The notes under the pieces were generated by a model that saw only the letters and a list, made by a program, of their open reading frames with translations, did not search any database and was not told the origin of the DNA. This document shows, piece by piece, positions 1 through 32,000 of a stretch of DNA of 32,000 bases (the first letter of the stretch is position 1; the number at the start of each line of letters is the position of its first letter). The stretch is from Pseudoalteromonas tetraodonis (GTDB taxonomy: Bacteria > Pseudomonadota > Gammaproteobacteria > Enterobacterales > Alteromonadaceae), in NCBI RefSeq assembly GCF_002310835.1, contig NZ_CP011041.1, positions 360,001 to 392,000 on the forward strand. Reading direction: 5' to 3'. A program made the translations under genes and the position numbers.

Positions 1-909
1 TTTTTAAAAAAGCTCTGGGATAAAATTGTCTCTAGACGCAGAAAAACAAGCAAAGCCAGTATCTTGCATGAAGATCTTACACTTGCCTTTAGAACGTTAC
101 GTGATTACGTTGGTGAAGATATGGAGCGCATCCGTGTTGACTCTAAGCTTACCTACCAAGAGCTTAAGCTGTTTACTGAAGAGTTTGTGCCTTTGTTATC
201 ACAAGTGCTTGAGTATTACCCAGGTGAGCGCCCCATTTTTGATTTATTTGATGTAGAAAGTGAAATTCAAAAAGCACTGCATCGTAAAGTTACTTTAAAA
301 TCGGGTGGTTATTTGATCATAGATCAAACTGAAGCGATGACCACTGTTGATGTAAATACAGGCGCTTTTGTTGGTCACCGTAACCTTGAAGAAACTATTT
401 TTAATACCAACGTAGAAGCAACCTCTGCTATTGCTCGTCAACTAAGGCTGCGCAATTTGGGCGGTATTATTATTATCGACTTTATTGATATGGTAAGCGA
501 TGAGCATAAACGCCGTGTAATGCACTCATTAGAATCTGCACTCGATAAAGATCGTGCCAAATCTAATATCAATGGTTTGTCGGCATTAGGCTTAGTTGAA
601 ATGACCCGCAAACGTACCCGCGAAAGCCTAGAACATGTATTGTGTGATGTATGCCCAGCATGTTCAGGGCGAGGCTCACAAAAAACAGTTGAGACAGTCT
701 GCTATGAAATTCTTCGTGAAATAGTACGTGTTAATCGCGCTTACGATGCAGATAAGTTTGTAGTGTATGCTTCGCCTGCAGTTTGTGAAGCGCTATTAAA
801 TGATGAGTATCATAACCTCGCCGAATTAGAACTATTTATTGGAAAGCAGGTCAATATTCAAACTGAAAGTTTATACAGCCAAGAGCAGTTTGATGTGGTA
901 ATGATGTAA
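1..909 (+). CDS. rng: Ribonuclease G (RNase E/G family), C-terminal ~302 aa; the 5' end lies upstream of the window
   Basis: Frame 1 is open from nt 1 (FLKKLWDKIVSRRRK...). RNase E/G catalytic-core motifs are present: TTVDVNTGAFVG, LGGIIIIDFIDM, CDVCPACSGRG (Zn-link-like). It is followed by yhdP and tldD, as in the E. coli rng-yhdP-tldD order. Confidence 0.9.
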   Translation, partial: FLKKLWDKIVSRRRKTSKASILHEDLTLAFRTLRDYVGEDMERIRVDSKLTYQELKLFTEEFVPLLSQVLEYYPGERPIFDLFDVESEIQKALHRKVTLKSGGYLIIDQTEAMTTVDVNTGAFVGHRNLEETIFNTNVEATSAIARQLRLRNLGGIIIIDFIDMVSDEHKRRVMHSLESALDKDRAKSNINGLSALGLVEMTRKRTRESLEHVLCDVCPACSGRGSQKTVETVCYEILREIVRVNRAYDADKFVVYASPAVCEALLNDEYHNLAELELFIGKQVNIQTESLYSQEQFDVVMM

Positions 910-3900
910 TGAAATTTAAAGCGGCCTGTTTTTATTGTGTGCGAAAATTATGGCAAATAAGTGCTGTAATTTTAGTACTACTGGCCGTGATTGTTTCTAT
1001 TTTAAAATACACCTTACCCTACGCGAACGATTATAAAGGAGATATAGAAAGCTACCTTGATGATAAGTTTGATATTAGTTTATCTATAGGTGCTATATCA
1101 GCAAGTTGGCAAGGCAGTGGTCCCGCTTTAGTACTCGAAGAATTATCATTTAAAGACAACCAAACAGCCCCTATCTCTTTAACCATAGCTAAAACCAGTT
1201 TAGAGCTAAACCTTTGGGAAAGTTTAAAGTCGCTGCAGTTTAAATCAAATTACTTTGTGATCAATGGGTTTCATACCAAGGTTAATGTCGCCAATTTATT
1301 TGCTGGTAATCAAGATGAAGTTTCATTTGAGCAAAAAGAATTAATAGAAGGACTGTTTTTAGGCGAAACCGGTCACTTTGCAATAGAAAACTCCAGCATC
1401 AGCTTTGTACTAGAAGATAACAAAGAACGTAAATTGTTATTAGAAAACATTGTATGGCAAAACCAGGATAAACAGCATCTTGGTAGTGGTAGTCTAGCGC
1501 TACCGGGTATTTCTGTGGGTAATTTTGATGCCCGTATTGCGCTCAAAGGTGAAACCTTAGAGCAAATGGTGGGCGATTTATATGTGCAGGCTAATCAGGT
1601 TGATGTGTCAAATTGGTTAGCCCAGTACATTAATACTCAAAAGCAGCAACTACATAGTGATTTAAATTTGCAAGCATGGCTTAGGCTAGAGCAAGGCTTA
1701 GTAAGTGACGTAAAAGTACAGTGGTTACCGAGTGCGGTAAATTGGCAACTCAATGAGCAAACACAAAAAGTCAGCCTAAGTGAAGGGGGATTTCATTTAT
1801 ACCCTGAGCAAAATAGCTGGCGGTTAAAAAGTACCGGCCTAGCGTTTAGTACCAACGAGATAACGTGGCCTAGCCTCGAATTTGAAGCTTTATTAGGCAA
1901 GCAGAATAAAATATGGCTACAACAACTCGATTTAGCCCTATTAAATGATTTAGCAGAATTAACTAATTTTACTGACTTAACCCCTTTCTTAGCTCGCCAA
2001 CCCAGTGGTGAAATAAAAAACGCGTACCTAGAGTTTGCCGATGCAAAGCAATGGCAACTATGGTTTGAAGCCGATGAAATTAGCTGGCAAGAGAAAAACG
2101 CCGTACCCGCCGCTCAATCTTTAAGGGTTGATGGATTAGTTAATCAGCAATATGGGCGGATCACTATTTTTGGTGAAAACAGCCATTTAATTACAGGTGC
2201 TAGTTTTAGTAATAATATTGACTATAACCAGCTAAACATCGAATTAGATTTAGCTAAGCGCTCAGGCGATTGGCATATTAGCAGTGATAACCTGTGGCTT
2301 GATAACAATGAAGTGACCTTAAGCGCACAGATGCAATTAAGTTTAGGTAAAACGCCTCGCTTAGATTTATATGCCGAAGCATTTGCCCCCGATGCCAGTA
2401 TTGCCGGTCATTATTTTCCCTTAACGTTAATGAGCCCTGAGTTAGTTAGTTATTTAAATGGCGCAATAAAATCAGGTGAAGTAACAAATGCTCAGGTGTT
2501 ATTTTCTGGTCCATTATCAGGCTTTCCATTTGACGATGGTTCTGGGCAGTTTGATGTTTTAGCGCAAATAGATAATGCTACCTATCAATTCGATCCAGCT
2601 TGGCCAGCAGTCACAAATGCCAGTGTAAAGCTGCATTTTGCAAATCAGCGAATGGATATTTATAGCCAGCAAGGCCAACTGGTAAACCTTGACGTTGGCA
2701 GTAGTGTGCATGTGAGTATTGATGACTTAATGGGCGATGCGCCATTGGTGGTTAGTATTGATAAGCAAGCTGAGCTTGAAAAAATGCACGATTTTTTTGT
2801 CGCCACGCCTTTAGCAAATCCATTAGCTGATATTTTTAATGTTGTGCAAGGACAGGGGCTTGCCAGCGCAAACATTGAATTGCTAATCGGTTCACAATTT
2901 AAGGGCGGAGCGAGTGTAACTGGTAAGGTTAATTTACTCGACTCACCTCTTTATATTTCTGCTCCCGGTATTTCGCTTGAGCATTTAAAGGGTGAACTTA
3001 GCTTTAATAATCAACAAATAAACCTCACCGATGCTACGGCTACATGGCTTGGTATGCCATTAACGATTAACTACACTAGTGACGCAAACGCAGAGGATTA
3101 TCGCGCTAATATAAATATAAATGCTCAGCTTGATGCACAAACACTCATAAACCATGGTCAAGGTATCTTAGATGGTTACTTAAGCGGGCAAAGTGACGTT
3201 GATATTGCTTTAGAGCTTAATTTTACCGAGCAAGGGTTTAACTATCGTGCCGAAGTTGAATCGCCACTTATTGGCTTAAATAGTTCCTTGCCAGGAGTAT
3301 ATACAAAAAGCAGTGAGCAAATTTGGCCTCTGAGTGCGGTTATTCAAGGTGATGATATCTCTAATCTGATCACTGCAAATATTAATGAGTTATTTTATTT
3401 CAATGCCATTCTAGACAATACTCAATCGCAGTTTACCAACGCTCATTTTATCATCGGTGAAAAAGACTTAGGGCTTAACTCACAAGATTTAGCAGTGAGT
3501 ATTAATTTAGCGCAGAGTGAGTTATTACCTTGGATTGATTTAATTGATCAAATTATTAATGTGGCTAAAGCGCAGCCTGACAGTGCCTCGCCGGGCGTGA
3601 TGCCGCCTTTACATGAAGTGGTTGCGAATATTAACTCTTTTAACGTGAGTGGCATGCAGTTTAATGATTTTGATATGCGTTTATCGCCCCTAAATAATAA
3701 TTTGCAATTAAAGCTCAATGCCAAAGAGTTAAGAGCCGAAGTATTTATACCTAGCGGGCAATCAAGTCAGCCGATTCGAATTAATAGCGATTATTTAAGG
3801 CTTAATTTTTTAGATACAGAATCAGAGCAACCGAGCGAAAAATCAACCCCTGAACAACTTGCATGGCTTACAAAATTACCGGCTATTGAATTTGAATGTG

Positions 3901-4757
3901 CCGATTGTAAAGTAAGTCATTATCAGCTTGATAAGGTAAGCGCCTCATTGTTAGGCGATGGTAAAAAGCTGCTTATTTCTGAGCTAGTGGTTGATAAGGG
4001 CGACCATATATTACGGACTAAAGGGCAATGGCAGAATGGCCTAACGGCGATGAGCGGTGAACTTAAAAGTGATGATATTGGCGCCTTATTTAATGAGTTT
4101 GATATTACCACCACTATTAAAGACTCAAACGCCAATCTAAATTATCAGCTAAATTGGCAAGCGGCACCTTATGATTTAGACATTGCCAGTTTGGATGGCG
4201 AAATTAGCTGGGATTTAGGCGAAGGCCATTTAACTGAAATCAGTGATGGAGGTGCACGCGTATTCTCATTACTGAGCCTTGATTCATTAGTGCGTAAGCT
4301 AAAGCTTGATTTTAGAGATGTATTTTCTAAAGGTTTTTTTTATAACAGCATGCAAGGCACCATGCAGATAGATAAAGGCATTGCCTATACCCAAGATACT
4401 AAAATGGATGGGGTACCTGCCGATCTCTCTATAAAAGGGTATGCAAATTTAAATACTCTCGAAATTGACTACGACTTAGCCGTGGCACCACAAGTAACCT
4501 CGAGCATTCCGGTGATTGTGGCTTGGATGGTTAATCCAGTAACGGGGCTTGCAGCTTTAGCAATTGATAAAGTGATTCATTCTGCCCGAGTGATCTCAGA
4601 GATCAACTTTAAAGTAACAGGCAAAATGAACGATCCTCAGGTACAAGAGTTAGATCGTAAGAGTCGAGAGGTGACTTTACCGCAAGCAGCACAAAGTCAG
4701 CCACAAGCATCCTCAGAGTTAAAACTTAAAGATGCCGAGGTTAGCGCCACACAATGA
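909..4757 (+). CDS. yhdP: YhdP-family AsmA-like large envelope protein (1282 aa)
   Basis: It has a single N-terminal TM helix (ISAVILVLLAVIVSIL) and is very large. Its conserved position between rng and tldD fits YhdP. The ATG overlaps the rng stop (TAATG at 907-911). The family call rests on size and synteny, not on a motif. Confidence 0.8.
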   Translation: MKFKAACFYCVRKLWQISAVILVLLAVIVSILKYTLPYANDYKGDIESYLDDKFDISLSIGAISASWQGSGPALVLEELSFKDNQTAPISLTIAKTSLELNLWESLKSLQFKSNYFVINGFHTKVNVANLFAGNQDEVSFEQKELIEGLFLGETGHFAIENSSISFVLEDNKERKLLLENIVWQNQDKQHLGSGSLALPGISVGNFDARIALKGETLEQMVGDLYVQANQVDVSNWLAQYINTQKQQLHSDLNLQAWLRLEQGLVSDVKVQWLPSAVNWQLNEQTQKVSLSEGGFHLYPEQNSWRLKSTGLAFSTNEITWPSLEFEALLGKQNKIWLQQLDLALLNDLAELTNFTDLTPFLARQPSGEIKNAYLEFADAKQWQLWFEADEISWQEKNAVPAAQSLRVDGLVNQQYGRITIFGENSHLITGASFSNNIDYNQLNIELDLAKRSGDWHISSDNLWLDNNEVTLSAQMQLSLGKTPRLDLYAEAFAPDASIAGHYFPLTLMSPELVSYLNGAIKSGEVTNAQVLFSGPLSGFPFDDGSGQFDVLAQIDNATYQFDPAWPAVTNASVKLHFANQRMDIYSQQGQLVNLDVGSSVHVSIDDLMGDAPLVVSIDKQAELEKMHDFFVATPLANPLADIFNVVQGQGLASANIELLIGSQFKGGASVTGKVNLLDSPLYISAPGISLEHLKGELSFNNQQINLTDATATWLGMPLTINYTSDANAEDYRANININAQLDAQTLINHGQGILDGYLSGQSDVDIALELNFTEQGFNYRAEVESPLIGLNSSLPGVYTKSSEQIWPLSAVIQGDDISNLITANINELFYFNAILDNTQSQFTNAHFIIGEKDLGLNSQDLAVSINLAQSELLPWIDLIDQIINVAKAQPDSASPGVMPPLHEVVANINSFNVSGMQFNDFDMRLSPLNNNLQLKLNAKELRAEVFIPSGQSSQPIRINSDYLRLNFLDTESEQPSEKSTPEQLAWLTKLPAIEFECADCKVSHYQLDKVSASLLGDGKKLLISELVVDKGDHILRTKGQWQNGLTAMSGELKSDDIGALFNEFDITTTIKDSNANLNYQLNWQAAPYDLDIASLDGEISWDLGEGHLTEISDGGARVFSLLSLDSLVRKLKLDFRDVFSKGFFYNSMQGTMQIDKGIAYTQDTKMDGVPADLSIKGYANLNTLEIDYDLAVAPQVTSSIPVIVAWMVNPVTGLAALAIDKVIHSARVISEINFKVTGKMNDPQVQELDRKSREVTLPQAAQSQPQASSELKLKDAEVSATQ

Positions 4758-5593
4758 ATAAACAAGGTATAAATTCAGCTCCTAAGATTATTGCATTGCA
4801 AATGTGCTCAGGCTTAAATCCTGATGAGAATATTGCAAAATTAAAACAGGCATTGCAAAACTTACCGACAGCTCGCCCGCTGCTAGTGTGTCTACCAGAA
4901 GCGTTTTTAGTGTTTAGTAAACACGCTGGTGATACGTTGTTAGTGTCACAGCGTATTGAACAGTACAAACAGCAACTCAGTGAATTGTGCCGTAAACACA
5001 ACATTTGGTTAAATGCTGGCACCATGCCAGAGCCCTATAACCAACATAAGTATTACGCTGCCTCACACTTGTTTAATAACCAAGGCGATATTGTTGCAAG
5101 CTATAACAAAATACACTTGTTTGATGTTGAGGTAGATGACCAGACCGGCAGCTACCGAGAATCCGATTTTACTCAAGCCGGCGATGAGGTTGTGGTTGTT
5201 GATTCGCCCTTTGGTAAAATTGGTTTAACAGTATGTTATGATTTGCGTTTTGCTGGTTTATTTAATGCCTTAGTTCGCAAAGGCGCCGAAATTATATTAG
5301 TACCCAGTGCGTTTACTGTTCCAACAGGTAAAGCGCATTGGCAGCCGCTACTTGCAGCACGTGCAATAGAAACGCAGTGCTATGTTATTGCTGCAGCGCA
5401 ATATGGAGTGCATGAAAACAGTAGGCAAACTTATGGTCACAGCCTCATGTTATCGCCTTGGGGTGAAACATTAAGTGAAAAATCAACAGGGCTTGGTTTT
5501 ATTAGTTGCACCGTAGATTTAAACCAGTTACACAAAATTAGACGAGATATGCCGCTGCAATCTCACCAACGATTTAGAGAGCCATTATTATGA
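4754..5593 (+). CDS. Carbon-nitrogen hydrolase (nitrilase superfamily, Nit/YbeM-like amidase)
   Basis: The contexts of the Glu-Lys-Cys triad are present: [23 protein letters not shown]. It has ATGA overlaps with both the yhdP stop and the tldD start. Confidence 0.85.
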
Positions 5594-7029
5594 ATTCGGT
5601 TGAACAGCATTTATTACACGACAGCCAGCTAAATCGAGAAGAACTCGAAAAAACATTAGCTTATATTCACCAGCACAAAGTTGATTATGCCGATCTTTAT
5701 TTTCAATCGAGCCATCATGAGTCTTGGGTATTAGAAGACGGCTTAGTGAAAGAAGGCTCTTATAACGTTGAGCGTGGCGTGGGGGTGCGGGCTGTAAGCG
5801 GTGAAAAAACCGGTTTTTCATATTCAGACGCAATTAATCTTGAAGCGTTAAACAAAGCAGCCACCGCTGCTCGTAGTATTGCCGATGCCGGTGAAGATAA
5901 AGCGGTTAAAGTATTTAGTGACGTGGCTGCAAAGCAGCAGTTTGCGCCGCATCAACCAATTTCTAGTATGAGCGATACCGATAAAGTTAATTTGTTACGT
6001 GAGCTTGAAAATTATATTCGCGAATTAGCCCCTGATGCTGAGCAAGTTATTAGCTCAATGTCTGCGGTATACGAAGAAGTATTAATTGCAGCCAGCGATG
6101 GCACCTTTGCTACCGATATTCGCCCACTGATCCGTTTAAACTGCTCTGTATTACTTGAAAAAAATGGTCGTCGTGAACGTGGCGGTGCTGGTGGCGGTGC
6201 GCGCCTAGATTATGGTTACTTTAAAGAGCTGGTAGATGGTAAGCCGCGTTGGATGGGTTTTGCAGAAGAAGCCGTTCGTCAAGCTAAAGTAAACTTAGAA
6301 GCTATTGATGCCCCAGCGGGTACTATGGAAGTGGTATTAGGTAATGGCTGGCCAGGCGTGTTGTTGCACGAGGCCGTAGGTCATGGCCTAGAGGGAGACT
6401 TTAACCGTAAAGGCGCGTCTGCGTTTAGCGGTAAAGTAGGTCAAAAAGTTGCTTCAGAGCTATGTACTGTGGTTGATGATGGTACTATGGCCGATCGCCG
6501 TGGTTCACTTAATGTCGATGATGAAGGTACGCCTGCAGCCTATAACGTACTTATCGAAAACGGTATTTTAAAAGGCTATATGCAAGATAAAATGAACGCG
6601 CGTTTAATGGGGGTAAACCCAACAGGTAATGCTCGTCGTGAATCATACGCGCATTTACCTATGCCACGTATGACCAACACTTACATGTTAGGCGGTGAGC
6701 ATAGCCAAGCTGATATTATCAGCACGGTTAAAAAAGGCGTGTTTGCTCCCAATTTTGGTGGCGGCCAAGTGGATATCACCTCGGGTAAGTTTGTATTTAG
6801 TGCCTCAGAAGCGTATTTAATTGAAAATGGTAAAATCACCCAGCCAATTAAAGGTGCTACCTTAATTGGTAATGGCCCTGAGGTTATGCAACAAATTTCT
6901 ATGGTAGGTAATGATTTAGCGCTTGATAAAGGTGTAGGTGTTTGTGGTAAAGACGGTCAAAGTGTACCAGTAGGCGTAGGCCAGCCAAGCCTGAAAATAG
7001 ATAACCTAACAGTGGGTGGCACGGCTTAA
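5590..7029 (+). CDS. tldD: Metalloprotease TldD
   Basis: 479 aa with the [11 protein letters not shown] (HExxxH) motif and a typical TldD/PmbA C-terminal Gly-rich region. Synteny with rng-yhdP supports the call. Confidence 0.93.
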
Positions 7030-7055
7030 TTTTATTACTGCCAAATACAACAAAT

Positions 7056-7089
7056 AAAACCTTGGAAGTGCATGCTTTCAAGGTTTTTT
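7056..7089 (+). terminator. Rho-independent terminator after tldD
   Basis: 10-bp stem ACCTTGGAAG / CTTTCAAGGT (one G.U pair), 6-nt loop TGCATG, then TTTTT. It lies 27 nt after the tldD stop. Confidence 0.7.
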
Positions 7090-7135
7090 ATTCTAAATTT
7101 CAGGTTTATTAGAATAGCTTGTTACATTTTTATTA

Positions 7136-7164
7136 TTCACTTTACCTTTATCTCGCCCTAGAAT
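7136..7164 (+). promoter_or_regulatory. Candidate sigma-70 promoter for the DUF2799 lipoprotein gene
   Basis: TTCACT-N17-TAGAAT, about 38 nt upstream of the ATG at 7202. This is a pattern match only. Confidence 0.3.
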
Positions 7165-7201
7165 AGGTACTTAGTTGAGTTTGGCTATCTTAGGAAAAAT
7201 A

Positions 7202-7771
7202 ATGTCTAGTCGTTACTTGTTTTTACTGTTTTTCATATTGCTATCAGGATGCTCTTCTTTGTCTCAGGATGAATGTATACAGGCCAATTGGACAAATTTA
7301 GGCTTTAGTCATGGTGAGCAAGGGTATACATTTGAACATGGCAGAGAAATCATATCTGCTTGTAGTGAATTTGGCATCACTGCAAAATTAGATGATTATC
7401 AAGCTGGTTACAAACAGGGGCTCGCAGCCTTTTGTGAGCCTGAAAATGGCTTTACCCTAGGTTTACGAGGCGATGCGTATAACGGGATTTGTAATGACAC
7501 ACAGTTTAGAAAAGCATGGCAAGAAGGTAATGAGCGTTATCAATTTGAAGCAAGGAAAGCCGAGATAGATGATCGACTTAATAATATTAATTGGCGGCTG
7601 CAATCTATTAGTGATGAATTAACGAGTGATAAACCGTTAAGTAGCCAAAGTAAAGAGTTACGCCGAGAGCGAGAACAGTTGGAGAGAGAGCGTCGTGATT
7701 TAAGAAAAGAAAAAGCACTTCTGCCATTACTCAACAAGCTTCCATCATGGCATTTTGAGTACGAACTATAA
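7202..7771 (+). CDS. DUF2799-family lipoprotein with a C-terminal charged coiled-coil
   Basis: Start moved to the ATG at 7202, which gives MSSRYLFLLFFILLSGC with lipobox LSGC. The repeated Cys-containing W/G/Y motifs (QDECIQANWTNLGFSHGEQGY ... AFCEPENGFTLGLRGDAYNGIC) are typical of DUF2799 as I recall it. The tail is RREREQLERERRDLRKEK. Confidence 0.7.
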   Translation: MSSRYLFLLFFILLSGCSSLSQDECIQANWTNLGFSHGEQGYTFEHGREIISACSEFGITAKLDDYQAGYKQGLAAFCEPENGFTLGLRGDAYNGICNDTQFRKAWQEGNERYQFEARKAEIDDRLNNINWRLQSISDELTSDKPLSSQSKELRREREQLERERRDLRKEKALLPLLNKLPSWHFEYEL

Positions 7772-7801
7772 TTTATAACGTGTTCTTTTAATGTGATTAA
7801 T

Positions 7802-8047
7802 ATGAAAGTAATGTCAATTTTAATAACATTTCTGATCCTCAGTGGGTGTGCGTCAAAAGAAATGCCAGAGGGTTATGGAGATGAAGTATTTGCAGAGCAT
7901 GAGTGCTTAGGTGGTGAAGTTGAAACAGACTATAGCTACACAATTTTTAGTTCTGACGAAGATGAAAGCAATAAGAGCACGGTGAAGTCGACTTGTCATC
8001 CAGTGACGCAGTCTGAACTTGAACGAGATATAAGAACGGGTGGTTGA
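7802..8047 (+). CDS. Small hypothetical lipoprotein (81 aa)
   Basis: The ATG at 7802 gives MKVMSILITFLILSGC (lipobox LSGC). The mature part is acidic with 2 further Cys. No family recognised and no clear SD. Confidence 0.5.
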   Translation: MKVMSILITFLILSGCASKEMPEGYGDEVFAEHECLGGEVETDYSYTIFSSDEDESNKSTVKSTCHPVTQSELERDIRTGG

Positions 8048-8053
8048 TAGAAC

Positions 8054-8090
8054 AAAATAAAAACCCACTATAGAGTGGGCTCTGTATTTT
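8054..8090. terminator. Short bidirectional hairpin between convergent genes (better on the minus strand)
   Basis: CCCACT-ATAG-AGTGGG (8064-8079). On the minus strand it is followed by TTTTTATTTT; on the plus strand a TTTT run starts 7 nt later. Confidence 0.5.
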
Positions 8091-8095
8091 AAGAA

Positions 8096-8602
8096 TTAAA
8101 GCTCAAAAGGAGCGACACCGACAGCTTGCATTGTGTAACCTACTTGGGCGATTTCGCCAGACCAAGTTTGCGTTTTAATAATACCCGTTACAACAATCGC
8201 ATCGTATAAGCTACCGATAGGGACACCGCCTTTAATGGTCACATGAACCAGCTGATTTGGCGGCGGCGGGGGCACATGAATACAGGCACCAAAGTAAGGG
8301 ACTAATAAAAACTCGGTGATAAGTTCGCTATCGCCTTCAAGAGGTACAACAAAACCAGGTAAGCTAACAGACTGCCCATCAAGTGCTTTAACAACTGGCG
8401 CGTCTAAATCAGGTTGCACCCAGTTTTGTTCACTGCCTTCGTGATTAGCTTGTGCTTGAGTATCTATTTGTACATGGCCCTCGGGTATGAGGTCTTCCCA
8501 AAAAATTTCCTTGGGTGGATTTGCAATGCTAGCAAAGCTAATTAGCACTGCGCTTAATAGCATTAAAGAGAGTGTAGTTACTTTAAACAACGTCATGATC
8601 AT
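8096..8602 (-). CDS. DUF3299-domain periplasmic protein
   Basis: It has a signal peptide and the hallmark LLVPYFGACIHVPPPPPNQ motif that I associate with DUF3299. It is the last gene of the ABC cluster, with an 8-nt gap to the permease stop. Confidence 0.75.
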   Translation of the reverse strand: MIMTLFKVTTLSLMLLSAVLISFASIANPPKEIFWEDLIPEGHVQIDTQAQANHEGSEQNWVQPDLDAPVVKALDGQSVSLPGFVVPLEGDSELITEFLLVPYFGACIHVPPPPPNQLVHVTIKGGVPIGSLYDAIVVTGIIKTQTWSGEIAQVGYTMQAVGVAPFEL

Positions 8603-8610
8603 CCTAAAGT

Positions 8611-9858
8611 TTATATTTTTATACTCATACCATCACTGAGAGAATAAAAGTAAGCGCGTGTAGCGGGGATCAAGCCAATAATAAATCCCGCAGCCATAAT
8701 AACGCCAATCAAAGTGAGTTCATAGTCAGAGAGCATGCTGATATTAATACTCACTCCAGCTTGGCTTTGTAAGTAACCCGCGGTCGTACCCATAAGCGCA
8801 TAAAATAAAATACAGCCTACCAAGCAACCTAAAAAGGTGGTAAGCAGTGATTCCATACTGATCAGCGAAAATAATTGCCAAGGGCGGGCACCCACAGAAC
8901 GCAGTATTGCCAGTTCTCTGCGGCGTTGATTAAGGTTAGCAAGTAATGTGGTTAACATACCGAGCAAGCTAATAATGACCACCACAAATGAAAATAACAG
9001 CAGTATTTTTTCTATTATTGCCAGCATTTCCCAGAGCTCTTTTAAAGTGACTGTGGGCATAATCGCTAATAGAGGCTCTTGTTTATATTGGTTAATGTTG
9101 CGCCTAATTTGTAGCGTATAAAGCGGTGAGTCGAAGCCCATTAAAAAGGCGGTAATTTGTTTTGGGTGCCCAATTAATGCATGGCTCGAGTGATCATGAT
9201 GATCGTCATGATCATGATGGCCGCCACCATGGATCAGCTCAATTGCCGCCAGTGGCACATGCAAGGTTTTATCCACCGGGGTACCGGTAGGCTTTAAGAT
9301 ACCAACCACTTTAAAAGGGTTATCATCATGATGATGAAAGCTAGTATTGCCCATGCCATGAGAAATCACAATTTCATCACCAATTTTATAGGCCAGTTTA
9401 CTTGCAACCTCACTACCTATAACAACTTCATTGATGCTAGAAAAAGCCTGTCCTTGTTCAAATGCTAAGGGCTGTTTTTTAGCAAATCGGTAGTGCTTAA
9501 AATAATCGAGTGTGGTGCCTAAGACAGCTTGACCTTTATGGCTATCGCCAAGGCTGATAGGAATGCTCCACTTAACCCCGCGCTGTTTTGTTATGTATTG
9601 ATAGCTTTGCCAACTCACCCCATTGTTGGTATGGCCAATTCTAAATACCGAGGAGAGGAGTAATTGAATATCGCCAGTGCGTGCGCCAACAATTAAATCG
9701 GTACCCGAAATGGTATTACTAAAACTACTTTTAGCATCTACGCGAACTCGCTCAATACTGAGTAATAACATGACGCTAATCGCAATAGTGAGCAATGTGA
9801 GTAATACGCTGGCACGTCTATTGAGCAAACTTTTATAGGCAAGTTTAAATAAAATCAT
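8611..9858 (-). CDS. MacB/FtsX-type ABC transporter permease with His/Asp-rich periplasmic inserts
   Basis: The architecture is TM1 (res ~18-36), a ~240-aa periplasmic domain, then three C-terminal TMs (FtsX-like). His-rich patches are SFHHHDDNPF and HGGGHHDHDDHHDHSSHALIGHP. It overlaps the ATPase gene by 4 nt. Confidence 0.85.
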   Translation of the reverse strand: MILFKLAYKSLLNRRASVLLTLLTIAISVMLLLSIERVRVDAKSSFSNTISGTDLIVGARTGDIQLLLSSVFRIGHTNNGVSWQSYQYITKQRGVKWSIPISLGDSHKGQAVLGTTLDYFKHYRFAKKQPLAFEQGQAFSSINEVVIGSEVASKLAYKIGDEIVISHGMGNTSFHHHDDNPFKVVGILKPTGTPVDKTLHVPLAAIELIHGGGHHDHDDHHDHSSHALIGHPKQITAFLMGFDSPLYTLQIRRNINQYKQEPLLAIMPTVTLKELWEMLAIIEKILLLFSFVVVIISLLGMLTTLLANLNQRRRELAILRSVGARPWQLFSLISMESLLTTFLGCLVGCILFYALMGTTAGYLQSQAGVSINISMLSDYELTLIGVIMAAGFIIGLIPATRAYFYSLSDGMSIKI

Positions 9859-10541
9859 ACATCACCCTGTAAACTTACTAAGTCGATTGTGCGGCTAAAG
9901 AGTGGCTTTAATGTTTCATCGTGACTGACAAAAACAAGCGTGCTGTTACTTTTTTTTGCTTGTTCAAATAGCAGCTTAATAAAGCTTTCACGATTTTGGG
10001 TATCAAGTGCTGAAGTAGGCTCATCGGCAATAATAAGTTCAGGGCTGCCTATAAATGCGCGTGCTGCAGCAACACGCTGTTGTTGCCCAATACTTAAAGT
10101 GGCAACATTTTGATTATGAAAGTGCGCCTCTAACCCCAGTGCATTGAGTAATCTGGCTGCTTCACTCTCTAAATTATCGGCTTGGCTGAGCATGTGTTGC
10201 TGACGCTTTTTCGAAAATTGGCACCCTAAACACACGTTTTCTAATGGGGTTAAATAAGGTAGTAAATTAAAGTTTTGGAAAATATAGCCAATATGATCCG
10301 CTCTAAATGCATCGCGCTGTGCGTTGGTGAGCGCACTTAGGTTTTGGTTTAAAACACAAAGTTGGCCGCTAGTGGTTACATTAATGCCTGCCAGTAGCGC
10401 TAGTAAGGTAGATTTACCACTACCGCTTGGACCATGTAAAAAAACATGTTCCCCAGCATTAATCGTAAGCTGCTTAATAGCGAGAGTCGGGGTGACTGCG
10501 CTTTTTTGCCATTTGAAAGAGACATTCTCAAGGTTGATCAT
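9855..10541 (-). CDS. ABC transporter ATP-binding protein (LolD/MacB/FtsE-like)
   Basis: Walker A GPSGSGKST, Q-loop IFQNFNLLP, signature LSIGQQQRV (variant of LSGGQ), Walker B LIIADEPTSALD, H-loop FVSHD. Confidence 0.9.
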   Translation of the reverse strand: MINLENVSFKWQKSAVTPTLAIKQLTINAGEHVFLHGPSGSGKSTLLALLAGINVTTSGQLCVLNQNLSALTNAQRDAFRADHIGYIFQNFNLLPYLTPLENVCLGCQFSKKRQQHMLSQADNLESEAARLLNALGLEAHFHNQNVATLSIGQQQRVAAARAFIGSPELIIADEPTSALDTQNRESFIKLLFEQAKKSNSTLVFVSHDETLKPLFSRTIDLVSLQGDV

Positions 10542-10547
10542 AACGGC

Positions 10548-11621
10548 TTACCAACTCCAATAGTTAAGTCTTTTGCGCATTTTAAATTGTCTAATAAAAT
10601 TAAGCGGTTTTGCTTTGAGCTTTTCATCACTATGCAACAGTTCATTGGTTGCGCAAAGTACTCGTTGGCTTGATTTACCATCTGTGTATGGGTGTAACTC
10701 TTGGCAAAAAGCTTCAATATTATCTACAAGTTCTTTTGGGTAAGTTAGTGCGTAGTCTATTGCGGCTTCAACGTTATTTTTATCCGTAATATCAAGTAAG
10801 TGTTTTTCAGGTGCTTTATTGCAAAACGTTACAACTGGTTTTCGTTGTACCAAAAACATCAGTAATATGGATGAAGTGTCGCACAGCATTACATCAGCAG
10901 ATTGTAATAAAGGAATAACATTGTCTGTTTCAACAAAGGTTAGATTGTCATTACTTAACGCTTTGTATTTATCAACCCACTCTTGTGCCATTTTAGGATG
11001 AAACTGAACTAAGAGTCGCCATTTACCGCTTTCACTAAAGTGTTTTATTTGTTCATAAAGTTTAGGTGCAAGAGATAAGCGTTTTGAGAATGTAGAGCAG
11101 ATCAATACTGTTGGGCGAGAGTCTGTTTCATCAATGTGGCTAGGCTTTGAGTTACCGTTAAAAAATTGATCTAGGGGAGGCCAACCTGTTTCTACTACCT
11201 TAAAATAACCCAATTTTTTTTGTAACGCCGTAAATGGAGCCGTTGTATTTGGGCCTTGTGTACAATATAAATCAAAGCAGCCCCGCACTTTAAAGTGATC
11301 GTTTTGGCCTTTTTTATTTAGCTTTCCAGCATCAAAGCCGTGAAAAACAGCCACTTTCTTTCCGGGAAAAAATGTAGGGATAGAGTTCGCTGGTGCAAAG
11401 GTTGCGTCAGGCGCCCATTGATTTATTTCATGAATAGAATTTAGTGTTTTTTCATCACTTTTCAAAAAGTCAGGATTAACATTATCACCTTCTAAAAACC
11501 ATTTAACCTCCCCTCCTTGAGCTAATATTTCTGCTTGCAAAGGCCTTAAAATAGCATAGGAATAATTTTGAGAAATATACATTAAATATTTCTTATTCTT
11601 AGTGGCAGTTAAATAGTTCAA
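10548..11621 (-). CDS. TagB/TagF-like CDP-glycerol glycerophosphotransferase family protein
   Basis: The C-terminal half resembles Glyphos_transf motifs: PTVLICSTFS, QFHPKM, LLQSADVMLCDTSSILLMFLVQRKPVV. The TTG start at 11621 is preceded by AAGGAG-N5. The stop is 6 nt from the ABC ATPase start. Family call from remembered motifs only. Confidence 0.6.
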   Translation of the reverse strand: MNYLTATKNKKYLMYISQNYSYAILRPLQAEILAQGGEVKWFLEGDNVNPDFLKSDEKTLNSIHEINQWAPDATFAPANSIPTFFPGKKVAVFHGFDAGKLNKKGQNDHFKVRGCFDLYCTQGPNTTAPFTALQKKLGYFKVVETGWPPLDQFFNGNSKPSHIDETDSRPTVLICSTFSKRLSLAPKLYEQIKHFSESGKWRLLVQFHPKMAQEWVDKYKALSNDNLTFVETDNVIPLLQSADVMLCDTSSILLMFLVQRKPVVTFCNKAPEKHLLDITDKNNVEAAIDYALTYPKELVDNIEAFCQELHPYTDGKSSQRVLCATNELLHSDEKLKAKPLNFIRQFKMRKRLNYWSW

Positions 11622-11799
11622 GCTAGCTCCTTAGGGCAAGTAATCATGCAAGTTTACCCCAATGCGCCAGCTAGATAAATATACTGAGATGATTTGTTTT
11701 TAGCCTAAGATTGAGCTTTGTGGTTGGCTAGATTATTATAGAGCGCCTAACCCCAATTCCATACTTTGCTCTTTGAGCATGCCAAACCCCGGAGATAGC

Positions 11800-12903
11800 A
11801 TGACTAGCTATAAAGTTTTAGACGTAAACGATGACTTACCCATTCGTACCAAAGGTAAAGTACATAGTGGCAAAGTGCGTTCAGTTTATTGGTTAACCGA
11901 TGCAGATAGCAAACGCTTAATAAATGAAAAAGGCTATAACGTTCCTGCCGATACTGAATTAGCCATTATGGTTATTTCAGACAGAATTTCTGCTTTTGAT
12001 TGCATATGGCAAGGTGAAAATGGCCTAAATGGCATTCCTGGTAAAGGGATTGCATTAAACTCAGTGGCTGCTCATTGGTTTAACGTGTTTAATGAAGCCG
12101 GTTTGGCGGGTAATCATATTGTTGATATTCCTCATCCATACGTATGGATTGTTCGTAAAGCCAGTACAGTTAAAGTTGAAGCGATTGCTCGTCAATATAT
12201 TACCGGCAGTATGTGGCGCGACTACGCCAAAGGCGAAAGACACTTTTGTGGTTTGCAACTTCCCGAAGGCTTAAAAGCGAATCAAAAGCTTGAGCAAGTA
12301 CTTATAACTCCCTCTACTAAAGGTATTATAGAAGGGGTTGCTGATATTCCTGCCGTTGATGATGTAAACATCACTCGTGAAAATATTACAAACAACTTAG
12401 ATGTTTTCAATTTTAAATCGGCTGACGATGTCACCAAATACGAAAAATTATTGGTTGAAGGGTTCGAGTTAATCAGTAGTGAGTTAGCTAAGCTCGGGCA
12501 AATTTTTGTTGATACCAAATTTGAATTTGGTTACGTAGAAGATTTAAATGGTGCGCAGCAACTTATTTATATTGATGAAGTAGGGACACCCGATTCATCG
12601 CGTATTTGGGATGAAGCATGTTATAGAGATGGCAAGATTGTTGAAAACTCAAAAGAAGGTTTTCGTCAGCTGTTAATTAATAACGTACCAGAGAGTGATG
12701 TGTTATTAAATAAAGACCGTATGGCTGAGCGTGAGCAGTTAGCAAAAGATTATATTTTACCTGAATCAGTGATGCTTGAAGTGTCTGACACTTATGTGGG
12801 CATCGCTAGCAAAATTATTGGTAAAGAGATTATTATACCTAATGATCCGCGCCAAGAAGTGATTGCTATTTTAGATGCTGATTACGGTTTAATCGTTAAA
12901 TAA
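11800..12903 (+). CDS. purC: Phosphoribosylaminoimidazole-succinocarboxamide (SAICAR) synthase, long Vibrio-type form (367 aa)
   Basis: Start moved to the ATG at 11800 (GGAG-N5-ATG). The N-terminus [32 protein letters not shown] matches long-form PurC. The SAICAR synthase core includes ISDRISAFD and [14 protein letters not shown]. Confidence 0.92.
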
Positions 12904-13040
12904 CGTAGTAAGTAGACAGATATAGCAAAGCTCATTTTAACTAATGAAAAAGTATTTATTTTAAGTAACTGAGCTATAATTCTTGCAATTAGTGCTCGTC
13001 TCTAATTAACTTAACCTATGGTGAATTTTTGGGTGTGGTT

Positions 13041-13706
13041 ATGTTAGAGCGAGCATGGCAAGTTATTGCAAAACGTCGTTATTTATTAGTACTGGGTGTA
13101 TTGTTTAGTGTATCGGCTTTTGGTAATACCATTAATTTGGTTATTAAAGATCAGCATGACCAAGTATTGCCTAATGCTGTCGTAGAAATAAATCATTTAC
13201 CTTCTTCAAAAACTTCAGGCAATTTACCCACAGCGGTAATGGATCAAGTTGATAAACAGTTTTCTCCAGAGTTGCTTATTGTGCACCAAGGTCAGTACGT
13301 CGACTTTCCAAATAGCGATAATATTCGCCACCATGTTTATTCTTTTTCAAAAGCTAAACCTTTTCAATTAAAGCTCTATTCTGGCCAGCCAGAAGAACCT
13401 ATTAAGTTTGATAATCAAGGTGTTGTTGTTCTAGGCTGCAATATTCATGACTCCATGGTGGGCTATATATATGTCGCTAACAGTAGTCATGTGTATACCA
13501 GTAACGAGCAAGGCCAGGTAAAGCTGCAAGTAGACACTTTTCCTGTGCAAGCCAGTGTTTGGCATTCACTGCAAACAGCTCCCTTGGATAATAAAAAACA
13601 GTTTAATATAGAATCAACCAGCCCGTTATCAATAACTATAAATACATCTACCCCTGCACCACGTAATACCTTTGGCAGTCAATTTAGGGAAGGCAATGGC
13701 CAATAA
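13041..13706 (+). CDS. Periplasmic cupredoxin-like protein with an amicyanin-type Cu-ligand loop (family often annotated 'methylamine utilization protein')
   Basis: The ATG at 13041 gives a signal peptide (MLERAWQVIAKRRYLLVLGVLFSVSAFG). The candidate T1Cu ligands are NIRHHVYSF, followed ~35 aa later by GCNIHDSM (C-x2-H-x2-M). Confidence 0.7.
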   Translation: MLERAWQVIAKRRYLLVLGVLFSVSAFGNTINLVIKDQHDQVLPNAVVEINHLPSSKTSGNLPTAVMDQVDKQFSPELLIVHQGQYVDFPNSDNIRHHVYSFSKAKPFQLKLYSGQPEEPIKFDNQGVVVLGCNIHDSMVGYIYVANSSHVYTSNEQGQVKLQVDTFPVQASVWHSLQTAPLDNKKQFNIESTSPLSITINTSTPAPRNTFGSQFREGNGQ

Positions 13707-16011
13707 TTTACGCAGTCGTATTACAACGCTTTGCGTTGGCTTGGTATTACTCACTACCTTGGTTAGTTTACTGAGCTTTTGGTGGTCTACCAGTAAATTT
13801 CAGGCAGAAAAAGTGCAACAAAATATAACGGTTGCGCAAAGCGTTTATAAACAATATTTAAAATCAAAAGAGAGCTTATTATTAACAGCCGCAAAGGTGT
13901 TAACCGCTGATTTTGGTTTTAAGCAAGCGGTTGCAACTCGTGATGCCGCCACTATTAGCAGTGTGTTATACAACCACAGTCAACGGATCAATGCGGATCT
14001 TATGCTGTTGCTCGATTTATCAGGGCGGTTAGTATCAGCTAATGTTAATGCACAAAATTTTGCCGATAATCTACAGCCCTTAATGGATGAGTTATTAAAT
14101 AACTCTGAGCAATCGAGCTTTGTGGTGTTAAATAACCAGCTGTACCAAGTGATTTTATTGCCCGTTAAAACTCCCAGAACCATAGCTTACAGTTTGGTCG
14201 GATTTAAAATAACATCTGCAGTGGCCACTGAACTAAAAAGCTTAACCGGAATGGAGGTTAGTTTTGTTGCGCAATTAGATGATTTTGCAACAAGCTCGCT
14301 AGTATCCCAACCAGATAACTTTCAACCAATAGCGTACTTTACCAATAAAACTACGGCTCGTTTTTTTGCCGAATACTTGGCCTATGAAAACGAACAAATA
14401 GCTTTACCCTCTTTACAATCGCATCCGATAACCTTACTGCTTAGCGCAGATTTAACCTCGAGTTATCGCGATATTGAGCAATTATTATTAACGCTGATCA
14501 CACTCGCTGTTTTAACTATGTTATTTGGTGTGATCACCAGTAGTTTGTTAGCAAATAATTTAACGACAGGACTTTCACAGTTAGCGGTTATTGCCAGACA
14601 GTTTGCAAAAGGCGACTACCGCTTTAAATTTGAAGGTAAAAAGCAAAGCAGTGAAATAGAAACGCTCGTGAATGCTTTTAATAACATGGGTAATGATATT
14701 AATAAGCGTGAGCAGCAAATAAGTTTTCAAGCACATCACGATACTTTAACAGGGTTTTATAACCGTTCTGCTATGTTAGATTTATTAGCTAAGCGGCTCA
14801 CTAATGATGCGCGGTACACGCTTGTTGCTATTGATATAAAAGGCTTAAGGCATATAAACGATAAGCTTGGTCCGCAAGTAGGGGATGGATGTTTAATTGC
14901 AGTGGCAAACCGTATTCGTCAATTTTCTGATGAGCTAGGTGGTTTTCATGCCCGTATTGGTGGCGATGAATTTTTAACGGTTTACCCTTGTGCAGAGGTT
15001 GAGCAGGTAAAATGTGCAGTGGCTGATTTACTCAAGCAATTACAGCTAGCTTACAAGGTTAAAAATTTAAAAATAAGCTTACGTTTTAATGCTGGTATTG
15101 TGCAATACCCAGAGCAAGGGACTAAAGCAGACGATTTAATGCGACGTGTACTCATTGCTGTAGATGCAGCTACAACGAGTCAGCAAAGCTTACATTATTA
15201 TCAAGACGGTGAAGATGAGGCGCATTTAGACCGTTTAATTATGCTTGATGAACTCAAACAAGCAATTGATGATGATAATGGACAATTATTTATGACCTAT
15301 CAGCCTAAATTGAATATTAAAAGCCAGAAAATTGATAAGGTAGAGTCTCTTATTCGTTGGCAACGAAAAGATGGTGGCTGGGTCTCGCCTGAGGTCTTTA
15401 TTGATTTAGCCGAGCAGTCAGGGTTAATAGTAGAGCTGACCGCTTGGGTTGTCGAGACTGTGATTGCACAAATAGCCGATTGGTCAAAAAAGGATATTCA
15501 TTTACAAGCCGCTATTAATGTTTCTGCCCAAGATATTGCTCATTCAGGTTTTCACGCTTCGTTGGTAGCCACCTTAAATAAATACCAAGTAAACCCAAGC
15601 TCTGTCACTATTGAACTGACGGAGCGCGATATGATTGAAAATGAAGCCCAAGGTATTAAAGCGTTAGAAGATTTAAAAACTATTGGCGTTAAAATCTCAT
15701 TAGACGATTACGGTGTCGGACAAACATCATTGGGGCGCTTAAAAATGTTACCTATTGATGAGCTTAAGTTAGATAAATGCTTTATTTTAACCCTGCACGA
15801 ATCACAAAAAGATCAATACATAGTGCGCTCTTCAATCACACTGGGTCACCAATTGGGGTTTTCTGTTGTGGCTGAAGGGGTAGAAACCGCTGAGTCTTTA
15901 TCAATGCTTCACGAAATGCAATGCGATCATGCGCAAGGTTACTATTTAAGTCGCCCTTTAAAAGCGCAGCAATTAGAACAATGGTTAGAGGAATATCAGC
16001 GTGTACATTAA
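13696..16011 (+). CDS. Membrane-bound GGDEF-EAL protein (diguanylate cyclase/phosphodiesterase) with a large periplasmic sensor domain and a HAMP-like linker
   Basis: The ATG at 13696 is preceded by AGGGAAGG and overlaps the upstream gene by 11 nt. Two TMs flank a ~230-aa periplasmic region. GGDEF motif RIGGDEF at 14953-14973. EAL-domain motifs ESLIRW (15343-15351), ELTE, DDYGVGQTSL, KLDKCF, AEGVET, QGYYLSRP. Confidence 0.9.
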   Translation: MANNLRSRITTLCVGLVLLTTLVSLLSFWWSTSKFQAEKVQQNITVAQSVYKQYLKSKESLLLTAAKVLTADFGFKQAVATRDAATISSVLYNHSQRINADLMLLLDLSGRLVSANVNAQNFADNLQPLMDELLNNSEQSSFVVLNNQLYQVILLPVKTPRTIAYSLVGFKITSAVATELKSLTGMEVSFVAQLDDFATSSLVSQPDNFQPIAYFTNKTTARFFAEYLAYENEQIALPSLQSHPITLLLSADLTSSYRDIEQLLLTLITLAVLTMLFGVITSSLLANNLTTGLSQLAVIARQFAKGDYRFKFEGKKQSSEIETLVNAFNNMGNDINKREQQISFQAHHDTLTGFYNRSAMLDLLAKRLTNDARYTLVAIDIKGLRHINDKLGPQVGDGCLIAVANRIRQFSDELGGFHARIGGDEFLTVYPCAEVEQVKCAVADLLKQLQLAYKVKNLKISLRFNAGIVQYPEQGTKADDLMRRVLIAVDAATTSQQSLHYYQDGEDEAHLDRLIMLDELKQAIDDDNGQLFMTYQPKLNIKSQKIDKVESLIRWQRKDGGWVSPEVFIDLAEQSGLIVELTAWVVETVIAQIADWSKKDIHLQAAINVSAQDIAHSGFHASLVATLNKYQVNPSSVTIELTERDMIENEAQGIKALEDLKTIGVKISLDDYGVGQTSLGRLKMLPIDELKLDKCFILTLHESQKDQYIVRSSITLGHQLGFSVVAEGVETAESLSMLHEMQCDHAQGYYLSRPLKAQQLEQWLEEYQRVH

Positions 16012-16831
16012 GTTATTATTCGCCTTGGCACTCTCATTTTGTAGTGCGTTAAGTATGGCTGCTACGGGGAAATTATTAGCAACACCTGGGGTGTCTCAAA
16101 TTGAAGGCAGTGCAGGGGGCGGATTAGTTCCTTGGGCACAATTAGCAGGATATGCCAGTGAAGACGAATGGGCTGTTAATGGTTTTTGTAGTCGTGCTGA
16201 TGTTACTGACTACCGTCTTGATGCCTGCGGCATGCAACTAAACCTATTCAATCGTGTTGAGCTCAGTTATGCAGTGCAGCAGTTTGATGTGCCTGCACTC
16301 AATACCGAAATAGAGCAGTCAATTTCTGGGGCTAAAATTCGTTTATATGGTGATGTAGTTTACAGTCAGTGGCCACAACTAAGCATGGGTTTACAGCATA
16401 AATCACTAGAGGATGGCACAGTAGCAAAGTTAGTTGGCGCAAAAAATACCAGTGGTACAGATGTGTACCTAGCCGCCAGTAAATTACATTTGGGCGCACT
16501 TGCTGGGTACAACTGGTTTTGGAATGTGACCACCCGCTACAGTAAAGCCAATCAGCTAGGACTGTTAGGATATGGCGGGGCTAATGAGGGCAGCCATATT
16601 TTGCTAGAAGCAAGTAGTGCAGTTTTTGTAAGTCGTGAACTTGCCATTGGTGTTGAATATCGACAAAAAGCCAACAACTTGGGGTTAGGCGAACAAGATT
16701 GGCGTGATTTATTTATAGCGTGGATACCAAATAAGCATATGAGTGTGACTGCGGCCTATTTAGATTTAGGGCGGATTGCTGGTGTTGATAATCAAACTGG
16801 CTGGTATTTATCGGTTACGGGGTATTGGTAA
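16001..16831 (+). CDS. DUF3034-family protein, probable outer-membrane beta-barrel
   Basis: GTG start at 16001, with GAGG 9-10 nt upstream and an 11-nt overlap with the upstream gene. Signal peptide MYIKLLFALALSFCSALSMA. Alternating-hydrophobicity segments and a C-terminal aromatic (SVTGYW) fit a barrel. The DUF3034 name is from memory of similar sequences. Confidence 0.6.
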   Translation: MYIKLLFALALSFCSALSMAATGKLLATPGVSQIEGSAGGGLVPWAQLAGYASEDEWAVNGFCSRADVTDYRLDACGMQLNLFNRVELSYAVQQFDVPALNTEIEQSISGAKIRLYGDVVYSQWPQLSMGLQHKSLEDGTVAKLVGAKNTSGTDVYLAASKLHLGALAGYNWFWNVTTRYSKANQLGLLGYGGANEGSHILLEASSAVFVSRELAIGVEYRQKANNLGLGEQDWRDLFIAWIPNKHMSVTAAYLDLGRIAGVDNQTGWYLSVTGYW

Positions 16832-17250
16832 TGAAACTAAGTGTATTTATTTTTTGTTGTTTAAACTTACTTGCAGGGTGTACAACCCAACCCAACACCT
16901 CTTTGTATCACCAGCTTGGCGAACAAGCTGGGCTTGAGAAACTAACTGATAGTTTTATTACACAAATAGGTAATGACAAACAAGTGTTTCATTACTTTGA
17001 GCACAGTAATATCAGTCATTTTCGACAAGGGTTTATTAGCCATTTATGTTCGCTGGTGGAGGGCCCTTGTGAATATAAAGGTGACTCTATGGTTGCTATT
17101 CATACTGGCATGAATATAAACGAAAAAGACTTCAATCACGTTGTCGATTTATTAATAAATGCAATGAACGAGCAAAATATCCCACATACAGTGCAAAATA
17201 AAATTTTAGCTAAAATGGCGCCATTGCGTGGCGAAATTATTAAGATTTAA
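16831..17250 (+). CDS. Group-1-like truncated (2/2) haemoglobin with a lipoprotein signal peptide
   Basis: The ATG at 16831 shares 1 nt with the upstream stop (TAATG). MKLSVFIFCCLNLLAGC has lipobox LAGC followed by Thr at +2. The bacterial-globin core is LYHQLGEQAGLEKLTDSFI...FHYF...GPCEYKGDSMVAIHTGMNI (candidate proximal His)...DFNHVVDLL...MAPLRGEI. Confidence 0.75.
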   Translation: MKLSVFIFCCLNLLAGCTTQPNTSLYHQLGEQAGLEKLTDSFITQIGNDKQVFHYFEHSNISHFRQGFISHLCSLVEGPCEYKGDSMVAIHTGMNINEKDFNHVVDLLINAMNEQNIPHTVQNKILAKMAPLRGEIIKI

Positions 17251-17290
17251 TTTTATAATCAAATGCATACATTTAAAAATATGCTTGGTA

Positions 17291-18034
17291 TTACTCACTT
17301 GTAATTTTGGCAAGATCCGCAGTTTTATATCGTCTTTGCATATGAATACTCGATCTATGAATTAAATTTCTGATAAATGTACTGCGGTTTGAGTGCGAAC
17401 CTGCATTAGCGCTTGTTATTTCACTAATAAAGCTTCGATCTTCGGCAATCGGGTAGGGTTTTATGCCAATCATACTTAGCCCTACTTCTGTGTGAAATTG
17501 CATATCGACATCTACGGGTCTAAAAAATGGTTTTCTTTGCAGTAGTTTTTTAGCCCCACTTAATGAAATGATGTAGCCTTGAGTGCCATTTGGTGCTTTT
17601 TTATAATTACCGACTGTTAGATTATTTTCTAATGGGGCACTGTCAATAAATGGAAAATTTCTGTTGTCAGATAATTTTATTAAATCCCAGTTTTTCAATT
17701 TAATTGCCGCATCAACAACATCTTTAAGCGAAGCCTCAATGAAAAGGTCATCCTCTAATACAACACAAAAAGGCATGTTTTCATTAACCATTTTTTGCCA
17801 AAGGCGCATATGACTTACATAGCAACCAATTTCACCTGCAGATAGATTGCGATTGTAACGTTTTTTATTTTTTTTCGGGCAATACCACTTGAGGGTTTCT
17901 TCTTCACTAAGGTTTTTGCCAATGGTCGCTTCAAAACGTTCAGCATTTAAGTGTAGACTGGTAAGTCGCTTCAGGGTTGTTTCCCAACGGTCTTCGCAGC
18001 CTTGCATATTGATAATGTAAAAAGGGATTGGCAT
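17291..18034 (-). CDS. Glycosyltransferase family 25 (LPS/LOS glycosyltransferase)
   Basis: N-terminal PFYIINMQGCEDR, VVLEDD (DxD-like) and overall ~250-aa size are typical of GT25. GC is lower than in neighbouring genes by hand count. Confidence 0.8.
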   Translation of the reverse strand: MPIPFYIINMQGCEDRWETTLKRLTSLHLNAERFEATIGKNLSEEETLKWYCPKKNKKRYNRNLSAGEIGCYVSHMRLWQKMVNENMPFCVVLEDDLFIEASLKDVVDAAIKLKNWDLIKLSDNRNFPFIDSAPLENNLTVGNYKKAPNGTQGYIISLSGAKKLLQRKPFFRPVDVDMQFHTEVGLSMIGIKPYPIAEDRSFISEITSANAGSHSNRSTFIRNLIHRSSIHMQRRYKTADLAKITSE

Positions 18035-18104
18035 AATTTTATTTTATTTAGAAACCTCAAAGCAGCTATTTTAGCATTATTATAATTTGTAACCAGTCTA
18101 AATT

Positions 18105-18118
18105 CTGTTTATAAACAG
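18105..18118. promoter_or_regulatory. Perfect 14-bp palindrome CTGTTTATAAACAG (candidate operator)
   Basis: It lies in the 131-bp divergent region between the GT25 gene and sseA, 47 nt upstream of the sseA ATG. Confidence 0.35.
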
Positions 18119-18165
18119 GCTGTAATAATATATAGCTATTTCATTTCCTCAAATTTGGAAAGACG

Positions 18166-18996
18166 ATGAAAAACATGGTCAGTGCACAATGGTTACATGC
18201 TCGCTTAGAGCAAGCTAACCTGGTTATTTTTGATGCGGGTATGTTACGTCCCTCAGCTGCGGGGGAGTACTCACCCGTTGCCATGCTTCCTAAAGCACAA
18301 CGGTTTGATATCAAAAAAGAACTCGCAGATACCTCAAACCCATTGCCTAATACCTTGTGTAGTGCAGAACAATTTACTCAAGTGATGCAAAAAGCGGGAG
18401 TGAATCACGATTCACTTGTGGTGATTTATGAAGATGCAGGGTTATTCAGTGCAGCTAGAGCTTGGTGGATGTTTAAAGCTATGGGGTTTGATAACGTAAA
18501 AGTCCTCAGTGGCGGTTTAGCCAAGTGGGTTGAACTCGGGCTTCCGATTGAATCAAACTATACACAAGCATCATTAAAAGGCGATTTTATCGCTCAATAC
18601 CGGCCTGATTACTTTATTGACAAAAAACAGGTGCTAAGTGCTACTGAGGATGCCAATACAGTTATTTTAGATGCACGCGCTTATGAGCGCTTTACCGGCA
18701 AAAGTAGTGAGCCAAGAGCCGGAATGCGCAGCGGCCATATTATTAATAGCTATTCGCTACCTTTAACTAGTCTATTAGAAAATGGCGAGGCAAAATCACT
18801 CGACTTTATAAAGGCAAAGTTTAATGAATTAGTTGGTAATGCAACCCACTTACAATTTAGCTGTGGCTCTGGCGTTACTGCCTGTGCGCTTGCGCTGTTT
18901 GCCGATGAATGCGGCTATAGTAATTTAAGTGTGTACGATGGCTCGTGGAGTGAATGGGGCGCTGATAACTCACTGCCTATTGCTGTGGGTGGCTAA
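18166..18996 (+). CDS. sseA: 3-mercaptopyruvate sulfurtransferase (tandem rhodanese)
   Basis: Two rhodanese domains. The active-site loop CGSGVTAC is of the 3-MST type. The conserved RF-GK and SEPRAG elements are present. Confidence 0.85.
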   Translation: MKNMVSAQWLHARLEQANLVIFDAGMLRPSAAGEYSPVAMLPKAQRFDIKKELADTSNPLPNTLCSAEQFTQVMQKAGVNHDSLVVIYEDAGLFSAARAWWMFKAMGFDNVKVLSGGLAKWVELGLPIESNYTQASLKGDFIAQYRPDYFIDKKQVLSATEDANTVILDARAYERFTGKSSEPRAGMRSGHIINSYSLPLTSLLENGEAKSLDFIKAKFNELVGNATHLQFSCGSGVTACALALFADECGYSNLSVYDGSWSEWGADNSLPIAVGG

Positions 18997-18997
18997 T

Positions 18998-19348
18998 TTA
19001 ACTATAAGGGCAATTTTTACAACCATTTTTGCAGCAAGTACCACGCTTTAAAAAATACCACTTACTAAACACCATGTAATTGTTCTGCATGGTGTAATCT
19101 AACCCTTCAATTAAATTATCATTACTTCTAAATTGTTTAGCGAAAGCTATTTGGGTTTTAATTGGCTGGGTATATATAGTTTCTAAATAGTAATTAATTT
19201 TAGCAAGAGTACATGATCGGCATAAGCAGCTGGTTGCTGTATCATCGAGTGGTAAAATAGCGGGTAACTGATAACACCAACATGTGGTTATATCATTAAC
19301 ATTACAGTTAAGCGTTGTATTACATTGGCTGCAGTTTATCTGGGTCAT
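18998..19348 (-). CDS. Cysteine-rich CWC-type protein with a DUF5522-like C-terminal part
   Basis: MTQINCSQCNTTLNCNVNDITTCWCYQLP (CWC motif), then C-terminal FLKRGTCCKNGCKNCPY. I prefer the start at 19348; in-frame upstream ATGs at 19390 and 19483 are possible. Confidence 0.55.
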   Translation of the reverse strand: MTQINCSQCNTTLNCNVNDITTCWCYQLPAILPLDDTATSCLCRSCTLAKINYYLETIYTQPIKTQIAFAKQFRSNDNLIEGLDYTMQNNYMVFSKWYFLKRGTCCKNGCKNCPYS

Positions 19349-19391
19349 TTTAGGTCTTATTAACAGTAGAGCAGCAAGAATAACAAACATT

Positions 19392-19718
19392 ATGAATATA
19401 CAAAAAGCATTGGCTGAATTTATTACTTTTGGTGAGCATAGAGACGAAGCAATCTCAGTAATAGTGTCAAGCTCTGCGCACAATGCTAAGCCACTTTATA
19501 AGTTAACGACACCCGTATTGATTGATGTGCTTAAGCGCTGTGTAAGTAATGAAATAGATCTCGATGATCTCGCGCTTTGGGCCAACGTCATTGAATCAAG
19601 AGCAGATATAGATAGCGCTGAGCATGAAGGGGTTATTTATGCGCTGAGTAATAGCGAGCAAATGGGCGAGTTTAGCCACAAAAAGCTTGAACAATTATTA
19701 GCATTATTAAAGGACTAG
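19392..19718 (+). CDS. Hypothetical protein (108 aa)
   Basis: ORF from the ATG at 19392 (MNIQKALAEFITFGEH...). The upstream part of the tracked ORF overlaps the divergent gene. No family recognised and no clear SD. Confidence 0.4.
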   Translation: MNIQKALAEFITFGEHRDEAISVIVSSSAHNAKPLYKLTTPVLIDVLKRCVSNEIDLDDLALWANVIESRADIDSAEHEGVIYALSNSEQMGEFSHKKLEQLLALLKD

Positions 19719-19779
19719 ATTTAGGCTAACTCAACTCTTTTAGATGCGAGCTTACTGCGGTTTTATGTAACGGATAAAT

Positions 19780-19820
19780 AATACTAAGCCGCATTTAAGT
19801 TAAATCCGGCTTAGTATTTT
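19780..19820. terminator. Bidirectional Rho-independent terminator between the hypothetical gene and fbp
   Basis: 12-bp arms AATACTAAGCCG / CGGCTTAGTATT with an AT-rich apical extension (ATTT..AAAT). TTTT follows on the plus strand and an A-rich 5' flank gives U-tracts on the minus strand. Confidence 0.7.
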
Positions 19821-19836
19821 CTGACAACTGACAACT
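19821..19836. repeat. CTGACAA CTGACAA CT box next to the terminator hairpin
   Basis: Tandem heptamer. The 11-mer AACTGACAACT (19826-19836) recurs exactly at 31477-31487, and a 9/10 match (CTGATAACTT) is at 26300-26309. Confidence 0.45.
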
Positions 19837-19839
19837 TGT

Positions 19840-20808
19840 TTACTTATGATAGCTCAAGCAAGTTTCTACTTCGTCTTTAGAGCCTAAAATAACCGCAACA
19901 CGCTGATGGATGGCATCAGGCTGAATATCCATAATACGCTCAGTGCCTGTTGAAGCAATACCACCTGCTTGCTCTACTAGCATTGCCATTGGGTTTGCTT
20001 CATAAAGTAAACGCAGTTTATTAGGCTTATTAGGATCTTTAGTATCAGTTGGGTAAGTAAATAAGCCACCACGGCTAAGTACACGGTGTACATCGCCAAC
20101 CATTGCAGCAATCCAACGCATATTGAAGTTTTGAGCACGAGGGCCTGTATCTCCGGCAAGTAAATCATTAATGTAGTTTTGCATCGCCGGTTCCCAGTGG
20201 CGCTGGTTTGAGGCATTAATTGCAAACTCATTGGTTTTAGCAGGAATAGCGGCAAAATCTTGGGTAAGTAAAAAGCTACCTTGGGTTTTATCTAAGGTAA
20301 ACATGCGTGTACCTTTACCCGTTGTTAGCGCAAGCATAGTTGATGGGCCATACAGTACGTAACCTGCAGCTACTTGTTGATGCCCAGGTTGCATAAAAAT
20401 CTTTTCATCAGCAGCATCTGAGCCCACCGGCGCTTTCATAATAGAAAATATAGTGCCTACTAGCGAGTTAATATCGGTGTTTGACGAGCCATCAAGTGGG
20501 TCAAATGCAACAATGTACTCAGCATCTGGGTTACCGGCAACGGTATAATCTTCTTCTTCAGAGGCGATTGCTTTAACTGTGCCTGACTCCAGCAATATAT
20601 CTTTTAATAACTGATTAGACAGTACATCGAGTTTCTTTTGTGTTTCGCCTTGAATGTTTTCATCGAGGGTTGAGCCTAATACGCCCGATAATTCACCTTG
20701 ACCGACGCGAAATGAAATTTCTTTACATGCCGCTAAAATAGTACGAATTAACGACAAAAGTTCTCTTGAACAGCCATCTTCTAGTAATACTGGTGGGAGT
20801 CTACGCAT
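19840..20808 (-). CDS. fbp: Fructose-1,6-bisphosphatase class 1
   Basis: It aligns by eye with E. coli Fbp: [46 protein letters not shown]. Confidence 0.95.
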
Positions 20809-20831
20809 TCTTTTTTCCTGATAACGTGTTA

Positions 20832-20862
20832 AAACTAATCATAATGTGAGAGAGATTAGTTT
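20832..20862. promoter_or_regulatory. 9-bp inverted repeat AAACTAATC-N13-GATTAGTTT in the fbp leader/promoter region
   Basis: It lies 24-54 nt upstream of the fbp start codon on the minus strand. It could be an operator or a 5'-UTR hairpin. Confidence 0.3.
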
Positions 20863-20962
20863 AGAGCGCTGAAATTCGTCTTAAATAACTGTATTGTATA
20901 AATAACCCCCTATAATGGGATACCTACATCGCATTTAAAACGCTAATAACAAAGATAAGATT

Positions 20963-23392
20963 ATGCAAAAAATATCACGATTAAGTTACATACTCTTTAC
21001 TGTGCTGCTCTGTATGATAACCCAAGCGCACGCAGCAATTAAGTCTATTGACGAATTTACTGAAAAAATGAACCATTTCCCGGGTTATTTTTCTTTCTTT
21101 TACGATACGCAAAACGGCAATGTGTATTTAAAGGTTGATAAACTTGAACAACAATTTTTATTACAACACAGCTTACCTTATGGAGTAGGGTCTAACGATA
21201 TTGGTTTAGATAGAGGCCAATTAGGCGGTACTTATTTGGTACAGTTTGAGCGCTTTGGCAATAAGGTTATGTTGCGCGCTGTAAATACTTACTACCGTGC
21301 AAACACAAGTAATCTAGCAGAGCAGCAAAGCGTTAAAGAAGCGTTTGCATCCAGTATTTTGGCGGGTTTTAAAGTTGTCGCGCAAGATGATAATGCTGCA
21401 TTAATTGATTACACCCCCTATTTACTAAGCGATGTACATGGCGTAAGCCGTACTTTAGCTGCGCGCAAGCAAGGGCAGTTTAGCCTTGATGAGTCACGCA
21501 GTGCGGTATTTATGAATCGCTCAAAAGCATTTGTAAAAAATACTGAACTTGAAGCCATTCTCACCTTTAAAGGGTCTAAACCAGGTGAATATGTGCGCCA
21601 AGTGAGTGCTGATCCATACGCGCTAACCGTGCATATGCACCATTCATTAATCAAATTGCCTGATGACAATTACACGCCACGTAAATTCAGCCCGCAATCG
21701 GGTTATTGGAGTGTGGAGCATAAAAATTATGCAGCAGGGCTCGATGAGTCTATGTATGTGCGTTACATTCCACGCCATCGGTTAATAAAAAAAGATCCGA
21801 GTCTGGCTGTAAGTGAACCGGTCGAACCCATTGTGTATTACTTAGACCCTGGCGTACCTGAACCAGTAAAAACGGCTTTATTAGAAGGCGGGCAATGGTG
21901 GAATGATGCCTTTAATGCAGCAGGATATAAAAATGCATTTGAAGTTAAAGTGCTACCAGATAATGCTGATCCTATGGATGTGCGCTACAACGTTATTCAA
22001 TGGGTGCATCGCGCAACTCGTGGTTGGTCTTATGGCAGTTCAATTATAGACCCACGTACAGGCGAAATTATTAAAGGCCATGTCACACTAGGATCGCTAC
22101 GAGTACGCCAAGATATTTTAATTGCTGAATCACTGGCAGCGCCTTATTTAAAAGGCAATGAAGTGGCAAGCACTTTACATGCAATGGCACTTGATCGTAT
22201 TCGTCAACTCAGTGCTCACGAAATTGGTCATACACTGGGTATTGCGCACAACTTTGCTGCGTCAGTAAATAATCGAGCTTCGGTGATGGATTATCCACAT
22301 CCGTTATTGAGCTTTGCAGATAATGGTCAGTTAGACGTATCTCAAGGTTATGCTAAAGGTATGGGCGCATGGGATACCCAAGTGGTCAAATATGGCTACA
22401 GTGATTTTACCGGACAAGATGAAAGCGCAGCACTCGCTGCTATTTTACAGCAAAATAAAGCGCAAGGTTTGGCGTTTATTTCTGACAGTGATGCCCGTGC
22501 CAAAGGTGGGGCGCACCCTACAGCGCACCTTTGGGATAACGGCAGTAATCCAAGTGAAGAATTACTTAGAGTGCTTGATGTACGAAAGCAGGCGCTTGGG
22601 CAGTTTGGTATTAATAATATAAAAACTGGGGTTGCGCTATCGCAATTGGAAGAAAAGCTAGTACCACTTTATTTGTTCCACCGTTATCAAGTTGAAGCGG
22701 TTGCTAAGCTTATCGCGGGCGTTGATTATGACTATGAGATACGCAGTGATGCACCCGTTAAAGGCGCCCAAGTTGTAACTAAAGAGGCTCAACAACAAGC
22801 GGTTAATGCCATTTTAGTGACCCTAAAAGCAAGCAACTTAACGCTTCCAGAGTCGATACTTTCCTTAATCGTACCTAAAGCGTATGGCGAGTCTAAATCA
22901 CGAGAAAGTATAGTGGGGCGTACCGGCTTAACTATGGATGCACTTGCATTACCTGAAGTCGCTGCGCAGCATAGCTTATCGCTATTACTTAATGCTCAAC
23001 GATTAAATCGTTTAGCACAGCAACAAGCACGTGATAACCGCTTTTATGGCTTAGATGAGCTGCTTAAACAATTATATAAGCAGGTGTTTAATGTATCAGC
23101 GCCTGCCACTATGACAGGAAAAGTAACGCAACGAGTACAGTACTTAACGGCAAAAACTATGGCTGATCTTGTCGCTAGCCAAACACTAAGTCCAGAGGTG
23201 CAAGCGCAACTGCATTTTTACCTAAATAAACTAGCGGATGAGTTTAATCAACACTCTTTACTGAGCCATCCTGAAGTAGGTGACAGCGCATTTAAAGACT
23301 ATTTAGCGGCGCAAATTAATCAGTTTTTAACAACAGGCCAGTGGCCTGATAACTTTAAAGCGTTACCCATACCACCAGGCTCACCTATTTAA
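20963..23392 (+). CDS. Secreted zinc-dependent metalloprotease (DUF5117/DUF4953-type)
   Basis: Signal peptide (ITQAHA/AI). Zincin motif HEIGHTLGIAHNF plus SVMDYP. The ~800-aa size is typical of this family. Confidence 0.8.
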   Translation: MQKISRLSYILFTVLLCMITQAHAAIKSIDEFTEKMNHFPGYFSFFYDTQNGNVYLKVDKLEQQFLLQHSLPYGVGSNDIGLDRGQLGGTYLVQFERFGNKVMLRAVNTYYRANTSNLAEQQSVKEAFASSILAGFKVVAQDDNAALIDYTPYLLSDVHGVSRTLAARKQGQFSLDESRSAVFMNRSKAFVKNTELEAILTFKGSKPGEYVRQVSADPYALTVHMHHSLIKLPDDNYTPRKFSPQSGYWSVEHKNYAAGLDESMYVRYIPRHRLIKKDPSLAVSEPVEPIVYYLDPGVPEPVKTALLEGGQWWNDAFNAAGYKNAFEVKVLPDNADPMDVRYNVIQWVHRATRGWSYGSSIIDPRTGEIIKGHVTLGSLRVRQDILIAESLAAPYLKGNEVASTLHAMALDRIRQLSAHEIGHTLGIAHNFAASVNNRASVMDYPHPLLSFADNGQLDVSQGYAKGMGAWDTQVVKYGYSDFTGQDESAALAAILQQNKAQGLAFISDSDARAKGGAHPTAHLWDNGSNPSEELLRVLDVRKQALGQFGINNIKTGVALSQLEEKLVPLYLFHRYQVEAVAKLIAGVDYDYEIRSDAPVKGAQVVTKEAQQQAVNAILVTLKASNLTLPESILSLIVPKAYGESKSRESIVGRTGLTMDALALPEVAAQHSLSLLLNAQRLNRLAQQQARDNRFYGLDELLKQLYKQVFNVSAPATMTGKVTQRVQYLTAKTMADLVASQTLSPEVQAQLHFYLNKLADEFNQHSLLSHPEVGDSAFKDYLAAQINQFLTTGQWPDNFKALPIPPGSPI

Positions 23393-23411
23393 TAGTACAA
23401 GCCAGAGGATA

Positions 23412-23453
23412 AAGGCGCTGTATAAACGTTACGTTTCATGGTGCCTTGTTTTT
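23412..23453 (+). terminator. Probable Rho-independent terminator after the metalloprotease gene
   Basis: Composite hairpin with outer arms AAGGCGC / GGTGCCTT (one G.U) and inner arms AAACG-TTA-CGTTT, followed by TTGTTTTT. Confidence 0.5.
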
Positions 23454-23531
23454 AGGGTGTTACTTTTGCTTGCATAAAGTTGGTTTTTTGTTAATCTAGC
23501 CACCCCCTATTTTAGTCTTTTTGAGGTGTTT

Positions 23532-24305
23532 ATGGCGTTTTTATCTCGTTCGATATTGGCGTTATCAATGGCACTTTTAAGCTGCAATGCAATCGCACAA
23601 AAGCAATGTGATGTTGAACTTCGTCATGGTTTAATTATTACCGATGATGTGATCCGTATTGTTGATAAAGGCCAAACTAGGGTGCAAATTAACAATAATA
23701 ATCAACTGTTTATTCGAGGCTACTGGGTCGATTTAAGTACCGACGAAAGTAAAGTGCTAGAACAATTTAGCAATGGTATTCGTCAAACGGTTCCTGAGCT
23801 AGTCGATTTAGCGACTGATGGTGTAAACCTGGGACTCAGTGCTATTGAGCATGTTGTTGAGGGCATGTCAGATAAAGAACCCGAAGTACTAAAAACGCAA
23901 TTACAATATGTAGAGCGTGCACTTATGGATAAGTTTAAGCGTGGCGACGACTTCTTTTTTATAGCCCCTCAATCGCTTTCCCAAATTGATGATTTTTTTA
24001 CTAAAGAAATTAGCCAAAAAATACACTCTGCAGTACATGGCTCTTTGGGTGCTATTTTAATGTCGCTCGGGGATGCGTTTAAATCTCGAGAAGGCAATAT
24101 AGAAGACCGCATGAACGACATGGGGCAACGCATGGATATCATTACCAAAGAAATCGATAAGTCGTTGCAGAAAAAAGCCCACCAATTAGAACTTAAAGCT
24201 TCTGAATACTGTGAATGCTTAAATTCTCTAGATATTACTGAGTCTCGTCTGCAAGCGATTGTACCCGGAATGACAGACTTTGATTTAGTACAAATTAAAT
24301 CGTAA
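23532..24305 (+). CDS. DUF2884-family (YggN-like) periplasmic protein
   Basis: The ATG at 23532 is preceded by GAGG-N5. It has a signal peptide. QKQCDVELRHGLIITDDVIRIV...LFIRGYWVDLSTDESKVLEQF resembles the YggN/DUF2884 pattern from memory. Confidence 0.65.
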   Translation: MAFLSRSILALSMALLSCNAIAQKQCDVELRHGLIITDDVIRIVDKGQTRVQINNNNQLFIRGYWVDLSTDESKVLEQFSNGIRQTVPELVDLATDGVNLGLSAIEHVVEGMSDKEPEVLKTQLQYVERALMDKFKRGDDFFFIAPQSLSQIDDFFTKEISQKIHSAVHGSLGAILMSLGDAFKSREGNIEDRMNDMGQRMDIITKEIDKSLQKKAHQLELKASEYCECLNSLDITESRLQAIVPGMTDFDLVQIKS

Positions 24306-24380
24306 GAGCAGGTTTTAGACGCCAGGTTTCAGAAAGGGCTGCGGTCAGTTTGAAGCTGTTTTCCTAATACCTAAACAGCC

Positions 24381-25088
24381 TTACAGTTTTATCTCTGCGG
24401 CGGTTAGTGGGCGGTATTCACCTGCAGCCAGATCTTCACCTAACTTTATACCCGCAATTTGTTCACGATGTAATTCAACTACCTTGTTATCTACCGCTGC
24501 TAGCATACGTTTTACTTGGTGATACTTACCCTCAGAAATAGACAAGCGTAAACCATAATTCCCTAAGCGCTCAGCAATAGCCGGGCGAGTTAAATCTTTT
24601 TCATTGTGAAGCTGCACACCGTCGCGTAATTGCTGCAGTGCAGCATCGGTAATCGGCTCTTGAGTTTCAACCAAGTAGGTTTTAAATTTATTCTTTTTAG
24701 GCGAGGTAATTTTGTGTGACCAGTCGCCATCGTTAGTAATAAGCACTAGGCCTGTCGTGTCTATGTCTAAACGCCCAGCAACATGGAAATCGCTCAAATT
24801 TGGCTCATCGAGTAAGTCAAATACGGTTTTGTGTAACTCATCCGAATTAGCGCACACATAACCTACCGGCTTATTGAGCATAAAGTAGCGTTTACCTAAA
24901 AAAACTAATGGCTCGTCATAAAACAGCACGTCATCTTGTTGGCTAACTTGAAAGTCGAATGCAGTGATCACCTCACCATTTACGGTTGCCGCCTGACTTT
25001 TTATTGCCGCACGGGCTTTTGAGCGCGGTAATTCTGCTAAATGGCTAATAAATTTATCTAAACGGCAAGGAAATTTCATGTTGTTCAC
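24381..25088 (-). CDS. rsuA: 16S rRNA pseudouridine(516) synthase
   Basis: S4-like N-terminus (RLDKFISH) and catalytic GRLDIDTTGLVLITNDG. The ~231-aa size fits. The true start may be the ATG at 25079 rather than the GTG at 25088. Confidence 0.9.
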   Translation of the reverse strand: MNNMKFPCRLDKFISHLAELPRSKARAAIKSQAATVNGEVITAFDFQVSQQDDVLFYDEPLVFLGKRYFMLNKPVGYVCANSDELHKTVFDLLDEPNLSDFHVAGRLDIDTTGLVLITNDGDWSHKITSPKKNKFKTYLVETQEPITDAALQQLRDGVQLHNEKDLTRPAIAERLGNYGLRLSISEGKYHQVKRMLAAVDNKVVELHREQIAGIKLGEDLAAGEYRPLTAAEIKL

Positions 25089-25137
25089 ATTTTTAGTCGG
25101 CTACAATGGCCGCGAGTATAGCGGATAGTGAAATACC

Positions 25138-26247
25138 ATGACAGAGCCCAGCACAGAAATTTTAAGCCTGTACCACCGCAAAGTTTCATCAGGAGAGCTT
25201 GTTTTTGATGCGGCGCAGCACCAAGCCGTGAGTGCGTTACAGTCTTTGAGTGAGCAATTAAATCAGCCAACAAGCTGGTGGCAAAAAGCACGGTTAATCA
25301 AAGGGGTATATTTATACGGTCCTGTTGGCCGAGGTAAATCTATGCTAATGGATTTATTTTATAAAAACTTACCCACAGAAAAAAAGCAGCGCCTGCATTT
25401 TCATCACTTTATTGAAAAAATTCATGCTCAATTGGCCAAGTTACAAGGGGATAAAAATCCGCTACAAATAATAGCTAAACAGTGGGCCAAAGAGATAAAG
25501 GTACTGTGCTTTGATGAGTTTTTTGTTAGTGATATTGGTGATGCCATGATCATGGCTCGGTTATTTAACGCTTTGTTTGAACAAGGCGTGGTACTAGTCG
25601 CAACCTCTAACGCAAAACCCGAGCAACTTTATTACAACGGTTTGCAACGCGCGCGATTTTTACCAACTATCGATTTAATAAATGCGCATTGTCATGTAAT
25701 TAACGTAGCGGGGGAGGAAGACCACCGCTTCAGGTACGGTAGAAGCAGTCGTCATTATTTTATTAACTTGCCCCACGCGGAATTTGAGGCTGGGTTTTTA
25801 TCCGCATACCCTCAAGCAACGCGTGATAATACAATGACTGTGCATGGTCGAGCACTTCCCTATTTATTAAAAACTAACGATGCACTACTGATTGATTTTA
25901 TGGCACTGTGCGCAGGTCCTCGCAGCGCCAATGACTATATGTTTTTAGCAGAACAGTTTTCGGTAGTATATATCGCGAATGTGCCAATAATGGGCAAAGA
26001 AGCAACCGGTAAGGTTATTGTGCATGGTATAGAAGATAGCTATCAGCGAGAAAAGCAGCAATTGGATGAGCATACGCTCGATGATGAAGCACGGCGTTTT
26101 ATTGCCTTAGTCGATGAGTTTTACGATTGCCACAAATTACTAGTAATTAATGCCCAGGCCGACATAAACGAGTTATACCAAGGTAAAAAGTTATGTTTTG
26201 AATATGCGCGAACCCAGTCACGGATTGTAGAAATGCAAAATTGGTAA
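25138..26247 (+). CDS. zapE: Cell division protein ZapE (AFG1-family ATPase)
   Basis: Walker A GPVGRGKS, Walker B VLCFDEFFVSDIGDAM, and a C-terminal AFG1-like region. Confidence 0.9.
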   Translation: MTEPSTEILSLYHRKVSSGELVFDAAQHQAVSALQSLSEQLNQPTSWWQKARLIKGVYLYGPVGRGKSMLMDLFYKNLPTEKKQRLHFHHFIEKIHAQLAKLQGDKNPLQIIAKQWAKEIKVLCFDEFFVSDIGDAMIMARLFNALFEQGVVLVATSNAKPEQLYYNGLQRARFLPTIDLINAHCHVINVAGEEDHRFRYGRSSRHYFINLPHAEFEAGFLSAYPQATRDNTMTVHGRALPYLLKTNDALLIDFMALCAGPRSANDYMFLAEQFSVVYIANVPIMGKEATGKVIVHGIEDSYQREKQQLDEHTLDDEARRFIALVDEFYDCHKLLVINAQADINELYQGKKLCFEYARTQSRIVEMQNW

Positions 26248-26257
26248 GTACAACATT

Positions 26258-26290
26258 AAAACACCGTATTTAATTTAAATGCGGTGTTTT
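26258..26290. terminator. Bidirectional terminator hairpin between zapE and galE
   Basis: AAAACACCGTATTTAA-T-TTAAATGCGGTGTTTT is a near-perfect 33-nt palindrome with A and T flanks on both sides. Confidence 0.7.
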
Positions 26291-26299
26291 AATTTTAAG

Positions 26300-26309
26300 C
26301 TGATAACTT
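26300..26309. repeat. CTGATAACTT box (variant of CTGACAACT)
   Basis: It lies 10 nt 3' of the hairpin and 10 nt from the galE stop. This is the same relative position as the boxes at 19821-19836 and 31477-31487. Confidence 0.35.
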
Positions 26310-26319
26310 AAAGAAGCCT

Positions 26320-27336
26320 TTATGACTTATATCCATTTGGATTATTTGATTGCCAGCGCCAAGTATCTTGCATCATGACATCAATACCACGCTCTGCTTG
26401 CCAACCTAGTTCACTAAGGGCTTTTTCTGGCGCAGCATAACAGGCTGCAATATCACCTGGGCGACGAGGTGACACCGCATAAGGGATTGCTTGGTCGCTA
26501 GCCTTAATAAACGCATTGACCATTTGTAATACTGAATAGCCGTTACCTGTACCAAGGTTATAAACAAGCGCACCGGTTTCTGCGGCTATTTTATCAAGTG
26601 CTTTTAAATGCCCTAGGGCTAAATCTACAACGTGAATGTAATCACGAACGCCAGTACCATCAACCGTATCATAATCGTCGCCAAATACAGCAAGTTGTTT
26701 TAATTTGCCAACCGCAACTTGTGAAATGAAAGGCAATAAATTATTAGGAATACCATTAGGGTCTTCACCAATCAAACCTGACTCATGTGCACCAACAGGA
26801 TTAAAGTAGCGCAAAATAGCAAACGCGAAGCGCTCATCTGATTTAGCGATATCTTGCAACATCATTTCAACCATTAGTTTAGACGTACCATATGGATTGG
26901 TTGTACCGCCAACGGGGAAGTCTTCGCGTATTGGTAAGCTTGCTGGGTCGCCGTATACAGTGGCGGATGAGCTAAATACCAGTTTGAATACACCTGCATC
27001 ACGCATAGCATCAACCAGTGTTAGTGTACCTTGTACATTATTTTGATAATACTCAATGGGTTTTACGACCGATTCTCCCACGGCTTTTAGGCCAGCAAAA
27101 TGAATAACACTTTCAATGGTATGCTTGGCAAATACCGAGTCTAAAAAGGGTTTATCTAAAATATCACCTTGATAAAAAGTAATTGCTTTGTCAGTTATTT
27201 TTTTCACTCTTTCAAGTGACTCTTCAGAGGAGTTACTTAAGTTATCAATCACGATAACGTCGCTGCCTTGCTGTAAAAGTTCTAAAACGGTGTGTGAGCC
27301 AATATAGCCTGCGCCACCGGTTACTAAAATTGCCAT
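26320..27336 (-). CDS. galE: UDP-glucose 4-epimerase
   Basis: Start moved to the ATG at 27336 (AAGGAG SD upstream). [32 protein letters not shown] (YxxxK). It aligns by eye with E. coli GalE (338 aa). Confidence 0.93.
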
Positions 27337-27587
27337 GAATGCTCCTTGGAAACCTCTGTTCAATTAAGTTAATTTCACCATAAATACTGAGCTTTTACAT
27401 GTATTATTTTGTTTGTTTTGCAATCGTAACATCGCAAGCTGTACTTTTGATTACATTTTGTGCAATTTTAATAACACCGCAGTAGAAAGATTAAGTTATA
27501 GTTCATATGTAATTGCTAAAGTAAGGTATAGCAATTTGTAAAATATTTAGTTGATTATAATGATCAGCATACTCGTTGGAGAAACGT

Positions 27588-28073
27588 ATGAACTCAGTTA
27601 AAAAAATAGCAATGTTGATATTTATTGCACTACCGAGTGTTGTTTGCGCGGGTGAGGCACAAGTGAAATGGCATGACTTTAATGATTATCGCGATGTACG
27701 CCCATCAAACCAAACTAAAGGCTCATACCACAAGCAAATTGCCAAAAATATTGATGAGCACTTTGCAAAGCTCAGTGAGCAGCTTCCTAAAAATTATAGT
27801 TTAAAAATTGAAGTAACCGATTTAGATTTAGCTGGTGACGTGCGCTATGGCGGTGTTAACGAAATTCGGGTGGTTAAACCCATTCACTTTCCACGGATTG
27901 AATTTAACTATGTGCTTAGTAATGAAAGTGGTGTTGTTGCACAAGAAGACAACGTGAGCTTAAAAGATATGGGCTTTATGGATAAAATTAAAATAGGTCG
28001 AGACGAAGCATTTTACTATGAAAAACGCTTATTAACAGAGTGGTTTGGTGAGCAAATTTTACCGCGTATCTAG
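27588..28073 (+). CDS. DUF3016-like secreted protein (hypothetical)
   Basis: The ATG at 27588 is preceded by GGAG-N6. It has a signal peptide (ALPSVVCA/GE). The DUF3016 assignment comes from memory of the size and the KWHDFNDYRDVRP-type N-terminus. Confidence 0.5.
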   Translation: MNSVKKIAMLIFIALPSVVCAGEAQVKWHDFNDYRDVRPSNQTKGSYHKQIAKNIDEHFAKLSEQLPKNYSLKIEVTDLDLAGDVRYGGVNEIRVVKPIHFPRIEFNYVLSNESGVVAQEDNVSLKDMGFMDKIKIGRDEAFYYEKRLLTEWFGEQILPRI

Positions 28074-28080
28074 CTAATAA

Positions 28081-28112
28081 TGCAAAGCATCTACTTTGGT
28101 AGATGCTTTGCA
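28081..28112. terminator. 14-bp perfect hairpin between convergent genes (weak U-tracts)
   Basis: TGCAAAGCATCTAC-TTTG-GTAGATGCTTTGCA, with no clean T-run on either side. Confidence 0.45.
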
Positions 28113-28128
28113 AAGAAGTCGCTCATTT

Positions 28129-28419
28129 TTATTTAAAGGTCGCTAACAGCGTTAGTAAATTTTGTAGTTTAATAACCGCTTTTTTTAGTTTTTCTTCATC
28201 CAAACCGTCGCTCGATAAGCTTTCTACATCAGCGGCAACGTCTAACACGTAAGGCTTAAAACGTTTAGCTTCGAAACTAAATCCAGCGTCCTCGGCAAAT
28301 AAGGCTTTAAATTTTCCGTGACCTTGCTGTTGTAACTCATCGAGTTTTTTGTCAGCGTCAAGTGCCTGACGGTAAACAATTTTTAAGTTGGCGTTGAGTT
28401 GTTCAATTATAGAATCCAT
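28129..28419 (-). CDS. Hypothetical helical protein (96 aa)
   Basis: ATG-initiated ORF with coiled-coil-like composition. It is divergent from the YjfB-like gene. No confident family. Confidence 0.45.
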   Translation of the reverse strand: MDSIIEQLNANLKIVYRQALDADKKLDELQQQGHGKFKALFAEDAGFSFEAKRFKPYVLDVAADVESLSSDGLDEEKLKKAVIKLQNLLTLLATFK

Positions 28420-28427
28420 GGTTTTCC

Positions 28428-28454
28428 TAAAGCTTAGTGCAATGTTGCCGATAA
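28428..28454 (+). promoter_or_regulatory. Sigma-28 (FliA) class-III-type promoter
   Basis: TAAAGCTT-N11-GCCGATAA compared with the enteric consensus TAAAGTTT-N11-GCCGATAA. It lies 82 nt upstream of the ATG at 28536. Confidence 0.7.
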
Positions 28455-28467
28455 ATACTTAAGTGGG

Positions 28468-28487
28468 TTGGTAAAGTAATTTACCAA
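28468..28487 (+). promoter_or_regulatory. 20-nt palindrome TTGGTAAA-GTAA-TTTACCAA in the predicted 5' UTR
   Basis: It lies just downstream of the predicted sigma-28 transcription start (~28461). It could form an 8-bp hairpin or be a protein site. Confidence 0.3.
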
Positions 28488-28535
28488 TTCAGCGACTATA
28501 ATACGTGTATTACATTTAAATGTCAGGTGTGAGTT

Positions 28536-28745
28536 ATGAATATATCAGGTGGAAATCTACCTACAATCCCTGGTGCAGGCCAAGGCGCAGAGGTTTTAAC
28601 TGCTGCTTTATCTAAAAAGCAACAGCAAGCTGATGGCGCCGCTGCACTTGCGCTTATTGAAGGTGCTACACAAACCTCAAGTGCACAAACACCGGCTAAG
28701 TCGGTTACTGCAACACTTGGGAATAATGTAAACGTTTATGTTTAA
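28536..28745 (+). CDS. YjfB-family 'putative motility protein' (69 aa)
   Basis: The pattern is an N-terminal Gly/Ala stretch, then LSKKQQQADGAAALALIEG, then C-terminal LGNNVNVYV. This resembles the YjfB_motility family as I recall it. The FliA promoter upstream supports a motility link. Confidence 0.6.
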   Translation: MNISGGNLPTIPGAGQGAEVLTAALSKKQQQADGAAALALIEGATQTSSAQTPAKSVTATLGNNVNVYV

Positions 28746-29761
28746 ACCAATTTGAGGTCAATAGGGGTTTTACTTTTTTGGCCCCCTATTTCTCTTACTA
28801 GTTTAGGCACTAAAAATCCTGGCAGGGCTTCTAAAAGCTCTGCCATTATTTTTATGGCTTGTGCCTCATCTATATCAAAATGACTTGCGCCTTCTACCTT
28901 ATCCAGTAAGTGTAAGTAATAAGGCATTACGTCTGTATCAAACAAGGCTTCACTTAAGTTTATTTGCGCATCAACTGTATCGTTAACATCTTTTAAAATA
29001 ACCGCCTGATTTAATAACAGTACATTGGCTTGTTTTAGCATGTTCATGGCGTTTTTAAAGTCACTATCTATTTCGTTAGCATGGTTAATATGATTCACGA
29101 ATATAACTTTTAGTGGTGACTTTGCTAATCTTTCACATAATTGTTCAGTAATGCGTGCAGGGATCACAACGGGTAAGCGGCTGTGTATGCGCATCCGTTT
29201 TATTTGTGGTATTTGCTCAAGCTCATCTAAAAACCAACTAATAGCATCGTCTTTGGCCATTAGTGGATCGCCACCACTTAAAATCACTTCGTTAATATTT
29301 TTATCAGCTTGTATATAGCTCAATGCATCAATAAGGCTGCGTTTATTTAACTGGTTTTCTTGATAAGGAAAATGGCGTCTAAAGCAGTAGCGGCAATTTA
29401 CCGCACAACCAGTTTTAAACATGACTAAAACACGTGATTTATATTTATGTAACAGACCTGGTTGATTGTTATCTTGCTCAAGTAGCGGATCTTTATTAAA
29501 CCCCGACTTAGTTAAAAATTCTTGATGGCGAGGCATAACTTGCAGCAATAAAGGATCATTTGCATCGCCATGACGAATTTTTTTTATAAAAGGCAATGGC
29601 ACACGAACAGGAAACAAGCTACGAGCTTTTATGTCGTTTTCATGGACTTGGCTCGATAAACCAACCATTTCTAACAACACTTTTGGGCAGGTAACTACAT
29701 TTGCTAATTCTTTTTGCCAGTTTTTATGCAAATTTGCTTCATTTCTTTGTATCATTGGCAC
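28742..29761 (-). CDS. epmB: EF-P beta-lysylation protein EpmB (lysine 2,3-aminomutase-like radical SAM)
   Basis: CAVNCRYCFRRHFPY radical-SAM motif, plus NWQKELANVVT and PGLLHKYKSRVL. It aligns by eye with E. coli EpmB and is divergent from efp as in E. coli. Confidence 0.93.
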   Translation of the reverse strand: MPMIQRNEANLHKNWQKELANVVTCPKVLLEMVGLSSQVHENDIKARSLFPVRVPLPFIKKIRHGDANDPLLLQVMPRHQEFLTKSGFNKDPLLEQDNNQPGLLHKYKSRVLVMFKTGCAVNCRYCFRRHFPYQENQLNKRSLIDALSYIQADKNINEVILSGGDPLMAKDDAISWFLDELEQIPQIKRMRIHSRLPVVIPARITEQLCERLAKSPLKVIFVNHINHANEIDSDFKNAMNMLKQANVLLLNQAVILKDVNDTVDAQINLSEALFDTDVMPYYLHLLDKVEGASHFDIDEAQAIKIMAELLEALPGFLVPKLVREIGGQKSKTPIDLKLV

Positions 29762-29795
29762 GTAGATTACTCGAAAAATATAAATAGAGGAAACG

Positions 29796-30362
29796 ATGGC
29801 GAATTATAGCACCAACGAGTTCAAGGGCGGCCTAAAAATTATGATGGACGGCGAACCTTGCAGTATCTTAGAAAATGAAATGGTAAAACCGGGTAAAGGC
29901 CAAGCGTTTAACCGTGTTCGTATCCGTAAGCTTATCTCTGGCAAGGTACTTGAAAAAACCTTTAAATCGGGTGAATCGGTTGAAGGTGCTGATGTAATGG
30001 ATACCGATTTAGCGTACCTATATACAGACGGTGAATTTTGGCATTTCATGAACAATGAAACATTTGAACAAATCGCTGCTGACGAAAAAGCACTGGGCGA
30101 TGCTGGAAAATGGTTAGTTGAAAACGATGTATGTACTATTACATTATGGAACGGCAGCCCAATTGCTGTAACTCCACCAAACTTTGTTGAGCTTGAGATT
30201 ACTGAAACTGATCCGGGCCTTAAAGGTGATACAGCGGGCACAGGTGGTAAACCAGCAACGCTTAGCACAGGTGCTGTAGTACGTGTTCCATTATTCGTAC
30301 AAATTGGCGAAGTAATTAAAGTAGACACTCGTAATGGTGAATACGTGAGCCGTGTTAAGTAA
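29796..30362 (+). CDS. efp: Elongation factor P
   Basis: 188 aa. [16 protein letters not shown] includes Lys34, the beta-lysylation site. Confidence 0.97.
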
Positions 30363-30384
30363 GCAGCAACGCGTCTTATTAATT

Positions 30385-30413
30385 AAATCCCGGCTTAAGC
30401 TGGGATTTTTTTT
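30385..30413 (+). terminator. Rho-independent terminator/attenuator between efp and epmA
   Basis: Stem AAATCCCGGC / GCTGGGATTT (one G.U) with loop TTAA, followed by a run of T. It abuts the epmA SD (GGAG at 30414-30417). Confidence 0.7.
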
Positions 30414-30422
30414 GGAGAAAAT

Positions 30423-31397
30423 ATGTCAGCAGATCTTTGGAAGCCGAGTGCCAGCATAGAAATACTTAAGCAACGCGCAGCAATTATGCGCAGCATTCGG
30501 GAATTCTTTTATGAGCGTAATGTAATGGAAGTCGAAACACCGAGTTTAAGTGCTGCCAGTGTAACCGATGTGCATTTAGCCAGCTTTAATACTACATTTG
30601 TGGGCCCAGGCCATGCTGGTGGGCTACCCCTGTTTTTGCAAACATCTCCAGAGTTTGCGATGAAACGCTTGTTAGCGGCCGGCTCAGGCGCTATTTTTCA
30701 GCTTTGTAAGGCATTTCGAAATGAAGAAGCGGGCAGTCATCATAATCCTGAATTTACTATGCTTGAATGGTATCGGCCTGGGTTTGACGAATTTGCTTTA
30801 ATGGACGAAATAGATGAGCTAATGCAGCTCATTCTTGAGGTTGCGCCTGCAGAGCGCGTTACCTACCAACAGGCATTTGAACGCGCGTTAGGGGTCGATC
30901 CATTAACTGTATCTATCACGCAGTTACAACAACTCGCATGCGAACATGGCTTTGCTGATATTGCTAAAAACGAGACTCATAAAGATACCTTGCTGCAATT
31001 ATTATTTTGTATGAAAGTAGAGCCAACAATAGGACAAGATAAGCCATGTTTTGTGTATCACTTTCCGGCATCACAAGCGGCACTGGCACAAATTTGTGAG
31101 CACGATGAGCGAGTAGCAGGGCGCTTTGAGTTGTATTATAAAAATATGGAACTGGCTAACGGCTTTAATGAGCTCACTAATGCTAAAGAACAAGCAAAAA
31201 GGTTTAACGAAGACAACACCTATCGTGCTGCTAACGGCTTAAAGCAAGTTCCTATGGATACGCGTTTAATTGCGGCATTGGAACATGGTTTAGAGCAATG
31301 TGCGGGGGTTGCATTAGGGATTGATAGACTCGTGATGCTAGCAACCAATAAACAAAAAATAAAAGAAGTGATTGCGTTTGATGTGACCAGAGCTTAA
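30423..31397 (+). CDS. epmA: EF-P--(R)-beta-lysine ligase EpmA (GenX/PoxA)
   Basis: It can be aligned by eye with E. coli EpmA throughout: WQPSASI-like N-terminus, [48 protein letters not shown]. Confidence 0.95.
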
Positions 31398-31434
31398 AGC
31401 AGCTAATTGCTTTTAGCGGTCAGCTATCAGATAA

Positions 31435-31467
31435 AAAACACCGCGTTTGCATTAAACGCGGTGTTTT
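31435..31467. terminator. Bidirectional terminator hairpin between epmA and the TonB-dependent receptor gene
   Basis: AAAACACCGCGTTT-GCATT-AAACGCGGTGTTTT. It has the same 9-nt outer arms and the same 33-nt length as the hairpin at 26258-26290. Confidence 0.75.
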
Positions 31468-31476
31468 CTATTCTCG

Positions 31477-31487
31477 AACTGACAACT
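31477..31487. repeat. AACTGACAACT box
   Basis: Exact 11-mer copy of 19826-19836. It lies 10 nt 3' of the hairpin and 11 nt from the receptor gene stop. Confidence 0.45.
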
Positions 31488-31498
31488 GGTTCGCTGTA

Positions 31499-32000
31499 TT
31501 ACAGATTAAGCGTAAACGTAACGCCGGCCACACGTGGCTCACCTAGTTGAATGTAAGTTTGACTTGTATAACCATCTAACGGGTTGTTACCAAATTCAAA
31601 ACCGCGAGTTGGAACGGTTTCATCAAACACATTACGTGCCCATGCACGAACAGCCCAGTTTTCTGCTTCGTAACCAAGGCTCGCATTTACTAAGTTTGTA
31701 TTTGGAGCTTGTGCATTATGGCTGTCTGAGAAGTAATAATCGTCTTTTCCTTCAACGCCTAACATTGCATATAGCTCATCAGTAACATTGTAGCGTGCAC
31801 TAAATGCGTATTGGTATTTAGGCGCTTGTGCTTGCTCGCGGCCATCTTGGTTTAAGCCCGACTTAGTGACAAAGTCGTTTATTTTCGTATCTAAATAGCC
31901 AGCGCTACCGCTAATGAGTAAATTATCAGTAAGTAAGTAGCTGCCTTCAATTTCAAGACCGTAGTTGCTGCCAGAGCTGGCATTGGCGACATAACCGGTA
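31499..32000 (-). CDS. TonB-dependent receptor, C-terminal ~166 aa (the 5' end lies beyond the window)
   Basis: I translated the minus strand by hand from nt 32000, and the frame is open to the window edge: TGYVANASSGSNYGLEIEGSYLL...YAFSARYNVTDELYAMLGVEGKDDYYF...RVAGVTFTLNL. The alternating beta-strand pattern and the C-terminus are typical of a TBDR barrel. Confidence 0.8.
   Translation of the reverse strand, partial: TGYVANASSGSNYGLEIEGSYLLTDNLLISGSAGYLDTKINDFVTKSGLNQDGREQAQAPKYQYAFSARYNVTDELYAMLGVEGKDDYYFSDSHNAQAPNTNLVNASLGYEAENWAVRAWARNVFDETVPTRGFEFGNNPLDGYTSQTYIQLGEPRVAGVTFTLNL

Follow-up and report, generated by a model that had tools for sequence, protein, structure and literature searches.

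The tripartite YfiBNR (TpbB) system of Pseudomonas aeruginosa (PMC2837407, PMC3375315, PMC4655355, PMC4887326) provides a precedent for combining an outer-membrane (OM) lipoprotein and a periplasmic protein with an inner-membrane (IM) c-di-GMP enzyme (PMC4655355, PMC4887326). Other described systems, namely NspS-MbaA of Vibrio cholerae and LapD-LapG of Pseudomonas fluorescens, consist of a GGDEF-EAL membrane protein and, coupled to its periplasmic domain, a separate periplasmic partner, which is a polyamine-binding protein in the case of NspS and a protease in the case of LapG; neither partner contains a redox cofactor, and both systems lack OM components. In H-NOX (HnoX)- and NosP-associated enzymes, globin-coupled sensors of the DosC and HemAT type and DosP, the activity of a c-di-GMP enzyme, either a cyclase or a phosphodiesterase, is set by a haem protein that responds to NO or O2. 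These H-NOX, NosP, PAS and 3/3 sensor-globin haem sensors are cytoplasmic and often fused to the output domain.

The locus analyzed here lies within a 32,000-nt stretch of Pseudoalteromonas tetraodonis DNA (hereafter the window, to which all coordinates refer). Like NspS-MbaA and LapD-LapG, the cassette pairs a GGDEF-EAL membrane protein with a separate, predicted periplasmic partner, although this partner is a putative redox protein and an OM component is present as well. As in the haem-based systems, a haem protein is proposed to act on a c-di-GMP enzyme, but it would be an exported, lipid-anchored 2/2 globin encoded by a separate gene, alongside those for a cupredoxin and an OM barrel. With YfiBNR, the cassette shares the operon of a periplasmic protein, an IM c-di-GMP enzyme with a periplasmic domain and HAMP, and an OM lipoprotein; the gene order (periplasmic protein, enzyme, OM component); and, as we propose, reception of the signal in the periplasm. 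There is no relationship between the proteins of the two systems: YfiR does not belong to the cupredoxins, and YfiB is a lipoprotein of the Pal/OmpA type rather than a globin. YfiBNR also lacks a barrel as well as cofactors of metal or haem. The outputs differ too, YfiN acting as a cyclase and the output conserved in the cassette apparently being an EAL phosphodiesterase. LapD/LapG had been put forward as a parallel in the original prediction; YfiBNR, with its OM lipoprotein, periplasmic protein and IM enzyme, is the closest functional analogue instead. No description of the four-gene arrangement was found in the literature searched, in agreement with the original prediction, which knew of no characterized example.

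Organization of the locus

The features of the locus are listed in Table 1. Rechecking of the coordinates confirmed the four plus-strand ORFs and their overlaps of 11 nt (ORF1/ORF2, 13696-13706), 11 nt (ORF2/ORF3, 16001-16011) and 1 nt (ORF3/ORF4, the A of TAATG at 16831 being common to both). Purine-rich, Shine-Dalgarno-like stretches precede the starts of ORF2 (AGGGAAGG) and ORF3 (GAGGA). As described previously, the block is bounded by a gap of 137 nt between the stop codon of purC (12903) and ORF1, and, downstream of ORF4, by a convergent GT25 glycosyltransferase gene that ends at 17291. A terminator scan of positions 12700-17500 yielded 4 terminator-like sites versus 4.1 expected from shuffles, none of them convincing, and no internal terminator between the four genes, consistent with the reported lack of an internal hairpin. 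All four products carry the export signals attributed to them, that is, predicted signal peptides in ORF1 and ORF3, two transmembrane segments in ORF2 and a lipobox in ORF4.

Table 1 Features of the four-gene cassette and its upstream region
Feature	Position (nt)	Strand	Residues (aa)	Description
Conserved upstream block	12955..13020	+		Invariant columns in 8 aligned Pseudoalteromonas upstream regions
ORF1	13041-13706	+		221 aa, predicted exported cupredoxin
ORF2	13696-16011	+		771 aa, predicted IM dCache_3-HAMP-GGDEF-EAL protein
ORF2 TM1			7-32	
ORF2 periplasmic domain	13792-14469		~33-258	dCache_3-like
ORF2 TM2			259-287	
ORF2 HAMP			284-334	
ORF2 GGDEF domain			346-493	Motif GGDEF at aa 422
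ORF2 EAL domain			519-754	Motifs ESLIR, ELTE, DDYGVG, KLD, EGVE, QGY
ORF3	16001-16831	+		GTG start, 276 aa, DUF3034
ORF4	16831-17250	+		139 aa, predicted lipoprotein, group-1-type truncated globin

The encoded proteins

ORF1 has an N-terminal hydrophobic segment (aa 15-35), predicted to belong to a signal peptide, and contains a type-1 copper ligand set (His97, Cys133, His136, Met139) that is invariant in 35 aligned homologues; CxxHxxM is also found in all 21 distant long cupredoxin homologues and in 8 of the 9 short ones. The ligand spacing, His...Cys-x2-His-x2-Met, is that of amicyanin. In Pfam and NCBIfam searches ORF1 stayed below every curated HMM threshold, with no Pfam match and a weak match (17 bits) to the pseudoazurin model TIGR02375. 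For its AF2 model (pLDDT 81.6), Foldseek ranks amicyanin, pseudoazurin and plastocyanin highest (prob 1.0). ORF1 shares the cupredoxin fold with these proteins but is about twice as large, having additional beta-strands at both termini and a C-terminal P-x-P-R-N-T-F motif that is invariant in the alignment. The invariant ligands and the predicted fold together argue for a copper-binding cupredoxin, as originally proposed. The family is named 'plastocyanin' at JGI and 'methylamine utilization protein' at NCBI, the latter presumably derived from MauL; in contrast to MauL, however, no mau genes are present among the inspected genes flanking ORF1 or its orthologues. Type-1 copper sites are electron carriers, His-Cys-His-Met being an electron-transfer centre and not a copper-trafficking site, and 'copper sensing' would therefore be the least likely of the inputs proposed for this locus.

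ORF2 reaches no NCBIfam equivalog cut-off. Its match to DgcN/YfiN covers TM2-HAMP-GGDEF only (101 bits versus a cut-off of 325 bits), and that to LapD is partial, restricted to the cytoplasmic part (E = 5.6e-34) and far under the 1020-bit cut-off. The enzyme had been described as an apparently competent GGDEF-EAL protein, which applies well to the EAL domain, whose catalytic motifs are kept in 70/70 orthologues. The GGDEF domain, in contrast, is intact here but degenerate in 47 of the 70, with GG[DE]EF in only 23, and in ORF2 it lacks an RxxD I-site. As only the EAL half is kept as catalytic, the conserved output of the cassette is most likely that of an EAL phosphodiesterase. Retention of these motifs in every orthologue also bears on the possibility that ORF2, which has the same TM-periplasmic-TM-HAMP-GGDEF-EAL layout as LapD besides the partial, sub-cut-off match, signals inside out, as a c-di-GMP receptor that controls a periplasmic partner according to the cytoplasmic c-di-GMP level. 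LapD is degenerate and catalytically dead; moreover, the periplasmic domain of ORF2 matches dCache_3 and not the LapD/MoxY N-terminal domain, and the flanking genes of the loci include none for a LapG-type protease, which makes such a mode of action very improbable. A role for the periplasmic domain is suggested by Methylophaga, in which the ORF2-type sensor domain (DFGF+QA...NHSQR) is also found on a second enzyme, whose gene adjoins the cassette in convergent orientation and which, with its GGEEF and RxxD motifs, is a bona fide cyclase. This points to the domain as the receiver of the signal of the cassette.

ORF3 is a member of DUF3034 (Pfam, E = 6e-108) with a predicted signal peptide (ALSMA/ATG), followed by a Gly-rich stretch near the N-terminus that is conserved (EGxAGGGLVPWA, aa ~22-56), and with the C-terminal end ...TGYW. 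Its AF2 model (pLDDT 93.4) has 12 strands and is matched by Foldseek to FapF, Omp33, NanC/KdgM, OmpG, and autotransporter and intimin barrels. In keeping with the DUF3034 barrel of the original prediction, ORF3 is thus predicted to form a 12-stranded OM beta-barrel ending in Trp.

ORF4 has a lipobox (LLAG-C17), the Cys of which is present in 72 of 74 close homologues, and matches Bac_globin (Pfam, E = 5e-14), its closest PDB relatives being group 1 trHbN proteins (E = 1e-10). It resembles trHbN (M. tuberculosis HbN, Tetrahymena 3aq5, Synechocystis GlbN) in these matches and in retaining the proximal His91 (F8), Phe56 (CD1) and the GP..Y.G..M...H motif. The F8 His is present in all 74 close and all 71 distant globins, and its conservation, together with the match to the globin fold, suggests that the protein binds haem; the lipoprotein truncated globin with a proximal His predicted earlier is thereby upheld. 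ORF4 differs from trHbN in its export as a lipoprotein, its obligate link to DUF3034, a Cys73/Cys80 pair (74/74 close, 68/71 distant globins) and an apolar distal site, with Ile43 at B10, Phe64 at E7 and Phe68 at E11 (Phe or Leu in the family) where trHbN has Tyr and Gln/Leu. Conservation of the Cys pair would, as expected, fit a disulphide in an oxidizing compartment. Because of the apolar distal pocket and the invariant Cys pair, ORF4 does not appear to be a classical O2-binding trHbN, and since Tyr B10 and Gln E7/E11 are missing from the family, its ligand chemistry cannot be read from characterized trHbN proteins. By eye, the N-termini of distant globins (~25 sequences) resemble Sec signal peptides; with the lipobox of the close homologues and the Cys pair, this speaks for a conserved location of the globin in the envelope.

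Conservation of the cassette in Proteobacteria

A gene-neighbourhood comparison, suggested along with the original prediction, revealed co-conservation of the four families across Gamma-, Beta- and Alphaproteobacteria, even in permuted order. It should be noted that the co-occurrence figures refer to the best 80 matches of each scan and not to a random sample of the families. Within the best 80 matches, 71 of 73 evaluable cupredoxin-anchored loci, with 28 genus labels, contain all four genes in the same order, and orthologous junctions mostly overlap or are <=20 nt apart. The flanking genes of the 73 loci vary, and no fifth conserved gene was found among them, the next commonest flanking family occurring in only 5. 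With this constant order, range of genera and differing flanks, the co-occurrence exceeds chance. In Beta- and Alphaproteobacteria, the same families are permuted or divergent, as in Caballeronia (DUF3034-trHb-cupredoxin-EAL) and in Novosphingobium and several metagenome loci, where EAL<-cupredoxin is oriented away from DUF3034->trHb.

The tightest core of the cassette is the barrel and the exported globin. In 67 of 68 distant loci (among the best 80 matches), the gene next after DUF3034 is that of the globin, and the two are fused in P0287 and P0304 (signal peptide-globin-linker-DUF3034). This pair is often joined by a long or short type-1 copper cupredoxin, and by the c-di-GMP enzyme in part of the family: the enzyme is missing from 10 of the 15 fully evaluable distant loci, of which 7 have barrel and globin only and 3 also the cupredoxin, and from the barrel-globin(-cupredoxin) set of Marinomonas L080. 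The set is accordingly more than an accessory to a sensor, and the trio may have an autonomous biochemical role. One possible, if rather unlikely, explanation is that barrel, globin and cupredoxin work on their own in the periplasm, as a redox enzyme or a detoxification system, with the haem turning over, for example, NO, nitrite or peroxide using blue-copper electrons. The phosphodiesterase would then simply be co-expressed with them and sense their substrate or product, which it would bind in its own dCache ligand pocket with no protein complex. Small stand-alone cupredoxins with the full ligand set, which follow the globin in 8 loci, are consistent with this, as is the established role of type-1 copper proteins as dedicated electron carriers; NO dioxygenase activity that depends on a reductant is known for trHbN proteins, and dCache-type domains are usually small-molecule binders. 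However, the residues with which trHbN NO dioxygenases activate O2, Tyr B10 and Gln E7/E11, are absent from the distal pocket, the phosphodiesterase gene is located between those of the cupredoxin and the barrel, with translational overlaps, across 28 genus labels, and Methylophaga has a copy of the sensor domain on a cyclase beside the cassette.

Tethering or fusion of the globin to the barrel also recalls haem-uptake receptor-lipoprotein pairs, and the 12-strand barrel itself resembles secretion barrels and small channels for substrates (NanC/KdgM, OmpG, FapF). The cassette could thus be envisaged as a haem (or copper) trafficking module, with the barrel as a small OM channel, the globin carrying haem, either in the periplasm or tethered to the OM, and the cupredoxin serving as reductant, which would tie c-di-GMP to the availability of haem/iron or copper. 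We consider this improbable: known haem importers are 22-strand TonB-dependent receptors, the flanks contain no conserved gene for TonB/ExbBD, an ABC importer or haem oxygenase, and the His-Cys-His-Met site is one for electron transfer, not for copper trafficking.

A tentative model

The cassette, which recurs in dozens of proteobacterial genera, is probably an uncharacterized envelope signalling system. The reading that we prefer, with slightly more doubt than confidence, is that a single operon encodes a four-component, envelope-spanning module which reads the state of a haem/copper pair in the periplasm and has c-di-GMP hydrolysis as its output. The anatomy of the locus and the conservation of the cofactor ligands and of the four-gene association are observations, from which we infer haem and copper binding, where the proteins are located and which of them touch, what the signal is and in which direction regulation runs. 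In this model, a haem-binding truncated globin would reside on the periplasmic side of the outer membrane beside the 12-stranded DUF3034 barrel, held there by its lipid anchor in the present locus, and fused to the barrel or free in the periplasm in other lineages. The soluble cupredoxin would be its periplasmic redox partner. An oxidant or gas in the periplasm would determine the state of this pair; the periplasmic domain of the dCache-HAMP-GGDEF-EAL protein would read that state and thereby alter c-di-GMP hydrolysis by the EAL domain. In this Pseudoalteromonas clade, the intact GGDEF may in addition act as a cyclase or sense GTP. By analogy with YfiBNR partner switching, the cupredoxin would probably serve as a periplasmic regulator that shuttles between the IM enzyme and the OM-anchored globin-barrel. 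Of the complex sensing redox state, O2, NO or copper that was originally envisaged, the co-conservation of its parts is borne out, whereas NO or general redox state would be a likelier input than O2, given the apolar distal pocket of the globin.

The 137-nt gap upstream of ORF1 holds a conserved block (Table 1). An Rfam search of the block gave no match and a search for exact inverted repeats within it found none. It contains a perfect TATAAT at 12975-12980, which was not called by a consensus promoter scan and is found in 5 of the 8 aligned upstream regions. The block is the probable promoter/operator region of the cassette.

Organization of the cassette

The four genes, which encode a cupredoxin (ORF1), a sensor GGDEF-EAL protein (ORF2), a DUF3034 barrel (ORF3) and a lipoprotein globin (ORF4), reside in Pseudoalteromonas amid housekeeping genes (rng, yhdP, tldD, purC, fbp). 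The original prediction, made from the sequence alone, described them as joined by overlaps, and base-by-base reading of the junctions bore this out: ORF1 and ORF2 share 11 nt (ATGGCCAATAA), ORF2 and ORF3 another 11 nt (GTGTACATTAA), and ORF3 and ORF4 a single nucleotide (TAATG). Purine-rich sequences lie a few bases 5′ of the starts of ORF2 (AGGGAAGG) and ORF3 (GAGGA). The bounds of the cassette are likewise as described, with a 137-nt gap separating it from the upstream purC (SAICAR synthetase) and a convergent gene for a family-25 glycosyltransferase downstream. So are the export signals on all four products and the lack of an internal hairpin, the block holding four terminator-like hairpins against 4.1 expected from shuffled sequence, that is, the chance level. 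By all appearances, the four genes are co-transcribed. A block 5′ of ORF1 that is conserved across Pseudoalteromonas species includes a TATAAT element and a possible operator in the form of an imperfect dyad, CAATTAG-N11-CTAATTA; the block matched no known regulator motif, the gap upstream of ORF1 holds no exact inverted repeats, and no Rfam family matched anywhere in the window.

Features of the cassette and of homologous loci. L-numbers denote loci from the genome and metagenome scans; P-numbers denote representative proteins.
Feature	Sequence	Coordinates	Strand	Remarks
ORF1, cupredoxin gene	window	13041-13706	+	ORF reading
ORF2, dCache_3-HAMP-GGDEF-EAL gene	window	13696-16011	+	ORF reading
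ORF3, DUF3034 gene	window	16001-16831	+	ORF reading
ORF4, globin gene	window	16831-17250	+	ORF reading
Conserved block 5′ of ORF1	window	12955-13020
TATAAT within the block	window	12975-12980
P-x-P-R-N-T-F motif of ORF1	window	13653-13673		aa 205-211
ORF with DUF5522 match	window	18998-19483	-
ORF opposite the DUF5522 ORF	window	19284-19718	+
Cupredoxin-barrel-globin trio	L080	8028-9988		Marinomonas arctica
Globin-DUF3034 fusion P0287	L088	6001-7281
Globin-DUF3034 fusion P0304	L089	1543-2922
Small cupredoxin	L116	3188-3568
Small cupredoxin	L124	1574-1951
Small cupredoxin	L136	3879-4208
Small cupredoxin	L140	4003-4362
Small cupredoxin	L152	4555-4887
Small cupredoxin	L156	8216-8533
Small cupredoxin	L165	3568-3888
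Small cupredoxin	L123	4057-4638
Extra cyclase, Methylophaga	L001	10176-11594	-	also L016, L023, L034, L035, L042, L046, L053
Upstream GGDEF/EAL-type gene	L018	6110-7798	cassette strand	also L022, L029, L030, L037, L032

Conservation of the cassette

When one genome per GTDB species was scanned with the ORF1 alignment as query, ORF1 relatives were recovered in at least 579 species-level genomes. Neighbourhoods were analysed for the best 80 of these loci, which carry 34 genus-level labels and are not a random sample of the family; they include Pseudoalteromonas, Colwellia, Methylophaga, Alteromonas, Glaciecola, Thalassotalea, Oleispira, Thalassolituus, Teredinibacter, Kangiellaceae, Pleionea, Marinomonas, Pseudomonas, and Nitrosomonas. 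Profiles of the window's four proteins were run against the six-frame ORFs of the 80 loci. Among the 73 loci with sufficient downstream sequence, 71 (28 genus labels) carry all four genes in the order of the window, and at the orthologous junctions the genes mostly overlap or lie no more than 20 nt apart. The two exceptions are a fragmentary MAG contig and Marinomonas arctica, in which the cupredoxin, barrel, and globin genes are directly adjacent, without the GGDEF-EAL gene. Clustering of the flanking ORFs of the best 80 loci yielded no fifth conserved gene, the runner-up family being present in 5 labels. A haem or copper trafficking module is a less likely explanation of the cassette, given that no conserved transport genes are found nearby.

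The DUF3034-anchored view combined look-ups of distant representatives with a metagenome scan that covers a distant high-GC clade (query, a four-sequence DUF3034 alignment; the best 80 matches, not a random sample of the family). The globin gene lies directly 3′ of the barrel gene in 67 of the 68 distant loci. Of the distant loci that could be fully evaluated, about a third (5/15) have a cupredoxin and a sensor-EAL gene, in other orders, either DUF3034-globin-cupredoxin-EAL or with EAL and cupredoxin transcribed divergently from DUF3034 and globin (EAL<-cupredoxin, DUF3034->globin); RefSeq-annotated permuted examples are found on one Caballeronia and one Novosphingobium plasmid. In eight loci lacking the long, ORF1-type cupredoxin, the globin gene is directly followed by one for a small exported cupredoxin that has the motif (R/L)C(H/G)IHPKM and, in seven of the eight, an ORF length of 105-126 aa; it appears that this minimal blue-copper partner substitutes for the long protein. 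Furthermore, two natural fusions, P0287 and P0304, consist of a signal peptide, the globin, a linker of ~15 aa and DUF3034. Their layout, with the passenger first and the 12-strand barrel last, is that of a classical autotransporter, and by this analogy the globin might be displayed on the cell surface and not in the periplasm.

Chance adjacency of the four genes is excluded, and the core of the cassette, as gene content indicates, is the barrel plus the globin. That the four genes belong together, as implied by the original prediction, is evident from the shared order and from linkage that survives its permutation. The module ranges over marine Alteromonadales/Oceanospirillales, Methylophaga, Nitrosomonas, Pseudomonas, Caballeronia/Paraburkholderia, and Novosphingobium. 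The occurrence of the trio or the pair without any c-di-GMP enzyme speaks for the main rival explanation, namely, an autonomous periplasmic system for redox chemistry or detoxification that is made up of barrel, globin, and cupredoxin and that the phosphodiesterase merely monitors, whereas the interleaved and overlapping gene order of the cassette argues against it.

The DUF3034 barrel and the exported globin

ORF3 matches DUF3034 (PF11231), a family of 782 clusters at 50% identity, over its full length (E = 6.4e-108, profile positions 1-255 of 255). In the AlphaFold2 model (pLDDT 93.4), 12 long antiparallel strands come after an N-terminal segment that is Gly-rich and conserved, and Foldseek matched this model to barrels of 12-14 strands, including FapF, Omp33, NanC/KdgM, OmpG, and the beta-domains of autotransporters and intimin. 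The protein has a signal peptide, an even number of strands, and a C-terminal aromatic residue (...GYW, with terminal Trp), as outer membrane beta-barrels do, and the outer membrane is its predicted location.

ORF4 matches Bac_globin of Pfam (E = 5e-14); its best PDB match is 3aq7 (1e-10), and among solved structures the group 1 truncated haemoglobins are closest to it. The proximal His91 (F8) is found in all 74 close orthologues and all 71 distant family members, and Phe56 (CD1) in 72/74 and 69/71, respectively; with the family match, these residues identify a 2/2 globin with a proximal His, as originally claimed. The polar distal site of trHbN (Tyr B10, Gln/Leu at E7/E11) is missing: Ile43 aligns to Tyr25 (B10) and Phe64 to Gln46 (E7) of Tetrahymena trHbN, the positions at which PDB entries 3aq7 and 3aq8 carry mutations, and the family has Ile/Val/Leu/Met at B10, Phe/Leu/Ile/Val at E7, and Phe/Leu at E11. 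The predicted distal site is apolar and not that of classical trHbN. A distal pocket that looks non-catalytic also counts against an autonomous detoxification system.

The lipobox of ORF4 (LLAG-C17) is canonical for a lipoprotein, and its Cys is kept in 72 of the 74 close orthologues, while the distant globins have apparently ordinary signal peptides of the Ala-x-Ala type in its place, which indicates that export is a trait of the globin family. There is no Asp at +2, and ORF4 would be sorted to the outer membrane. Cys73 and Cys80, which flank the EF 'GP' turn and are conserved in 74/74 close and 68/71 distant globins, fit a disulphide in an oxidising compartment. ORF4 is not a globin-coupled sensor, being of the 2/2 type, a separate polypeptide, and exported, whereas those are fused, 3/3, and cytoplasmic.

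The cupredoxin

ORF1 starts with a hydrophobic N-terminal segment; a Tat signal (KRRYLL) was considered and rejected, the RR pair not being conserved among homologues. Searches against Pfam and PDB sequences gave no match and no significant match, respectively, and the NCBIfam pseudoazurin model TIGR02375 scored 17 bits, below its cut-off of 109.85. The family comprises 6,610 clusters at 90% identity, labelled 'methylamine utilization protein' by NCBI and 'plastocyanin' by JGI; one distant homologue is labelled 'carboxypeptidase regulatory-like domain-containing protein' by NCBI. When the AlphaFold2 model (pLDDT 81.6), a predicted Greek-key beta-sandwich, was compared with the PDB by Foldseek, most of the top 50 were amicyanin, pseudoazurin, and plastocyanin structures (prob 1.0); the rmsd to pseudoazurin is ~2.6 A, for 99 aligned columns. 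His97, Cys133, His136, and Met139 are invariant in a 35-sequence alignment, fall within the blocks FPNSDxIRHHVYSFS and GCNIHDSMVGY, and follow the type-1 Cu ligand order, in which one His lies upstream of Cys-x(n)-His-x(m)-Met; the Cys-x2-His-x2-Met spacing is that of amicyanin. CxxHxxM is also kept in 21/21 long and 8/9 short cupredoxin homologues of the distant loci. Given the invariant ligands and the Foldseek matches, ORF1 is a cupredoxin with a complete predicted type-1 Cu ligand set, and the original assignment stands. Extra beta-strands flank the cupredoxin core on both sides (aa 29-51 and 151-200), and a P-x-P-R-N-T-F motif near the C-terminus is invariant.

The c-di-GMP enzyme

ORF2 has the Pfam architecture TM - dCache_3-like periplasmic domain - TM - HAMP - GGDEF - EAL, with TM segments at aa 7-32 and 259-287. 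It reaches no equivalog cut-off in NCBIfam and is therefore none of that library's named c-di-GMP enzymes. The EAL domain (Pfam E = 8e-67) holds all the phosphodiesterase motifs (ExLxR, N, E(L/I)TE, DDxGxG, KxD, EGVE, QG(Y/F)), and the catalytic motifs are conserved in 70/70 orthologues. The GGDEF motif at aa 422 is intact, and the RxxD I-site is absent; GG[DE]EF is retained in just 23 of the 70, mostly from Pseudoalteromonas, and a betaproteobacterial orthologue is annotated by NCBI as merely 'EAL domain-containing protein'. This motif pattern indicates that the conserved output of the family is c-di-GMP hydrolysis, with cyclase activity possible in the protein of the window, although not a family property. 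The original view of ORF2 as an apparently catalytically competent c-di-GMP enzyme is borne out by the EAL motifs throughout; for GGDEF it could apply only in a minority that includes the window. A protein search with the periplasmic domain returned 25 proteins, mostly fragmentary. In five genomes (L018, L034, L046, L047, L075) the ORF2 orthologue is broken into two ORFs, which could be frameshifts, pseudogenes, or assembly errors.

In Methylophaga, the convergent gene right after the globin gene encodes a cyclase with GGEEF and an RxxD I-site that carries the periplasmic sensor domain of ORF2 (motif DFGF+QA...NHSQR); these loci thus pair a cyclase and a phosphodiesterase on one sensor type. 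This second copy of the sensor domain, on a cyclase next to the cassette, is a further argument against a phosphodiesterase that merely monitors an autonomous system. In Colwellia-group and Kangiellaceae loci, a further GGDEF/EAL-type gene lies immediately 5′ of the cassette on the same strand.

Comparison with known systems and proposed mechanism

Membership of the LapD type (LapD/LapG was a precedent cited originally) was rejected. ORF2 scores 117 bits against the LapD model of NCBIfam (cut-off 1020), its periplasmic domain matches dCache_3 rather than LapD/MoxY, no LapG-like gene is conserved near the cassette, and the intact EAL domain makes LapD-like inside-out signalling by ORF2 a less likely explanation. 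YfiBNR, in which an inner-membrane cyclase has a periplasmic repressor that is sequestered by an outer membrane lipoprotein (PMC4655355, PMC4887326), is closer, with the same gene order (periplasmic protein, enzyme, outer membrane component). However, the likeness is in logic alone: the two share no homologous proteins, and membership was rejected, with ORF1, ORF3, and ORF4 matching no YfiR/YfiB family in Pfam or NCBIfam and ORF2 scoring 101 bits against DgcN/YfiN (cut-off 325). YfiBNR is the closest characterised logic to the cassette, which would be, in kind, an accessory-protein-controlled envelope c-di-GMP system.

We infer that the globin would bind haem b and be located next to the barrel, on the periplasmic side of the outer membrane, that the cupredoxin would be its electron-transfer partner, and that the dCache-like domain of ORF2 would read the state of globin and cupredoxin and modulate c-di-GMP hydrolysis. 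An apolar distal pocket sets NO-selective H-NOX proteins and cytochromes c′ apart from O2 binders. By analogy, because the distal pocket of ORF4 is apolar, NO or general redox state is a likelier input than O2, with copper the least likely. There is a real, though less than even, chance that the cassette represents a previously unrecognised class of trans-envelope sensor, in which an exported globin docked on its dedicated 12-strand barrel would be a gas or redox receptor of the periplasm or outer membrane. Inner-membrane c-di-GMP enzymes would then learn the state of its haem from the blue-copper protein, through either electron transfer or partner switching. The original observation is confirmed. 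Its interpretation as a periplasm-facing redox/O2/NO/copper sensor complex setting c-di-GMP is partly supported and is refined in four respects: barrel and globin make up the core, EAL is the output, the distal pocket is apolar, and YfiBNR is the analogue.

Each of the four families is already annotated in databases. To our knowledge, all characterised haem inputs to c-di-GMP (H-NOX, NosP, globin-coupled sensors, DosP) are cytoplasmic. An outer membrane-tethered globin with a blue-copper protein would, if true, locate the sensing of NO or of haem/copper redox in the periplasm, the first site of action for denitrification and for oxidants from hosts or neighbours. Such a trans-envelope sensor would be the first extracytoplasmic globin sensor and would provide a function for both DUF3034 and the large 'methylamine utilization protein' (MauL-like) family; solving the cassette would annotate four poorly understood families together. 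The cassette could account for biofilm dispersal that is triggered by NO or redox in organisms without the known sensors, and it poses the separate question of how an exported globin acquires haem b. The original remark that no characterised example is known agrees with the searchable literature, outside which most subscription journals lie and in which we found no description of the cassette, of DUF3034 function, or of exported trHbN; PMC3770913 was considered as a description of the cassette and rejected, the trHb genes there being unrelated.

Additional observations

One complete cassette (L071) lies on a contig binned as a Flavobacteriales MAG, which is probably a mis-binned proteobacterial contig, and another locus (L069) is on a short contig of the alphaproteobacterial Dongiaceae. 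Downstream of the cassette in the window, two opposite-strand ORFs overlap by ~200 nt; since domain matches (DUF5522 and Cys_rich_CWC) are confined to the minus-strand ORF, the plus-strand one having none, one start or one ORF of this pair is probably not real.

Follow-up and report, generated by a model that had tools for sequence, protein, structure and literature searches.

Group 1 truncated haemoglobins (trHbs) from M. tuberculosis (HbN), Tetrahymena, Paramecium and Shewanella benthica share a 2-on-2 fold, a proximal His at F8, Phe at B9 and CD1, a small residue rather than Trp at G8, and the EF-loop motif G-P-x-Y-x-G...M-x3-H. Tyr B10 is present in ~80% of trHbs (PMC4720485), and is therefore common but not obligatory. 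Hydrophobic distal pockets in truncated haemoglobins lead to very fast O2 dissociation (PMC4720485). The globin studied here is encoded in a window of 32,000 nucleotides of Pseudoalteromonas tetraodonis (contig NZ_CP011041.1, positions 360,001 to 392,000), and all coordinates below are positions in this window. It has every one of the shared group 1 features, with Val at G8, and finds its best sequence and structure matches in this group. Unlike these proteins, it has a predicted lipoprotein signal peptide, a conserved pair of cysteines (Cys73 and Cys80) and a periplasmic genomic context. Moreover, Tyr B10 and the E7 and E11 Gln residues are all replaced by apolar residues, and the Gly-Gly hinge motifs are cut to single Gly residues (G30, G78).

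The sole precedent in the literature that we searched is a set of predicted periplasmic fusions between cytochromes and trHbs in cable bacteria. In these lPHCtX proteins, which are described as exclusive to cable bacteria, a pentahaem cytochrome c and the globin form one polypeptide, so that a trHb with a signal peptide is combined with an electron-transfer module (PMC11976967, PMC7875522). The cassette described here resembles this arrangement. In contrast, its gammaproteobacterial globin would be a separate lipoprotein, accompanied by a copper protein, a DUF3034 protein and a c-di-GMP enzyme; the sequences of the two systems were not compared. Apart from this precedent, our literature search found no lipoprotein or periplasmic truncated haemoglobins, no function for DUF3034 and no description of this operon, and the globin-family surveys PMC4720485 and PMC1457004 do not mention signal peptides. 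The statement in the first-pass annotation that globins are normally cytoplasmic is thus qualified by a predicted exception.

Haem sensors are genetically tied to GGDEF/EAL enzymes in globin-coupled sensors, in DosC/DosP, in H-NOX proteins with HaCE enzymes and in NosP, and the cassette shares this link. These sensors are cytoplasmic proteins of the 3-on-3 sensor globin, H-NOX or FIST type, usually fused or bound to the enzyme. The cassette globin, however, is of the 2-on-2 type and predicted to lie outside the cytoplasm, and its enzyme would sense through a periplasmic dCache_3 domain. It does not qualify as a globin-coupled sensor, in which an N-terminal sensor globin and a transmitter domain make up one cytoplasmic polypeptide: it is a separate protein of 139 aa with a signal peptide, and the GGDEF-EAL protein has no globin domain. 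A second comparison is offered by YfiBNR and NspS-MbaA, in which an inner-membrane c-di-GMP enzyme is regulated by periplasmic or outer-membrane lipoprotein partners that are the products of separate genes of its operon. Likewise, the cassette enzyme has a periplasmic sensor domain, a HAMP domain and envelope partners in the same operon. In contrast to these systems, haem and copper cofactors are predicted, and we saw no sequence kinship to YfiB, YfiR or NspS. Finally, the first gene shares with amicyanin, pseudoazurin and MauL a cupredoxin fold with the amicyanin spacing Cys-x2-His-x2-Met and an upstream His, but it has an extra beta-sandwich domain and no methylamine dehydrogenase genes nearby.

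Composition and conservation of the cassette

The globin gene is the last of four genes in the order MauL-like cupredoxin, dCache_3-HAMP-GGDEF-EAL, DUF3034, globin:

13041..13706, + strand: gene 1, predicted exported MauL-like cupredoxin, 221 aa (ATG at 13041; the open reading frame opens with TTG at 13029)
13672..16011, + strand: gene 2, predicted inner-membrane dCache_3-HAMP-GGDEF-EAL sensor enzyme, 779 aa
16001..16831, + strand: gene 3, DUF3034 protein, 276 aa from GTG at 16001 (Pfam DUF3034, 6.4e-108)
16831..17250, + strand: gene 4, putative lipoprotein group 1 truncated haemoglobin, 139 aa (open reading frame, Pfam and structure model)

The reading frame of gene 2 shares 35 nt with gene 1 and 11 nt with gene 3. 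The globin frame runs exactly from the ATG at 16831 to the TAA at 17248-17250, and its ATG shares one base with the TAA of the preceding gene (TAATG). We infer from the in silico evidence that the four genes form a translationally coupled operon. Scans for promoters and terminators at the cassette returned no more sites than in shuffled sequence.

Loci were collected by a genome scan with a 14-sequence alignment as query, which gave 498 genome hits. The full cassette was found in 72 of the 80 species genomes, which represent different genera and several gammaproteobacterial orders with unrelated flanking genes, and DUF3034 lay directly upstream of the globin in all 80. Among the eight remaining loci, contig ends truncate three and an assembly gap interrupts one; in the other four, the GGDEF-EAL gene alone is missing. 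Three P. phenolica genomes and Litoribrevibacter have the copper protein, DUF3034 and the globin but no phosphodiesterase. Since this three-gene core persists without the phosphodiesterase, it must serve some purpose by itself and cannot exist solely to signal to the phosphodiesterase. Among distant metagenomic relatives (~30–40% identity), the cassette was present in 7 of 8 informative cases (5 complete, 2 cut by contigs), and in the eighth a far homologue of the copper protein directly adjoins the globin. Two further distant representatives were on contigs too short for context. The operon is thus widely conserved and apparently unstudied, and the translational coupling of the globin to DUF3034 is likewise new.

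Gene 1 encodes a signal peptide, a cupredoxin domain and an additional beta-sandwich domain. Its AlphaFold model (pLDDT 76.8) had pseudoazurin, plastocyanin and amicyanin as top Foldseek matches in the PDB (E 1e-4 to 1e-3). Residues H97 and C133-x2-H136-x2-M139 are invariant and H98 nearly so; hence we infer a type-1 copper protein with a His, Cys, His, Met ligand set, copper binding itself being an inference. Pfam gave no match, the NCBIfam pseudoazurin model matched weakly (E 0.004, 17 bits against a cut-off of 110), and sequence and profile searches of the PDB returned nothing significant. Databases name the protein 'methylamine utilization protein' (NCBI) or 'plastocyanin' (JGI). A Tat signal was considered and rejected, as the Arg-Arg pair is not kept in orthologues.

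Gene 2 encodes, in this order, TM1, a periplasmic dCache_3 domain, TM2, HAMP, GGDEF and EAL, with hydrophobic segments at residues ~16–40 and ~268–295. The Pfam E-values are 8.5e-67 for EAL, 5.8e-27 for GGDEF, 5e-10 for dCache_3 and 5e-6 for HAMP, and the NCBIfam DgcN/YfiN model matched in part. Across 73 orthologues the EAL catalytic motifs (E-S/A-L, DDYG, K-L/I-D, EGVE, QGY) are invariant, while the GGDEF motif is degenerate in ~5–20 of them, depending on the position. The conserved activity is accordingly inferred, in silico, to be that of an EAL phosphodiesterase.

The DUF3034 protein has a signal peptide and two invariant cysteines (C63 and C76). No transmembrane helix follows the signal peptide. 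As for the aromatic beta-signal expected at the C-terminus of such barrels, 78 of 80 orthologues finish in F, W or Y, with a G-Y-[FW] end. The excess of beta-amphipathic character is weak (0.099 against 0.059 +/- 0.03 in shuffles), and sequence and profile searches of the PDB found no solved homologue. The protein is probably an outer-membrane beta-barrel, although the barrel fold is only inferred.

Predicted export signal, haem site and cysteine pair of the globin

The following elements lie within the globin gene:

16831..16881, + strand: predicted type II (lipoprotein) signal peptide MKLSVFIFCCLNLLAG with the putatively lipidated Cys17 (codon 16879-16881), PROSITE PS51257
16954..16959, + strand: B9-B10 pair Phe42-Ile43, aligned to Phe24-Tyr25 of Tetrahymena trHb
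17020..17034, + strand: distal E-helix residues Phe64 (E7, codon 17020-17022) and Phe68 (E11, codon 17032-17034)
17047..17070, + strand: Cys73 (codon 17047-17049) and Cys80 (codon 17068-17070), at the end of the E-helix and in the EF loop
17101..17103, + strand: proximal His91 (F8) in VAIHTGM, aligned to His73 of Tetrahymena trHb

Lipoproteins were recognised by a positive N-region, an uncharged hydrophobic region and a lipobox [LVI..]-[ASTG..]-[GAS]-C with the Cys at 15–35. The N-terminus MKLSVFIFCCLNLLAGC satisfies PROSITE PS51257, with Lys2, the box L-A-G-C, Cys at position 17 and no charged residues in the six positions ahead of the lipobox. Cys9 and Cys10 also lie inside the signal peptide, Cys17 being the predicted lipidation site. 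Of the 80 orthologous loci, 68 satisfy the rule strictly and 76 do so once the box is relaxed. Over ~80 species the signal peptide drifts in sequence without losing its lipobox Cys, hydrophobic core or positive N-terminus. This is also the case within the genus: among residues 1–22 of 21 diverse Pseudoalteromonas sequences, M1 and C17 alone never vary, and the core and positive N-terminus persist despite the divergence. In 75 orthologues the median position of the Cys is 17, the mean hydropathy of the core is 2.4, and the N-region has a net charge of at least +1 in 70. We consider it almost certain that the signal peptide is genuine and under selection, although lipidation and cleavage by Lsp are inferred from sequence alone.

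The lipobox recognised in the first-pass annotation is upheld by these results. Its prediction of outer-membrane targeting, based on Thr at +2, needs a qualification. None of the orthologues has Asp at +2, but the +2 sorting rule was established for enterobacteria, so anchoring in the outer rather than the inner membrane is only inferred.

The globin domain itself matched Pfam Bac_globin (PF01152) with E 5e-14 and 53 bits, against a cut-off of 21. Its best solved relatives are Tetrahymena trHb (3aq5, 1.5e-10) and M. tuberculosis HbN (3e-9), and all PDB matches with E < 1e-3 are group 1 trHbs without exception. The AlphaFold model (pLDDT 83.5) aligned by Foldseek to trHbN structures with target-normalised TM scores of 0.84–0.90 and an rmsd of ~1.9–2.0 A over 116 columns. 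The protein is thus predicted by the model, not by a solved structure, to be a 2-on-2 helical sandwich of the group 1 type.

Key positions were set on a HMMER alignment to Tetrahymena trHb, whose residues were identified via the mutant structures Y25F, Q46E and Q50E. The haem-binding features are well conserved. Of 331 aligned domains from the representatives, 318 have His at F8 and 11 have a gap there, and 272 have Phe at CD1 (Phe56 here). The M-x3-H motif, which spans the pre-F region and F-helix of haem-binding truncated haemoglobins, shows no variation. In the distal pocket all five positions hold apolar residues, including Ile43 (B10), Phe64 (E7, opposite Gln46 of Tetrahymena trHb), Phe68 (E11, opposite Gln50) and Val104 (G8). 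The last is small and apolar rather than the Trp of groups 2 and 3; in the family census this position holds L, V, F or I. Hence, beyond Phe B9, nothing remains of the Phe B9-Tyr B10 pair and polar E7/E11 network for O2 stabilisation.

Cys73 and Cys80 are invariant in sequence sets A1, A2 and A3. They co-vary, and they never occur together with Tyr B10; Cys80 was seen without Cys73 in one fragment only, in which the region of Cys73 is missing. Such pairs typify proteins whose folding takes place in an oxidising compartment, and we infer a Cys73-Cys80 disulfide, for which there is no direct evidence. All 83 informative single-domain representatives combine the Cys pair, a B10 residue other than Tyr (I, L, V, M or F), apolar E7 and E11, and His F8, and most of them carry a lipobox or another signal peptide. 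These traits mark a large coherent subfamily rather than a one-off.

The first-pass annotation had read the gene as a bacterial 2/2 globin, with Phe-Ile at the B9-B10 pair and a proximal His, and had named a non-globin fold as a possible refutation. All three readings held, the first by Pfam, PDB matches and structural comparison, with assignment to group 1, and the other two by the Tetrahymena alignment; the comparison with trHbN upholds the fold. The loss of Tyr B10 was also correct, yet apolarity extends to the whole distal pocket. The claim of two cysteines in GPCEYKGD failed: only Cys80 lies there, and Cys73 precedes it in HLCSLVEGPC. The Cys pair as a hallmark, the large subfamily and the conserved periplasmic and outer-membrane operon had not been seen. 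As a joint claim, that the gene encodes an exported haem globin belonging to a four-gene cassette is very likely on the in silico evidence, with export, lipidation and haem binding all inferred.

A putative sensing role and its rivals

Our best overall explanation is that the cassette encodes an extracytoplasmic haem/copper module for gas or redox sensing that feeds the c-di-GMP phosphodiesterase. This is an inference, and we would not give it better than an equal chance of being right. The globin apoprotein would cross the inner membrane unfolded, be lipidated at Cys17, and be sorted to one of the membranes, probably to the outer membrane's inner leaflet beside DUF3034. In the periplasm it would take up haem b and form the Cys73-Cys80 disulfide. 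Because the globin has no distal hydrogen-bond donor, it is expected to hold O2 weakly and to bind NO or CO tightly. NO selectivity through an apolar pocket is the logic of NO-selective H-NOX domains and of cytochrome c'. The copper protein would act as redox partner, setting or reading the oxidation state of the haem, and the ligand or redox state of the pair would be relayed to the periplasmic dCache domain of the phosphodiesterase. An outer-membrane tether of 6–8 residues is too short to reach an inner-membrane sensor, and therefore either a shuttle or retention at the inner membrane is needed. Possibly, the soluble copper protein moves between tethered globin and sensor, comparable to YfiR between YfiB and YfiN. 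In this way periplasmic NO, O2 or redox conditions would tune c-di-GMP, and with it the choice between biofilm and motility. Taken by itself, this sensing mechanism is tentative, and we lean slightly against it: export, lipidation, haem content, the disulfide and the partner contacts are all inferred, without experimental data.

The main rival, which remains possible, is a periplasmic redox enzyme pair. Here, respiratory-chain electrons would reach the haem globin by way of the copper protein, and the globin would reduce or detoxify periplasmic O2, NO, nitrite, peroxide or peroxynitrite; the phosphodiesterase would merely be co-expressed, its own dCache domain sensing something else. In support, the pairing of globin and cupredoxin is the most conserved link, surviving without the phosphodiesterase and also without DUF3034, and the cable-bacteria fusions have been proposed as donor-fed periplasmic O2 reductases (PMC11976967, PMC7875522). 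However, NO dioxygenation and O2 reduction normally require a stabilised oxy-haem, and this pocket lacks a hydrogen-bond donor. Moreover, co-expression alone accounts poorly for a phosphodiesterase gene that lies between the copper-protein and DUF3034 genes, in overlapping frames, in 72 of 80 genomes.

A role in haem capture or trafficking, with the globin as hemophore or haem chaperone and DUF3034 as outer-membrane conduit, is unlikely. Gene pairs of a lipoprotein and an outer-membrane barrel are typical of nutrient capture (PMC8560813, PMC7857515), and the globin and DUF3034 genes are translationally coupled. Yet the cassette encodes neither a TonB-dependent receptor or plug domain nor a haem ABC transporter or haem oxygenase, DUF3034 is small (~250 mature residues), and a copper redox protein and a c-di-GMP enzyme as constant partners fit uptake poorly.

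Still less probable, indeed very unlikely, is a globin fold without haem, whose apolar cavity holds a lipid or other hydrophobic ligand. The fully apolar pocket would suit this reading, haem loading after Sec export requires a route that the cassette does not encode, and known non-haem globin families provide a precedent (PMC8717448). Against it stand the conservation of His F8 and Phe CD1 and the invariant M-x3-H motif reported above.

A start-codon artefact, in which translation begins downstream and the globin stays cytoplasmic, can be all but excluded. Orthologue entries of 128, 127 or 115 aa in the databases do start within or after the signal peptide, and a TTG at Leu25 is a candidate start. 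Such a downstream start had been named in the first-pass annotation as a refutation; checked on the sequence, this TTG is the sole in-frame start-type codon before the globin core, and a direct reading found no purine-rich stretch upstream of it. The entries of 128 aa open with M-[LVI]-LSAC, which is inside the lipobox region. Lipobox Cys, hydrophobic core and positive N-terminus are kept in orthologues whose signal peptides are otherwise unrelated, and the ATG lies on the upstream stop in 51 of 76. A cytoplasmic globin would also be at odds with the conserved Cys pair and with an operon whose every other product is an exported or membrane protein.

Lastly, we rejected the idea that the globin sits as a plug in DUF3034 to form an electron conduit of the porin-cytochrome kind: going by general barrel sizes, ~250 residues make too small a barrel for a 120-residue globin.

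Significance for globins and the cell envelope

Bacterial globins are treated as cytoplasmic handlers of O2 and NO. An exported, lipid-anchored subfamily, probably disulfide-bonded and devoid of every distal hydrogen-bond donor, would extend this field to the cell envelope, and it poses a specific problem: by what route does a globin exported through Sec acquire its haem b? In several database entries the annotated start of the globin falls within its signal peptide and that of DUF3034 lies beyond its own, which masks the envelope location of both. The fixed association further gives a testable function to three unstudied families: the copper protein, DUF3034 and the dCache-type phosphodiesterase.

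A bolder form of the sensing explanation is that the cassette represents a new class of extracytoplasmic gas or redox sensor. In this reading, periplasmic NO, O2 or redox state would be reported to the c-di-GMP phosphodiesterase by three proteins acting together: a tethered, disulfide-locked globin whose apolar pocket resembles that of H-NOX, its blue-copper partner, and an outer-membrane protein dedicated to the system. We doubt this reading a little more than we credit it. If true, it would be the first globin-based signalling outside the cytoplasm, widespread in marine and halophilic Gammaproteobacteria. The cassette is thus a candidate route by which marine bacteria may base biofilm decisions on NO, O2 or redox conditions outside the cell.

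Genomic context of the globin

The genomic context is the chief new result of this analysis. In silico, the globin gene is firmly linked to those of three partners with predicted identities: a copper protein, an envelope protein and a phosphodiesterase that senses the periplasm. The four genes lie on one strand of the window with overlapping ends:

13029/13041..13706, + strand: gene 1, unannotated, 221–225 aa
13672..16011, + strand: gene 2, dCache_3-HAMP-GGDEF-EAL protein
16001..16831, + strand: gene 3, DUF3034 protein
16831..17250, + strand: gene 4, globin, an intact ORF of 139 codons

One genome per species was scanned, and 498 genomes contained a relative; the best 80 of these were fetched and inspected together with nine distant contigs. 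About 58 of the 80 are Pseudoalteromonas; the rest are Rheinheimera, Colwellia and other Colwelliaceae, Thalassotalea, Methylophaga, Bermanella, Pleionea, Litoribrevibacter and unclassified Alteromonadaceae. DUF3034 lies immediately 5' of the globin in all 80 genomes, and the full four-gene order is present in 72. The incomplete cassettes comprise three truncated by contig ends, one interrupted by an assembly gap, and four in which the GGDEF-EAL gene is the sole one missing (Litoribrevibacter and three P. phenolica genomes). No other signalling gene had clearly taken its place beside the cassette at these P. phenolica and Litoribrevibacter loci. Across the 80 genomes the flanks of the cassette vary by genus, and the SAICAR synthase and rhodanese flank is confined to Pseudoalteromonas.

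The cassette was also found in 7 of 8 distant single-domain relatives (~30–40% identity) with informative contigs, including the complete 3.97-Mb chromosome CP014226; five of these cassettes are complete and two are truncated by contig ends. In the eighth relative DUF3034 and the phosphodiesterase are absent, and directly 3' of the globin lies a gene distantly homologous to gene 1 (E 4e-13), with Cys-x2-His-x2-Met retained.

Several neighbouring genes were also observed. Six Methylophaga loci (L055, L056, L058, L074, L082 and L083, ~8400..9850, − strand) carry a second GGDEF/EAL-like gene, convergent and just 3' of the globin, which matches the window enzyme at E ~1e-39 to 1e-52. A Halomonas locus (L090) has a separate GGDEF gene downstream. 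In Litoribrevibacter (L085, 5325..6200, + strand), a 291-aa ECF-type sigma factor with a C-terminal extension is encoded directly 5' of the copper-protein gene. Possibly, this sigma factor offers an alternative output where the phosphodiesterase is absent.

The surroundings of the cassette in the window (909..4757, + strand; 8096..10541, − strand; 20963..23392, + strand) are ordinary chromosomal genes, encoding YhdP, a nitrilase-family CN hydrolase, TldD/PmbA, a MacB-like ABC exporter with DUF3299, a family 25 glycosyltransferase, a rhodanese, FBPase and a DUF4953 Met-zincin. No signs of mobile elements were seen around the cassette. A Cys-rich 161-aa ORF (18998..19483, − strand), whose C-terminus matches DUF5522, and a 144-aa ORF (19284..19718, + strand) overlap on opposite strands, and the choice made by gene callers differs by locus.

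A globin subfamily with predicted export and an apolar distal pocket

By sequence, predicted fold and haem-site residues, the globin belongs to group 1 of the truncated haemoglobins, and automatic annotation already calls it 'group 1 truncated hemoglobin'. Its product matched Pfam Bac_globin (E 5e-14, 53 bits, cut-off 21), and the only solved structures matched at E < 1e-3 were group 1 truncated haemoglobins, such as those of Tetrahymena (1.5e-10) and M. tuberculosis (HbN, 3e-9). The AlphaFold model, built with 21 homologues (pLDDT 83.5), gave target-normalised TM values of 0.84–0.90 on trHbN structures.

The N-terminus, MKLSVFIFCCLNLLAGC, meets the PROSITE PS51257 lipoprotein rule. Among 21 diverse Pseudoalteromonas homologues, Met1 and Cys17 are the sole invariant residues of positions 1–22, compared with 37 invariant positions in the mature domain. 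An ATG followed by a lipobox is present in 76/80 species-level genomes, and 68/80 satisfy the strict rule. In these orthologues the lipobox Cys has a median position of 17, mean hydropathy across the hydrophobic core is 2.4, net charge of the N-region is positive in 70/75, and none has Asp at +2. The sequence thus drifts freely while keeping the physico-chemistry of a type II signal peptide, which argues that it is translated and selected as such. We consider it very likely that this is a genuine signal peptide; lipidation and location remain predictions. The globin ATG overlaps the upstream TAA stop by one base in the window, and an overlap of the ATG with the preceding stop codon recurs in 51/76 orthologues. 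Deposited orthologues of 128 aa (P0017, P0050–P0064), 127 aa (P0116–P0119) and 115 aa (P0081, P0087) begin within or just past the signal peptide, and truncated entries open M-[LVI]-LSAC. These short entries are likely start mis-calls that conceal the lipoprotein nature of the globin.

Key positions of the haem pocket were set on a HMMER alignment to the Tetrahymena trHb, with numbering anchored by the deposited mutants Y25F, Q46E and Q50E.

Haem-pocket residues (position: window globin precursor; Tetrahymena trHb)
B9: Phe42; Phe24
B10: Ile43; Tyr25
E7: Phe64; Gln46
E11: Phe68; Gln50
F8: His91; His73

CD1 and G8 we take to be Phe56 and Val104, from the numbering of M. tuberculosis HbN (Phe46, Val94), a register supported solely by the HMMER ranges (query 15–135 versus HbN chain 5–125). 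The first-pass annotation had assigned the proximal His and a changed B10 by eye. These assignments held, but the change is larger than it proposed, as all distal positions are apolar. Its placement of two Cys in the GPCEYKGD segment failed: only Cys80 lies there, and the other Cys of the mature domain is Cys73. In silico, an intact proximal haem site is combined with an apolar distal pocket in a globin whose cofactor and export as a lipoprotein are predicted. The Tyr B10 and polar network that it lacks are common in group 1 truncated haemoglobins, but not universal.

Covariation of Cys73 and Cys80 is near-perfect (140 and 129 of 331 domains), and no domain that has the canonical Phe-Tyr...Gln pocket carries the pair. 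From this covariation, without bond geometry, we infer a Cys73-Cys80 disulfide, consistent with extracytoplasmic folding.

When 1.84 billion cluster representatives were searched with a profile, 3783 matched at E <= 1e-3. The top 150 included 84 single-domain proteins, 83 of which span the diagnostic positions; the remaining one is a C-terminal fragment. All 83 have Cys73, Cys80 and His F8; their B10 is never Tyr but I, L, V, M or F, their E7 is Phe, Leu, Ile or Tyr, and their E11 is almost always apolar, chiefly Leu or Phe. A lipobox is recognisable in 66 of 80 near-full-length representatives; among the rest, several carry a signal peptide of the classical cleavable type. Hence, the globin with its predicted export represents a subfamily rather than a one-off.

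Multidomain proteins were also retrieved. P0126–P0129, P0131, P0136, P0142, P0193 and others are bacterial lipoproteins or secreted proteins with 2–5 tandem truncated-haemoglobin domains, which have apolar distal pockets and the Cys pair in some domains but not others. The single context inspected, of P0128 (locus L097), is not the four-gene cassette. P0121 (1386 aa), P0123 (1882 aa), P0125, P0130, P0138 and others have 6–12 canonical Phe-Tyr...Gln domains and no signal peptide; they ranked at the top because scores sum across domains, and are likely eukaryotic.

Partner proteins

Gene 1 encodes a signal peptide and has no Pfam match and a weak NCBIfam match to pseudoazurin; database names are 'methylamine utilization protein' or 'plastocyanin'. 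Its AlphaFold model (pLDDT 76.8) matched pseudoazurin, plastocyanin and amicyanin, and His97, Cys133, His136 and Met139 are invariant with amicyanin spacing. The product is likely an exported type-1 copper electron-transfer protein, with its fold predicted, and copper binding and export inferred.

The gene 2 product has a periplasmic dCache_3 domain (~225 residues) between two hydrophobic segments, after which come HAMP, GGDEF and EAL. Across 73 orthologues none of the EAL catalytic motifs varies, but the GGDEF motif has degenerated in some, from which c-di-GMP hydrolysis is inferred as the conserved output.

DUF3034 has a signal peptide if the GTG at 16001 is used as start. Two of its Cys are invariant, and 78/80 orthologues end in G-Y-[FWY]. 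Structure-database sequence and profile searches found no solved homologue, and no transmembrane helix was found. Its likeliest fold, by inference, is an outer-membrane beta-barrel. Gene callers dispute the start (276 aa from GTG 16001 versus 258 aa; window 16001..16831, + strand; L001 and L002, 5225..6001), and the 258-aa form loses the signal peptide kept in all aligned orthologues.

Possible functions of the cassette

We propose that the globin is loaded with haem b in the periplasm; E. coli cytochrome b562, among other haem b proteins exported through Sec, is a precedent for this. The globin would be held near the membrane by a tether of 6–8 residues, as predicted in 66/75 orthologues. It would bind O2 weakly and NO or CO tightly, because no residue could hydrogen-bond bound O2. 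The fastest O2 off-rates in truncated haemoglobins come with hydrophobic pockets (PMC4720485), and NO-selective H-NOX domains and cytochrome c' rely on the same hydrogen-bond-free principle. The copper protein would be the obvious redox partner, and the state of the pair may be relayed to the dCache domain of the phosphodiesterase. As in YfiB-YfiR-YfiN, the soluble copper protein could move back and forth between the sensor and the tethered globin. Possibly, the globin works like haem sensors that govern c-di-GMP.

The main alternative is that the globin and copper protein act in the periplasm as a small oxidoreductase whose substrate is O2, NO or nitrite, which is possible and compatible with signalling. 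This role parallels that proposed for cytochrome-trHb fusions of cable bacteria (PMC11976967, PMC7875522), and the persistence of the other three genes where the phosphodiesterase is missing speaks for some activity of their own. However, the phosphodiesterase gene is in mid-operon and translationally coupled in 90% of genomes, which favours signalling. Haem trafficking by the globin, a non-haem ligand in its fold and a mis-called start codon are all less likely than the sensing or oxidoreductase readings.

Identity as a globin-coupled sensor was ruled out, as the globin has another fold, is unfused and is predicted to be extracytoplasmic. Our literature search found no paper noting its export, Cys pair, pocket or operon. 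The context of the cassette offers a testable function for three uncharacterised families.
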